Shown: piece by piece, positions 1 to 64,000 of the stretch
Layout: every line of letters starts with the position of its first letter
Numbering within the stretch: the first letter of the stretch is position 1
Assembly: GCF_964355755.1 (NCBI RefSeq)
Contig: NC_092679.1
Span: 22,365,432-22,429,431, forward strand
Length of the DNA: 64,000 nt
Origin: Antedon mediterranea
Lineage: Eukaryota; Animalia; Echinodermata
Direction of reading: 5' to 3'
Program-made: the position numbers and the translations under genes
The notes under the pieces: model-generated
Databases searched by the model: none
What the model saw: only the letters and a program-made list of their open reading frames with translations
Told to the model about the DNA's origin: nothing

Positions 1-132
1 ATTTAGTATTTTTATAATGTAAAAATAGGATTTAATATTGAGTAGGTCACTCTAGACGGTAATTATAAAAATATTTTGACACACATGGTGTGTCATACTT
101 ATACTTGAGCTGAAATTCAGGCTTAAACATAA

Positions 133-281
133 TGACAAATCACAGCCATGTTACAAATCCTGGCCATGTGTCAAATCCATGTGCCAAATCCCGGCCATGT
201 GACAAATCCTGGCCATGTGACAAATCCTGGTCATGTGACAAATCCTGGCCATGTGACAAATCGTAATCATGTGACAAATCC
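133..281. repeat. 18-bp minisatellite (ACAAATCCTGGCCATGTG), about 8 copies, directly after an ASRGL1 splice donor
   Basis: Visible tandem units. It generates the DLSHGQ repeats in ORF 140..424. Confidence 0.9.
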
Positions 282-285
282 TTAC

Positions 286-3200
286 CTTGTTCCATGTGTG
301 CAATGATAGTTCTACAAAGCGTCACTCGGCTGATAGACTCCCCATGTCCAGTTGATGATACTGCACCAAAGTTATTGTCACAGTATGCCCCACATCCTGA
401 CAAAAAATAATGTATTCGCATCATTTTTAAATACAGTCAACACTGGCAGAGCATGGGTAAATACTAGTGTACCTGATCTACACTATCAAACTTTAATGTG
501 ACAAAAAAATGTTATGTGCCCATGAACATGATGATGTCATATCACTACCATACAGTATTTGGGCAAATCACACCTTTTTTGTCAAACTAGTTTGATAGTG
601 TAGACAGAGCTTTAATAATTGCAATTAAATCATAATTTCTTTTTCAAAAATCTATTAATAATACAGTACCTATCAATGGACTATCTCCAACTCGTCCCAC
701 TCGCTTTCCCGTGATGCCGCCGGTTGACGTTGCACAAGCAACGTTTCCTGACGCATCAACTGCTACAGCTCCAACAGTGTCATGACATTTCCTAACAAAT
801 TACCAAAATTAAATTATTTTCCACAATAATTATAAAGTTTGTGGTACACTATGCATTCCTTAAAAGGAAGTAAGAAAAACAAAAAAATATCTCCTAATAT
901 TCTATAAGTTTCTTTTATCTTACACCTACACACAAAAACCATGATTGGCCATCAAAATGGACAATTATACACTCTACTCTACATACCATTCTCTAAAAAA
1001 GATGTTCCTATTGACTCAGGATATTGTTACAAGGTGTTGTCCCCTAATTAGAGGTTTCACTTACCCTTGTCTAAACTGGTCACTGACTGTTACGCTATAT
1101 TTGTTATATTTCCTTGACATTTCCAGTGATTTTTCACAAACTAGCTCATCTGTGTTCACTTGTTCGATCCCTTGTTCCGTAGCAAATTGATTGGCACCTT
1201 TAGCGGCAAGTAACGTATGATCCGTCTGTAAAAGAAAGCGTGATAAGAAAGTGAGAAACTGGAAAGAGATCATAAAAAAATATCTAGTTTGATAGTGTAG
1301 ACAGAGCTATAACAGGTGTTTATTTGTGTTTCAATAGATAAAGAGCATGTGAACATAGCTTATACCTTTTCCATAACTAATCTTGCTAATGATACTGGGT
1401 TTTTTATGTTTTGTACACACGTCACTGCTCCTGATTGTAGGTTTTTCCCTTCCATAATAATGGCATCCATTTCAACATCACCTTCAATATTCAAAGCAGA
1501 CCCAGTGCCTGTAAAAAAGATTAACACGTTATTTTATGTGTAAAGCTCAAATTTTATGCCTATGTGCCTATATATGGGCATATCACTACCATATTTTGGC
1601 ATATCCCTACCATATTTAGGCACACCACTCTTTTTTGTCAGACTAGTTTGATAGTGTACAGCCAGTATTCAAATTTAAACTGTTGACAGTGTGCCTATAC
1701 TGATATGATATGATATGATAACTTTATTTCGTCCACATAGGAAAATATTTTGAGTGCTTTTCACAAAATTGTACAAAAATATATAAAAACGTTTCATATA
1801 AAAAATAATTAATTACAATATTTAAAAACACTATATATTATTTAACAATGTACAAGTATGAACATAAGAACATATTCTGTAATTGTCTATAGACACATAC
1901 TGTAGAACTAGTCGCATGGATGAAAACATTACATAAGACACAGTCAACTGTACAGATAGATAGTAGTCAACTGTACCAATAGCTAGTAGTCAACTGTACA
2001 GATAGATAGTAGTCAACTGTACAGATAGATAGTAGTCAACTGTACAGATAGATAGGTCAGTCAACTGTACAGATAGATAGGTTAGTCAACTGTACAGATA
2101 GATAGTAGTCAACGGTACAGATAGATAGGTTAGTCAACTGTACAGATAGATAGGTCAGTCAACTGTACAGATAGATAGTAGTCAACGGTACAGATAGATA
2201 GGTTAGTCAACTGTACAGATAGATAGGTCAGTCAACTGTACAGATAGATAGGTTAGTCAACTGTACAGATAGATAGTAGTCAACGGTACAGATAGATAGG
2301 TTAGTCAACTGTACAGATAGATAGATTAGTTGTCAACTGTACAGATAGATAGTTAGTAGTCAACTGCATAGATAGATAGGTTAGTCAACTGTACAGATAT
2401 AGTAGTCAACGATACAGATAGATAGTAGTCAACTGCATAGATAGATAGTAGTCAACGATACAGATAGATAGGTTAGTCAACTGCATAGATAGATAGGTTA
2501 GTCAACTGTACAGATAGATAGTAGTCAACTGTACAGATAGATAGTAGTCAACTGTACAGATAGATAGTAGTCAACGGTACAGATAGATAGGTTAGTCAAC
2601 TGCATAGATAGATAGGTCAGTCAACGGTACAGATAGATAGTAGTCAACTGTACAGATAGATAGTAGTCAACGATACAGATAGATAGTAGTCAACTGCATA
2701 GATAGATAGTAGTCAACTGTGCAGATTGATAGTAGTCAACTGTACAGATAGATAGGTCAGTCAACTGCATAGATAGATAGGTCAGTCAACTGCATAGATA
2801 GATAGGTCAGTCAACGGTACAGATAGATAGGTCAGTCAACTGTACAGATAGATAGGTTAGTCAACGATACAGATAGATAGGTTAGTCAACGATACAGATA
2901 GATAGGTTAGTCAACGATACAGATAGATAGTAGTCAACTGTACAGATAGATAGTAGTCAACTGTACAGATAGATAGTAGTCAATGGTACAGATAGATAGG
3001 TTAGTCAACTGTACAGATAGATAGATTAGTCGTCAACTGTACAGATAGATAGTTAGTAGTCAACTGTACAGATAGATAGGTTAGTCAACTGTACATGATA
3101 GACAGTAGTCAACTGTACAGATAGATAGTAGTCAACGGTACAGATAGATAGATTAGTCAACTGTACAGATAGATAGTTAGTAGTCAACTGTACAGATAGA

Positions 3201-3895
3201 TAGTAGTCAACGGTACAGATAGATAGGTTAGTCAACTGTACAGATAGATAGTAGTCAACTGTACAGATAGATAGTAGTCAACTGTACAGATAGATAGTAG
3301 TCAACTGTACAGATAGATAGATTAGTCGTCAACTGTACAGATAGATAGTTAGTAGTCAACTGTACAGATAGATAGATAGTAGTCAATTGTACAGATAGAA
3401 GTAGTGAACTGTACAGATAGATAGTTAGTAGTCAACTGTACAGATAGATAGTTAGTAGTCAATTGTACAGATAGAAGTAGTCAACTGTACAGATAGATAG
3501 TTAGTAGTCAACTGTACAGATAGATAGTTAGTAGTCAATTGTACAGATAGAAATGAATAAATTACATGTTCAGTTGACTGTTGTTCACAACATAAAGACA
3601 GTTAATTTATGAAAATAAAAAAATAAAGAACCTAAAATTAAACTGTGATTATATACCGTATATTAATTAATTTACCTGCATTGAACGTTGGATCATTTTC
3701 CAAGTAACGGACCGCTTCCTCGACGGCATCAACGGCAGATTCATTGCGACAGAGAACCTCATAACCTTTCTTTACAGCTTCCTGTACTCCATTGACGTAA
3801 GGCTTGCTTACACTATCAGGAATTGTCCATGCTCCTCCATGTACCAATACAGTAGGCTGAATCCGTTTGCATTTCTTTGTACATGTCTCTGTCAT
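286..3895 (-). CDS. ASRGL1: Isoaspartyl peptidase/L-asparaginase (ASRGL1-like Ntn-hydrolase), 5 coding exons in window, last exon(s) beyond the left edge
   Basis: Exons 3895-3676, 1508-1366, 1225-1065, 791-670, 396-286 are all GT-AG and phase-consistent. Motifs: [40 protein letters not shown], nucleophile segment [29 protein letters not shown]. Confidence 0.93.
1941..3551. repeat. 1.6-kb minisatellite, 23-bp core AGTCAACTGTACAGATAGATAGT with 27-bp and longer variants, in an ASRGL1 intron
   Basis: Dozens of tandem units differing by GGTT/GGTC/GATT insertions. Confidence 0.95.
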
Positions 3896-4750
3896 ATTGT
3901 GGCTTTAACTGCAACAGTTATTTGTAAACAAAATTAAATAATTTATATAAATTATGCTGAAGCTCATAATACAGTAGTAAGGTGGCAAGCATGTAATAAC
4001 ATAGTTACCAACCAGAGAGATTTGAAATTTGTGACTCAACCATCCATGTATGTAAGGCTACAGCAGATTAATTAGGCACTTTGTTGAACGTATATATCTG
4101 GAGTGTTGATTGCCAATACCAGGTCTTTAAAATTGCAACACGGCTGATTTTCTCCCATAATTTTTGGTTAACACAAGTTTACATGCACATCACACTTCAT
4201 GCCTTGCTATATCTACTGTACTAGAGAGAGCAGCCTGGTCAGATTTGCATGGCCGCTGCACCAATTAAGTTTAATTATGTATTAATAACAGTGAGCTAGT
4301 TCCGCTTCGCACCAGTCTTTTATTTCAACTTCAATATTACTCCATGATACAACTCATGTGCGAAACAGAACCAACTACGCCTAGACCTATCCTATATAGG
4401 CCTAGGCTTATTTATATTAAACATAATATTAAATAATAATTAATATTAATAATGAATAGGCTTGGACTTGCGGAACCTTTTTAATATTATTAATTTAATT
4501 TGAATGCATTTTTTAATTGATTTCTCTTAAAAAATAAATTATTAATTAGTGCTAAAAAATGATCACGCATAATATAGATAGATCATGAATATGTTTGAGT
4601 TTAGGGTAGGCCCTACCGCGTGTATACAAGCCTAGGCCTACTTTACTCTACTCTGTAGTTTCACCGTCAAGTCACACAGCCCGGGGTTTTCCCAACTTAT
4701 GCAGTTCGCTTGGCCTAGCAGCCATATAGGTAGCCTACTTACGTCTGACT

Positions 4751-4933
4751 TTATAGTGAATCAATTTGATTGCTAACGCCTTTAATTTGTTTTGATAATT
4801 CAAATCGCTTGTTTTGTAATCTCTTCTTTCTCCAACTGAATATCTTGTATCCCAATACTGTTCCGACTCCAACTCCAATACTAAAACTTAAAATAACAAC
4901 AATGGACAGCCGTTTACCAGAAACTTCGGCCAT
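4751..4933 (-). CDS. MTLN: Mitoregulin-like mitochondrial microprotein (60 aa, single TM plus basic WRKKRLQNK segment)
   Basis: MAEVSGKRLSIVVILSFSIGVGVG...SWRKKRLQNK aligns by eye with human mitoregulin as recalled (MADVSERTLQLSVLVAFASGVLLG...DWRKRRLQDK). Size is similar and the start context is strong (AACATGG). An in-frame upstream ATG exists at 4981. Confidence 0.8.
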   Translation of the reverse strand: MAEVSGKRLSIVVILSFSIGVGVGTVLGYKIFSWRKKRLQNKRFELSKQIKGVSNQIDSL

Positions 4934-6184
4934 GTTTCGTGAATTTTGCGAAAGGCCTGGTATGGAACGCCAAAACCGCATTTAGAAAAGTGATAATGAA
5001 TACAAAAGGGGAGTACACTAGATATTTAATGTACTCCCAATGTGCAGTTTCAATAAAGTAAACAACGTTGCTTGTTAACAACATCACCAATCATACTGAT
5101 ACACTGTCGTCGACAACATATATCCAAAAAAATATTAGTCTTATTTGCTTTCACCATTTTTTTTATTCCAATATGCTGGGTTATACAGACCATTGATGCA
5201 TAAATTACTTATACATACATGTGCATTTGTAAAGTTAATTATCTTAGCGAATAGTTATCTAACCTTTTACGGAAAATAGAAGTACATTTTTAGTAAATAC
5301 ATATATTATCATTTTACTCAAAAGCAGAGGAAACAACAATATGTAGCCATGTGCACAAATTATTGTGTTTTTACAATTTCAATGTTATGCAAATGCTCAA
5401 TAAGGTTCGTTTCCTCAGCTTATAAAAAACTTGAAATATTGTGCAGCCTGGAAAGGAATTTATGTTCCTTTTAACTCCTGCGAATTGCAATTTGGCAAAC
5501 TTGACTTTACGGTATATAACAAATTTTCCTCATTTTCAGAAAACCAAATTATCATTCTTTTTAAGGAGAAACATAACAGTTTATAATAGCTAGAGTGAGC
5601 ATGCTCCCTATCTATATTTCGCGTGCCGATTTTCGGGGCCTCAACACAAACTCGTTTAAAAATTAATCTTGTATAATTTTCAACAACTTATTTCTGACAA
5701 GAATATTTTCGATTGTGTATTTTAACAAAGTTTTTTAACACGATGATTTATTATTCACCTTTGACCTTTGTTGCTCACTCTAATACTTTTATTATAATTA
5801 GGCACAAACATAATTATTGAATTCTCAAAACATTTTGAGCTTAATGTAATACTATACAACAATGGCACAGTACCATTGAGACAAAGCTCAATGAGAATGT
5901 ATGCATGCTGCAGAGTACCCTCATAAAATATGTACACTCTCTGTATACAAAACAGTGCCCCCGTGGTATTCTGTCGCATGAGGACGTATTAGGATACCAT
6001 CGTCATGTCAAATCCAGTAATATTTCTGGTAAACATGCGAAATTTGACAGCAGACAGCAAAATATCGTAGAAACGGGCACTAACATGACTGAGACACGTT
6101 GGTGCACGTAGATACTAAATCAACAACATCGTTCACTTAACACCAATTAACAACATCGTTCACTTAACACCAATTAACAACATC

Positions 6185-6697
6185 GTTTCAGTTAACTAAT
6201 CACAGTGTGGAGAGCGTAGACACCAATTAACAATATGGTTTCAGTTAACTTCTAAGGCTCTCATCACAGTGGTGCAGTTAGACACCAACATTATGGTTTC
6301 AGTTAACTTCTAAGGCGCTCATCACTTGGTGAGCGTAGACACCAATTACGACATCATTTCAGTAAACTTTTAAGGCGCTCATCACAGTGGTGCAGTTAGA
6401 AACCAACTTTATGGTTTCAGTTAACTTGTAAGGCGCTCATCACAGTGGTGCAGTTAGAAACCAACTTTATGGTTTCAGTTAACTTTTAAGGCGCTCATCA
6501 CAGTGGTGCAGTTAGAAACCAACTTTATGGTTTCAGTTAACTTGTAAGGCGCTCATCACAGTGGTGCAGTTAGAAACCAAATTTATGGTTTCAGTTAACT
6601 TGTAAGGCGCTCATCACAGTGGTGCAGTTAGAAACCAACTTTATGGTTCAGTTAACTTCTAAGGCGCTCATCACAGTGGCGCAATTAGACACCAACA
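6185..6697. repeat. 58-bp tandem repeat, about 8-9 copies
   Basis: Unit TTATGGTTTCAGTTAACTTGTAAGGCGCTCATCACAGTGGTGCAGTTAGAAACCAACT, near-identical from 6370 to 6690 and degenerate at the left. Confidence 0.93.
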
Positions 6698-6804
6698 CCT
6701 TTTCAAGATAATTATCTCCATTAAGATATCAAATTATGTAGTTACTTTCAAACTCTTCTTAATAATCTTAAACATTAAAAGGCATACAATAGCAATACCA
6801 TCAA

Positions 6805-6885
6805 AGCTTGGTTCTCACTAGGACTCAACTGTAATGTGATTGGTCAAATTACATGTACATCGTTGCGTTGCGTGTGAACCAAGCT
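6805..6885. mobile_element. Short copy of Harbinger-type MITE family 2
   Basis: Ends AGCTTGGTTC...GAACCAAGCT followed by TAA. Shares GCGTTGCGT and TGATTGGTCAA with the copy at 61811. Confidence 0.6.
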
Positions 6886-8289
6886 TAAAGTTGTGCAGTA
6901 TAGTGTGCACCTTTCTAAACAAGCTTTTGAAATCTGGCATTGCCATTACAAACTTATTACAACTAAATGTATTTATATATCATGCTCAAATGATTTGTTA
7001 CTCTTTTTCCTGGTTGACCTTTGACCTTGTACAGGTGACAATTTGTGTGAACTTTGTATCTACATTTTTTGTGATTACCGTTCCATATGTTTTGTCTGTT
7101 TTCCGCCAAACCAAGGACAAAGTTTTTTTAAAAATTATTTACACAATATACATTGTATATAGAAGAAAGTTATTTACAATAAATTTTACAGTTTCAAAAA
7201 CAATCTATCAAGTTAGAATTTTGTATTTACAAAAGAGGGGTAATAATCAATTGGATTCTTTGACTGGTATTTATCAATATTTTCACTTAAGTCAAATTAG
7301 TTAATCTGTGCTTAAGTGAAATACTGAGGCTTATTTTAAGGAATGGACTTTTAATCGATTTATATACAATAATATGCCCAAATATTTACGTAGGTTATTT
7401 TGAAAACTGACTAATAAGCAAAATCTTTTACTTGAAATCATATTTTCCTGCGGACCCTTTTCCTGGTAATTTAGGATGTGAACTTTTTGAATTTAGCATA
7501 AAAATAAGCATGCTGGTACATTTGACAGAAGACAATTTTTCGATTACAATTTCGGGTCTCAAGAAAATTAAGAAAGTTGCATGCCGTATGTTTTGTATCC
7601 ATTTAAGACTTTAATTATTGGCCAAATAAAATAAAAAAATAAAAAACAGAAATGTTTGAATTTTTGGTTTAGGCATGCATGAATGAATTTCTCAAAAAGG
7701 TTTATGAAATTTTAAATCTATCAATAAACTATTTACAATTACCATAGCAAAATTATGTACAATATTTAAACTGCTATACCAACATCAATATAAGTAAAAA
7801 GTGAACATTTCTTTTATATTTACTTAATAATCTCTACAAAATTCCTTTAAAAATTGTTCAATTTACATGTATTTTAAAATTTTCAATATCATCAATAAGT
7901 TTTCTCTAAAAAATGTCCACTTTTTAAACTATGTATTTACAATATATATAAAGCAATGACGTATCCAGAACCAAAACCAAAAAATTAAAATTTCTCGAGC
8001 ATAATTTCATTTTAAAAACAATAAAAAAAGCTTATGTGGTTTTGGATCAGCGTAAGTTTAGCCTAACTTATTCTAGACTTTTTTTAAAAGATGCTCGAGA
8101 AATGACTGGACACGTCACAAAATGGTGAAAGCATTTTTTTTGTTTTCCAAATATGAGTTGTACATTTATACAGTTTTACTAATGTATATCAAATTTGTAC
8201 AATAGTAAAAATATTGTTTAAAAAATACCATAAAATAAATTGTATTTTTTTGGAGATCAATTTTCATCACATTATTTCAGCATTATCGT

Positions 8290-8482
8290 TGGGCGGTTGG
8301 GGGTGGAGAGGGAAGGGTTAGAGGGGGAAATGGGAGAGGTATGTGAGGGTATGGAAAAGAGAGGAAGGAGGGTGGGAAGAATTGGGGAGGTGAGGGAAAG
8401 GGAAGACAGAAAGTAAGGGGGAATAGGAAACGATGGAGGAAGAAAAGCATGACATTTGAGGAAAAGAGACAAGAAAGAGGTT
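8290..8482. repeat. Purine-rich (GA) low-complexity tract in the probable Rel 3' UTR
   Basis: About 190 bp of almost only G and A on the plus strand. Confidence 0.7.
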
Positions 8483-8622
8483 GCTTGTCATAGAAAAGGG
8501 ACTACAATAGATAACTCTTATATCAACCTATCACAGCGTTACGACTTTCTCCTCCACTGCCTCTCTCTTTGCTCCTCTCCACCCAATCCAACCACCATGG
8601 GCCTGATGTAGATGGTCAAGCT

Positions 8623-11600
8623 CTACATAGTGGCACCACTATTGCTTTGGATGTCTTGTACTTGACCAATATCAATGCTATTAAACACTGGAATATTCAG
8701 AGAGTCATGAACATCCTCCATGATATAATCATCTCCCACTCTATTCTCATCGACCGCAGGTAGCTGCCTTTCTTGGGACTGCAGGATTTGTTGCTGCAGA
8801 AGAGCAATATCAGCTTCATTCATAAAAGTGGATAGACTTGGAAGGGCATCACTTTCAGCTATGACGTCAACGTCGCCCCCATTCAAAATCTGCTGCATGG
8901 CTGCCTCGATGTCAGAAGCGTTTCCAACAGCCATATTGCTGCTTGGTACTTCCTCAACAACAACATTTTGGTATCCATCCGACATCGGGCCAAGAATATC
9001 AAACACTCCTTTAACTGTATCCATAGGACTTGCAACGGACACTGGGGTTACAAAACTACTGCTAGCGGCTAGATTGTATGGGGAACACATATCCAAATTC
9101 ATAGTAACTCCCGACTCGTCTATCGGATTCGAAGGTTCCCCTCCTAAGTTGAATTGAACATCGGCATCGTCAATTCCCTTGCCGGGCGACTGAAAATTGA
9201 AGATTCCGCTTGAAGAATCAATAGTTGACAACGATCCCTGTTCGATTACTTTGCCTGTGTTACCACTGGCACTGGAGTAAAACTTTTCGGTAGGCAGCAT
9301 GTTCGGAACTGCTTCTGCAGGCGCTTTTCCTTGCGATGACGAAGCTGTAGATCGTCGTGCAACTGTGAAAAAAATAATTTATAATTTACCCAAATTCTTT
9401 TATATTGTATTAAAACATAAACACTCATTTACCAGAGTCAACCCAATAGTATATTCAAAGGGGAATTACTGCTTTAAAATTAAAATTTTGAATATAAAAT
9501 ATAATTGGCGATCACATTAATACTATTTTCCCGATGAGGGCACTGAAGCAGAACAAACGACAATCTCGTACTACAAGAAATCGAAGGCGTGAAGCCGAAA
9601 GCAAAAAGCTAGCAACCACACAGTGAGTTAACTACGCATTGGTTAAGCGAGATACCAACCCGATTTTCGAACACCGTGTTCGAAGGTGGGCAGTACTTCG
9701 CTTAATCGATGCCTATTTTAACCAACTGTGCCAAACTAGCGTTTTGCAATCAACCTACCATGTCTTTTCAATTTTTCTTTCACGTTCATTGTGGCTTTTT
9801 CACGACTTGTTGGTCCAGGTTTTGAAAAACGACAAGATGAAATTTTGAAATTTTCAGCTATTAATAAATAAAAATAAGAAATGCGATAGGTATAAATTTA
9901 ATTCACATTAAAATGGTTTGCCGTGCGCCATGTAATTCCTAAAAAAGGAAGTACGTAAAGTTGAGACTGCCTCATTGTTTTTGCCGTGGTACAAGAACCG
10001 AAACGTCAAACATTATCAACTTTACTTACTTAGTTCAGAGGAATTAAATGCTGTACTTTCCTAGTGTTTATAAGTTCTACAAAACCTGTAAAGCTCTGTC
10101 CACACTATCAAACTTTATGTGACAAAAAGAATGTGATGTGGTCATATATGGACATGATGATGTCATATCACTACCATATTAGGGAATATCACTACCACAT
10201 TTGGGCACATCACACTTTTTTTAACATGCAATTTCACGAAATAGTTTGATAGTGTAGACAGAGCTTAAAACATACCCCTAGCCAAAAAGTTACACATGAC
10301 CTGCAGTGGAATGACCATTATGTATACAAGGCAGAAATAGAGGTCAAAATGTAGCGCCCTCACTTGCCTTTCACAGCTCCATAAGCTTACCATGACTATG
10401 GTGAATCATTGTATTTTCCTATGCCTTACCACGCCCCTTAAGTCTTTGTTTAGGGAAGTATGCAAGTGCCCTAGGACTATATTGTCTAATATTTTAGTGT
10501 GCAAAAACAAACCTAGTACTCTCCGAGTAGTCACGGAGTCACACAATCGTATGGGAACAATAGTAAAATTCTGTCTTGGTAAGACCGAAATGAGGTTTAA
10601 AAATATTCTTATCTAAGGTTATTAATAATATAGCTATAATATAGATATAGCTTTAATTTTTATATTTTACTGTATAAAGAATAGACAAAACAATCTTACC
10701 TTTTGGCTGCATGCCATCTTGATGCATATAGCTCTCATAACAAGGTTGATTCCGTTTTCGCTTCTGACCAATTTTATGAGGATCTAGAAAAAAAAATTTA
10801 ATGAAAGCAAGTTATGTTAAATAATTCATTAACAGATATGATACGTTTGTTATGATGTCTCATAAAACATTCATCAAACATTTATGGACAAAATACTAGT
10901 TCTGTCAACTTTATGCCCTCTTAAGCCCAGTCTACGCTATCAAACTTTATGTGAAACAAAATGTGATGTGCCCATATATGGACATGATGATGTCATATCA
11001 CTACCATATTTGGGTATATCACTACCATTTTCGGACCCATCACACTTTTTTTGTCAAACTAGTTTGATAGTGTAGACAGAGCTTTACTCCTGACAAGACT
11101 GAGGCGTATTGATCAATACGTCGACATAGATTGTCGATGGTATACTAACCTGGTTCTTCTGGGGTGTAAATAAGGTCCATTTCCTGGCTTTCCTCTTTAT
11201 CAGAGGGCCTAATCAACTTGAACCTAACTTTCTTTGGTTGTTGAATGTTCAAGTCCTTGTATGCTGGTATTTTACATACTATCGCTACCTACATGGAGAC
11301 AAAAAAGAAATAATATTAATAATGGATTGAACTTGACTAAGGGTCTGTCTACACTATGGAACTAGTTTGCCAAAAAGTGTGATGTGTCCAAATATGGTAG
11401 TGAAATGCCCAAATATGGTAGTGAAATGACATAGTCATGTCCATATATGGACACATTACAATTTGTTGTCATCTAAAGTATTATAGTGCAAGACAGAGAT
11501 TTATATTCAGGCCTAAACACAACATTTTTAAACAACTACACTAGTTTTCAAGTGTGCGCTAAATAAAACAATTAGCCGACATTTGCCTTGACTAAGAGAG

Positions 11601-14600
11601 CAGTTAATTTTTTACTCAAAATCAACAAACTTCTTTAGGCCAGAAAAAATAAAAATCCACCTACCTGGCGATGAATGTCAGTGGGGCCAAAGTCTCCATA
11701 GTCGATCCAACCTTGGTCGTCCATAAACATCACTTTGATGTCATCTAAATACCAAATAACAAAATTAAAAATGCTACTAGAAAAATTAATTTACACAACA
11801 TAAAAAACAACATTTTTACAATAAATAAAAACCTTTTAATATATAAGAGAAACAAGGAATATTACCTCGCTGAACTTTATCACACAAGATAAATAGTTCT
11901 TCATCACCTCTGACAGAGCAAGTTTTACGATCCACTCGGGCAATTTGCAATGTGGCGCCCTCTGTGGAAAAAAAACCCATTGATTTATGAATATAAACCA
12001 TGATAAGGCATCATATTAACCTAAGCCACAGTTAGTTGTGGCTGCCTTGGATTTGTAGAAAAACTATATGAGAGTTTCCTCAACTGATGATCAATAAAGA
12101 AATACTCACTTTTGTCAAAAACCGGTTGCGTTATGACTGGTTCCAACGGAATATTAGGTTGGTTCGGTGCATCATTATTGGCAATGTAAACTTGAAAACA
12201 AAGGCAGACGACGGTCAGGTCATATTCTGCCACAAGTTTCTTGGCGTCTTTGGTTGTCAGTGTAAAATTATTATAAGGGTCAATACCATTTCTTCCACGC
12301 TCCTCTAAAGCTGTAACAATTTCTTTCTTCTTGATGCACTGGACACCAAGGTTCTCAAACCTAAAAATAAAATTGTTTGAATAATTTTAAGGGTCGCTGA
12401 TAGATAGAATTTTTAGATACTATAGAAAACTTTTGGTTTTGTCTCTGTAGTACTGCATTTAACTCCTTTTTTGAGTTAAATTTGACCTGTGAAAACTGTG
12501 TTAGGGGAGAGATGAATCAACTTGTAGTCTTAAGCTCTGTCCAAACTTTATGTGACAACAAAATGTGATGTGCCCATATATGGACACAGTGTTGTCATAT
12601 CACTACCATATTTGAGCACATCACATTTTTTTTTGTCAAACTAGTTTGATAGTGTAGACAAAGCTTTATACGCTTTAATGGAGTGAACTCCTTATATCTG
12701 ATAGACATTCAACCCAGAATCATGAGAGAGCAACATGTATGAGTTCAAGATTTGTCTGTGCCCTCTTGTTTGTGTTCTTACACTAGCCAAATTTCATTAC
12801 TTCATCCTTAGGATGGGATGTTAAGCGGTTGATTCCATTTACATAAATATTAAGGATAAACAATTATTTTCTAAAAGATTAGGGGGTTGTCTTCCACACT
12901 TGTGGTACTCATGGTAGAGTGCCTGTTGCACTGTTACATTGCAACAGGCTCAAATATGGTAGTGATATGACATCACCATGTCCATTAAAAAAAATCTGAT
13001 TAGGTCATCTACAGTAGATGACCTAATCAGATTTTTTTTCATTTAATTGAGAACCATTAAAGACTGTATAAAGATTTATGTACATAGCTACATAGAAAAA
13101 GAATGGAGTAAATCAATTACTTCTGGGGTTTCTCTCCCTTTGTCCAGCTCTTCTTGCATATCCCATCTTTACAGTCTTTTCCAACGAGGCCGTGTGGATG
13201 TGGCCGAGGCTTGGACTGACCTTTCTCTCTCGTGACACAAGACACAACTACTCTTGCTGGTCCTTTATAATTCTTTATCTGTGAAAGAAAATAGTTTACA
13301 GAAAAGTAGTAAATGTTCAAAATACCGTAAAACTTTTGGGGCACCTCTATTAAGGAACACTTTCATGTCGAACAAACAAGGCAATATGTTTCTAAAATAT
13401 GACCAACCACTATATTAAGAGGACACCTTTGTCCTAAAAGTGTCCCCATAATAGGGGTTCTAATGTAATATAATATACTAGAAATTATCTCTCAATATTC
13501 GCACAAGCTCCGCCACCTTTGTAAATATGCAAATGAATAAATTTAAAATTAAATTATCTTCCATGAAGTCTGTGTAAATTGAGTTATCAAACTTGATGTG
13601 ACAAAAAAATGTGATATGCCCATATATGGACATGATGTCATATCACTACCATATTTGGGCATATCACTACCATATTTGGGCATATCACTACCATATTTGG
13701 GCATATCACACTTTTTCTTTGAACTAGTTTGATAGTGTAGACAGAGCTTCAAAATAATCATATAGTTGGAAGTAAGGAATTTTGTCTTCTTAATTTCGTG
13801 ATGAAAAAAAAATTGTTTAAAGAACTAACCTGAATCGTCGGGTAGGTTTTCTTATCTGATGATGAATTTTCACCAGGAATACTTCCAGCGGACCTTCCTT
13901 CACATTCATAACGGAATCTTAGTTCCTTCTGCTTCGGTTGTTCTACGATTTCGACATAGGGAGTATCTGGTTGAGGCGTACTTAGCCAAGTGTCTGAAAA
14001 TAGATGAAATAATACTATGGTATTTATTGAAATACTGTATTATTTAAACAAATATATGCACTGTATAATGTGGCAAATAATGACCTATTGTTTTAATTTC
14101 AAGTAGGTTTGACTTGCCACACAGGAGTGGAAATGGACACTGCTGGACAATAAAGAGAAACAAAAAACAGTGCTAATGAAAAATACCAATAGAAACCATG
14201 CAGTATTGCATACCTAGAGGGCAGCAAATAGAGTTCCCGCAAGCTAAAGGCCTAGCTAACAAAATTAGCCTAACTACTAGCCTACTACTACCACACTCTC
14301 TAGCTAGAGGCCTAGCCTAGCTAGGCTTGATCAGGACTGTGATCACACCAAGCAATACAGTACTAACCTTTATTAATAAACGTCCTTGATTTAAATTGAG
14401 AAGAACTCATTCTTTGGGTGAATTGAACAACCATGAAGGCATTCTAATAATCTAATGCTGTCTTTTTACTACACAATTACTGCACAAACCAAAATCTATT
14501 CAGGAAATCATGACAACATATACTAAAAATAATTTTCATGGAAATTCCAGCTAATGGACAGTTCCATTTTGAAATAGGGGTGTTCAACATAAATGTCTAT

Positions 14601-17600
14601 AAGTGCAAAATTAACAACAAAATTGTAATATTATTGATAAATTATACATTTGAAATGTAGTGTTATAAAGTATATCACACAAATCTAAAATGTTGAATGG
14701 TATCATTAATCTCTGATAGAACGCCTCAAACACACCACACTTGACATCAAACTGATAATGAAAACTACCATTATCATTTTAACCAATCACAGAAGTGATT
14801 GATGACATCATAATGTAAATAAACAAAAAGCAGGAAGTTATTACACAAAATACCATTTACCGGTACTCCATGAAAATACTATTACTGCATAATTATACAT
14901 TATCTTTAGCCAGCTATAGAGAAAAAGAACTCTATTTTAATTAACTTTAGCTAAAAATATTCCATTATTTCATACAAAATTACCGCAATGCAGTATTTAT
15001 CATAACTGCTATAGCTTTATGTAGGATTCAGATGCAATTATTATTAAACATCTTTTTTCTCAAAAGAAAATTAAGCTCAGTATTACTATATAATAAAAGC
15101 ATTAATATTATAATATAGTACATGGGAAGGTGTAATAGAAAAAAATAATAACACACAAAACCTATTTGCATCTATATTATAGAAGTTGGGAAAAATAATT
15201 AAAAACATTCATAAAATAATATTTATTTATGTTACAACTATTATTGCCAATGACTTATATTTTTATTTTCTTGCTTGTCACTTTTATTATATTAAAAAAA
15301 AAAAAAAAAAACAGCAAACATATTATTCACTTTATGGTAACACTGCCCTCTATCATTCCTAGTAGCTTATTGCAATATTCAGTTTTGTTTTCGGATTATG
15401 AATGAAATCTTTGGATTTGATATTTGTTATTGCGCAATCTTTGCTTTTCCTTTTTATTCAATATTATATTTTAGAAAACAGCAATGATAATACCCCCCTC
15501 TATTATTCCTAGTTGCTGATTGCAATATTCAGTTTTGTTTTCGATGTATGAATGAAATCTTTGGATTTGATATTTGCTATTGCGCAATACCGCATTGCCG
15601 TCTTTTGAGATTGCTTCATGTATGATAGTTAAACGGAAAGATTTTGACAGTGTGCATTGTACATGCAGGATATTGACACTGAATGGAATTAGAGTGTTCC
15701 TCAATCGAAAACCAATTGTACTTCAATTTTTTTATAGCTAAAAATAAAATGCTTTTTTTTGTAACTAAAATGTAATTATTCCTTTTACATGTGTTATTGG
15801 ATTTAGCTCTTGAACAATCTGCCTTTACATAATAGAAAATCGACATCCTTGGACAGTTTTAAGTCACTTCTAAAAACTGATTTTTCTTTTTGGAAACGCT
15901 GTGAGCAATGATCGTTGTAATGGCGCTTTAAAAATGGAACAATTGTTGATTTAATAGAAAATAAACACATAAATAATGCAGTAAATAAAATGAAAATGTT
16001 CTATTTTTACACAAGAAGCCGGTAAAAATTTGAGTGAGAAATCACGTCCAAATATCCCACGTACAGTATATGCACAATGAGTTAATTATACTGTAGGTCA
16101 TTGTAGGTCATTGTAGGTCATTGTAAATCGAAAGCTCTGTATAGTATCTTTTATTTAAAAAACTTATTTCTAATAGGTTTTAAATTTTAAAAAGATAACC
16201 ATTCTATTTAACACCTATATAAAGGCACACAATAATAACAATCCACTTGAAAATGCCATTCAGAAAATAGTAAACAAAGTATTTCAGATAAACACCCACT
16301 CAACTCAACTATTTGCAATATTAAGTACAAACTAATTTATATTCACTTGGTAAATTGAATGTTACACACAGTTTGTTTAGTTATTTCAGTTCATTATTCA
16401 TAGCCATTTGTTTGTATAGCTATAGACAGAATATACCTTAATGTTGCAGAGGGAGAGAGCTACATTAATGAATAAATTTGTTATTATTTATTTATTTACT
16501 TCCTCACTACCTCTGTTAGTGAAGGATCTGGACCAACAGGTGGTAAACACCTCTAAAACAGTTCAGTCCCAATTGAATAGTAGCTGTGTGTGACATCAGC
16601 GGCTGTGTTTGTGTGGACTAGTACACCGGGGTAACCCTCTACTCGTCTCAAAAGATGTACTAGGTTCTTTAGTGCACATGAACTATGTGTACACTGGACC
16701 TACGGTTTATAGTCCTTATCCGAGAAGACTCATTCTACTACCAGAACCATGGAGCGAGTGAGCCTCAAACCCTTGCCAATGTTATGGCTACGTAATTACG
16801 GTTCCACTGTCTTACTGCTCGGCCACTCACTAAATTACAACCAGACAATGAAAAAACAGTTAAAGAAATTGATGAAGACAGTTTACTTTTTTTTTTATTA
16901 AAAAAAAACAAGTGGGGTGTATATCATTATATTGGTACGTGACATGGGTCCCTGTTTCTGCTGTAAAATACTAACTGATTACTATTAACCATGTGAATAC
17001 ATTAATCCTAATTTCTTGGCAGCAGAAACAGGAAACATTTTCAATAACTAGTTGATTGGTGGGTGTTTCCATTCTATCATTTACTGTCGCATCTTGGACG
17101 GTTTGACCGCATGAGGACATTGCAATTTGGGTAATTAAAACCTTGGGACACTCCAATTCAGGAGACACCCTTATTTGGGGACAATAATTCATGAAATTAA
17201 AGAAGAAGAATATATACAGTAGCAACAGAGCCAACCTATTCAGAAGGGAACACTTTTTGGGGGGGGGGGGGGGGGGGTGTGTCCTGAAAGTGTCCCCTTA
17301 ATAGGAGTTATGCTGTGAGAAGTGAGCATGGAGAAATATTTGAAGAAAAAAAAAACAGAAATTGTTCCCAAATGGAAAGACAAAATAAAAGTAAATGACA
17401 AATACTAATGTCACATTTTAATGTTTTTTTATTTTCAGTAACTGCAGTAACTGCAGTAAAATAATTTTAACATGATCTCACAGGAAGAAGAAAGAGGAAG
17501 GAACCATGATTATAGACAACATAACAAAGATCTATGCTGATATCAAGGAAACAACATGACATAGGAACATGGAAAGAATTAAATACACGCACGCAATATG

Positions 17601-20600
17601 CATATCACATTTTTTGTCACATAAAGTTTCATAGTGTAAACAGAGCTTTAAAGTAATTGTTGTAATGGTAAGTTGTATTATAGGTCTCTACTGTATGATG
17701 TTGCTTTTACTTATGATTTTTTTTAAATGTTTTATTTATGGATCTTATGACACTGGTATTTTTACTTCAAATTTGATTCCTAAAAAAGTAGTCTGTATTA
17801 TTTGTGTTATTTATCGTTTAAATTTAACATTTTCTGTTTTGAAGACTTTCTTAAAGTAAATGCTATTGGTATCAAATGGTATAAAGGTACACTGTGTGTG
17901 AACCCCAAAAAAGTTCCCTAAAATAGTATGTCCCAAAGGAGGATTTTAAGGCTTCCAAAACTTTTCATTTTATTTCTGTCTTCTGTATCATATTTATACT
18001 AATAAATTGATGGTAACAAAACCTGTAATTTAAAATCATTATATCAACAATCAATATCATTATACAATATATTAAATGATGCTAATTTAGTCACTGGCCA
18101 AACAATTTCAATCTCAACAGCGAATTTTATCTTCTGTCAGCTAGGCCACAGCAATAACAAATATCTCCCAACCAATCATAAAGATGCACATCACCAACGT
18201 ATCATTTGATTGGTCATAATTTCTATTGCAATTAAATGTCTAGCGTTGTAGACAGAATCAAATGGAATGACCTTCGACCTATAAGCCCCTGCAATTCTGA
18301 GTAGGAACTGTTTACATATATTACTATGAATTCATTGATTTATGACAATATAACAAGTCCCAGGAAATCACTGAGTTCTAGGGAAAACGGATTACAACTC
18401 CTTTTATGGTGATAAGGGTCCATTGAGCCAATACACAAATATTTAATAATGATGCAATCTATATTTTGTTTGCAATTCAACAATGACAGACATTAAGTTG
18501 GAACTAATAATCTTTCATTTTTATACATAAACTTATAAAGTTATTCAAAAAGTCAAAATATTCATAATTCTAAATCAAAAAATTGATAATTGTTACTAGA
18601 TTACAGGGAATAATTCAAAATGAAATTTTTCCCTGGATTACAGTATAAAAATTAATGTCATTTGTTACTCAAATTTAAGGATATAAAACAAAAAAAAGCT
18701 TTGTATATTAATTGGTTTCAATTGATTTTTTGGTTCTGTAATGTTGTAGTAGTCTTTTAATTAAGAAATTTCTTCAAAATGTTAAATGTCTTTACTCAAC
18801 TACATACAATAATTAACTTAATTATCCTATTGGCTCGCTTATCTTACAAAATGTTGTTTCGTATTAGATTCTGGAATGAAATCTCGACCTCTGCTATGAA
18901 CTGTTGCGCAATACCATGTTGGCCTTCTTTGTATTTCTTCATGTTTTTCAACGGATATATTTGACAGCATTGAAGTATACAGGATGTTGACGACGCTAAT
19001 AGAAACTAGTGCATCGCATTCGTGAACTTTTAATTGGCTTATCAGTAGAACCCCTATTAAGGGGACACCTTTAAGGACCAAAAAAGTGTACCCTTAAGCT
19101 TTGATTGCACTGGATTTGTTCAAATTAACCAAGTCTCCAGCTAAATTAACAAATAAAAGTCCAATCCGAACTTGGCTACAATTCCCCCAAGGTTAAATCC
19201 AAGTCCAATAGTTACTTTTTACCAAACACTGTCTGTCCAGTAGAACTGGTTTTGGTAAAAAGCTAACCATGCTTGCTAGAAAGTTGCAATCCGAACTAAA
19301 ACAAATGTAATATGACTTTCACCATACGAGTCAATCGTAGTGTTTAGCAACATGGTTAAATTTTGGTAAAACTAACTGCATGAAATTATCCTAGTGCGAA
19401 CAATTGTCAAATTTACCGATGATCTTTACCTTGGTTAAATTGACGCTTTTTCAAGTCCAGTGTGAACAAGGCTTTAGTAGTGGTGTTGTCTGAATAGGCC
19501 TTTAGTGGCATATACTACGCCTTGTTCGTTTAACAGGAAAGTGCCCACTTAATATGTATTTCACTATTTTTAGATTTCTAGAATTTTTTCATACAATATA
19601 AGACCTATTAAGGGGACATCTTTGGACCAAGTGTCCCTTTAATTATAGATATGCCCCAAAGTTACAATACATTGAAAAGCATTAAACTTTACATCAAAAT
19701 TGAATATAATTTAATTACCCAGAGTTCTGAGTGTGTGTAAATAGCGACATGACATTATTATGTTGGCAACATAGTAAAGCCCCTCGTTAAAAAGAAAGTT
19801 CAAATCCCGGACGCGAAATTCTTTTTTATTTGAGTAATTTAATGAACTTTGGTACTATACAGATAACGGATAAATCATGTCTTTGATGATGGTGATACTA
19901 CTAGCAAAACTTATAATTGATATTAAAACACTACAAAGCATTTGACGCCAAACAGACATTGGTTAACAGATAGTTAAATTGCATTTCCGCAAACATGTCG
20001 GAATTGAACATTAACAAATTGAAAACTTTAAAATGCGTCATTTTTAATTGATTTAAAACCCATCGTGTCTTTATGAAAAAAGAGAAATAAACTGTATATA
20101 AGACGATAGATTGGGTTAGTACTTATTAATAATTTTTTCCAATGAAACCATTTTTTTTTAAACCAGTTTTTAAAACAGTTCCAATACATCAATCGAGACC
20201 TTAATCAATTGATGTTTTTAAAACAAATTTAAAGTTCAGATTACTATTGTGGTTTTTGTAAGGACATACACAAGACAATAACAACTTTTTTTAAATATGG
20301 TTTTAAAGCAGTTAAAGCAGGCCCACTGTCTATATCACTATTTTGATGAAATGTTTGTCCCCCTGGCCCCCTCCCCCTCCTTTAAAAAAAAAAATTGTTT
20401 TCATTTTATATGAAATGTCTAGCTGAATTATTTGAGTTTACAGCAACGCATTTTTTATCCGCATATTGTTTGTATGTTACTGTATGTTATTGTGTATTGT
20501 ATAGATATGCTGGTCAAATAAAACAAAACGAAACTTATGTTCCTGTGAGAAAACAGAACATGCTGTACAACAGTACACAGGATAACAATAACAGCCTGGT

Positions 20601-23600
20601 ATTGACATATCACCGTGCCGTGGCCGGCTGTAAACATTATGGGTTTACAGTAGATCAATGATTGATTGTCACTATGCATAGCAAACCGGAATTATTATTT
20701 GTATCAAAAATTGTGTACTGTACGTACTGTACACAATATGGATTCATTTCCACTGTATTATAATTCTAAAAGTACATTTTGCCAAAAGTGTTTGTAATTT
20801 GAGTAAAAACCCTTTCGTTCCGTTGTATCAGTTACCTATATCATATTAATCAATTTGTGCTGTTATTCAATGAAAAAAAATGGTTTCAATATTGAGTAAT
20901 AAAAGCAACAGTACTCTACAGTTAACTCCTTTAAAAATGTCATGGAACAAACAAGTTGAAAACGGTAAAAGAAATGTCTGAAGTTTCAAGAAATGTCAGA
21001 TGGTGGTTTGGAGGGTTAAATTTGACTGAACCTCTTATGGTTTAGTGACAAGGACACCCCCACAACTCGGTTTGGATTTTGGCATTACTAGATTTTTCTT
21101 AGGCCTACTTTCAACTACAGTAGGCTTATTATTAACTACAGTAGCTTAGCTCAGCTCATAATGATATTTACCTTTTTGTTAAAAAATTATCTCCAGTAAA
21201 AATCCTGGCTACGGACTTAATTAGTAGTTACTTAAAGTCAATTTTAATTTGGCAACTTTTGGTTCCTGAAGGTGTTCCCTTAATATTAGGCGTGTTCTTT
21301 ATTTATTACCCCTTGTTTGTTTCAAAAGAAAGTGTCCCTTAAATAGGTGTCCCAAAGGTCTACTGTATTTTTAATTTGCCAGTGTTTACTATTGTGCAGA
21401 CATTTGATGGCTGCATGCCGGATCTTTACATTAGAAGAAAGGTCGCCTGACCTACCGTGTCATGTTCAAAGTTGATGTGAGAAATCAGTGTTAATGGTCG
21501 ATAATTTAAACTGGAGACAACTTCCTTGATAACATTAATGTACTATGGAAATGTTGTTATAACGGAAAGTGCTACTTTAGAAAAAATTAATTATTCTTCT
21601 CAGTGAAATCACAATAGCCCAGCAGCTGGGGTAGTAAACGATTAGTTAACTAGAATTTTACACTCCAATGAAAATTATTATTGCATGAAATAATGGCATA
21701 CTAAATTTGACAATAAAACCACCTGATAGATCAGATATTGTAGTTAACATGATAATAGAAAGATTTGTATTGTATTGATATTTATACCAAAATGTGTAGT
21801 AAAATTGGGAGCATCTGTCGCTAAAAATCTTATGCGAGTATACTACTATACAGTCGGTTAGTATTACATCTAAATCCTTTGTATAAGCCCATGGGGTTAT
21901 ATTAGAACTGAATAGATGGGTAAAGTATGATACTGTTTTTCAATGACATACTTGATCTCAGTGGCTTATAAAGTAGACCCCCTCATTTGGGACACCACCC
22001 CTATTCGAGACACCAAACTATTCGAGACACCACCCCTATTCGGGACACCACCCCTATTTGAACTATCCCTATTGAAGTGATATTGAATAAGGGGATTTCA
22101 CAACAGCCGACCCCTTATTCAGGGATGACACGCCGTATAAAGGGGACACTTAGTTGTGGCCTGACGGTGTCCCCTTAATAGGAGTTCTACTAAATACCAA
22201 TTTTTAAACATGGTATGTAAACTTCCAATCATTTCAATCTGTTATCTTTCAATTAATGTGGCAATGGTTAGCTGTTGCATATCTGGTTCACCCAAAGTGG
22301 TCACTAATTGGAGGAGACTAAAACCATACTATTCAGAAGTTTCTTAAATAAGTATGTGAATGAATCTAATAATAGTGTTTAATGGTTTTAATGGTTTTAA
22401 ATTGATATGGCGCAAAATACAAATAGTCTCTATGCGCTGTTTAGCACAAGTGTGAAAATGAAAATCCTGATGTAAAGTAAACCACGAAATAGCCTAAGAA
22501 AACCGAATAAATTGACCAAGACAACAGAAAAAAAGTCCGCAAACGGAATCTCACATCACCACACTGTTTCACTAACTAAAGTCTTTAGTTAGTATAATGA
22601 AGCAAAATTGAAATGTTGCCAATTCAGTTTGGATTCTTCCGTTAATATTAATAAATATAATTCTATGTAAAAAAAAATGAACAATCACATGATGACAGAA
22701 ATGTTTTCCTATTGAAGGAAAGGATTATACAAGCTAATTTTAGTTCAATACTTCCGTGTGATATTTAAAAAGATAAATCAACATACATTAAAGGTTTTAC
22801 CGGAACTTTCTTTTATAATGATAATACCCGCTTTATATACTATTTAAACAGTGACTCTGTAGTTATACAATAACTTTCATCTCTTCTAGAGGCCCTTTGT
22901 TCATGTTAATATCTCTGTCAGCCAGCGCACAATTATTGTCCACAACTATGGTAAGATGGATCAGTACACTAGGGTAAACTCTTGCTCTTTTAAGACACGC
23001 GAGCCAGATGCATATACTAGATCTCCAGTTTTTAGTCCTTATCCGAAAAAAACTTGTTCTACCACCAGAAGTAATGGTCGAGGAGAGACTTGAACCTGTG
23101 CCAATTTTACAGCTATGATTTGTGGCGTCCCAGCATTTTTTAACCACTAAACTCGACAAATAGAAGTGTTGAAGACTATAAAATTTAACTGAATTTTACT
23201 TTATATTGAATTATTATTATTAATTGAAGAATATAATTTGAGATAATATAAATTGTTATCATCATATAATAATAATAATAATATTTTGTACCTCTTTAGG
23301 TTCACAAATAACATTTTCACAGAATACTGTCAAGATATAAAAATAATTTCGGGTAAAAATATTTTTAGTGAATTATCAGTATCATAAAATTTATTAATAT
23401 TGGACATATTAAAATTACTTTTTCAACCAACTACAGTATATATTGAGTGTACATTTATAATGATCATAAAACCATAATTTGTCATTTGTATTTATTTTAT
23501 ATACAAAAAAACAAATATATATTGTACTGTAGTTGATCAGGAAAAGTTTAAACTATAAACTGTTTATAAATTTAACAGGTGGCAATTTTCTAACCCATTA

Positions 23601-26600
23601 CCTAATCTAAATTGCTAAGTTTTTTTTGTATGTCAAAATATGTAGAAGTATTACTTAATGTATTATCAGAACATAACTTCCTCCCATATAAATTATATTT
23701 ATTTAAACGACCACAAATATGTTTACAAATGGTTTATTTGTTGGCCCAGTATTTCTGGTTATAGAAGCTTTTCACAGAAGACTTGTAAACTGAGAATCGG
23801 CTGTGTTCCGAGAATAGCCATTAATCACGCTGCTGTTGGCTTATGGGTTCAAAGGTCATTTGTAAAGACAACAACCAATAGAATTCAGCACAATTTTGTA
23901 TACCGTTCTGAGGGTTACGAATCAACAATGATAAATTTGGATAAAAAATAACGATATATTATTGACAACTGAACATCCATTTGATGTTATTTACATACAG
24001 TACTGTATTAATGATGACAATCAATTTTTATTTTATCATTCACTACAATACAAGGAAATTAGTTTATCAATATCATAGGCATAACAATAAATGACAAAAT
24101 GGGCGTTTTTTTAAGTGGGGTCAAAATTGCACAAACCCGAATTTAGATAATGGATAATTTAAAGCTCTACCACCAACTTTTTTTTAAATTATTGATATTT
24201 TATATGGCAAAAATTCTTTATTTCACCTACCTACTATAAACATACAGTTACTACTATATGATAGTCTATGGACAAAATTAGCATTGAATTCTAAACACTA
24301 GTGAATTAATTAGCTTTTTTCAAATACTTTATACAACAATCTATTTTGATTTAAATGTTATGGTTGGAATAGGCAGGAATTGAGTTGGAAATATGCAGGG
24401 ATTGTGGTAGGGTAGACAAGGGGGTAATGATGGGAGCATAGACAAGAGGTCATGGTGGATTGGCAGAGGTACAGTAATAGGCAGGGAAATTTATGAGAGC
24501 ATAGACAGGCGATTGTGGTAGGGTAGGAAAGAAGGGGGTAATAGTGGAAATATAGAGTGGGTTTGTTGTGGGGTAGACAGGGGTAATTGTGGTGAGAGTA
24601 GGCAGGGATAATTGTGGTGAGAGTAGACAGGGTAATTGTGGTGAGAGTAGACAGGGGTAATTGTGGTGAGAGTAGGCAGGGGGTCGTGGTGGGGTACAGT
24701 AGACAGGGGTTATTGTGGTGAGAGTAGGCAGGGATAATTGTGGTGAAAGTAGGCAGGGATAATTGTGGTGAGAGTAGGCAGGGGGTCGTGGTGGGGTACA
24801 GTAGACAGGGGTAATTGTGGTGAGAGTAGGCAGGGATAATTGTGGTGAGAGTAGACAGGGGTAATTGTGGTGAGAGTAGGCAGGGGGTCGTGGTCAATAT
24901 AGAAAGTGCCAAGTGTACACATGATATGAGAATTCATATCAACATAAAAAACAGAAATTGGAGGAACAGGAACAGAGGAACAGGAACTATTTTTTTGTTG
25001 ACATTACGTTGACATAAATTCTTTTTTTTAGTCTTTTTTTTGTGCAAGGATTTATAATCTACTGTATCCTTTCCTTTTTTTTGGTACTGATGACAAATAT
25101 GTGGGGGGGGGGGGGGGAAGAAAGATGAGGGGGGCTAGCCGGGAGTCGGCGGAAGAGACTCACATGTTTATAAGAATATTGTAGCGTAGCGTGTGAAAGC
25201 TTGAGTTCAACTTGACAATATCGGGGGTGCGACATACCTATACTTTAGCCAAGGACCACAATAGCGTTCCAGGCAATAATAACATGATTACCTGCCCTTT
25301 CTATGACGAAATGGATGCAATTATTGGGGATTGTGCTTTGCGAAAAAAGTAAACATGACCTCGATCCAATCACGCTTCTGCCTAACTAACTGCATTGTGG
25401 TATATAATGACATCATTCATAACGAACGCATATGAACAAAACCCGTTTTTATTTGAGAAAAAATTGAGCTGCAACGCGATCTTTATTTATAAACAACTGC
25501 CGAAACCCCCATGGGTTACTATTAGAGTCACAACAACTTACGATGCAGCCGTATTTTGAAAATAAGGAGATAATGCATGTTGACCTCGGGAGTGGGGAAG
25601 GATTGAGTGTTTATGAGTTTATAAAATAAAGTTAGAGTTCAACCAAACTGGTTTATTCATACTGTTTTATCATTTTGCAATGAGTTGCGGACCAGAAAAG
25701 TTGGGTGGGTTACTATTTCTAGGTGCCTAATTTAAGATTAGTAATAGTAACCCACTACTCTAATAGTAACCCACCCTAAAAAACAATCAAAGAATAATAA
25801 CCCAGGGTTACAATTAGAAGATTTACGGTACACTATTACAATGTGATATGATCAAAACAAACAACTAATTTTATAAACTTTTTTACTCATTGTGCAATTT
25901 GGGATTGGACCGTTCTAGAGGTGTTTACCACCTGTTGGTCCCATCCTTCACTGAATGTACTCTGTTCTTTATATATGTTTTGTCTTTTTCTTTCTTTGTA
26001 TGTACATTTTGTGAGAATTTGAATAAAAAAAAATACTCAAAATACAACTGCAAACAAAGATCTAGCGAGTTCCTTTCTGACATCTGCTTCCGTTTACTTT
26101 TTTTTATTTATTTTTTTTTTGCCATGTGTTTCTTATCATAAAACAAAGGCAGTTTAAACACAAAAATAAAAACACACTCTACTCAAAATTTCCAACCATT
26201 TTTCAAAAAATAAAAATAAATAAATACATAGAATAATGAAAGCATTGTCCTCGAAAAACATGAAAAAAAAAAAATTTATAATTTAATTAGATTCTGATTC
26301 TGAAAAAAAAAACCAACAGAAATAACGATTTCATTTAAAAATAATATTATAATAAATTAACCAAAAAACTCTGACTAACTTGATTTGACTAAATTTTGGT
26401 TTAGTTTAAAGTTGTTTCTGATAATTTATTTTTTTATTGATCCAATTTTTGGTCAAAGTGAATAACTATTGTACAGTAATACGAAAAAAGCATATTTAAT
26501 AAAAAAAGTTTTATAAAATATTTTAAAATCTTTAAAAACTTCTTAACATAATTGCATAAACTGTTAAATAATCCAACAACAATGAAGGTAAATAAATAAA

Positions 26601-27385
26601 TTCATTTCCACCCGAACTGCAATGTTTAATAGGCCTCTACCATTGTCAAATCAATCTCGCAGTCATAACTTTCAATTGTTAAATTTTTAGTTGATAAAGA
26701 TAAATACTGTACTAGTAAACTTAAACGAATTAGTAAACGTCCATGGTAAAACTAAACAAAGTTTGTTTGCTTAATCTGGCAATGCATAAATTAACAATAA
26801 ATTAAATAATTTGTTTAAATTTGTATGATTGATTTGATTGGTAGGATTGTAGTGGTACAAGTAGTTAATTTAATTTGGACTCACCAACTTTCACTTGTCC
26901 GCTACGTCTTGTCGTCATGATGTTGTCTGAAATAAAAACAAAAATTAAAGTAGTTGTTTTGAACAAAAACTGATCAATTAAAATCTGCTAAAAATAAAAT
27001 GGTTAAATGTGTTAAGTACATCTTTCTTGTGTTGTTGTCTCCGGCTCCTCTTATTCTTTACTTCATGGCCCGAGTGGAATCGGAGTGACAACTTTGGGCA
27101 TTATTCACACTTCGTCCCTAAACTGCATGCTGTCAGCTTAAATTAAATAGGCCTAGCCTACAGTACAATATATTTTGTTCTCCACTTACCACCACCGTAG
27201 TTTGAGAAGCTTTCAAATGGGTTCACAACAGGGATAGGTTGTTGCAGTAGAGTAGTAGGCCCTAGAAAATCAGCAATAATACCTTGGTCTACATCATCTA
27301 GTTCTAAGCTGGGCATCATAGATTTACTCGGCACTGAGTTCGGGTCGATGCAGTCGTTGGTTGTGAGGCCTAAGTCTTTCATCAT
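8623..27385 (-). CDS. REL: Rel-class NF-kB transcription factor (RelA/c-Rel/Dorsal-like), distal-promoter isoform of about 649 aa
   Basis: Exons 27385-27190, 26926-26885, 13993-13830, 13278-13121, 12360-12110, 11961-11866, 11744-11665, 11288-11150, 10783-10700, 9362-8623, with GT-AG and phase-consistent junctions, total 1950 nt. RHD motifs [53 protein letters not shown]; IPT motifs FILCDKVQR and DIHRQVAIV; NLS KRKR; acidic C-terminal tail with no ankyrins. Linkage of the two distal exons is inferred from phase. Confidence 0.9.
10092..10265. mobile_element. PIF/Harbinger (Tourist-like) MITE family 1, reference copy
   Basis: TIR AGCTCTGTCYACACTATCAAACT, TAA duplicated on both sides, internal 21-bp repeat ATATCACTACCATATTTGGGC. 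Further full or partial copies near 470-612, 1284-1308, 1544-1660, 11341-11480, 12951-12985, 13584-13748, 17597-17647, 42834-42935, 46012-46595 (interrupted), 59335-59480. Confidence 0.85.
10924..11083. mobile_element. Harbinger MITE family 1 copy
   Basis: Same TIRs, TTA on both flanks. Confidence 0.85.
12533..12665. mobile_element. Harbinger MITE family 1 copy
   Basis: Same TIRs with an internal deletion on the left, TTA on both flanks. Confidence 0.8.
12987..13039. repeat. Perfect palindrome, 26-bp arms with a 1-nt spacer
   Basis: AAAAAAAATCTGATTAGGTCATCTAC-A-GTAGATGACCTAATCAGATTTTTTTT. Confidence 0.95.
14368..14410 (-). CDS. REL: Alternative proximal first coding exon of Rel ([14 protein letters not shown]), giving about 584 aa
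   Basis: ATG at 14410 (AGAATGA), 43 nt, donor AAG|GTTAGT, phase 1 matching the RHD exon at 13993. Confidence 0.6.
15835..15950 (+). mobile_element. Decayed LINE (L2/CR1-like) 3' end
   Basis: Translates [11 protein letters not shown], typical of L2/CR1 ORF2 C-termini, followed by GCTGTGAG...GGCGCTTTA tail motifs. Confidence 0.45.
16500..16830 (-). mobile_element. tRNA-derived SINE family A
   Basis: Reverse strand begins GTGAGTGGCCGAGCAGTAAGAC (A-box-like). Shares a core TCTTCTCGGATAAGGACTATAAAC with 46089-46500 and 22930-23157, and ends in a (TAAA)n-like tail. Confidence 0.7.
17316..17585 (+). mobile_element. Possible decayed RTE-type LINE fragment
   Basis: Broken frames read WKDKIK, GRRKR and IDNITK, resembling RTE C-terminal motifs. 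Confidence 0.3.
19097..19473. mobile_element. Harbinger-type MITE (third family) nested in a Tc1-like MITE
   Basis: Imperfect TIR AGCTTTGATTGCACTGGATTTG / CAAGTCCAGTGTGAACAAGGCT with TTA on both flanks. It interrupts an element starting CAGTAGAACCCCTATTAAGGGGACAC at 19043. Confidence 0.7.
21972..22190. mobile_element. Tc1/mariner-like MITE family (AGTAGA...CCCCTATTAAGGGGACAC motifs)
   Basis: Inverted AGTAGA/TCTACT ends and repeated CCCTATT-GGGACAC motifs. Related pieces near 1025-1062, 13345-13466, 17140-17315, 19043, 19603-19650, 21255-21367, 60093-60400. Confidence 0.55.
22930..23157 (-). mobile_element. SINE family A, diverged copy
   Basis: Shares AGTACAC..GGGTAA, TAGTCCTTATCCGA and TTCTACCACCAGAA with 16620-16750. 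Confidence 0.6.
24560..24895. repeat. G-rich 24-25-bp minisatellite (GTAATTGTGGTGAGAGTAGRCAGGG) with higher-order units
   Basis: Visible tandem units, degenerate extension leftwards to about 24390. Confidence 0.9.
25236..25337 (+). pseudogene. Fragment of a Myb/SANT-like (trihelix) DNA-binding gene, probably from a Harbinger transposon
   Basis: Hand translation [34 protein letters not shown] matches the KDHNxxSG...CPFYDELDAILG signature of Myb_DNA-bind_4/MSANTD proteins. No complete ORF. Confidence 0.6.
25500..25830. mobile_element. Right part of a DNA transposon family ending GGTTACAATTAGAAGATTTACGGTA
   Basis: Colinear with 52680-53075 over about 300 bp, with repeated TAATAGTAACCC subterminal motifs. 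Confidence 0.7.
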
Positions 27386-27534
27386 CAATCATTCAATACA
27401 AAACAACGAATTAAAAATCAGTAACTGGTGTCCTTACCTTAAAATATTTCTTTGAATGTCCAGCTACCAATCGTTGCAAAGGGGTTGGATTTAAAAAGTT
27501 TATAAATAACTAAACACCGTCACCGACAATATCT

Positions 27535-27678
27535 GGAATTCCCAGCAGCCAAACAACAAGAAACCAGGTAATGACAATGTGTAAATATTAACCTGGTAAT
27601 GTAGCTAGCTAAAAAGCTCTCATCCCTCTCTTCACAAAAACTAACATCAATATGCAAATTAGAAATAGGGGATTCCCC
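27535..27678. promoter_or_regulatory. kB sites and octamer at the distal Rel promoter/5' UTR
   Basis: GGGGATTCCCC at 27668-27678, GGAATTCCC at 27535-27543, ATGCAAAT at 27652-27659, and a CpG-rich patch at 27700-27750. Confidence 0.55.
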
Positions 27679-28261
27679 CTGAACAACACTTCCTTCCGTC
27701 CTCGTTTTCACGACACACGCGCGCGAAATCCAACGAAGCTATAGAGGGCGTAATTATGAATTTTCATCTATGAGCAACTTATGGAATACAGTCATTTAAT
27801 TATCATTATTTATCAACTACTTATCTAATGCAACAATATTTAATGCAATGACACGTCGGTAGGCCTAACAATCATCCAACAACATTTAATTCTTAAACAC
27901 AAATAATTGATAAAAGAAAAATTAATTCTAAAATTATCAAACAGAATAGCAATTAAAAAAAAAACATTTATAGAATAAAGAACAATAATTAAAACTCTTA
28001 CGTCAAAAAATCGAGCGAAGAAATATTTCTTGTTTATTTTATACACATTCATCCAATTACAGAATGGATACTATTTTATAATTTATCGTGCTTATAAACT
28101 ACGTCTCATATTTGATGCTTTAGGGAGGGACTGATGAGTGAGTTACAACCCTGGAACTAGGTCTGGATTGAACCATGTACCTTGGGATTCAAAGGCAATC
28201 AGCACGTTAACTACAAGGTCCACTTCTGAAGAATTTAACACTGATTTGAACCATGTTGGGA

Positions 28262-31200
28262 CTATTCCTTGGCATACAATTTCACCATCTCGGCACTGAC
28301 TTTCCATAGTTGTTTGTCTGCTTCTTCGTCTCGGGCTTGAGGGGCTGGCTCCATTCGTTCACAGTCACTACATTAGAAAAAAAATGTATATGAAATTGGC
28401 GAAATAGTTATTTAGTTTGCATTATGGTGATGTTGTGCAGACGTCGACGGGTATGACGACACGATTATGATGAGAATGATGACGACAATAGTGGTATTGG
28501 AAATATTGAAAGCAGATCGGATTTAGGAAGACGACGACGATAGTGCGGTCCAAGGACGACGACGGTGAGAGTGACGATGATGCCAGCGGGATTGAAGGCA
28601 CACTCGATTCACCAGGGACAAAAAGTAGTGAGCCCTCTATCGGCAGCCAATCGTTTTTGCACACGAGACAGTGTGGACAATTACCCGGAAGCAATTTTGT
28701 TTTGAAAAGTAAATCTTAGGTTTTTGCAAACTGGCCAATTGGAACTTTTGGTTTTATTTACTAATGAATAATTCATGAAAACCTTTGACAAGGCATCTAC
28801 GAACCACGTGATATTGTTTTTTAATCGACGAACCCATTATATTTGTGTGAAACAAGGGTGAATTACACCGATGTTTTTTAAACAATTTTAGGCTATTCGA
28901 ATGTTAAAATTTCGTCTAATTTGTTGAGGCTGTAATAAAACAACGCAATTTTTTGAGAAGGTGGGTTTTATAGTTTCTGAATATTTGATTTTTCAATAGT
29001 AGTTAATAAAAAAATCTCGTTGGGGTTATTTTTTATTTTTTTTTAATGGCTGCTTAAACATGTGCCTTCTTGGGTATTTCACTATTGAAAATGGAACACA
29101 TGGTTGTAGCTAAAATCATTTTTTACGCCATAAGATAAAAAATGTGGTTTTGTAAATTAATAAGGGCAACATATAATATATAGGAAAGCTGTTTTTAATC
29201 ATAAAACTCTACAAAGCCTCTTTTTTTTAATTTATAAATCAATATAGTCTAGGCCTAGTAGTACAGTAGGAGAGCCAGGCTTTAGCCTATAGTGGGGTAG
29301 TGCGTGCATTATTGGCGCGTGTTCATTGTCGGGCGCGCGTTGTTTTTAGGCCTAAGAAAATAAGTAAAATATACAAATATAATTAAATAATGATTATTAT
29401 TAATTGAATGTTGTTTTTTTTTTACAGACCACAGAGGATTGTTCTACATACTTCAATACAAATAGCATTAAATCAACAACAATTTCTTATGAGTCATATT
29501 AATTGCTCTGGCATATAATGTGAAAAAGCACTATTAATACTGTAATAATGGATATCTATAGATGTATTGCATGCCAAAAAGACATTTTATTTTTTAAAAA
29601 CTTTAACTTATCCTAATTTACTTATTTAAAGGTTCAAGTGGCGGTTGGTTGTTGTGCAGTAGTTTAATAAAGTTTAAATGTACATTTCAAATCGGCAAAT
29701 AAATAATGGTAATAGGCCTACAGTACTACAGTAAAGAAAATCTTTTCGAAGATTAGGCTTAGTACAAAAGATGTTAGCTAAGTTGATGTAGAAAACTTGT
29801 TGTCTGATTTTTAAGGTGAAATTTGTGATAATATTAAAAGTTAAAATGTTAATTGGTGTGTATTTGTATTTCATTTATTGCTCCATTATTATAATAAAAA
29901 GCAGGGAACCATGAAATTTCATTTTAGCTCCGATAAAAAGTAAACATTTTCAGCATATACTGTACTTAAATAAATCATATGTTAGTGACAGGTGACATTA
30001 ACAGATTTATTATGAGATTACTAGTAAGCCTACTAGTAGGTTTAGCTCTATTCATAAAAATAATGACATTATATACTGTACATTAATTAATTAGCCTAGC
30101 TAGGCCTAACTAATTTACTGATTTTTCAGTATTTTACCAAGTCAACCGTTCAGGCATGCAGACAGTCCTCACTTCACACTAATCTTCATAATTTTAAGAA
30201 AAATGAAAGTTCAGCACTTTATTTTAAAATTTATAAGCCCATATTATAAGATTCTGCATCATCCACTTAACAAGAACTAAAATCGAGAGCCCAGTGATAG
30301 AGCGCATCTTCCGACGTTCTCGTCGCCTAAGGAAACGAGTATTCCAGCCCTGCCGCGTCTTCCTAGGCCTACGCGCACCGCACTTTCGCTCAAAATACAC
30401 TATCTTCAACTCCTTATAGAATTTGTTTGAAAAATAACCCCAAGCTTATATTTGGAAATCTTTGAAAATGCATATAAGACTATATTATAGCGTTTTCAGA
30501 ATTTCATTTAAAAATTGCAAATTAATGTTAGCTATTTTAACAGATTAGTTAGTTTTCACTTTTTTGTTTTCGCCGTATGACTCGCTTTGTTTACGTTTAC
30601 ATTTGGCTTAGACGTTTATCTTAGAATTCGAATCAATTAATCCATAATCAACTAAAATTGCTATTGTTGTGGTTTTTGTTTAATATAAATGTTCTTAATA
30701 AACAGAAATAAATCAAACAACAATATAATTTAATATAAATCCGTTAAAAGGGAAATTTAGACAGCCTATAAAACACGGAAGTCAGAACTCGCGTCGCTCG
30801 AAATGCTCGGGAACTTTCTATTTATAGCCAATCGAAAAAGGCTCCGGCTAACTTAAACAATGAAAACGGCTCTCGGAACACTTAATGTCCCATTTTCGCT
30901 GTTTGACGTGGATGTGCACACTCGATTCACCAGGGACAAAAAGTAGTGAGCCCTCTATCGGCAGCCAATCGTTTTTGCACACGAGACAGTGTGGACAATT
31001 ACCCGGAAGCAATTTTGTTTTGAAAAGTAAATCTTAGGTTTTTGCAAACTGGCCAATTGGAACTTTTGGTTTTATTTACTAATGAATAATTCATGAAAAC
31101 CTTTGACAAGGCATCTACGAACCACGTGATATTGTTTTTTAATCGACGAACCCATTATATTTGTGTGAAACAAGGGTGAATTACACCGATGTTTTTTAAA

Positions 31201-34200
31201 CAATTTTAGGCTATTCGAATGTTAAAATTTCGTCTAATTTGTTGAGGCTGTAATAAAACAACGCAATTTTTTGAGAAGGTGGGTTTTATAGTTTCTGAAT
31301 ATTTGATTTTTCAATAGTAGTTAATAAAAAAATCTCGTTGGGGTTATTTTTTATTTTTTTTTAATGGCTGCTTAAACATGTGCCTTCTTGGGTATTTCAC
31401 TATTGAAAATGGAACACATGGTTGTAGCTAAAATCATTTTTTACGCCATAAGATAAAAAATGTGGTTTTGTAAATTAATAAGGGCAACATATAATATATA
31501 GGAAAGCTGTTTTTAATCATAAAACTCTACAAAGCCTCTTTTTTTTAATTTATAAATCAATATAGTCTAGGCCTAGTAGTACAGTAGGAGAGCCAGGCTT
31601 TAGCCTATAGTGGGGTAGTGCGTGCATTATTGGCGCGTGTTCATTGTCGGGCGCGCGTTGTTTTTAGGCCTAAGAAAATAAGTAAAATATACAAATATAA
31701 TTAAATAATGATTATTATTAATTGAATGTTGTTTTTTTTTTACAGACCACAGAGGATTGTTCTACATACTTCAATACAAATAGCATTAAATCAACAACAA
31801 TTTCTTATGAGTCATATTAATTGCTCTGGCATATAATGTGAAAAAGCACTATTAATACTGTAATAATGGATATCTATAGATGTATTGCATGCCAAAAAGA
31901 CATTTTATTTTTTAAAAACTTTAACTTATCCTAATTTACTTATTTAAAGGTTCAAGTGGCGGTTGGTTGTTGTGCAGTAGTTTAATAAAGTTTAAATGTA
32001 CATTTCAAATCGGCAAATAAATAATGGTAATAGGCCTACAGTACTACAGTAAAGAAAATCTTTTCGAAGATTAGGCTTAGTACAAAAGATGTTAGCTAAG
32101 TTGATGTAGAAAACTTGTTGTCTGATTTTTAAGGTGAAATTTGTGATAATATTAAAAGTTAAAATGTTAATTGGTGTGTATTTGTATTTCATTTATTGCT
32201 CCATTATTATAATAAAAAGCAGGGAACCATGAAATTTCATTTTAGCTCCGATAAAAAGTAAACATTTTCAGCATATACTGTACTTAAATAAATCATATGT
32301 TAGTGACAGGTGACATTAACAGATTTATTATGAGATTACTAGTAAGCCTACTAGTAGGTTTAGCTCTATTCATAAAAATAATGACATTATATACTGTACA
32401 TTAATTAATTAGCCTAGCTAGGCCTAACTAATTTACTGATTTTTCAGTATTTTACCAAGTCAACCGTTCAGGCATGCAGACAGTCCTCACTTCACACTAA
32501 TCTTCATAATTTTAAGAAAAATGAAAGTTCAGCACTTTATTTTAAAATTTATAAGCCCATATTATAAGATTCTGCATCATCCACTTAACAAGAACTAAAA
32601 TCGAGAGCCCAGTGATAGAGCGCATCTTCCGACGTTCTCGTCGCCTAAGGAAACGAGTATTCCAGCCCTGCCGCGTCTTCCTAGGCCTACGCGCACCGCA
32701 CTTTCGCTCAAAATACACTATCTTCAACTCCTTATAGAATTTGTTTGAAAAATAACCCCAAGCTTATATTTGGAAATCTTTGAAAATGCATATAAGACTA
32801 TATTATAGCGTTTTCAGAATTTCATTTAAAAATTGCAAATTAATGTTAGCTATTTTAACAGATTAGTTAGTTTTCACTTTTTTGTTTTCGCCGTATGACT
32901 CGCTTTGTTTACGTTTACATTTGGCTTAGACGTTTATCTTAGAATTCGAATCAATTAATCCATAATCAACTAAAATTGCTATTGTTGTGGTTTTTGTTTA
33001 ATATAAATGTTCTTAATAAACAGAAATAAATCAAACAACAATATAATTTAATATAAATCCGTTAAAAGGGAAATTTAGACAGCCTATAAAACACGGAAGT
33101 CAGAACTCGCGTCGCTCGAAATGCTCGGGAACTTTCTATTTATAGCCAATCGAAAAAGGCTCCGGCTAACTTAAACAATGAAAACGGCTCTCGGAACACT
33201 TAATGTCCCATTTTCGCTGTTTGACGTGGATGTGAAGGACGAGAATTGAGAGCGCGGTGACAGTAATACCCCTTTCATACCAAAACACCGGGGCGGAGTA
33301 TCTCCGGAGTTTTGCTTTGGGTGTGAAAGGGATATAAGAGTGAAGATGATGGTAGCGGTATGGAAGAAGGACGATGATGAAGACCCAGTGAGAGTAACGA
33401 TGATATTGACAGTGACGTTGTGATGACGATATTGACAGCGACGTTGATGACAACGATATTGACAGTGACGCTGATGATGACGATATTGACATTGACGCTG
33501 ATGATGACGATATTGACATTGACGCTGACGATTTATTTTATGTCTTTAGGCAATGTGGCCAAGGATTACCAATAGTGAATTAATCACTGTCCTATCAGAT
33601 AGGTGGTAATCCCCCTGATACAGGGGCTATTGTGTGAACCAGTTCACCGGGGTAACCCCCTACTCTTGGTGACGATGACGATGACGATATTGACAGTGAC
33701 GCGCGCTGGTGATGAAGATATTGACAATATTGGCAATATCGGGAGTACAGTAAGTGGCGATGTTGACGGTATTTGGAGTGTGAAGATGATTGTACGAATA
33801 CCGAAGGAAGATGATGTCAGAGGATGACGATGTCAGTGGACGATGATCATGGTGATATAAGGATGATGATGATGCTAATGACGATCTAGTGAGGAAGTTG
33901 CAATGTTTACTGCATGCCTGGTTCTCAATCCCACTAGTAGGCCTACACGCAACACAATAAGGACGTAACGCAACGTAACAATCGATGGATTATTTAAGCT
34001 TTCGCTTGCTAAAGGCTACAGCGTCGTACGACGAGACCCGACGAAACGTCTTGACTCGTCGGTGGTGTTGAGTTGAATCCTGACGATGCGAGTGTCGTCT
34101 TTCGATAGCGTCAGGCGTAGTCTTTAGGTCGTCGCGAGAACTTTAAACATGTTTAATTTTCTCGCGACAAGACGACTCGTCGGGCCTCGTCTACGGCGCT

Positions 34201-36807
34201 GTCTGAGTTGGCCTTTGTTGCGTCTACGTCCTAGCGTTGCGTCTTTAGTAGGAACCTTTACCTACCTGTAAAAATAGCCATTCTCATCGTCCAGGCTTTG
34301 CTCAACAGCGCAGTATATAGTCGTCTGGGCACCCATCTCGGAAGTACTAGCGATTAATGGTAACAAAATCGTAGCAACAACACGTTTTATTGGACTCAAG
34401 TAACGACAAATTTCGGTTGATACCAGGCCAGGATGAAGGGAATAACAAGTCACATTTGTTCCTGTAAAAAAAACAACATTGTATTAGGCCTAAAAGTATA
34501 CCTAAACAGAATGTTAAACAGTTAAAACATCCACCATAACAAACCTTTTTCGGCATCACACACCAATCACAAATATTGTTCACCGGGTCTACCTAAATCC
34601 TGGGAAAATGTTTAATTCAAGAACCGTTTTGCTCCTTTTTCGCCTGTCCATTTTCCAGAGAAAAACATGCCGCTCATGTCTGGATTGTAAATTTGCATAT
34701 CAACCTCTAATCATTTGGAATTATACTGAAACACAGCATATCAACATAATAAATTGTTTTTGTTACCTTTTAACATTCTCGCAAGTTCATTAGTGAACAT
34801 TATATTTGCCAACTTGCTTTGTCGATACGCTTTCAAGGGAGCGTAATTGTCAGCGGTCAGATTAATGTCATCAAAATGGATTTTTCCTTGTCTGTGTGCA
34901 AATGAAGAAACAGTAATGATGCGACTTGGTGCCGAGCTCTTAATCACATCCAGGAGGAGGTGAGTTAGCAAGAAGTGGCCTAGATGGTTGACACCGAACT
35001 GGAGCTCAAATCCGTCTGTTGTCTTTTGTGGAGAGCACATTGATACCCCTTAAAAGCAACATAACAGACCCGTTAGGCCATTAGGAAATGGTTGATGTGT
35101 GCTTTTCATCACTCTTTAAAAACCATAGATATAATACTACTAGATTAAAAGACAAACTGAGACCTAGAAAAGGTCTATTTCATTTCTATCATTTCCGTCG
35201 TATTTCATATTTAGAAGTTAAAATATCAAGTGGTAATCCTGAAGCATGTAGCAACAAGGTCAACAGCCATTAAGTCGCGTGCTACAATGCATAGTGATAC
35301 CGGACCGACAGACAAACAGACCGACAGACAGACGGATCGACCGACATAGTGAACTATACTGACCGAAATTACTGAACATGTTTAAAAATGTTGAAATGTT
35401 TAAAAACATTTATATTTTTTTAATTTACACGTGCGTAGCCTGTCACTTTTGACGTGCTCGTATAACGTAATTTCGAGTTGAAAAGTAAGTCAAGAAAACA
35501 GAAATCGGGCAAAAAGAGTGCGCAATAACATTTAACGCGCAGTACGCGCGCAAAAATCTGCGCACTCATGGCAATTTTGTAAACGCTTAAAAATGCCTGA
35601 AACGTACTCTTATTTCATCGAAAATAAATTTTGAAAATTTTAAGCGCGCTTACGCATGTGTTACATGCGCTACGCACGTAATTGTATTGCCATATGATGA
35701 TTTATGCCCTGAAATTTATGAGTACCAAATTTTATTTAATTGTGATTCATGGTTGTTAAGATATGATTACAAACGTGATTTCGTTAAATCGTGCGTAGAC
35801 CGCGTAATTTTTTTATTGCGCACCGTGAAAACATAACCACATCGATTCCTGGCCATAAGGAATATTCTGTGAAAAATTGACTTAGCTAGATTAAACTGAT
35901 ATCAAGATAAGGTCATAAAGCGATAAAACAGACAGACAGACAGACAGACCGACAGACAGACCGACAGACAGACAGACAGACCGACCGACCGACATAGTGA
36001 ACTATAGAGTCGCTTCCACGCGACTAAAAACCGAGAACGCGATGTTCCGAATTCCTTGCAAGCGCATAACTGTCAAATATCCAATTAGCTTATAAAATAG
36101 ACAATCATCAATCGACTGTCGATCGGAAACAATCGGACAGACAGACAGACAAACTGAAACTGACCTGCATTGTTTATGAGAATGTTTACTGGTGATTCTT
36201 TTTCGATGATTAATTTAGCAAATGACCGTATGGATTTAAAAGATGCAAGGTCCAGCCGTTCCACAGTCAGAGCTCCAACACCCTTCCCGGATGATTCCGT
36301 CAGAATTTCATCAACTGCTCTTTTACCTTTGGTGACGTCACGACAGGCTAGGATGACCTTCGCGCCTGCATAAATAAATACAAATATAAGAGAGATTGTA
36401 ATTACAATCAAGTGCTAAATAATAACATTTACTAAGGGAATTAATACATGCTCTCATAGCAGTTACTGGTATAGCTCTGAATAAAACACGGTAGGTCAAA
36501 GAAACAATGTTGAGGGTATCTATACTAAACGTTTCCAGTACTACACTATAGAAATGGCGGGTTTAAATAAATAAAAATATTGATGGTCTAATAATAACAA
36601 TTATTTTACTATAGCGATGAAAATAAACATACCGCGACGCACTAGATCCCTGGCCGTCTCCTTCCCAATACCCGTATTTGCTCCGGTTATAATCACAACC
36701 TTTCCGTCCAATCTTGTGTTGCTGCAGTACCTCTTTCTGACCAATCGCCTTCTTAGCATTAATATCAATACACCTGTAATAATTGTAATGCAATGAGGAC
36801 GTTTCAT
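28262..36807 (-). CDS. Retinol dehydrogenase 11/12/13-like short-chain dehydrogenase/reductase, 319 aa
   Basis: Exons 36807-36633, 36365-36165, 35048-34767, 34461-34266, 28367-28262 (960 nt, GT-AG, phase-consistent). N-terminal [30 protein letters not shown], catalytic YRQSK, LHPGLV, and C-terminal [14 protein letters not shown]. Confidence 0.93.
28599..30916. mobile_element. Non-autonomous CAC...GTG DNA element (Chapaev/Transib/RAG-like termini), copy 1 of a tandem dimer
   Basis: Starts CACACTC and ends GGATGTG. A shared subterminal motif GGGACAWWAAGT is inverted at both ends. Left flank is AAGG. No transposase ORF seen. Confidence 0.75.
30917..33234. mobile_element. Copy 2 of the 2318-bp CAC...GTG element
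   Basis: Apparently identical to 28599-30916, with identical ORFs offset by 2318. Right flank AAGG completes a 4-bp TSD. Confidence 0.75.
33340..33890. repeat. GAT/GAC-rich low-complexity region with a 27-bp subrepeat, continuing the similar tract at 28420-28590
   Basis: GATGACGATATTGACAGTGACGCTGAT-like units at 33400-33530. Confidence 0.7.
33916..34257. mobile_element. Harbinger MITE family 2 copy with a nested GC-rich MITE (about 34012-34214)
   Basis: Outer GGTTC...ACTAG / TAGTAGGAACC ends with ACGCAAC motifs. Inner inverted repeat GACGAGACCCGACGA / TCGTCGGGCCTCGTC. Confidence 0.55.
35253..36030 (-). mobile_element. Helentron-associated (HINE/DINE-1-like) non-autonomous element
   Basis: Terminal stem-loop AGTCGCTTCCACGCGACT next to an A-run, subterminal inverted AGTCGCGTG, two (GACA/GACC)n microsatellites, AACAAG end. 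A short relative is at 52713-52833. Confidence 0.65.
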
Positions 36808-37871
36808 AAATAATTTGATTTCTTTAATTTATAGAATGATGATTCTGATGCAATGATATCGATCAATATCAATTATCATTGTAAAAAATAGAGGTTTTAA
36901 ATGTCTCCTTCCGTGGCTGTTGTTATATACCTATAATTGTCGAAGATGTCTTATTTATCTTAGTGAATGATACGGTGTCTGACGATAGGGCGAATTGCAA
37001 ATTACGTCCTGGCATCATTGGTAACGCCTCTACACGACAATTCCTATTTTATCCCTAAACTAACTTTCTGTGATTGTGAATCCCAAGACTAAACACAAAG
37101 CGCATAATGGATTAGTATTATTGGCCTAATAATAATATAGTAGTAATAATAATATGACGAAAGGCATGATAACTTACATGCAATTGCTAGTGACGTCATC
37201 AGTAACTTTAAGGCACAGCAGTCGAAAAACATCTTGATCGATTCTTTGATGATCTGCCTTGATGATGTCGATAATCTCCGATCACAGCAACTAAACATTT
37301 GATAATAGACCTAGTGCAGATCTTTAATCTCTATTAATGAAATATCTCAAATTAATTGAGGGCGTTTTCTGAGGACTGATATTACCAAACATCATTCATA
37401 ATTTGGTAGATAATTAAGTTTTTGATCAAAGCACAATAAAAAACGAAGTCTGTGAAGTCTCAATAGGCGTAGATATAGCATTTGGCTTGCATCTACGCGT
37501 AGACGTAGACATAGTCACTGCGTAAAAAAAGATCATTTCATCTAACAGCTGTAAATATCAGCGATAGACCTATATACACAGATAAGTTTTCACGCTAAAT
37601 CGTCTATAATTGCCGTAGGCCTAATACTGTAAATGAGTCCAGGTTCGAAATTTAGCCCGTCGTACGTGTAGGATTCAGTAAAATTTAGCCAAATACCGAA
37701 GACCACTTTGTACCATTATGAATCATTGGCGTTCCATAAATATTGAGAATTGACGATTGCGTTATGGTTTCATCAAGTCAAACATCGGCTTTTATGTAGG
37801 ATTGGCATAGGCATAACTATAATTATTTTCGTTGCGATATTATTTTGATGATTCTTTTAGTTTCCAGGTAA

Positions 37872-38079
37872 AGCGTGGTTCCCACTAGAACGCAACGCAG
37901 CGACGTATCGACGCAAAGTGATTTAGGCCTATTGCGTATCACAAGTGGAAACCGACGAAGCAACAGTGCTGCAAAAATCGCAGGTTTTATTTCACGCAGG
38001 CGGAAACACAATTATTGGAAGGGCATTTTCTTACGTTGCGTCTTTTGCATTACGTAACGTCGCTAGTGGGAACCACGCT
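37872..38079. mobile_element. Harbinger MITE family 2 copy
   Basis: Perfect 17-bp TIR AGCGTGGTTCCCACTAG / CTAGTGGGAACCACGCT, left flank TAA. Confidence 0.8.
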
Positions 38080-39039
38080 CTTAGGGAGCTACAATTGTCT
38101 GTTGATAATCTAGTAGTTTGCCGCCCTCCTTCTTGTTGAACCATGTTTGGTGCATGCCAATGTTATAAATCTTGATACAGAGTTTTGAGGTATATAGGCC
38201 TACTGTATTTATTTTTCCGGTATTTAAACCAGACAATTTTTGTTGTCTCTGCGCAACCGATGAAATCCTTCCTCTACGTATGTCGTGTTGTGTGAACAGG
38301 ATTTTGATAGGGTCATATGCTCTTTCACAATGGTCAGAGATGACAGGCGTTCAATTGATGATGACGGTGCGTGTTTTAATAAATAGTGTGTGCGTACAAG
38401 CGCCGATGAAAATAATATGGCATACGCTCACGGGTTTTAATTAGTAGTATATTCAAAGCTGCAATATTTTACCATCATAAACTTGAGGAGGTCGTTTCAT
38501 ACTATTTGAACCACAATCGATAAAATAATACAATATAAGCTATGTCGAGGCTGTTGGTAGGCTGCAGAGAACATTACTTTGTAGATAATAACATGGCCAC
38601 CATGACAACGACCGGTATATGAACAACCAATGGATGTAATAACTCGGAAAATATAATTTATATCATAATATAAATTATCGATTGAGCACAACATTTGATA
38701 GTGAAATTCTGTAACTTTAATAAAAGGTAGAACGCCCCCAACTATTATGGATAAAAAGGCCCCATTATGGATATGATATTATGGCCTGCAAATTTCACTA
38801 ACTCTATTCGGCCTAACGTTTGATTAAATGTCAGTAAAAAAAAAAAGGATATCGTATCATTATTTAATGTAATAAGCTGGCGGAGTAAGATTACTCAAAT
38901 GCCTTATTACTTACAGCATGTGAACGGATCGATAGATCCAACTTCGGTGTAATGCGTTAAAAACGATATGAAAATCACACACTTGACTACTATGAATGGT
39001 AATTTTGAATGATGATTGGGGCGGGGGGGGGGGGGGGGC

Positions 39040-39770
39040 GATGATGATGATGATGGAAGATGGTGGTGCTACGGATAGGAGGACGGTAATTCAATAATGG
39101 TGATAGTGACGATGATGACGGTGATGATTATGATGATGATTATAATGATGATGACAATGATGTTGATGATGACGATGATAGTGATGATGATGATGATTAT
39201 AATGATGGTGATTATGAGGATGATGATGATGATGATAATGATGTTGATGGTGATTATGAGGATGATGATGATGATGATAATGATGTTGATGATGACGATG
39301 ATAGTGATAATGATGACGATAATGATGATGGTGATTGAGGATGATGATGATGATGATAATGATGTTGATGGTGATTATGATGATGATGGTGATTATGATA
39401 ATGATGATGATAATGATAATGATTATGATGATTACTATTATGATGATGATGACGGTCATGATGATGGTGATGGTGATGATGATGATGATAATGAAGGTGA
39501 TAATGATGATGATGATGATGGTGATGGTGATTATGAGGATGATGATAATGATGCTGATGGTGATTATGAGGATGATGATGATAATGATGTTGATGGGGAT
39601 GATGATGATAATGATGATGATAATGATGTTGATGGGGATGATGATGATAATGATGTTGATGGTGGTGATGATGGATAATGATGATGATTATGGTGATGAT
39701 GAAAATGATGATGAGGGGGAAAGGAGGAGAATGGTAATGCCATGGTGATGATGTTGATGAGGATGACGAT
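39040..39770. repeat. Degenerate (GAT)n trinucleotide microsatellite
   Basis: GAT/AAT/GGT triplets produce the poly-M, poly-D, poly-H and poly-I ORFs. Confidence 0.95.
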
Positions 39771-40589
39771 GTGCTGCTTTCTGTATGTGTTTCACCTTGT
39801 ACCGTGAACTATAAAGCGTACACATTGGCTCTGTTTACTGGCATTAAAAATATGATATTGTGATATATATCGACGATTATGATGATGAGTCTTAAAGATT
39901 GATATGACGACGATGATGTGACAATCACATGACATGGTAAAAAATAAAAAAATATTGATTACACTCATAATTTGTAATGTTACTACTGGTTTCTATTAAG
40001 CCAAGCCAAGTACTATAGAACATATTAATATCCATCGTTTTAAGTGATTGGCACATGCGCATAAGGAAATACCCATTCTACACAGATTAATACGAATATA
40101 TGAATCCCTCTAGGGCTTACTATATAATTATAATATTGGGAGCTAATGGAAGTTGGCATCAAATTTACAGTACACTTCCCAACAATCTTTGCATTATGCT
40201 TTTGCATTAAGCGAGAACATTTCAACTTATTATCTCGACGACCAAAACAAAACCGCAACTAGAGGACGGTACGTTATTATGACAACGATTGGATAGTTTT
40301 CGGTAATTAATTCAGTTAAATCTTCGATTATCTTTTTTTTTTAATTTATTCTTCGAAAAGGTACCGTACGTTGTTATATCCGTCCCATATACGGAAGGAT
40401 TGCGTGTGTATAACGGCTTTTCATCCGCGTGTGATTTGGAATTGTACGATGAGCCTACTGCGACGCATAAACATTGCTGCCTTGGACGGTTAAATAGACA
40501 ATCACGGTTAATCGAAAATCAATCATTATAATCAACGTGACAATATCAATTGTTTTGCGATTGAATGATGTAAATTACTGCTATTGGGC

Positions 40590-40747
40590 AAATTTCCGGA
40601 AGCGGATTTCTCTAGAGAGCCTCGGATGTATAAAAAGACAATTTGATGAATCGATAGTAAATTTCACGCTCAAGACATACTCATCTACCTAAAAGCACCA
40701 TCGCAGATAGCATCAACGATAGTATCTATAGGCTTGCAAAAGTAAGT
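40590..40747 (+). promoter_or_regulatory. Candidate promoter and non-coding first exon of ANKRD63-like
   Basis: CCGGAAG near 40596, TATAAAAA at 40629-40636, donor A|GTAAGT at 40742. Candidate acceptors TTTCAG at 43445 or CTTCAG at 43845. Confidence 0.4.
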
Positions 40748-41081
40748 AATGATTTAATTTATCATAAAAGCTTACTTTTATTTTCTATAGTTTTTTAGGC
40801 CTATTTTAACTATTATCAAAATAACGGTAAGAAAGTTTTTCTCTCCAGTGACATTTAGCATACAATCGGATCAATGTTGCAATATAATTTACAATATTAT
40901 ACAGAAAGAATTTAAAATTAATTAAATATATAAAATAATTGTTTTCTTATAATCAATGTGCTGCCGTGTGTGTGTCAAATAATGCCAGTCCGATAAAATA
41001 CCCTTACCAGATAAAAAGGCCGGGCTATGCGCGCTATATCTTGGCATGTAGATCTACTCTTATAAAAGTATAATTTCTGTG

Positions 41082-41345
41082 TGCGCGCGTTTAAACATTG
41101 ATAATAAGAGTAGAATTTTAGTACGCGCGCCTTTAAAAACTGATAATAAGAGTAACATTTTAGTACGCGCGCGTTTAAACACTGATAATAAGAATAACAT
41201 TTTGGTACGCGCGCGTTTAGACACTGATAATAATGATAATGTAGTGCAGTTTTTGTACACGCGCGTGTAAACACTGATAACAGTTTTTGTACGCGCGCGT
41301 TTAAATGTTGATAATAATTAGATAGTTTTGTACGCGCACGTTAAA
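41082..41345. repeat. About 41-bp tandem repeat with a palindromic ACGCGCGCGT core, about 7 copies
   Basis: Unit ACTGATAATAAGAGTAACATTTTAGTACGCGCGCGTTTAAAC. Confidence 0.9.
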
Positions 41346-43962
41346 TTTGTGTTTCTTTTGTATCAATGCCGAATTTAGTATCTTTAACTGGCAGAAATCA
41401 TAATTTATTTCAGGATTCATATTTTTCTAAAAGCAATTTAAATTGAAAAAAATTATTTGTTCAATTAGGAATTTATTGAACATCTAATAATAAAAATTGA
41501 TAAAATGCTATCTCTCTAGCTGAATGCTTTGTGTTTTAATCTTTTTTAAGAGACAACATTATCGTTGAGAGCATAATTAGTGTATTCGTAAGAAAATCTG
41601 TTCACGGTTCAGTGGCGCTAGAATTAGCTTCATCTCTTTAAACTGTAAATCGCCTCGCATTTGAATCCAGAACACGATATAATGTGTCCTGTATATAGTC
41701 TCTTTAATGCCCTCTCATAATTAAGATGGACAAACACGTCTCGGTAGCATTGTAATAAATACACTGCTTATACAACTATAGCACTTCCAACGATTAGCTA
41801 CATAACTTTTATTTTCTACAGCCTCTTTATGTTAACCGTTAAATATTATACTGCTGTATCCTATACACTGGCTTTTCTACGACAGTGAAAGGATGATTAG
41901 GCATGTAAACACATCACTTGATAAAAGGTGTAAAACACTTCTTTTAAACACTTACTTTTGATGGGAACTGGTACGTAGTGGTTTGAACCTGCAGTCTGAA
42001 TACATGTTTAATATAATTTTAAGAAGTATATTTTTGGAAAAAGTAACGTCTTTTGGTTAGTGCTCCGAGTTTTGTGATTTTGAAAAATAAACTAAATAAA
42101 AGAAAGGATTAATGAACAATAAAGGATGCGGAGTATGTTTTGTTTTGTTAGATGAAAGATGATAATCTATATGATACCAGAACTTCTGCTTTCAATTCGT
42201 AAGAAGCCAGTTCGAGCCCGTAGTCATCCAAACATATGCATAGTCAGGGGCGGGGCTCGAGGGTTTGAATCAACCTCACTCAATTGGTAGAGATAGTCCT
42301 AGCTAGCCTTGCCGCAGCTCTTGACGAGTTTCTGATCTTTTTGTGAAAAGAAAAACCAGTGTAAAAAAATCATGGCTATATACGGGCTTGTGCTATGCAT
42401 CTAATAGTTGAATTTAGTAAGTTATGAAAACCTTTCGGTTCAACGGTTTCGTCTTAAAACTGGATAAAGTAGCTGTAGGCCTACGATTCATTTTTTACAC
42501 AAATTGTAAATGAAAGAAATTCGCCATTAGCCATTTTGTCGATGCGTAGGGAGGCCTACTCAATTTCTGTGAAACGATAATTAACCTATATATAGGTCTA
42601 TTATGAAAGTCAGGCTTTTCCAGCTCTTTCCCAATGGATAAACGACATTTATTTATTGCTGTACTTAAAATGTAAGTTAATCCAGTAATCATTTGTATGG
42701 TGTGATAACTGGACAATTGTATTGGCGCCAAAACATATTGTATGGCGTAAAAAATATAGCCATTAACATGCGTTTACGATCTGATTAACACGCAAGAATT
42801 GTGTTTTGGTCGCATCACATCTACTAGCCCTAAAGCTCTGTCTACACTGTCAACGTTTGATCCAAGTGTGGTGTACCCACATATGGTAGTGATATGACAA
42901 ATATGGTAGTAATATGACATCATCATGTTCATGTTCGCGGTGTAAAATAGTCTCCGGCTCATTTGAACATAAAGTCAGAAGCCTAGAATTTTTGAAAACG
43001 CTTTTTTTCTATCTTGCATTTTTTTATAAATTAAATTGCCGACGTAAATTAGAAGTGTCATGTTGTAATTTTTATGCGTCAACTTAATTATGGAAATATA
43101 TGTTTTATCGAAATTTTAATATTCTGTTTGCGTCAGTTGAACATATGATTTTTTATGAAAGTTGCGCAATTTAAAAAGGAATAAATTATTATTATTGTAT
43201 CGACAGTTTGTACTGATAAATACCACCCAGAACAGACGACAGCAGCACAGTCTTTCACTTCATCTAATGACTACACAGTGTTATTGCTTTATTTAAAAAT
43301 AGGCTTAACGATTTTTGCTATAAGTGGGTGTCAAAACAGGTCATTTGTCTTAATTTAAATCCCCAGTGTACCGAATAAGTGTTAGACGTATTGCTTTTAT
43401 TCAATAGTAATAATTGATTTTAAACTGCTTTTTCATTTCTTTCAGAACAAACAGGTTAAACAATTAACAACCGCAGAATAATAATAATATCAAGCAGGTT
43501 ATTTATGAAGTTCTTATTTAAATTGGAAAGAAACGTCGAGTTGTAATCAAAGAAATATTTGAAACAATCTGGAATAATATAAAGCAACATAACTTGGAGA
43601 CTGATACAAAATAATTATTATGGTTTGGTGAATTAATCTCAATTTTGAAGACAGGGTCTGAAAGAAGTAATCACAAATTAAAGATGGCGTGGATTTGAAA
43701 TTCCAGAAAAGCGGAATAATTATACATTTCAAGCATACATTGCCTGTAGACCGTATTCCTCTTCATCACGCACATAATATTATGCAAATTTCAAACATCG
43801 GTTTGAGGATGCAGTTCCATTGAAAATTATACGATTTTCCTTCAGCATTTCGAAAGAGACACCGTATATTGATACAGCACCCGGGAGAGAACGTTTAAAT
43901 CTATCTCCATACATTGGAATATTCTACGTCGGATCAAAATTAAATATTATTGAATTTCAAAT

Positions 43963-45267
43963 ATGGCGACTGAAAAACAGGGTTCATTTCAGATGATCTT
44001 TGGTAGGATTCCTTCGATGAGGGATAGGGGTCGGCGGAGTAGCATGGGACAGCAGTCGGGAGCTGGTGCCTTACATGACGCTATCAGTAAAGGTAAGGTT
44101 CATCTCGCTAGGTTTATCATCGAAGCAACTGAGGAGAGGACTCTTGTTAACGTGAAAGACACGCACGGAAAAACTCCTTTAATACGTGCGTGTAAACACG
44201 TAGATCGTAACGCGCGCATACGAGCAATGGAGCTACTGATTAAGCACGGGGCTGATGTTAATCTTAAAGATAACGTTGGACGCACGGCGTTAAGTTACGC
44301 GTGTCAGTTAAAACACAACGACGCGGTCGCTTTGCTTGTTAAAAGCAACGTAGATCCAAATATTGAAGATAACATGAGTAACACTCCGCTTGGTTACTGC
44401 GCTAAACACAACAATGTGGGTGCGATAGAAACAATTATTAGGTCTTTCAAACGACTAGGCCTGAATATCGATCACGCTAACGAAGAAGGAATGACACCTT
44501 TAATGGAAGCTGCGAGAAATGGATATTTTCAATGTGTGAAAATTCTTATTCAAAACGGCAAGGCTTCGTTAACATTGCGTGACCAATTTAGAAATCTAAC
44601 CGCTGAGGAGTGGGCGCACGAAAATGGATGCACGCCAGAATTATTGGAAATTTTCCAGAAAAAGAAACATCGAAGACATGGTGATTTAGACGCAGATCAA
44701 GACGAGTGTAATCTAGGTAAATCGTTTGATGACGACACAGAAGACAACGTGCTGCTAACGCCAGAAGGAACAACTCCGGAGTTACGTCATAAGCAAATCG
44801 TTGATGAAAAGGGGGATAGTGGAGGATTATCTCCTTGCACTAAACTCCGATCGTTAAAACTTGACAAAAGTCCCAGAGTCCCTTTATTGGCTAGACGCGA
44901 TAGAATAGGTGATGCCACAATACACAGGTTATACGGTCGCCCAAGATCAGCGACGTGTTTGGAATACATGTCGCGGAGTTTCGACAGCGTTGAGCGCGAG
45001 AAGCAAGATCAGAAATATCGTCTGAGCGCTAGCCACGAATGCCTAGTGGATTTGACATCTGTAGTATGTCCTTCTCTTCCTATAAGCTTGAGTATCAGTG
45101 TTGAAAATATACGACGTGGAGAAGACGGTAACGATCTAAGGCATGGCTCAAGTTCTGACTTACTGCAAAGAGTTAGGCGCTTCACCAAGAGTCCAACTCT
45201 ACTAAGAAATAGGCCTAAAAGGGAAAGATCGGAATCACCCGAAAGGGCATACTTTCCGCCAATTTAA
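43963..45267 (+). CDS. ANKRD63: Ankyrin repeat domain-containing protein 63-like, 434 aa, intronless CDS
   Basis: About 5 N-terminal ankyrin repeats (GKTPLIRAC, GRTALSYAC, NTPLGYCA, GMTPLMEAA). Segments GKVHLARF and RSFKRLGL are shared with vertebrate ANKRD63 as recalled. Disordered Ser/Arg-rich tail. Confidence 0.85.
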   Translation: MATEKQGSFQMIFGRIPSMRDRGRRSSMGQQSGAGALHDAISKGKVHLARFIIEATEERTLVNVKDTHGKTPLIRACKHVDRNARIRAMELLIKHGADVNLKDNVGRTALSYACQLKHNDAVALLVKSNVDPNIEDNMSNTPLGYCAKHNNVGAIETIIRSFKRLGLNIDHANEEGMTPLMEAARNGYFQCVKILIQNGKASLTLRDQFRNLTAEEWAHENGCTPELLEIFQKKKHRRHGDLDADQDECNLGKSFDDDTEDNVLLTPEGTTPELRHKQIVDEKGDSGGLSPCTKLRSLKLDKSPRVPLLARRDRIGDATIHRLYGRPRSATCLEYMSRSFDSVEREKQDQKYRLSASHECLVDLTSVVCPSLPISLSISVENIRRGEDGNDLRHGSSSDLLQRVRRFTKSPTLLRNRPKRERSESPERAYFPPI

Positions 45268-46088
45268 ATTCGGTAGGCCAGTATGCTATGATAATATTAG
45301 CATTGGCTGCTTAACATTCAGTTATGTTTATAAAACGTCAATAAAACTCAAGATTCTTTTGCTGCATCTTGAGGAAGATTCCATTTCAAAACCGGGTTAT
45401 TAAATAAAATTATTCGCTGGTTTGGTTTGTTATGGCTTTTTAAACTACTGTATATTATTATTTATAATGGAAATATATTCAAACAAGTTTCACCTGATCA
45501 ATTTTCGATAAATGTTGGCTGAATTTTTAAACTAACTTACATTTAAAAAATATTTCATCCAAACATACGGATATTACTGTAATTTGACGACGTCGGAACG
45601 CCATACCTTGGATTTTTAAGGAGCAAATGACTTTGTATATTATTATAATATTAGTAGTACTGTAGTCTCAATTACTTGATTGCATTCGCTCTGGATCAAT
45701 GTACTGTTTTTAACAAGGACGACAGAACATTAGTTTAATTGACTTTCAAACATTGTATTTACTGTTTTCAACCCACGTCTTTTATGCTAATATTATATAT
45801 ATACTTCTAAATTAATGTAATAATTGTATGTAGAAAATAGACATATTTATTTAAATTTTGTATACGAACAGATTTGATATAAATGTAAATGTATATCCTC
45901 ATTATGCCTTGTTACACATGCATAGGAGGCCATCATAAAGCCACGTCTCCATCTGAAGTTCTGAATGATTCCTCTTTCGTGTAATAATGGAGATATGATA
46001 ATCGTAACTAAAGCTCTGTCTACACTATCAAACTAGTGTGATATTCCCAAATATGGTAGTGGTATGATATGGTAGCGATATGCGAGCG

Positions 46089-46500
46089 GTGAGTGGCTAA
46101 ACGGTTAAGATACCGGAACCGTAATACCTTGCCATATTAACATGCAATATATTTTGTAATAAACATAACAAAAAATATGCAGAAAATAATGTAAATATAT
46201 ATGAGATTCTGTAATTGTTTATGTAACATTGAATAAATAAAGGTGGTAGTTAACCACAAAAGATAAAAAAAAAACATCGGCAAGGGTTTGAGGCTCACTC
46301 ACTCCATGGTTCTGGTGGTAGAACTAGTCTTCTCGGATAAGGACTATAAACTAAGAACCTAGTAGATCTTTCGAGACGAGTAGGGAGTTGCCCCGGTATA
46401 CACACAGGCACTGTCACTCATCAAGAGGGCCTCTTGATTGTCAGCATACGATGTTTAGGGTCACCCTCTATAAATAAGGCGTAATAAAAAAAATAATAAT
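46089..46500 (+). mobile_element. SINE family A copy inserted in a Harbinger MITE family 1 copy
   Basis: Head GTGAGTGGCTAAACGGTTAAGA, shared core, and (AAT)n tail. MITE halves lie at 46012-46083 and 46508-46595. Confidence 0.7.
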
Positions 46501-47381
46501 AATAAACACATTTGGCAGTGATATGACATCATCATGTCCATATATGGGCACATCACATTTTTTGTCACAAATGTTTGATAGTGTAGACGGAGCCCTATGC
46601 ACAAGTATTTTTAAACATTATTTCGCATCCGGATGGAGTATAAAGACTATAATAATTAAGCCGCTCGCTTGTTTACATTTCAAAGCAAGCTGTTGCTCCA
46701 AATTATTATACATAGGCCTATTTTATAATGTTTATTAGATCTAATAAAATAGTGAGTTTAAATACCATAGTTATGATCACGAGCCGTCATACAATGCACA
46801 GTGGCAATTAATCTGTATCATATTATGAGACGAGATGTGGTATTACAAAATGCTACTTAATAGTATTTAATATTGGTTACAAAATAATACAGCGCGTGTA
46901 GTGCGCCTGCGCAGTTATAAAAAAGAACACCTACGTTTACCTATCGCACCCGATGAAACGAAACCTCCTGTGCGGACAATAATTTAGCATGCAGGACAGG
47001 GGTGCATTTTCACCACGAACACTGTAGCCCGGGGACCTGGTTTGTGTAAACTTGTAATTGTTTTCAAGTAAAATTAAAAAAAAGATGGGCGGGGGTGGGG
47101 ATTGTGCGGATCCGATGCGCACCTCATCTAAATCCACCTCTAACAACGTAATACCCGACTACGACGAATGGACAGATAGACATACGGTACTTCTCTAAAA
47201 TCGTACCGATGTGAAGAGTGAATGTCATTTGTTTGTTGTTTGATTGTCGAAGGAAATTAGGCGAGCTTCACTTGCTTTTCTACTAGGCCTAAGTTCATTT
47301 TTACAATAAATAATTAACTACCGTCTACAATATTAATCCCTCAACAATCATCTGCTAATAATTAGATTGAATTAAACTCTC

Positions 47382-47567
47382 ATGGGATCTCAGTACCTAT
47401 TAGTATTATGTGGTGTGTTGCTTATTTTCTTCGTGCTCATTTTTATTTGGCCTACAATCTATGTTGACAATACGATGTTCCGCCGGGGGACTGAGACGGC
47501 ATTGCTTTCGCGACCCAAAGGTTCAGAGTTAGGCCTACTCGAGGGAGGAAGGGCGGAATATACTTGA
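47382..47567 (+). CDS. Hypothetical 61-aa single-pass membrane microprotein
   Basis: ATG start with G at +4, 17-residue hydrophobic stretch, GC-richer 3' half. No recognised homology. Confidence 0.25.
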   Translation: MGSQYLLVLCGVLLIFFVLIFIWPTIYVDNTMFRRGTETALLSRPKGSELGLLEGGRAEYT

Positions 47568-47640
47568 TAATGCCTTCCCCACCATCCGGTTATGATCATT
47601 CATTCCTTTTTAAAACATCCCATTCGTTAAGTAATTATTA

Positions 47641-48090
47641 TCAGTTAGAATCTGTCTAGTGACAGCCACAGAAAATGATGCACGAGCGTAAATTAAACCA
47701 ATCGTATTTGAAGGTTTAACCGAAGATGCAGCACTTCTGGATGTAAACACCCGATTCGGCAGCTGTCACTAGACAAATTCTAACTGACTACCGCAGGTCA
47801 ATAAAGAAATATAGAAACGCGCGGTAGTCAGTTAGAATCTGTCTAGTGACAGCCACAGAAACGTGTGCACGAGATAGTGTAAATTAGGCAAACCGCATTT
47901 CGAATTATATTATAGCAGATGCGGATCTGCATGGAAAACACGAGAACACGATTCTGCAGCTGTCACTAGATAATTTCTAACTGACGATCGCAAGTCATCT
48001 GTAACGTGCGATATTAAGTTAGAATCTGTTGCAGTCACAGAAACGGGTGCACGAGATAGTGTAAATTAGACAAACCATATTCGAATATTT
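47641..48090. repeat. About 187-bp tandem unit built from a 26-bp motif in alternating orientation
   Basis: TCAGTTAGAATCTGTCTAGTGACAGC forward at 47641, 47828 and about 48017, reverse at 47762-47787 and 47959-47984. Confidence 0.85.
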
Positions 48091-51000
48091 ATCGTATAGC
48101 TATTGATTGGATAAAGTAAATGATAATGATGAAAATGATTGCCTTGATGATGATAATGATAACAAATACATTTTTTATCCAATTTTGCAACTTATAATAA
48201 ATTACTGTATGTTCGATCAATTCTGAATGTTAAATGTTCTTAGTTTACAAAATTATTTCGGTTTTATCTCTACATGAACGCGAGAACCTGGACACTAGCT
48301 TGATTCGCCATTGGGGCCACCTTGCCGTATCATGTATCATGCTGTACAAGCAATGATAGTCTAACTCGGTTATTCAGAATTATTTATTCTTCGTGTTTTG
48401 TATCGAAAATGACATTCCTACGATAATTAAAATGATCATGATTGCGACTCGTATTGACAATAATAATCAGTGGATATGACATGCATCAGTCGATATTGAA
48501 ATTGTAATGATAAGTAGATAGTATTCTTGTTGTATACAACAGGATTCCTCATCCAAGACTTTAATTACTGTCTTTTCTCTCCAAGCTCAAATTAAATAGC
48601 GACCTTTCGCAGTTCCAGTGTGAGAGACAGTCGTTGATTGCAATTATTCTGCTTTGAGATTGACAATGATATGCGGTACTTAATTAAAACGATCCTATTT
48701 GATGAGAGTAGTTTTTATTACCTGAGAGAACTAGATTAAGAAGAGGCTACATTGGGGTTTTATTTAATTTTTTCATTTATTTAGGCCTATTCGACCAATA
48801 AACATTAAAATAATACAGAACAGAAACAAGGCACAACGGTCAGGGGAAACTTAAAAGCAAGACAATTACTATAACTCAAAGAGTCAGTTTCCCCTAAAAA
48901 TATCCAAATACAACAAATATTGCACCAAGTAAAACAATTGTACAAGCTTATTAAAAGTCTTTTTATACTCAAAATTAGAATAAGGGATCGGTACATAAAT
49001 ATACAAATTAATTGATTCATAATCGGGTAGGGTTGTATGGAGTGCTTATTTTGTAAATCGTGTGTGTATGATTCATAGTAGACTATTAATATTGTACCGT
49101 ATTATGACAACAAGGAGAAGTATAGTTACATACGAGACATAATGTTCAAATAAGATCAGAAAGAGACTACGTCACTGGGTTATACGGTATAGCTTCTCAT
49201 GGCCGGGCAAGTGTGTATATTTGAGATTATTTTTGTTGGGCGTTCAAATTTTAAACTTTTAACGCGTGGATATGGTTTTTAAACATAAATATTCAACCTG
49301 TGTTTTTTAAAATTGTCTAAAAAGAAATTAAAATTTATTATTAACATTTACATAATGGAAAGATTAATTTTATGAGTTAGATTAAGTAAAAAACAAAATA
49401 GTGAATATAATTGCGTCTTTTTTAGTTTGGATTGAATAACACTCAAATGATGAAATTCCGAATAATAAAGAGGGATGCAAATGAAATATGATATAATATT
49501 CTCATTATGTAAAACATACGTAAATACGACCAAATAACTTCAAAGAAAAGATACAAGTAATATCAATACGCGATCATCATCCGGGTACATTACAAGAGCA
49601 GCATCGTCTGCTATGCATATCGTTCGCGCGATGCATAATTAACCACCTCTAAACGTGCCCTAGTTAAATTGTAACCGATATTTCTCGACGACACATATTT
49701 CAAAAACACACGAGCCAAATGGATTTTTATACATTTCAACAACGTATCGAGGGTTTATGCGGATTTATGTACGAATAAAATTACCATATCACCGGCTAAA
49801 ACTGTTGGTAATAATAATTGCTCCGTTTATATTCAAACAGTTTAAAGGTAATAGCAAAATTAAGCTAAAATGATTTCGTCAAGTGGCGCTGAGTGGGAAC
49901 GGGATTTAGCTTAATGTATTTCTGGTACAAATCGCACTAGTAATCTACATAAGTTAAATTATATCGTTGGAATTCTAGTAGTTAATTCCATTTCTTTTGC
50001 ATACAATACTTTATTTAGAACAAAACTATGGAAGCCTATTCACGTTACTTGAGTAAAAACACAGAGCGCATTTTGGCCTCCGATTTTGGAGTGTATAAAG
50101 CGCCCAAATTACTGGCGGGCCTTCAAACCGTCTGCTTTTCAAATCCATCTCTCAATACCATGTAACTCTCTACCCTAAACCCCCAGGCCGAAATAACTTA
50201 AACCTACCATAACCTTGTTCTACGGCCTACTCAGACAACTAAATCTTTAGGCCTAGCCTAATCCATATCTCATCACTGACCGTCTTTGAGGTGCGCCATA
50301 CACATCGTACATAAAATTCATTTTGGTCGAAATTAAATGAACACGGTCAAATTTTCGATTATATATATATTATACTCAAGTGGCCCGAATAAGCTTTCGT
50401 ACAAAACAACGCATAATGTAGGCCTATTAAATTATTGTAGCGTCAGAGATTGCAGGCGAGTTTTGGTACTTGTGAATCCAGTTTGGCGCCAAGTCAGAAA
50501 TTGAAATATCCACATATTACATATTATAAAGTGACACAGTTTTCACGATCTTTAAAATGATGCATGAACACACAAGTATGAAACTAATTAGCATAATGCC
50601 GAAGAGCATCTTTTCTCATTCAAGGTAGAGTTGCAAATATAAATCCTTTTTTTATAAAAAAAAAAACCAGGGTGTCTCCTATTTTTACTTGATTTTCACG
50701 TATTCAAGTTCTCTGAAATTTAATGGTGATATTGAACGGTACTATTCAACGTATAGCTTTTTGAAAACACGAAACTGTAACTGTTGGGCGTTCAAACAGC
50801 TGGCACCTAAAGGCATAACATTCACGCGCGCGTACAATTTTCATCAACGTTTAGACACGCGCCTCACTTGTGGTTGACGCGCGCGTGCATAGTGCGTACT
50901 ATCACTGATATATGGCTTAGATCAGTTGACGATGATAGGAATGGCACAATAATAACGATTTTAATGATAAAAATGAAAATTTTTGTGAGGAAAATAATGC

Positions 51001-51324
51001 TAATGCCTTTCTGGAAGCTATTTGCGAATACTAGTTATTTCTGTTCTCAGTTGTATTTCGAAACTAAACAGTTATAATAAATATTTCGAGGAAAGCAATA
51101 TCCAACTTGTCAAAATGAGGACGACATGAATGAAAAATTTTGAAAGGTATGACTTGAGGTCACCCGTGAATAATATTAATGATGCTTATAACAAGAAATA
51201 TAGAATCTCTGGCGCTACCGAACTAAGGCCGACAAAAAATATATTTTATGCTGTAAAGGCAGACTCGCAACAAGTCAGCTGATTATGGTTCATCAGTACC
51301 GTAGTTAGGCCTCCTAAAACGTTA

Positions 51325-51654
51325 AGCTCTGTCTACACTATCAAACTAGTCCAACCAAAAAAAAAACACCCAAATATGGTAGTGATATGCTCAAATATGG
51401 TAGTGACATTACATCATCATGTCCATAACGGGCACATCACTTTTTTTTGTCTTGTTAGTTTGATAGTGTAGACAGAGCTTACTTAGCTACTTTCACACTG
51501 AAGCCAGGATTCGGCCCGGTGACGTCGCCGAAGGAAACCCCAGGCAGCTTACGGAAAAATGAGTAAGTGTAAACGGTTCCTTAAACACGTATATATGACG
51601 ATTTCACGGCTACCTGACCGGAATCTATGCATGCTCAGTAGTGTGAACATAGCT
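51325..51654. mobile_element. Harbinger MITE family 1 copy (51325-51479) beside another MITE (51485-51654)
   Basis: Family 1 TIRs. The second element has TIR AGCTACTTTCACACT / AGTGTGAACATAGCT. Confidence 0.7.
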
Positions 51655-52347
51655 TATCCGTCTTCAGTCGCGCACATGATTTGACCAATTACAATCGATT
51701 AATGAAAAAGAACACTGAATGATGTAGAATAGAGTTTAGATGATGGAAACGACATCGTGAACATAAAAACGAATTTAGTTGGGAATATTGAGTGCAAACT
51801 GAACAGCAGACGTCACTTTGAATCTCTCGCAGTCGCTTATCATTCAATGAAGATTGTAATCAAGTAGAAACCGTCAGAAAAGTAACACGACAGCTCATAT
51901 CAATTGAAAGAAATTGATCGAGTGTTGACTACTTCCGAAATCACTATCTTGTACATTATTATCAGTTTAGAGACGAGTGTAATTTCAGTCTTTTACGTAG
52001 CGATATAGCAATTGTATTGATACCATGCACATAGTCTCATTAGACCGGGCGAAGGAGTACAAGTAGTGTTTTCAGAAAGCTTGGCTCTTTCTTTCTGGCT
52101 GTTTTACTTGACCGTTTTGATTTAGCTTTCTGCTTATTTTATATGTATCCTTATTGAGATCCAGTCAATAATTTACCTTTTAACTTAATTATAAAAATGG
52201 TGATATACATGGTATTTATGTGATAATTATAGTGATTATAAGTAATGCATTATAAAAAGGTTACATCGGATATAGAAACATTTAGGATCGGAAAACATCG
52301 GAGAAACCTCGGCCAATCTCGGAGAACACCGGAAACCTCAGAGAACA

Positions 52348-52679
52348 TCGGAGAGAGTGAACTGGCCACACAAGAACCACGAGGCGTTGGCTGTACCGTA
52401 AATCTTCTGATAGTAACCCACACTCTAATAGTTACCCACACTCTAATAGTCACCCCCGGCTAATAGTAACCCGCCTTATAAGTTAATCTATAATAATAAT
52501 CCACTACAGGGTTACTATTAGAGTAGTGGATTATTATTATGATTAACTAAGGCGGGTTACTATTAGCCCGGGGGTGACTATTAGAGTGTGGGTTACTATT
52601 AGAGTGTGGGTTACTATCAGAAGATTTACGGTACAGCCAACGCCTCGTGGTTCTTGTGTGGCCAGTTCACTCTCTCCGA
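52348..52679. repeat. 332-bp near-perfect inverted repeat (fold-back)
   Basis: TCGGAGAGAGTGAACTGGCC...CCACTAC, 15-nt loop, GTAGTGG...GGCCAGTTCACTCTCTCCGA. Confidence 0.9.
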
Positions 52680-53075
52680 GTCACAAAAGAACTTATGACG
52701 CAGCCGTATTTTAACAAGGCCAACAGCCATAAGTCACGTGCTAAAACGCATAGTGATACCGGACCTACAGACAGACCGACAGACCGACCGACCGACATAA
52801 TGAACTATAGAGTCGCGTCCACGCGACTAAAAATGCATGTTGATCTCGGGAGTGGGGAGGATTGAATGTTTTTGAGTTTATGAAATAAGTTTGTTTATTC
52901 GTACTGTTTTATTATTTTGCTATGAGTTGCTGACCGGAAAAGTTCGGGGCGGGTTACTATTTTCATGTGCCCAATTTAAGATTAGTAATAGTAACCCACT
53001 ACTTTAATAGTAAACCACCTTAAAAAAACAATCAAATAATAATAACCCACGGTTACAATTAGAAGATTTACGGTA
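52395..53075. mobile_element. DNA transposon (TACCGTAAATCTTCT...AGAAGATTTACGGTA) carrying an inverted duplication and a nested HINE at 52713-52833
   Basis: TIRs at both ends. The right part is colinear with 25500-25830 except for the nested insert. Confidence 0.7.
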
Positions 53076-53673
53076 TTCGGATAAGATTTTACACTCATCT
53101 TTTAGTATATTCATAGATCATTCACACGAAGGCGGGATAAAAGAATAAGTTACGTCATTCAACCGTTTAATGGAGAACGTAATATGTTTTTATTCTCCAT
53201 TTAGTATTATCATTTTAAAGTGACACTGACGGCAAAAAACGAATAAATAAACCTACAAATTACTTGTATTTTATAACGGTTCGATTTAGTAGAATTGAGT
53301 TAAACGGCTACGACGTGCAGAATGCAAACTAAAATGAAAACGATTTACTAAAGTGTCGCTAAAACACCCTGAAGTGTTGTAATGTTCTTTCATGTTCTGT
53401 AAACACTGCATGCACCATCGAGGAAACGTAGAGATGTGTACGCCCGTTTGGAAAATATGGATATAACGTATAAACGATATATATAATATAATATGTAAAC
53501 AAATGAACAAAATTTAAAAAAAAAATGTATGTAAACAGATGATGAAAACAAACATTGTTAATAATAATATGCATAGTGTATTGAAATGAAAATGTTTTTA
53601 GAGAAAAATATTTGTAAAGAGATAGGAACATGTATGGAAATAAAAGTGGGATGAACTCACATAAGATAAAACA

Positions 53674-53676
<3 letters not shown>

Positions 53677-53730
<54 letters not shown>
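53677..53730. repeat. (AT)n microsatellite
   Basis: About 25 AT dinucleotides. Confidence 0.95.
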
Positions 53731-53732
<2 letters not shown>

Positions 53733-53920
53733 GTATCCAATCTGCAGACAGTACTGTTTCAATCTTATTAGATCTCGTCAATGCAGCTCAGGTTTCGAAA
53801 TGTTCAGAACTGGCACAATATATAGGCTGAGCCAGGTATGCGGGACATGGTACACTGATTATGAACACAAAGAGTGCACAAGCTCAACGATATACTGTAT
53901 ATAAAAGTTTTTTTTTATCA

Positions 53921-54078
53921 TGCTTGGTTCTCAAACTTGAGACGCAACGCAAGGACGTAAGCGCAAGGTACGTAATTTTACCAATCGTGACACAAGCGAT
54001 AGATCATCCGAATTGTCGCGTGTCAACTCGCTTGCGTTGCGTTTACGTCTTGCGTTACGTCCTAGTGTAAACCAAGCT
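53921..54078. mobile_element. Harbinger MITE family 2 copy
   Basis: GCTTGGTT...AACCAAGCT followed by TTA, with internal ACGCAACGCAAGGACG motifs. Confidence 0.7.
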
Positions 54079-55896
54079 TTAAATACATTTAAATATTATT
54101 ATTGTTTCGCTGTGTTCAGACACCTCTATGTAAAACAATGACGGATGTTCACCAATTAATTTTAGAGTTCTTGTAGGCGAGATTAGTGGTAAACAAAGCA
54201 AATCTCACTCTCTCCGCATTCGCGGATTTATAAATAAAATTTACTGGAAATTAAATCAAGACGAGAATAATTAAATTTATAAACGGCAAGTCAATAATGA
54301 GGACCGGTTTGTATTTGTATCATTGGGTTAATTGCTGTATATATCGATTATTTGGCGCCTTGTTAGCCGCCGCAGTTTGATTAAGACTTGATGCAATTTG
54401 CGTTCACAAACCTTTTAAATAAATCTGTTGCAAACTAATAACTTTGAAATGGATCCATTTTTTATGAGTTGGCGATTATTGATTGATTATGTATTCTGTA
54501 TCTATAATTGGTACAGTATCATAGGCAAATTCTGTAATACAGCGTCACATATGCATCACATGTAACACCAAAAGCCTCAAACCTAACCTAAACGATACAC
54601 AGGCACCACATTTGTGATATATTTGTGTGACCGATATTACTTACGATAGGGGCCTACTATATGTATTATATACCGTGTATACGTACGGAGCGCAGGACCA
54701 GAGAGAAGAGACAACGTTGTCGCACACGTTTGGTTCCCAATGGGACGCAAACACGCACAACGCAACTCATTTTTTTTATCAATTGCAATCAACGGAAAAT
54801 TTTCGTTGCGCGCGTTAGTGGTCTAATTGGTACATACTATCAATCGTAATACTTTGTAACCAAAGCGGGTTTCAATAATCCTGAATCCTATTATGCGCGC
54901 GATACCATAAACAATATAGACGCACGCGTACAATAAACGTATAATTAAAATGACCCACAAGGTTGACGCGCGCAAGAAACGTACCTTTTTAAAGTCACAA
55001 ACTTGACGTGCGTACAAAAAAACGTACAACTCAAACGCAACGAAGTAAACACATTTATCAACATTTAACATAATGACGTCATTTTTTTTTTGTCAAAGAT
55101 TAAACGCGCAATTTGAAGTGTTTCTTCCTCGTGTGCTAGTATGGTGTGGTGTATAATTATTTTATTATTGCGGATCTTTAATCGATTCGTTAGGCCTACT
55201 TAAATTTAAGTTAATTACATGTTAAACAAAACAATGTACCGCAGAACATTGTAATCCATAAACGCCGTATAGGTATTCCATAATTCCTTGAAATACAATA
55301 GTAATTGACGTCATTATGACGCAACAATCTTTATTTTAATTCTCCTTATTGCCATTAATGCAAAGTTTGTTTGTGAAGAAACCGATTTGAGGCGGTTTTA
55401 ATTTCCGTATACCGTGATAATTATATCAAACATACTGTAATGTACGTGGTGTAATATAACATGAATGTAATTATTCGGGATCAGGCTAGGAACATTTCAT
55501 AGTTTTTCGTAGAATACACGTCACCGAAACGAGGCGTTTTGTTTTCGTTCACTACCAACGCGTTTCCGCGTTCCTGATAGTGCGCATTTAAATAGCTAAT
55601 TTAGCAAAGAGTCTTAATTTAAGCTAGGATCTGTTTAACACCGCAACGCTTTTCTTACGTAATATTACGCAATAAACACGTTGAGGGCACACTAACAAGA
55701 GAGCCAGTATACTTCCGTATATATATAGTTGCTTTAATGATGATGTAGTGATATCATTTTCCGAGATTCCGAAGATATTAAAAATGTATTTTCACTGACA
55801 GAGAGAGAGCAATCGGTTTAATTCTCTTTCGATCGATACTTCTTGTGTCTGTCCTGAAAATCCGCAGTTTTTAAAGATTTGGAAAGTTGAGTAAGA

Positions 55897-56215
55897 GGGG
55901 AGTATATTCTTTGGGAAGGGGAATAATTATACTCTTTGGGGAGGGGGAGTATACTCTTTTGGAAGAGAGTGTACTCGTTGGGGAGGGAGTATACTCGTTG
56001 GGGAGGGAGTATACTCGTTGGGGAGGGAGTATACTCGTTGGGGAGGGAGTATACTCGTTGGGGAGGGAGTATACTCTTTGGGAGTGGAGTATACTTTTTT
56101 TGTGAGCGGAGTATATTCTTTGGGGAGGGAGAGGAAGTATACTCTTTGGGGAGGGGGATGGATTATACTCTTTGGGGAGGTGGATGGGAATATACTCTTT
56201 GTGGGAGGGGAGTAT
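55897..56215. repeat. 20-bp minisatellite GAGTATACTCGTTGGGGAGG
   Basis: About 5 pure copies at 55968-56078 with degenerate flanks. Confidence 0.92.
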
Positions 56216-58692
56216 TATGTGCAAAATCGTAATAAATATTCAGAAAGAAATCAGACATTTGTATTATGCAACATTCATATTATTTATTTGATGAATAAAC
56301 CATGAACCATTACGTGACTATATATACCTGTATCAGCACTAAACAAAGAAAATAACACCACTACAACCGGACCCTAATGTGGGATAGTGCATGTATACAC
56401 TATGATCTGAGACTATCACCCAATTCTCTGCACTGTATCTCCACATATGGCATAATAATTGTACAGTATCGTGGCAAATTCTATAATACAGTGTAACATA
56501 TTGTGCATGGTGGTTTATGTCACATGTGATACATATGTGACACTGTATTACAGAATGTGCCTGTGAAACTGTACACATTCTGTAAAACAGTGTCACATAT
56601 GTGTCACATGTTGTGCATAGTGGTTTATGTTAAAGTTGAATTGAATCAATTGAAAACATTTTTGGCTGGGTTTATGACCCATGATACAGGTGTGTTACAT
56701 ATGTTAAACTGTATTACAGAATCTGCCTGTGATACTGTACAAATTATTGATACAGTACAAAACATCGGCTAACACTATTCTATAAGTAACTATGCCAACT
56801 AAAAAATGATAAATAATCTTATTAAAATACGTACAACAAACACACTAACAGGAGACAATGTTCATATTAAAAAATTAAATATATGAAAATATATGACCAT
56901 ACTGAAATTACATCATTATTATGGTTAGTTATGCTTTTCAACTTACTATAATAGGCATTAAAGTAATAATATATTTATTATACCGTGAGCGATAAATTAC
57001 TTCCCTTCAAGATCAAAACTGCGTACTTGATACATTCAGCCGATTGATGCGAGATTATAACACATGATTCTCACAAATTACTAGTTATTACCTCTGATAT
57101 TCTAAGGTATTTTATTGCCATTTTGTTGTTATACAAGCCAATTTTTTATTTAGTTATATATTTCTTAAGATTTCTTTTAGAATTGTTTAATAGTATTCGA
57201 TTAAGTACATTTGTACATGCATAATTGTAAACAGTGGTAATTTTATCCTATTTTAGGCGAGTACAGTATGGCAAAAATAGGGAGAGAATAATTCATTTTC
57301 ATAATATCCATTCAAAAATCTTTTGAACTTGGGATGAAAAACATGCATACACATCATGACATTAATGTGGCCCTTGGGTGAAAAAATGAAGCTTAAATTT
57401 TCAGCAAAACCTGGCAATTTCATACTACCTACAATATTTCATATGGCACAAAAACACCCAATAATAATATACTACTACACAGAACATAGAGCAAACAAAC
57501 AGATATTTATTAAAAAGAGAAGTTTTTAGCGGTCTAAATGCAGAGAAGCAATAGGGTAATAATATAGGCCTATCTAATTATATTAAATTACTAAAATTGT
57601 ATCTAGTTAGCTATCCTAAGCCAATTGTTTTCCCGATAAAGCCAACAATTCTTAATACATTTGAAATAAAGTTGTGCAGCGTGCATTAGAACTGCATAAA
57701 TGTTATAGACGTACAGCACATGCTCACAAGCAAACACATGTTGTGATACTATATGCAAATATGCTAAATTTGCATAATTACTATGTATCTCCGATTGCAT
57801 TACACAGTATAGGAATAGAGGATGTAAATTTAGCTCAAATATGCAAATTAGATTGTCGCATATAATTAGCATAATGAGTCCAGATAACATCTACTGCTAA
57901 GTAGTGTTTGTTACAGTGCGGTATTTTAAGAAAACAGTTTATGATCCAAAGTATAGGTAGCAGAGAAAACAGATGGAGGTTATCTAGCATAAATGCTTCA
58001 ACATTAAACAAATGTGTTATTGGCTCAATCTTTGGATATGCCATTTAATTTCAGTGGGGGAAACATTTTATTTTATACAATTAAGACTAAAAACAATTGT
58101 TGGTCCAATAATGTACTATCTAGCTTTTAAATCTCCACAACGTTTTTTCATTTGAACATTTTCGGACAAGAATATGGAAGAAATAAAGGAACATTTTAAA
58201 GTAAATAAAGGTTGATTTTTGTTTTAAATCGAATTATACACGTAATGAAAAAAGTGAACAGCACTGCTTAAATTATTATTTTAAAAAGCATGGGTATACA
58301 AAGCATCGTACAATGCAATTGTGATGGGTTTGTTTTTTTTAGATTATGGCCTCCAATGTTCAATAACACCACGACAATTGTTGTTGACTTGCTCAACTAG
58401 GCCTAGTAAAAGTTAATAAAGAAAATTCTATTTGTGTATGATAAAGTCCACTGATAAATACAAAAATGTTTCTTTTGCGAGAAATAAAATTCATGTTATC
58501 GCAAATCTTGCTAGCTTGATTCTCAATGTATTAAATCTTTATTATTATTATTATTTGTATCGTGTAAATTATTACCAAGTCTTAAAAACAGTAAAATGAA
58601 GAAAAGAGTATACAAATGACAATACCCATACGTCAATGATAAATGACCCGACTGTTTGATTGGTCAATCCACATCATCCAATGTCCAAACCA

Positions 58693-61600
58693 TTACTGAA
58701 CCTGTTCGACACGAGTATCATCGTCTGAAACAAAAAGCAATATTAATTTTTAATATTCATGGTTGCAAATAATTTATACCTATACCTATTTGATTCCAAT
58801 TTTGTAGGTCGAAAAAAACTTGTATAAATAATAATATTTTTGATTTATTCATCATTCCAACAAACATTGTTCATGGCTCTGTGGACTGGAAAAAAACAGG
58901 CTTAAAGTGACTATGTCAAAATTATTTAATTTAATAGCAAAAAAAATAAATTACCATCCTGGTCTTCGGATTCTGCGGTCCAAAGGGTAAGGTTATCACG
59001 GAGCAACTGCATAATCAGCGTCGAATCCTTATATGTTCCCGTTTGCTGATCCTGCTCTACATCAACCATGGCTTCATCGAATGCGGTTTTCGCCAGAGTA
59101 CAGGCTTTTTCGGGATCGTTTAGGATTTCGTAGTAGAAGACGGAGAAATTCAATGCGAGTCCTAGACGTATTGGGTTCGTTGGTGCCAATTGGGTTTTAG
59201 CTTTTTCCAGCGCCTGTTTGTACGCCTCAAGGCTTTCTTCGGTGCAAGCTTGTCGGTCTTCGGTTGATTTGAACTCGGCTAAGTATCGATGGTAATCGCC
59301 TTTCCTGCATAAAAAAATTAATATATTGATGTTAAGTTCTGTCTACACTATCAAATTTTATATGATGTGTCCAAATATGGTAGTGTTATGTTTGAATATG
59401 GTAATGATATGACATCATCATGTCCATATATGGGCACATCACTTTTGTTGTCACATAAAGTGTGATAGTGTTGACAAAGTTTAAATTATTATATCATTCA
59501 CACTTTAAGAGCCAGATTAGAGAATAGAGTGGTTAAAAGATCAATCAATTAAATTTTATTCCATGAAAATAATATTAGATTATTATGTACATCATGGTCA
59601 TTATTATGTAAATTTTATGGCCGTATTCACCAATCACACTTAAGTGAGATATTTCCCTTAAATATTTAAGTATTTCACTTAACTCAATAAATATTTTAAA
59701 TTGTATTCATTTAGATAGAAGATTTTTCCCTTAGCCTAAGTGTGAAAGGTGAATTCGGCCACTGGATTTTAGACCAAGTCACGGCCCAAGCTTTATAATG
59801 TACATAAACACATTGTGATGTGTCACAGTTAACACAAGATTTTACATTACATCGCAATCACTAGTACTAGTAATGCATTACTTCTAAAACCTTACTTATG
59901 CTAACATTTTTGACAATGTCAAATCACTAACTCCATTCTCGACACAGGAAGTAGTTCAATTTGATTAGCGAATTTGTGACCTGCAATCACACTTGTGTTT
60001 ATTATCTAACTGGATTTACAATTGGGAGGATTAACCTCAACTGCTGTTATTAAGCTATTTCCTTTATCTAGACATCGTTCATATCCAGTAACTGTAGTAC
60101 CCCTCTTTTGGGACACCCCTATTCAGAGGAAAACTCATTTGGGACATCCCTTTTAGGGGGACACTATCTATTAAGGGGACACTTGACACACATGATACGA
60201 ACAAGAGAAATATATATTGTACCAACAACCAATGCTAACCCTATTCATAGGACACTTCTATTAAGGGGACACTTTACAATGATACGAACAAGAGAAATAT
60301 ATATTGTACCAACAACCAATGCTAACCCCTATTCATAGGACACCTCTATTAAGGGGACACTTTCTTGGGTCCTCTTAAAGGGGTTGTCCTAAAATGGAGA
60401 CATCATCTCACTAATATTCTATATGAACTAGAAACACGGTATACAGAACAATAGCAATGCCAAGGTCAGGTCAAGGTTTTTTGTGAAAATTGTTAAACTG
60501 TATGACATATGACAACCAAAGCGGAAATATTACACAATACTTGCGCTATAGTAACTTGCTTTATAATGTTGGGTTGGTTTTAAGCTTATAGCTTACTGTA
60601 TATGATCCTTGTTAATGGTTAGTTCTTTATACAACTGTGCCATATTGCAGACAAAATATTTCCTTTATTTTATGTTGTTTCAAATTGAAAATACTAATAG
60701 TACAATCTGCTAATGCCCATTTGCTTCCACATGCCATTCACAGACAAACTGTGTAAACATACTTACATTTTCAAATAAAATACAGAGGATTCAACTTCTT
60801 CAGTATTTGGAATTAAATGATCTTGAAGCAGATCGAGAACTTCTTTACAAGTGACATTCAATTCTTCCTCAATCTAAAAATGAGATTAAAATCAATATTT
60901 GATAATCGATATTTGATAATCAATATTCGATATTTGATAATCAATATTTGATAAATTGATATTTTATAATTGATACTTGGTAATCAATACTTGATAATCG
61001 ATATTTGATCACTATTTGGTAATCGATATTTGGTAATCAATATTTGGTAATCAATACTTGATAATCAATATTAGCTAATCATCAATCAGACTTGCAACAA
61101 TGCAATTCATGCTCAAACAATAAACAATCAATATTTGATTTTATTTACATAGGAATACAAGCACAGTATTGTTTAAATATTTGCATTTGCAAAGAAACAC
61201 TGTACTGTAAGGTTTGTGGTAATAATTCCTGAAAAGGAAGCAAGAAAAGTTAAGGATGTCAATCGTCAAACTTCCTTTTCAAAGGATACCAACATATTTT
61301 TTTTAATGTAGGCATTGGCTATGAACAGACAGTGAATAAAAACAAAATCTTTTTTATTGTCTCATACTGTAGGGGGTCATTCATTTTTTTAAAGTGTTAT
61401 TTTCCTTTTACGGTACTGTAAATAAACCTAAAGAGAACAATAAATAAACAGTGAAATACCACACAATACAATAACAGTTCAAAATACTTTCTAATGAATA
61501 ATATAGTTTTGACATTTTTTAGTAAGTTGTACATACTGATGAACAATCCGAACAAATTGCCATTAAGCTCCGTGTACACTATTAAACTTTATGTAACAAC

Positions 61601-63137
61601 AGAACGCGATGTGACAAAACAATGTGAAGATGATGATGTCATATCACTACCATATTTAAACATATCACTACCATATTTAAACATATCACTACCATATTTA
61701 AACATATCACTACCATATTTAAACATATCACTACCATATTTAAACATATCACTACCATATTTGAACACATTTTTTGGTCAAACTAGTTAGATAGTGTAGA
61801 CAGAGCTTTAAGCGTGGTTCCCACTAGCGACGCAACACAAGGACGTGACGCAACGCAAGTGGATTGACCAATCACAAGCGATGGCTTATTCGCTTGTGAT
61901 TGCTAAATGTCTATAACTTCGCTTTTCATTGGTTAAAACGCTTGCGTTGCGTTATGTCCTTGCGTTACGTTCTAGTGGGAACCAAGCTTTAGAGACTGAT
62001 TATATATCCAACCGCAGTGCTTTGAAAAAGAAGTTAAAGAAGGTGAACAAAAAGGTAAATTTGTATCCCTTTCATTTCTCGGTGCCTGGCGATAAGAATT
62101 TTACCTTTTTTCGATAATTTTGCGTAAGTTCACTCTTGGGGGCGGCTTCATGTTCAGTTTTCGATCCTATGCTGCTTACTATACGCCAGGCTGAACGCTT
62201 TCCACCAATCACATTCTTATAAGCTACAGACAAAAGGTTTCGTTCTTCTTCAGTAAGTGTTTTCTTTTTCTCAACCAGTTTTTTCATTTGATCAACCATA
62301 TCTGTAAATGAAATTAAATTCCTGGACCTGTAAATGTTTATATTATTACTAATTATACTGAAGAAATGATTGCTTAAAAACCTACACAATCACCCTATTC
62401 ATTGTGGTGATCATCATTAATTTTTTTTTTTTTTTACCATATTTAATGAGGGTGTTCCATCCAGCAAATGTGCTGATCATTAGGGACCCTCAGAGGTTCA
62501 CAAGACAAACATATACACAAGATGCTCTACATAAACAAAGTCTTATTACAAGTCTTTGGGAGTGGTGTTTGTCCTTGACCTTAGACTAATAGAAAAAATC
62601 CCGACATGTGACGGGACTTGAACCCAGGACCCTTGGAGTGGTAGCCAAGCATCATAGCCACTACAGTCACAACTAGCTTGCTGCTAAAATATGTTCATAT
62701 CGTCGCCCCATCAAAAAAGAATAAAAGTTCCAATTGCAATTCAATGATGGGTGTGTGAATACAGTATTATTAGTAAAATATGCACAATCACACACTCCAA
62801 ATAATCAATTTAATTGTTTATAATATGATGTTCCATTATTAAAAACGGCGCCGTCTTTCGTTCCGTGAAACAAAGAAGTGTGAATAAATGTAGCTTAACT
62901 CATTGCTATACTAGCTAGGCCTAGTATATAATACACTTATTTAGTAGGCTGGTGTGGCAGGAGGCTTTAACCGCAATAAACCGGGAAGCTAGGCGCGCCG
63001 GTGTCCCGCCTAGCCTAGCTAGCTTATTTGTTATTTTTAACAGATATAAAACGAGAACTAGCCTAGATTTTACCTTCATATCTTTCCGACTGTTCAGAGA
63101 GTTTAGCGTTGTACGTATATTTTTCATTTTCATCCAT
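58693..63137 (-). CDS. 14-3-3 protein, divergent epsilon-type, 249 aa
   Basis: Exons 63137-63074, 62301-62105, 60873-60767, 59304-58955, 58724-58693 (750 nt, GT-AG, phase-consistent). Motifs [75 protein letters not shown] 5' UTR acceptor lies at 63166. Confidence 0.95.
59619..59760. mobile_element. Short MITE
   Basis: Imperfect TIR GGCCGTATTCACCAATCACACTTA / TAAGTGTGAAAGGTGAATTCGGCC. Confidence 0.55.
60890..61085. repeat. About 14-bp degenerate minisatellite (GATAATCAATATTT)
   Basis: Tandem units adjacent to a 14-3-3 splice acceptor. Confidence 0.85.
61566..61807. mobile_element. Harbinger MITE family 1 copy with an expanded internal 21-bp array
   Basis: TIRs, TTA flanks, about 6 copies of CATATCACTACCATATTTAAA. 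Confidence 0.85.
61811..61988. mobile_element. Harbinger MITE family 2 copy
   Basis: TIR AGCGTGGTTCCCACTAG / CTAGTGGGAACCAAGCT, TTA on both flanks. Confidence 0.85.
62480..62680 (-). mobile_element. tRNA-derived SINE head (family B)
   Basis: Reverse strand GTAGTGGCTATGATGC...GGGTTCAAGTCCC has A- and B-box-like motifs without a complete cloverleaf. Confidence 0.5.
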
Positions 63138-64000
63138 TTTAGTATAACTAAATTCAATTGAACACCTGTAAAAAATGAAATCGAAGATCTGCTTCTCGCA
63201 TAAAAAAATGGCCGACGATTATGCAAATTAGCAAGGTAATGTACGTACGTACGTCCGCCGTATTATACACGGCTGCTGGGTGATTAGTCGGGCAAACAAA
63301 AGAAAAACCGAGTTGATAAGTGTGTGTGTAAAGCCCTCTTTTCTTTGAGGTCATTAAGATCGATAGAGCGCGCGAAAAACACTCGTACGGAAGTTAAGCA
63401 CAATAATAATTATACTAATACAATATACCGTAGGCCTACCACTGAACAATTTCAATTTCAGACGAGTGTAGGCCTATATTGAAAGATATCATTAATTAAT
63501 GTATTAATTGATTATGATAATTATTATATCATTGTCCAAATGAGATGAATACAGCGTCAACCCAGGGAGTTTTACAACTCCCTGGTGAACCATTAGTAAA
63601 TTAAAATTATGTAGGTTAAGAAAATGTTTTCATTAGAAAAACATAACAGACCAACGTGTTTTAAAGCGCGACTCCATATCATCATATGAATTGCCTTATC
63701 CTCATGAAATAACGACACCCAACCCTAACAAAAATAGGCTACACACCAAATGAAAGAAACAACCAGATGGGCCATAAATAATGTGTTTTTATTTTCAAAT
63801 CTGGAAGACATCGTGAGTGGTCGACTTTATGAAAATAAAAAAATAGAACTATAGGCCTACACCTAAAATTTTAAAATAATTCCTACTTCTATGCCTACAT
63901 TAAAACCAACCCTTTAAAAGTGTTTTTTTTTATTTAGGCAAGGGTAGCCGGCCATAAGCGAATTAATCATTTTGTCCGTTAGTCTTGGAATCGAGTTTCA

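Follow-up and report, generated by a model that had tools for sequence, protein, structure and literature searches.

The minus strand of the window, the 64,000-nucleotide stretch of the Antedon mediterranea genome whose coordinates are used here, makes a spliced and probably ancient bicistronic arrangement in which a 60-codon open reading frame (ORF) for a divergent homolog of mitoregulin precedes ASRGL1. An earlier note on this DNA had proposed a bicistronic mRNA of a mitoregulin-like microprotein and ASRGL1; this is now supported by a spliced contig from a sequencing run (X1), by the homology of the peptide, and by the same pair of ORFs in a second organism, represented by the metagenomic locus L003. 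We consider it likely that one spliced RNA carries both ORFs and that both are translated; for ASRGL1 the likeliest route is leaky scanning, in which ribosomes pass over the first start codon (AUG1). This reading is built on the observed spliced form, the homologies of both products, an interval between the starts that is free of AUG, and a second instance of this layout in L003.

The stretch is present in five sequencing runs, none of which is recorded as RNA; X1 is taken to be RNA by guess and by the spliced joint that it contains. Among the Logan contigs of X1, a single unbranched contig of 1,719 nt (depth 47.8) bears the whole 60-codon ORF together with the joint to ASRGL1, matching 4934–4743 and 3908–3675 with zero mismatches and skipping 834 nt with the ends CT..AC. 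The unaligned tail of the contig is the start of ASRGL1 exon 3, and its total length is approximately the sum of exon 1, the full ASRGL1 ORF and a 3′ untranslated region (UTR) of about 551 nt. The splice junction 4743/3908, which the earlier note had predicted and which called for a look at RNA, is crossed by this contig and is missing from the DNA run X2, in which the stretch lies in one piece. The signals behind that prediction are all present on the minus strand, namely the TAA stop at 4753–4751 with a GT donor 8 nt on, after 4743, the acceptor AG before 3908, 13 nt ahead of the ASRGL1 ATG at 3895, and the AATAAA at 4324 within the intron. The spliced spacer between the ORFs is indeed 21 nt (7 codons), in frame, and holds a second TAA, for a total of two in-frame TAA codons. 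The RNA evidence comes from one run of one study and is at the level of contigs, which do not resolve single molecules, the start site, the strand or the proportions of isoforms. No long X1 contig falls within intron 1 or 4942–5124, such contig gaps being no proof that a short isoform ending at an intronic poly(A) site, trans-splicing or read-through from the upstream Rel gene is absent. The 5′ end of the X1 contig lies 1 nt above the ATG at 4933, and there are four further ATGs upstream of it, in frame at 4981 and 5119 and out of frame at 5084 and 5094, so the position of the transcription start matters.

Table 1. Features of the mitoregulin-like–ASRGL1 unit in the window
Feature	Position	Strand	Remarks
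Interval from Rel 3′ end to small ORF	4934..5144	-	About 210 nt; promoter and short 5′ UTR inferred
Exon 1, as covered by the X1 contig	4743..4934	-	Ends 8 nt past the small-ORF stop
Mitoregulin-like ORF (P0001)	4751..4933	-	60 aa, from ATG 4933 to TAA 4753-4751, all in exon 1
Intron 1	3909..4742	-	834 nt, GT..AG; AATAAA at 4324 and four ATTAAA inside
Exon 2	3676..3908	-	13-nt spacer, ASRGL1 ATG at 3895, about 74 codons; RNA contig
ASRGL1 exon 3	1366..1508	-	Exon model; start matches tail of RNA contig
ASRGL1 exon 4	1065..1225	-	Exon model
ASRGL1 exon 5	670..791	-	Holds the conserved HDTVGAV motif
ASRGL1 exon 6	286..396	-	Exon model; last 68 codons lie beyond the window

The downstream ORF is that of ASRGL1. 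The residues encoded by exon 2 match without any difference the beginning of the RefSeq protein XP_071963607.1, the isoaspartyl peptidase/L-asparaginase-like protein of the crinoid A. mediterranea. Translation of all five coding exons that lie in the window gives P0002, identical to that protein at 252/252 residues; the RefSeq protein likewise starts at the ATG at 3895. The frame is intact, the product matches PF01112, and the HDTVGAV, TSTGG and GRVGDSP motifs are conserved, the threonine of the first being what we take to be the ASRGL1 nucleophile. The fly ASRGL1 gene is presumably the one named CG7860. The best 120 of 6,136 ASRGL1 homologs are mostly 305–330 aa long, and in the 119 of these 120 that bear the HGG[AS] motif the N-terminal part has a median length of 9 residues. 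A mitoregulin-like N-terminal extension is found in none of the 119 listed proteins that bear the HGG[AS] motif (best phmmer score 1.9 bits). Because the N-termini of the homologs are short and none is like the small ORF, the ATG at 3895 is the ordinary ASRGL1 start and not that of a truncated protein. ASRGL1 intron 2 also contains a 1.6-kb minisatellite of about 23-bp units (1942–3551), and 21-bp units at 1570–1629 are related to a dispersed repeat of the Rel introns described below.

The peptide encoded by the small ORF fits the build of mitoregulin, which is a protein of about 56 aa with one N-terminal hydrophobic segment and a basic C-terminal part. The hydrophobic segment of P0001 spans about residues 9–27 (best 19-residue hydropathy 2.34, from residue 9) and is followed by a basic helix, residues 33–60 containing eight K/R versus two D/E; the structure predicted from single-sequence input is one helix over residues 3–59 (pLDDT 90). 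Residues 1–58 align to positions 1–54 of the 56 in the Pfam MTLN profile (PF22002) with 21.3 bits (E = 2.5e-4), which misses the curated cut-off of 27 bits and is nearly equaled by the LapA_dom profile at 21.1 bits. In an alignment P0001 carries a four-residue insertion in the membrane segment relative to most homologs, and this insertion probably explains the low Pfam score.

A two-sequence profile of P0001 and the L003 peptide was searched against 1.84 billion representative proteins and gave 32 matches at E ≤ 0.001. The MTLN cut-off is passed by 29 of them; P0173 scores 23.5 bits, and neither P0162 nor P0176 matches MTLN. P0145, which reaches 60.5 bits on MTLN, is 42% identical to P0001 over 59 aa. 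The 29 family members above the cut-off (within P0145–P0175) share a G-[YF]-K/E/Q..W-R-like core, and several of them sit on contigs of 1.0–1.6 kb, which is long for a lone 60-aa ORF. None of the 10 profile matches looked up carries a name. Tyr29 and Trp34 of P0001 are common to most of the homologs aligned and are candidate counterparts of two human residues; in human mitoregulin, Trp25 and Trp37 have been linked to self-association (PMC11732159).

When 28 of the proteins that pass the cut-off (all but the 278-aa P0166) were made into a profile that includes neither P0001 nor the L003 peptide (P0122), P0001 scored 48.5 bits, a value reached by none of 2,000 local shuffles (best 24.1); the 28 were gathered with P0001 in the query and are in this respect not fully independent of it, and their Pfam scores are. 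The next best of 1,095 frames in the window scores 7.3 bits, and this profile scan of frames found no second mitoregulin copy within the 64 kb. The small ORF could instead be a relic that is no longer translated, or a frame of the ASRGL1 leader that is hydrophobic and then basic by chance, as might be suggested by its score below the Pfam cut-off, by the similar LapA_dom match and by the absence of the exact P0001 sequence from a collection of 15 billion proteins. We regard this as very improbable in view of the identity to P0145, of the wide gap between P0001 and the other window frames on a profile built without it, and of the ORF's same position in L003. Other searches with P0001 were negative: a word-based protein search gave no candidate, none of 595 pattern matches from a metagenome scan was confirmed, and a PDB sequence search returned six weak matches (best E 0.21), none relevant. 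By these sequence comparisons P0001 is a divergent mitoregulin homolog and not a formal member of the Pfam family, so the likeness to mitoregulin claimed earlier holds as homology to proteins that pass PF22002.

The same pair was recovered from a metagenome scan with an ASRGL1 alignment, for which the best 80 of 553 confirmed loci, mostly prokaryote-like, were kept. Locus L003 (1,345 nt) contains a 65-aa ORF at 71–268 that scores 34.8 bits on Pfam MTLN (E = 1.5e-8), above the cut-off, followed by a 42-nt spacer (14 codons) and an uninterrupted 320-aa ASRGL1 at 311–1273. It is the only one of the 80 loci with a mitoregulin ORF before the asparaginase, which counts against the pairing, although most of the others look prokaryotic and are uninformative; four loci of possible eukaryotic origin (L002, L004, L017 and L018) have <150 nt of upstream sequence each. 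P0001 and P0122 are 30% identical over 53 aa, and their score is reached by 0 of 5,000 full shuffles and by 0 of 5,000 for each of three local shuffles. Two complete, nonoverlapping ORFs on one spliced RNA are thus found, at contig level, both in X1 (one run) and in L003, which is most likely a spliced cDNA because the cluster mates of its enzyme break off at about residues 96 and 171, as expected at introns.

The L003 enzyme is 52% identical to crinoid ASRGL1 over the best segment and at most 57% identical to named proteins. In a tree of 57 rows, made by a quick method with the careful search unfinished and with no arthropod or cnidarian rows, it forms its own clade with two proteins (support 100) and joins no named group. 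Judged from its sequence, L003 comes from a distant organism, probably an animal. It is very unlikely that the same two genes met twice by chance; common descent is the simplest explanation, and the mitoregulin–ASRGL1 pairing is probably ancient.

Both spacers keep the reading frame, a coincidence expected by chance in one case in nine, and in L003 a single TAA separates the ORFs (266–313). These features would suit occasional read-through of the stop, yielding a membrane-anchored mitoregulin–ASRGL1 fusion. Against this stand the two in-frame TAA codons in Antedon, the lack of any fused protein among the 120 listed ASRGL1 homologs, and the finding that none of the 32 profile matches matches an asparaginase family. 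We share the earlier view that such a fusion is unlikely, and rate it the least probable of the alternatives.

As the earlier note had observed, the 201 nt that separate the two Antedon starts contain no ATG; the 237 nt between the starts of L003 are likewise free of ATG, as is the 70-nt leader above its small ORF. Depletion of AUG before the second ORF marks leaky-scanning bicistrons in algae (PMC11892635). By chance, an interval of the Antedon length is ATG-free in 122 of 2,552 equal-length tiles of the window (4.8%) and in 4.9% of Markov simulations, and for L003 the Markov value is 4.6%. Synonymous recodings of the peptide are ATG-free in 88% of cases for Antedon and 18% for L003, and because these recoding nulls are high the ATG-free interval lends modest support. 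The absence itself stands, and as a sign of leaky scanning it is weak evidence in Antedon taken alone.

The contexts of the start codons differ between the two organisms. In L003, AUG1 has a pyrimidine at −3 (weak) and AUG2 an A at −3, which is the pattern of leaky-scanning bicistrons (PMC11892635, PMC9681215). In Antedon the context of AUG1 is strong, with A at −3 and also G at +4, and a comparison by eye with the TISU element (consensus from PMC3177215) finds agreement in 9 of its 12 positions; both features disfavor leaking. When the 5′ UTR is short, leaky scanning increases even at start codons in a strong context, though not at a full TISU (PMC3177215), and leaking from Antedon AUG1 is plausible if the leader is very short.

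The main rival to leaky scanning is that transcription start sites are scattered, long RNAs making the peptide only and shorter RNAs that begin inside the small ORF making ASRGL1. The strong AUG1 and the X1 contig that begins just above it are compatible with such a division, and any start within exon 1 would yield a clean ASRGL1 message, with no ATG in between. A stop codon before several exon junctions is also a classic trigger of nonsense-mediated decay, which counts in the same direction. The leader and weak AUG1 of L003 fit leaking from a full-length RNA instead, and we consider scattered start sites unlikely.

Reinitiation, in which ribosomes would remain bound after terminating on the 60-codon ORF and begin again at ASRGL1 21 nt further on, would accord with the shortness of the spacers, 21 nt in Antedon and 42 nt in L003, and with the strong AUG1 in Antedon. 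However, the upstream ORFs that permit reinitiation in mammals tend to have fewer than 30 codons, and its occurrence after long ORFs is described as presumably very rare (PMC5972666). Rfam has no matches in 3600–6200, and the segment 4743–4990 folds no better than shuffles (z 1.12). We judge reinitiation improbable. Where the earlier note had left the choice between leaky scanning and reinitiation, we infer that leaky scanning is the likelier, the ORF having 60 codons against the roughly 30 that reinitiation usually permits.

Under leaky scanning of one spliced RNA, most ribosomes would start at the first AUG and produce a single-pass membrane peptide, which by analogy with vertebrate mitoregulin may go to mitochondria. 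A minority would skip this AUG, in Antedon probably through its proximity to the cap and in L003 through its weak context, and would meet no further AUG until that of ASRGL1, with the result that the enzyme would be made at a lower, possibly stress-adjustable level. The pair would have been inherited from the common ancestor of Antedon and the L003 organism and would have become separated in humans.

The gene upstream of the unit is a Rel/NF-kB gene on the minus strand (5144–14039; RHD_dimer match). Its last exon and some 3.5 kb of what looks like its 3′ UTR are covered by X1 contigs, which end at 5144. This end lies 18 nt below an AATAAA and leaves about 210 nt to AUG1, a weak hint that space for a leader is tight, and the promoter of the mitoregulin–ASRGL1 unit may overlap the 3′ end of Rel. 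In the interval that follows Rel and precedes the small ORF, a near-perfect 30-bp palindrome with 15-nt arms (87% complementary) occupies 5009–5038. The apparent Rel 3′ UTR contains 27-bp and 58-bp tandem repeats (6118–6196 and 6234–6696), one 27-bp unit at 6122 being absent from X1. A very abundant dispersed repeat of the Rel introns, with internal 21-bp units (about 10090–13730 and 16670–16820), has contig depths that sum to nearly 1e5 or more in each of the two runs mapped. Elsewhere in the window we recognized by eye exons resembling a short-chain dehydrogenase (34741–36414, minus strand), a long ankyrin-repeat exon (43954–45267, plus strand) and exons resembling a 14-3-3 gene (58926–62389, minus strand).

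Vertebrate mitoregulin (MTLN, MOXI, LEMP or MPM; LINC00116; PF22002) resembles the Antedon peptide in size, 56 versus 60 aa, and in having an N-terminal hydrophobic and a basic C-terminal part (PMC11920140). The Antedon ORF sits before ASRGL1, whereas human MTLN and ASRGL1 are listed as separate Ensembl genes (PMC13303939), consistent with the earlier description of human MTLN as a stand-alone gene. Conserved small ORFs before an unrelated main ORF on one mRNA are found in the human pairs STREMI-SLC35A4, MIURF-MIEF1 and PYURF-PIGY, and also ASDURF-ASNSD1, and human bicistrons have been termed "bipartite origin, bicistronic transcription" (PMC13303939). The route by retroposition proposed for SLC35A4 (PMC13303939) does not fit the intron-rich ASRGL1; if either part moved, it was if anything the intronless upstream ORF. 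Stress control is a feature shown for STREMI (PMC13303939), whereas for the Antedon pair it is a proposal.

A comparable case is Drosophila sloth1-sloth2, the orthologs of SMIM4 and C12orf73, which form a bicistron in the fly, a choanoflagellate, a sea squirt and a lamprey but are split in jawed vertebrates, and for which leaky scanning has been proposed (PMC9681215). The sloth peptides are related mitochondrial peptides that act together, and their AUG1 is weak (PMC9681215); in Antedon, by contrast, mitoregulin is paired with an unrelated hydrolase of 320 aa that is not known to be linked to it, and AUG1 is strong. In dipterans, conserved small ORFs in upstream and dicistronic positions also share transcripts with other ORFs and are enriched for mitochondrial import proteins (PMC2276209), and the main text of that paper contains neither "asparagin" nor "CG7860". 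In the PMC13303939 supplements, as far as covered, MTLN and ASRGL1 are found in an expression table and nowhere else. We found no report of a mitoregulin–ASRGL1 pair in the literature searched, in which subscription journals were largely not covered, and this agrees with the statement in the earlier note that no pairing of mitoregulin with an asparaginase was known.

These results overturn the working view, held by reviews, of mitoregulin as a vertebrate-only protein. About 30 divergent homologs now reveal which residues are important in this protein, the mechanism of which is a matter of dispute. That such genes are missed can be explained by annotation, the main ORF being annotated and the upstream ORF not being found as a protein record. 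A bicistronic pair seemingly kept across very distant animals also provides a natural test of the reasons for which mitochondrial microproteins are so frequent in the leaders of unrelated genes.

A wider proposal, which we put forward tentatively and with some doubt, is that mitoregulin is ancient and animal-wide, that its ancestral home was the ASRGL1 leader, and that the ORF doubles there as a stress-sensitive gate; vertebrates would have split the pair, and other lineages would have moved the ORF in front of other genes. If this is true, the gate would tie isoaspartate and asparagine clearance to the state of the mitochondria, and would explain why the pair has stayed together across phyla.
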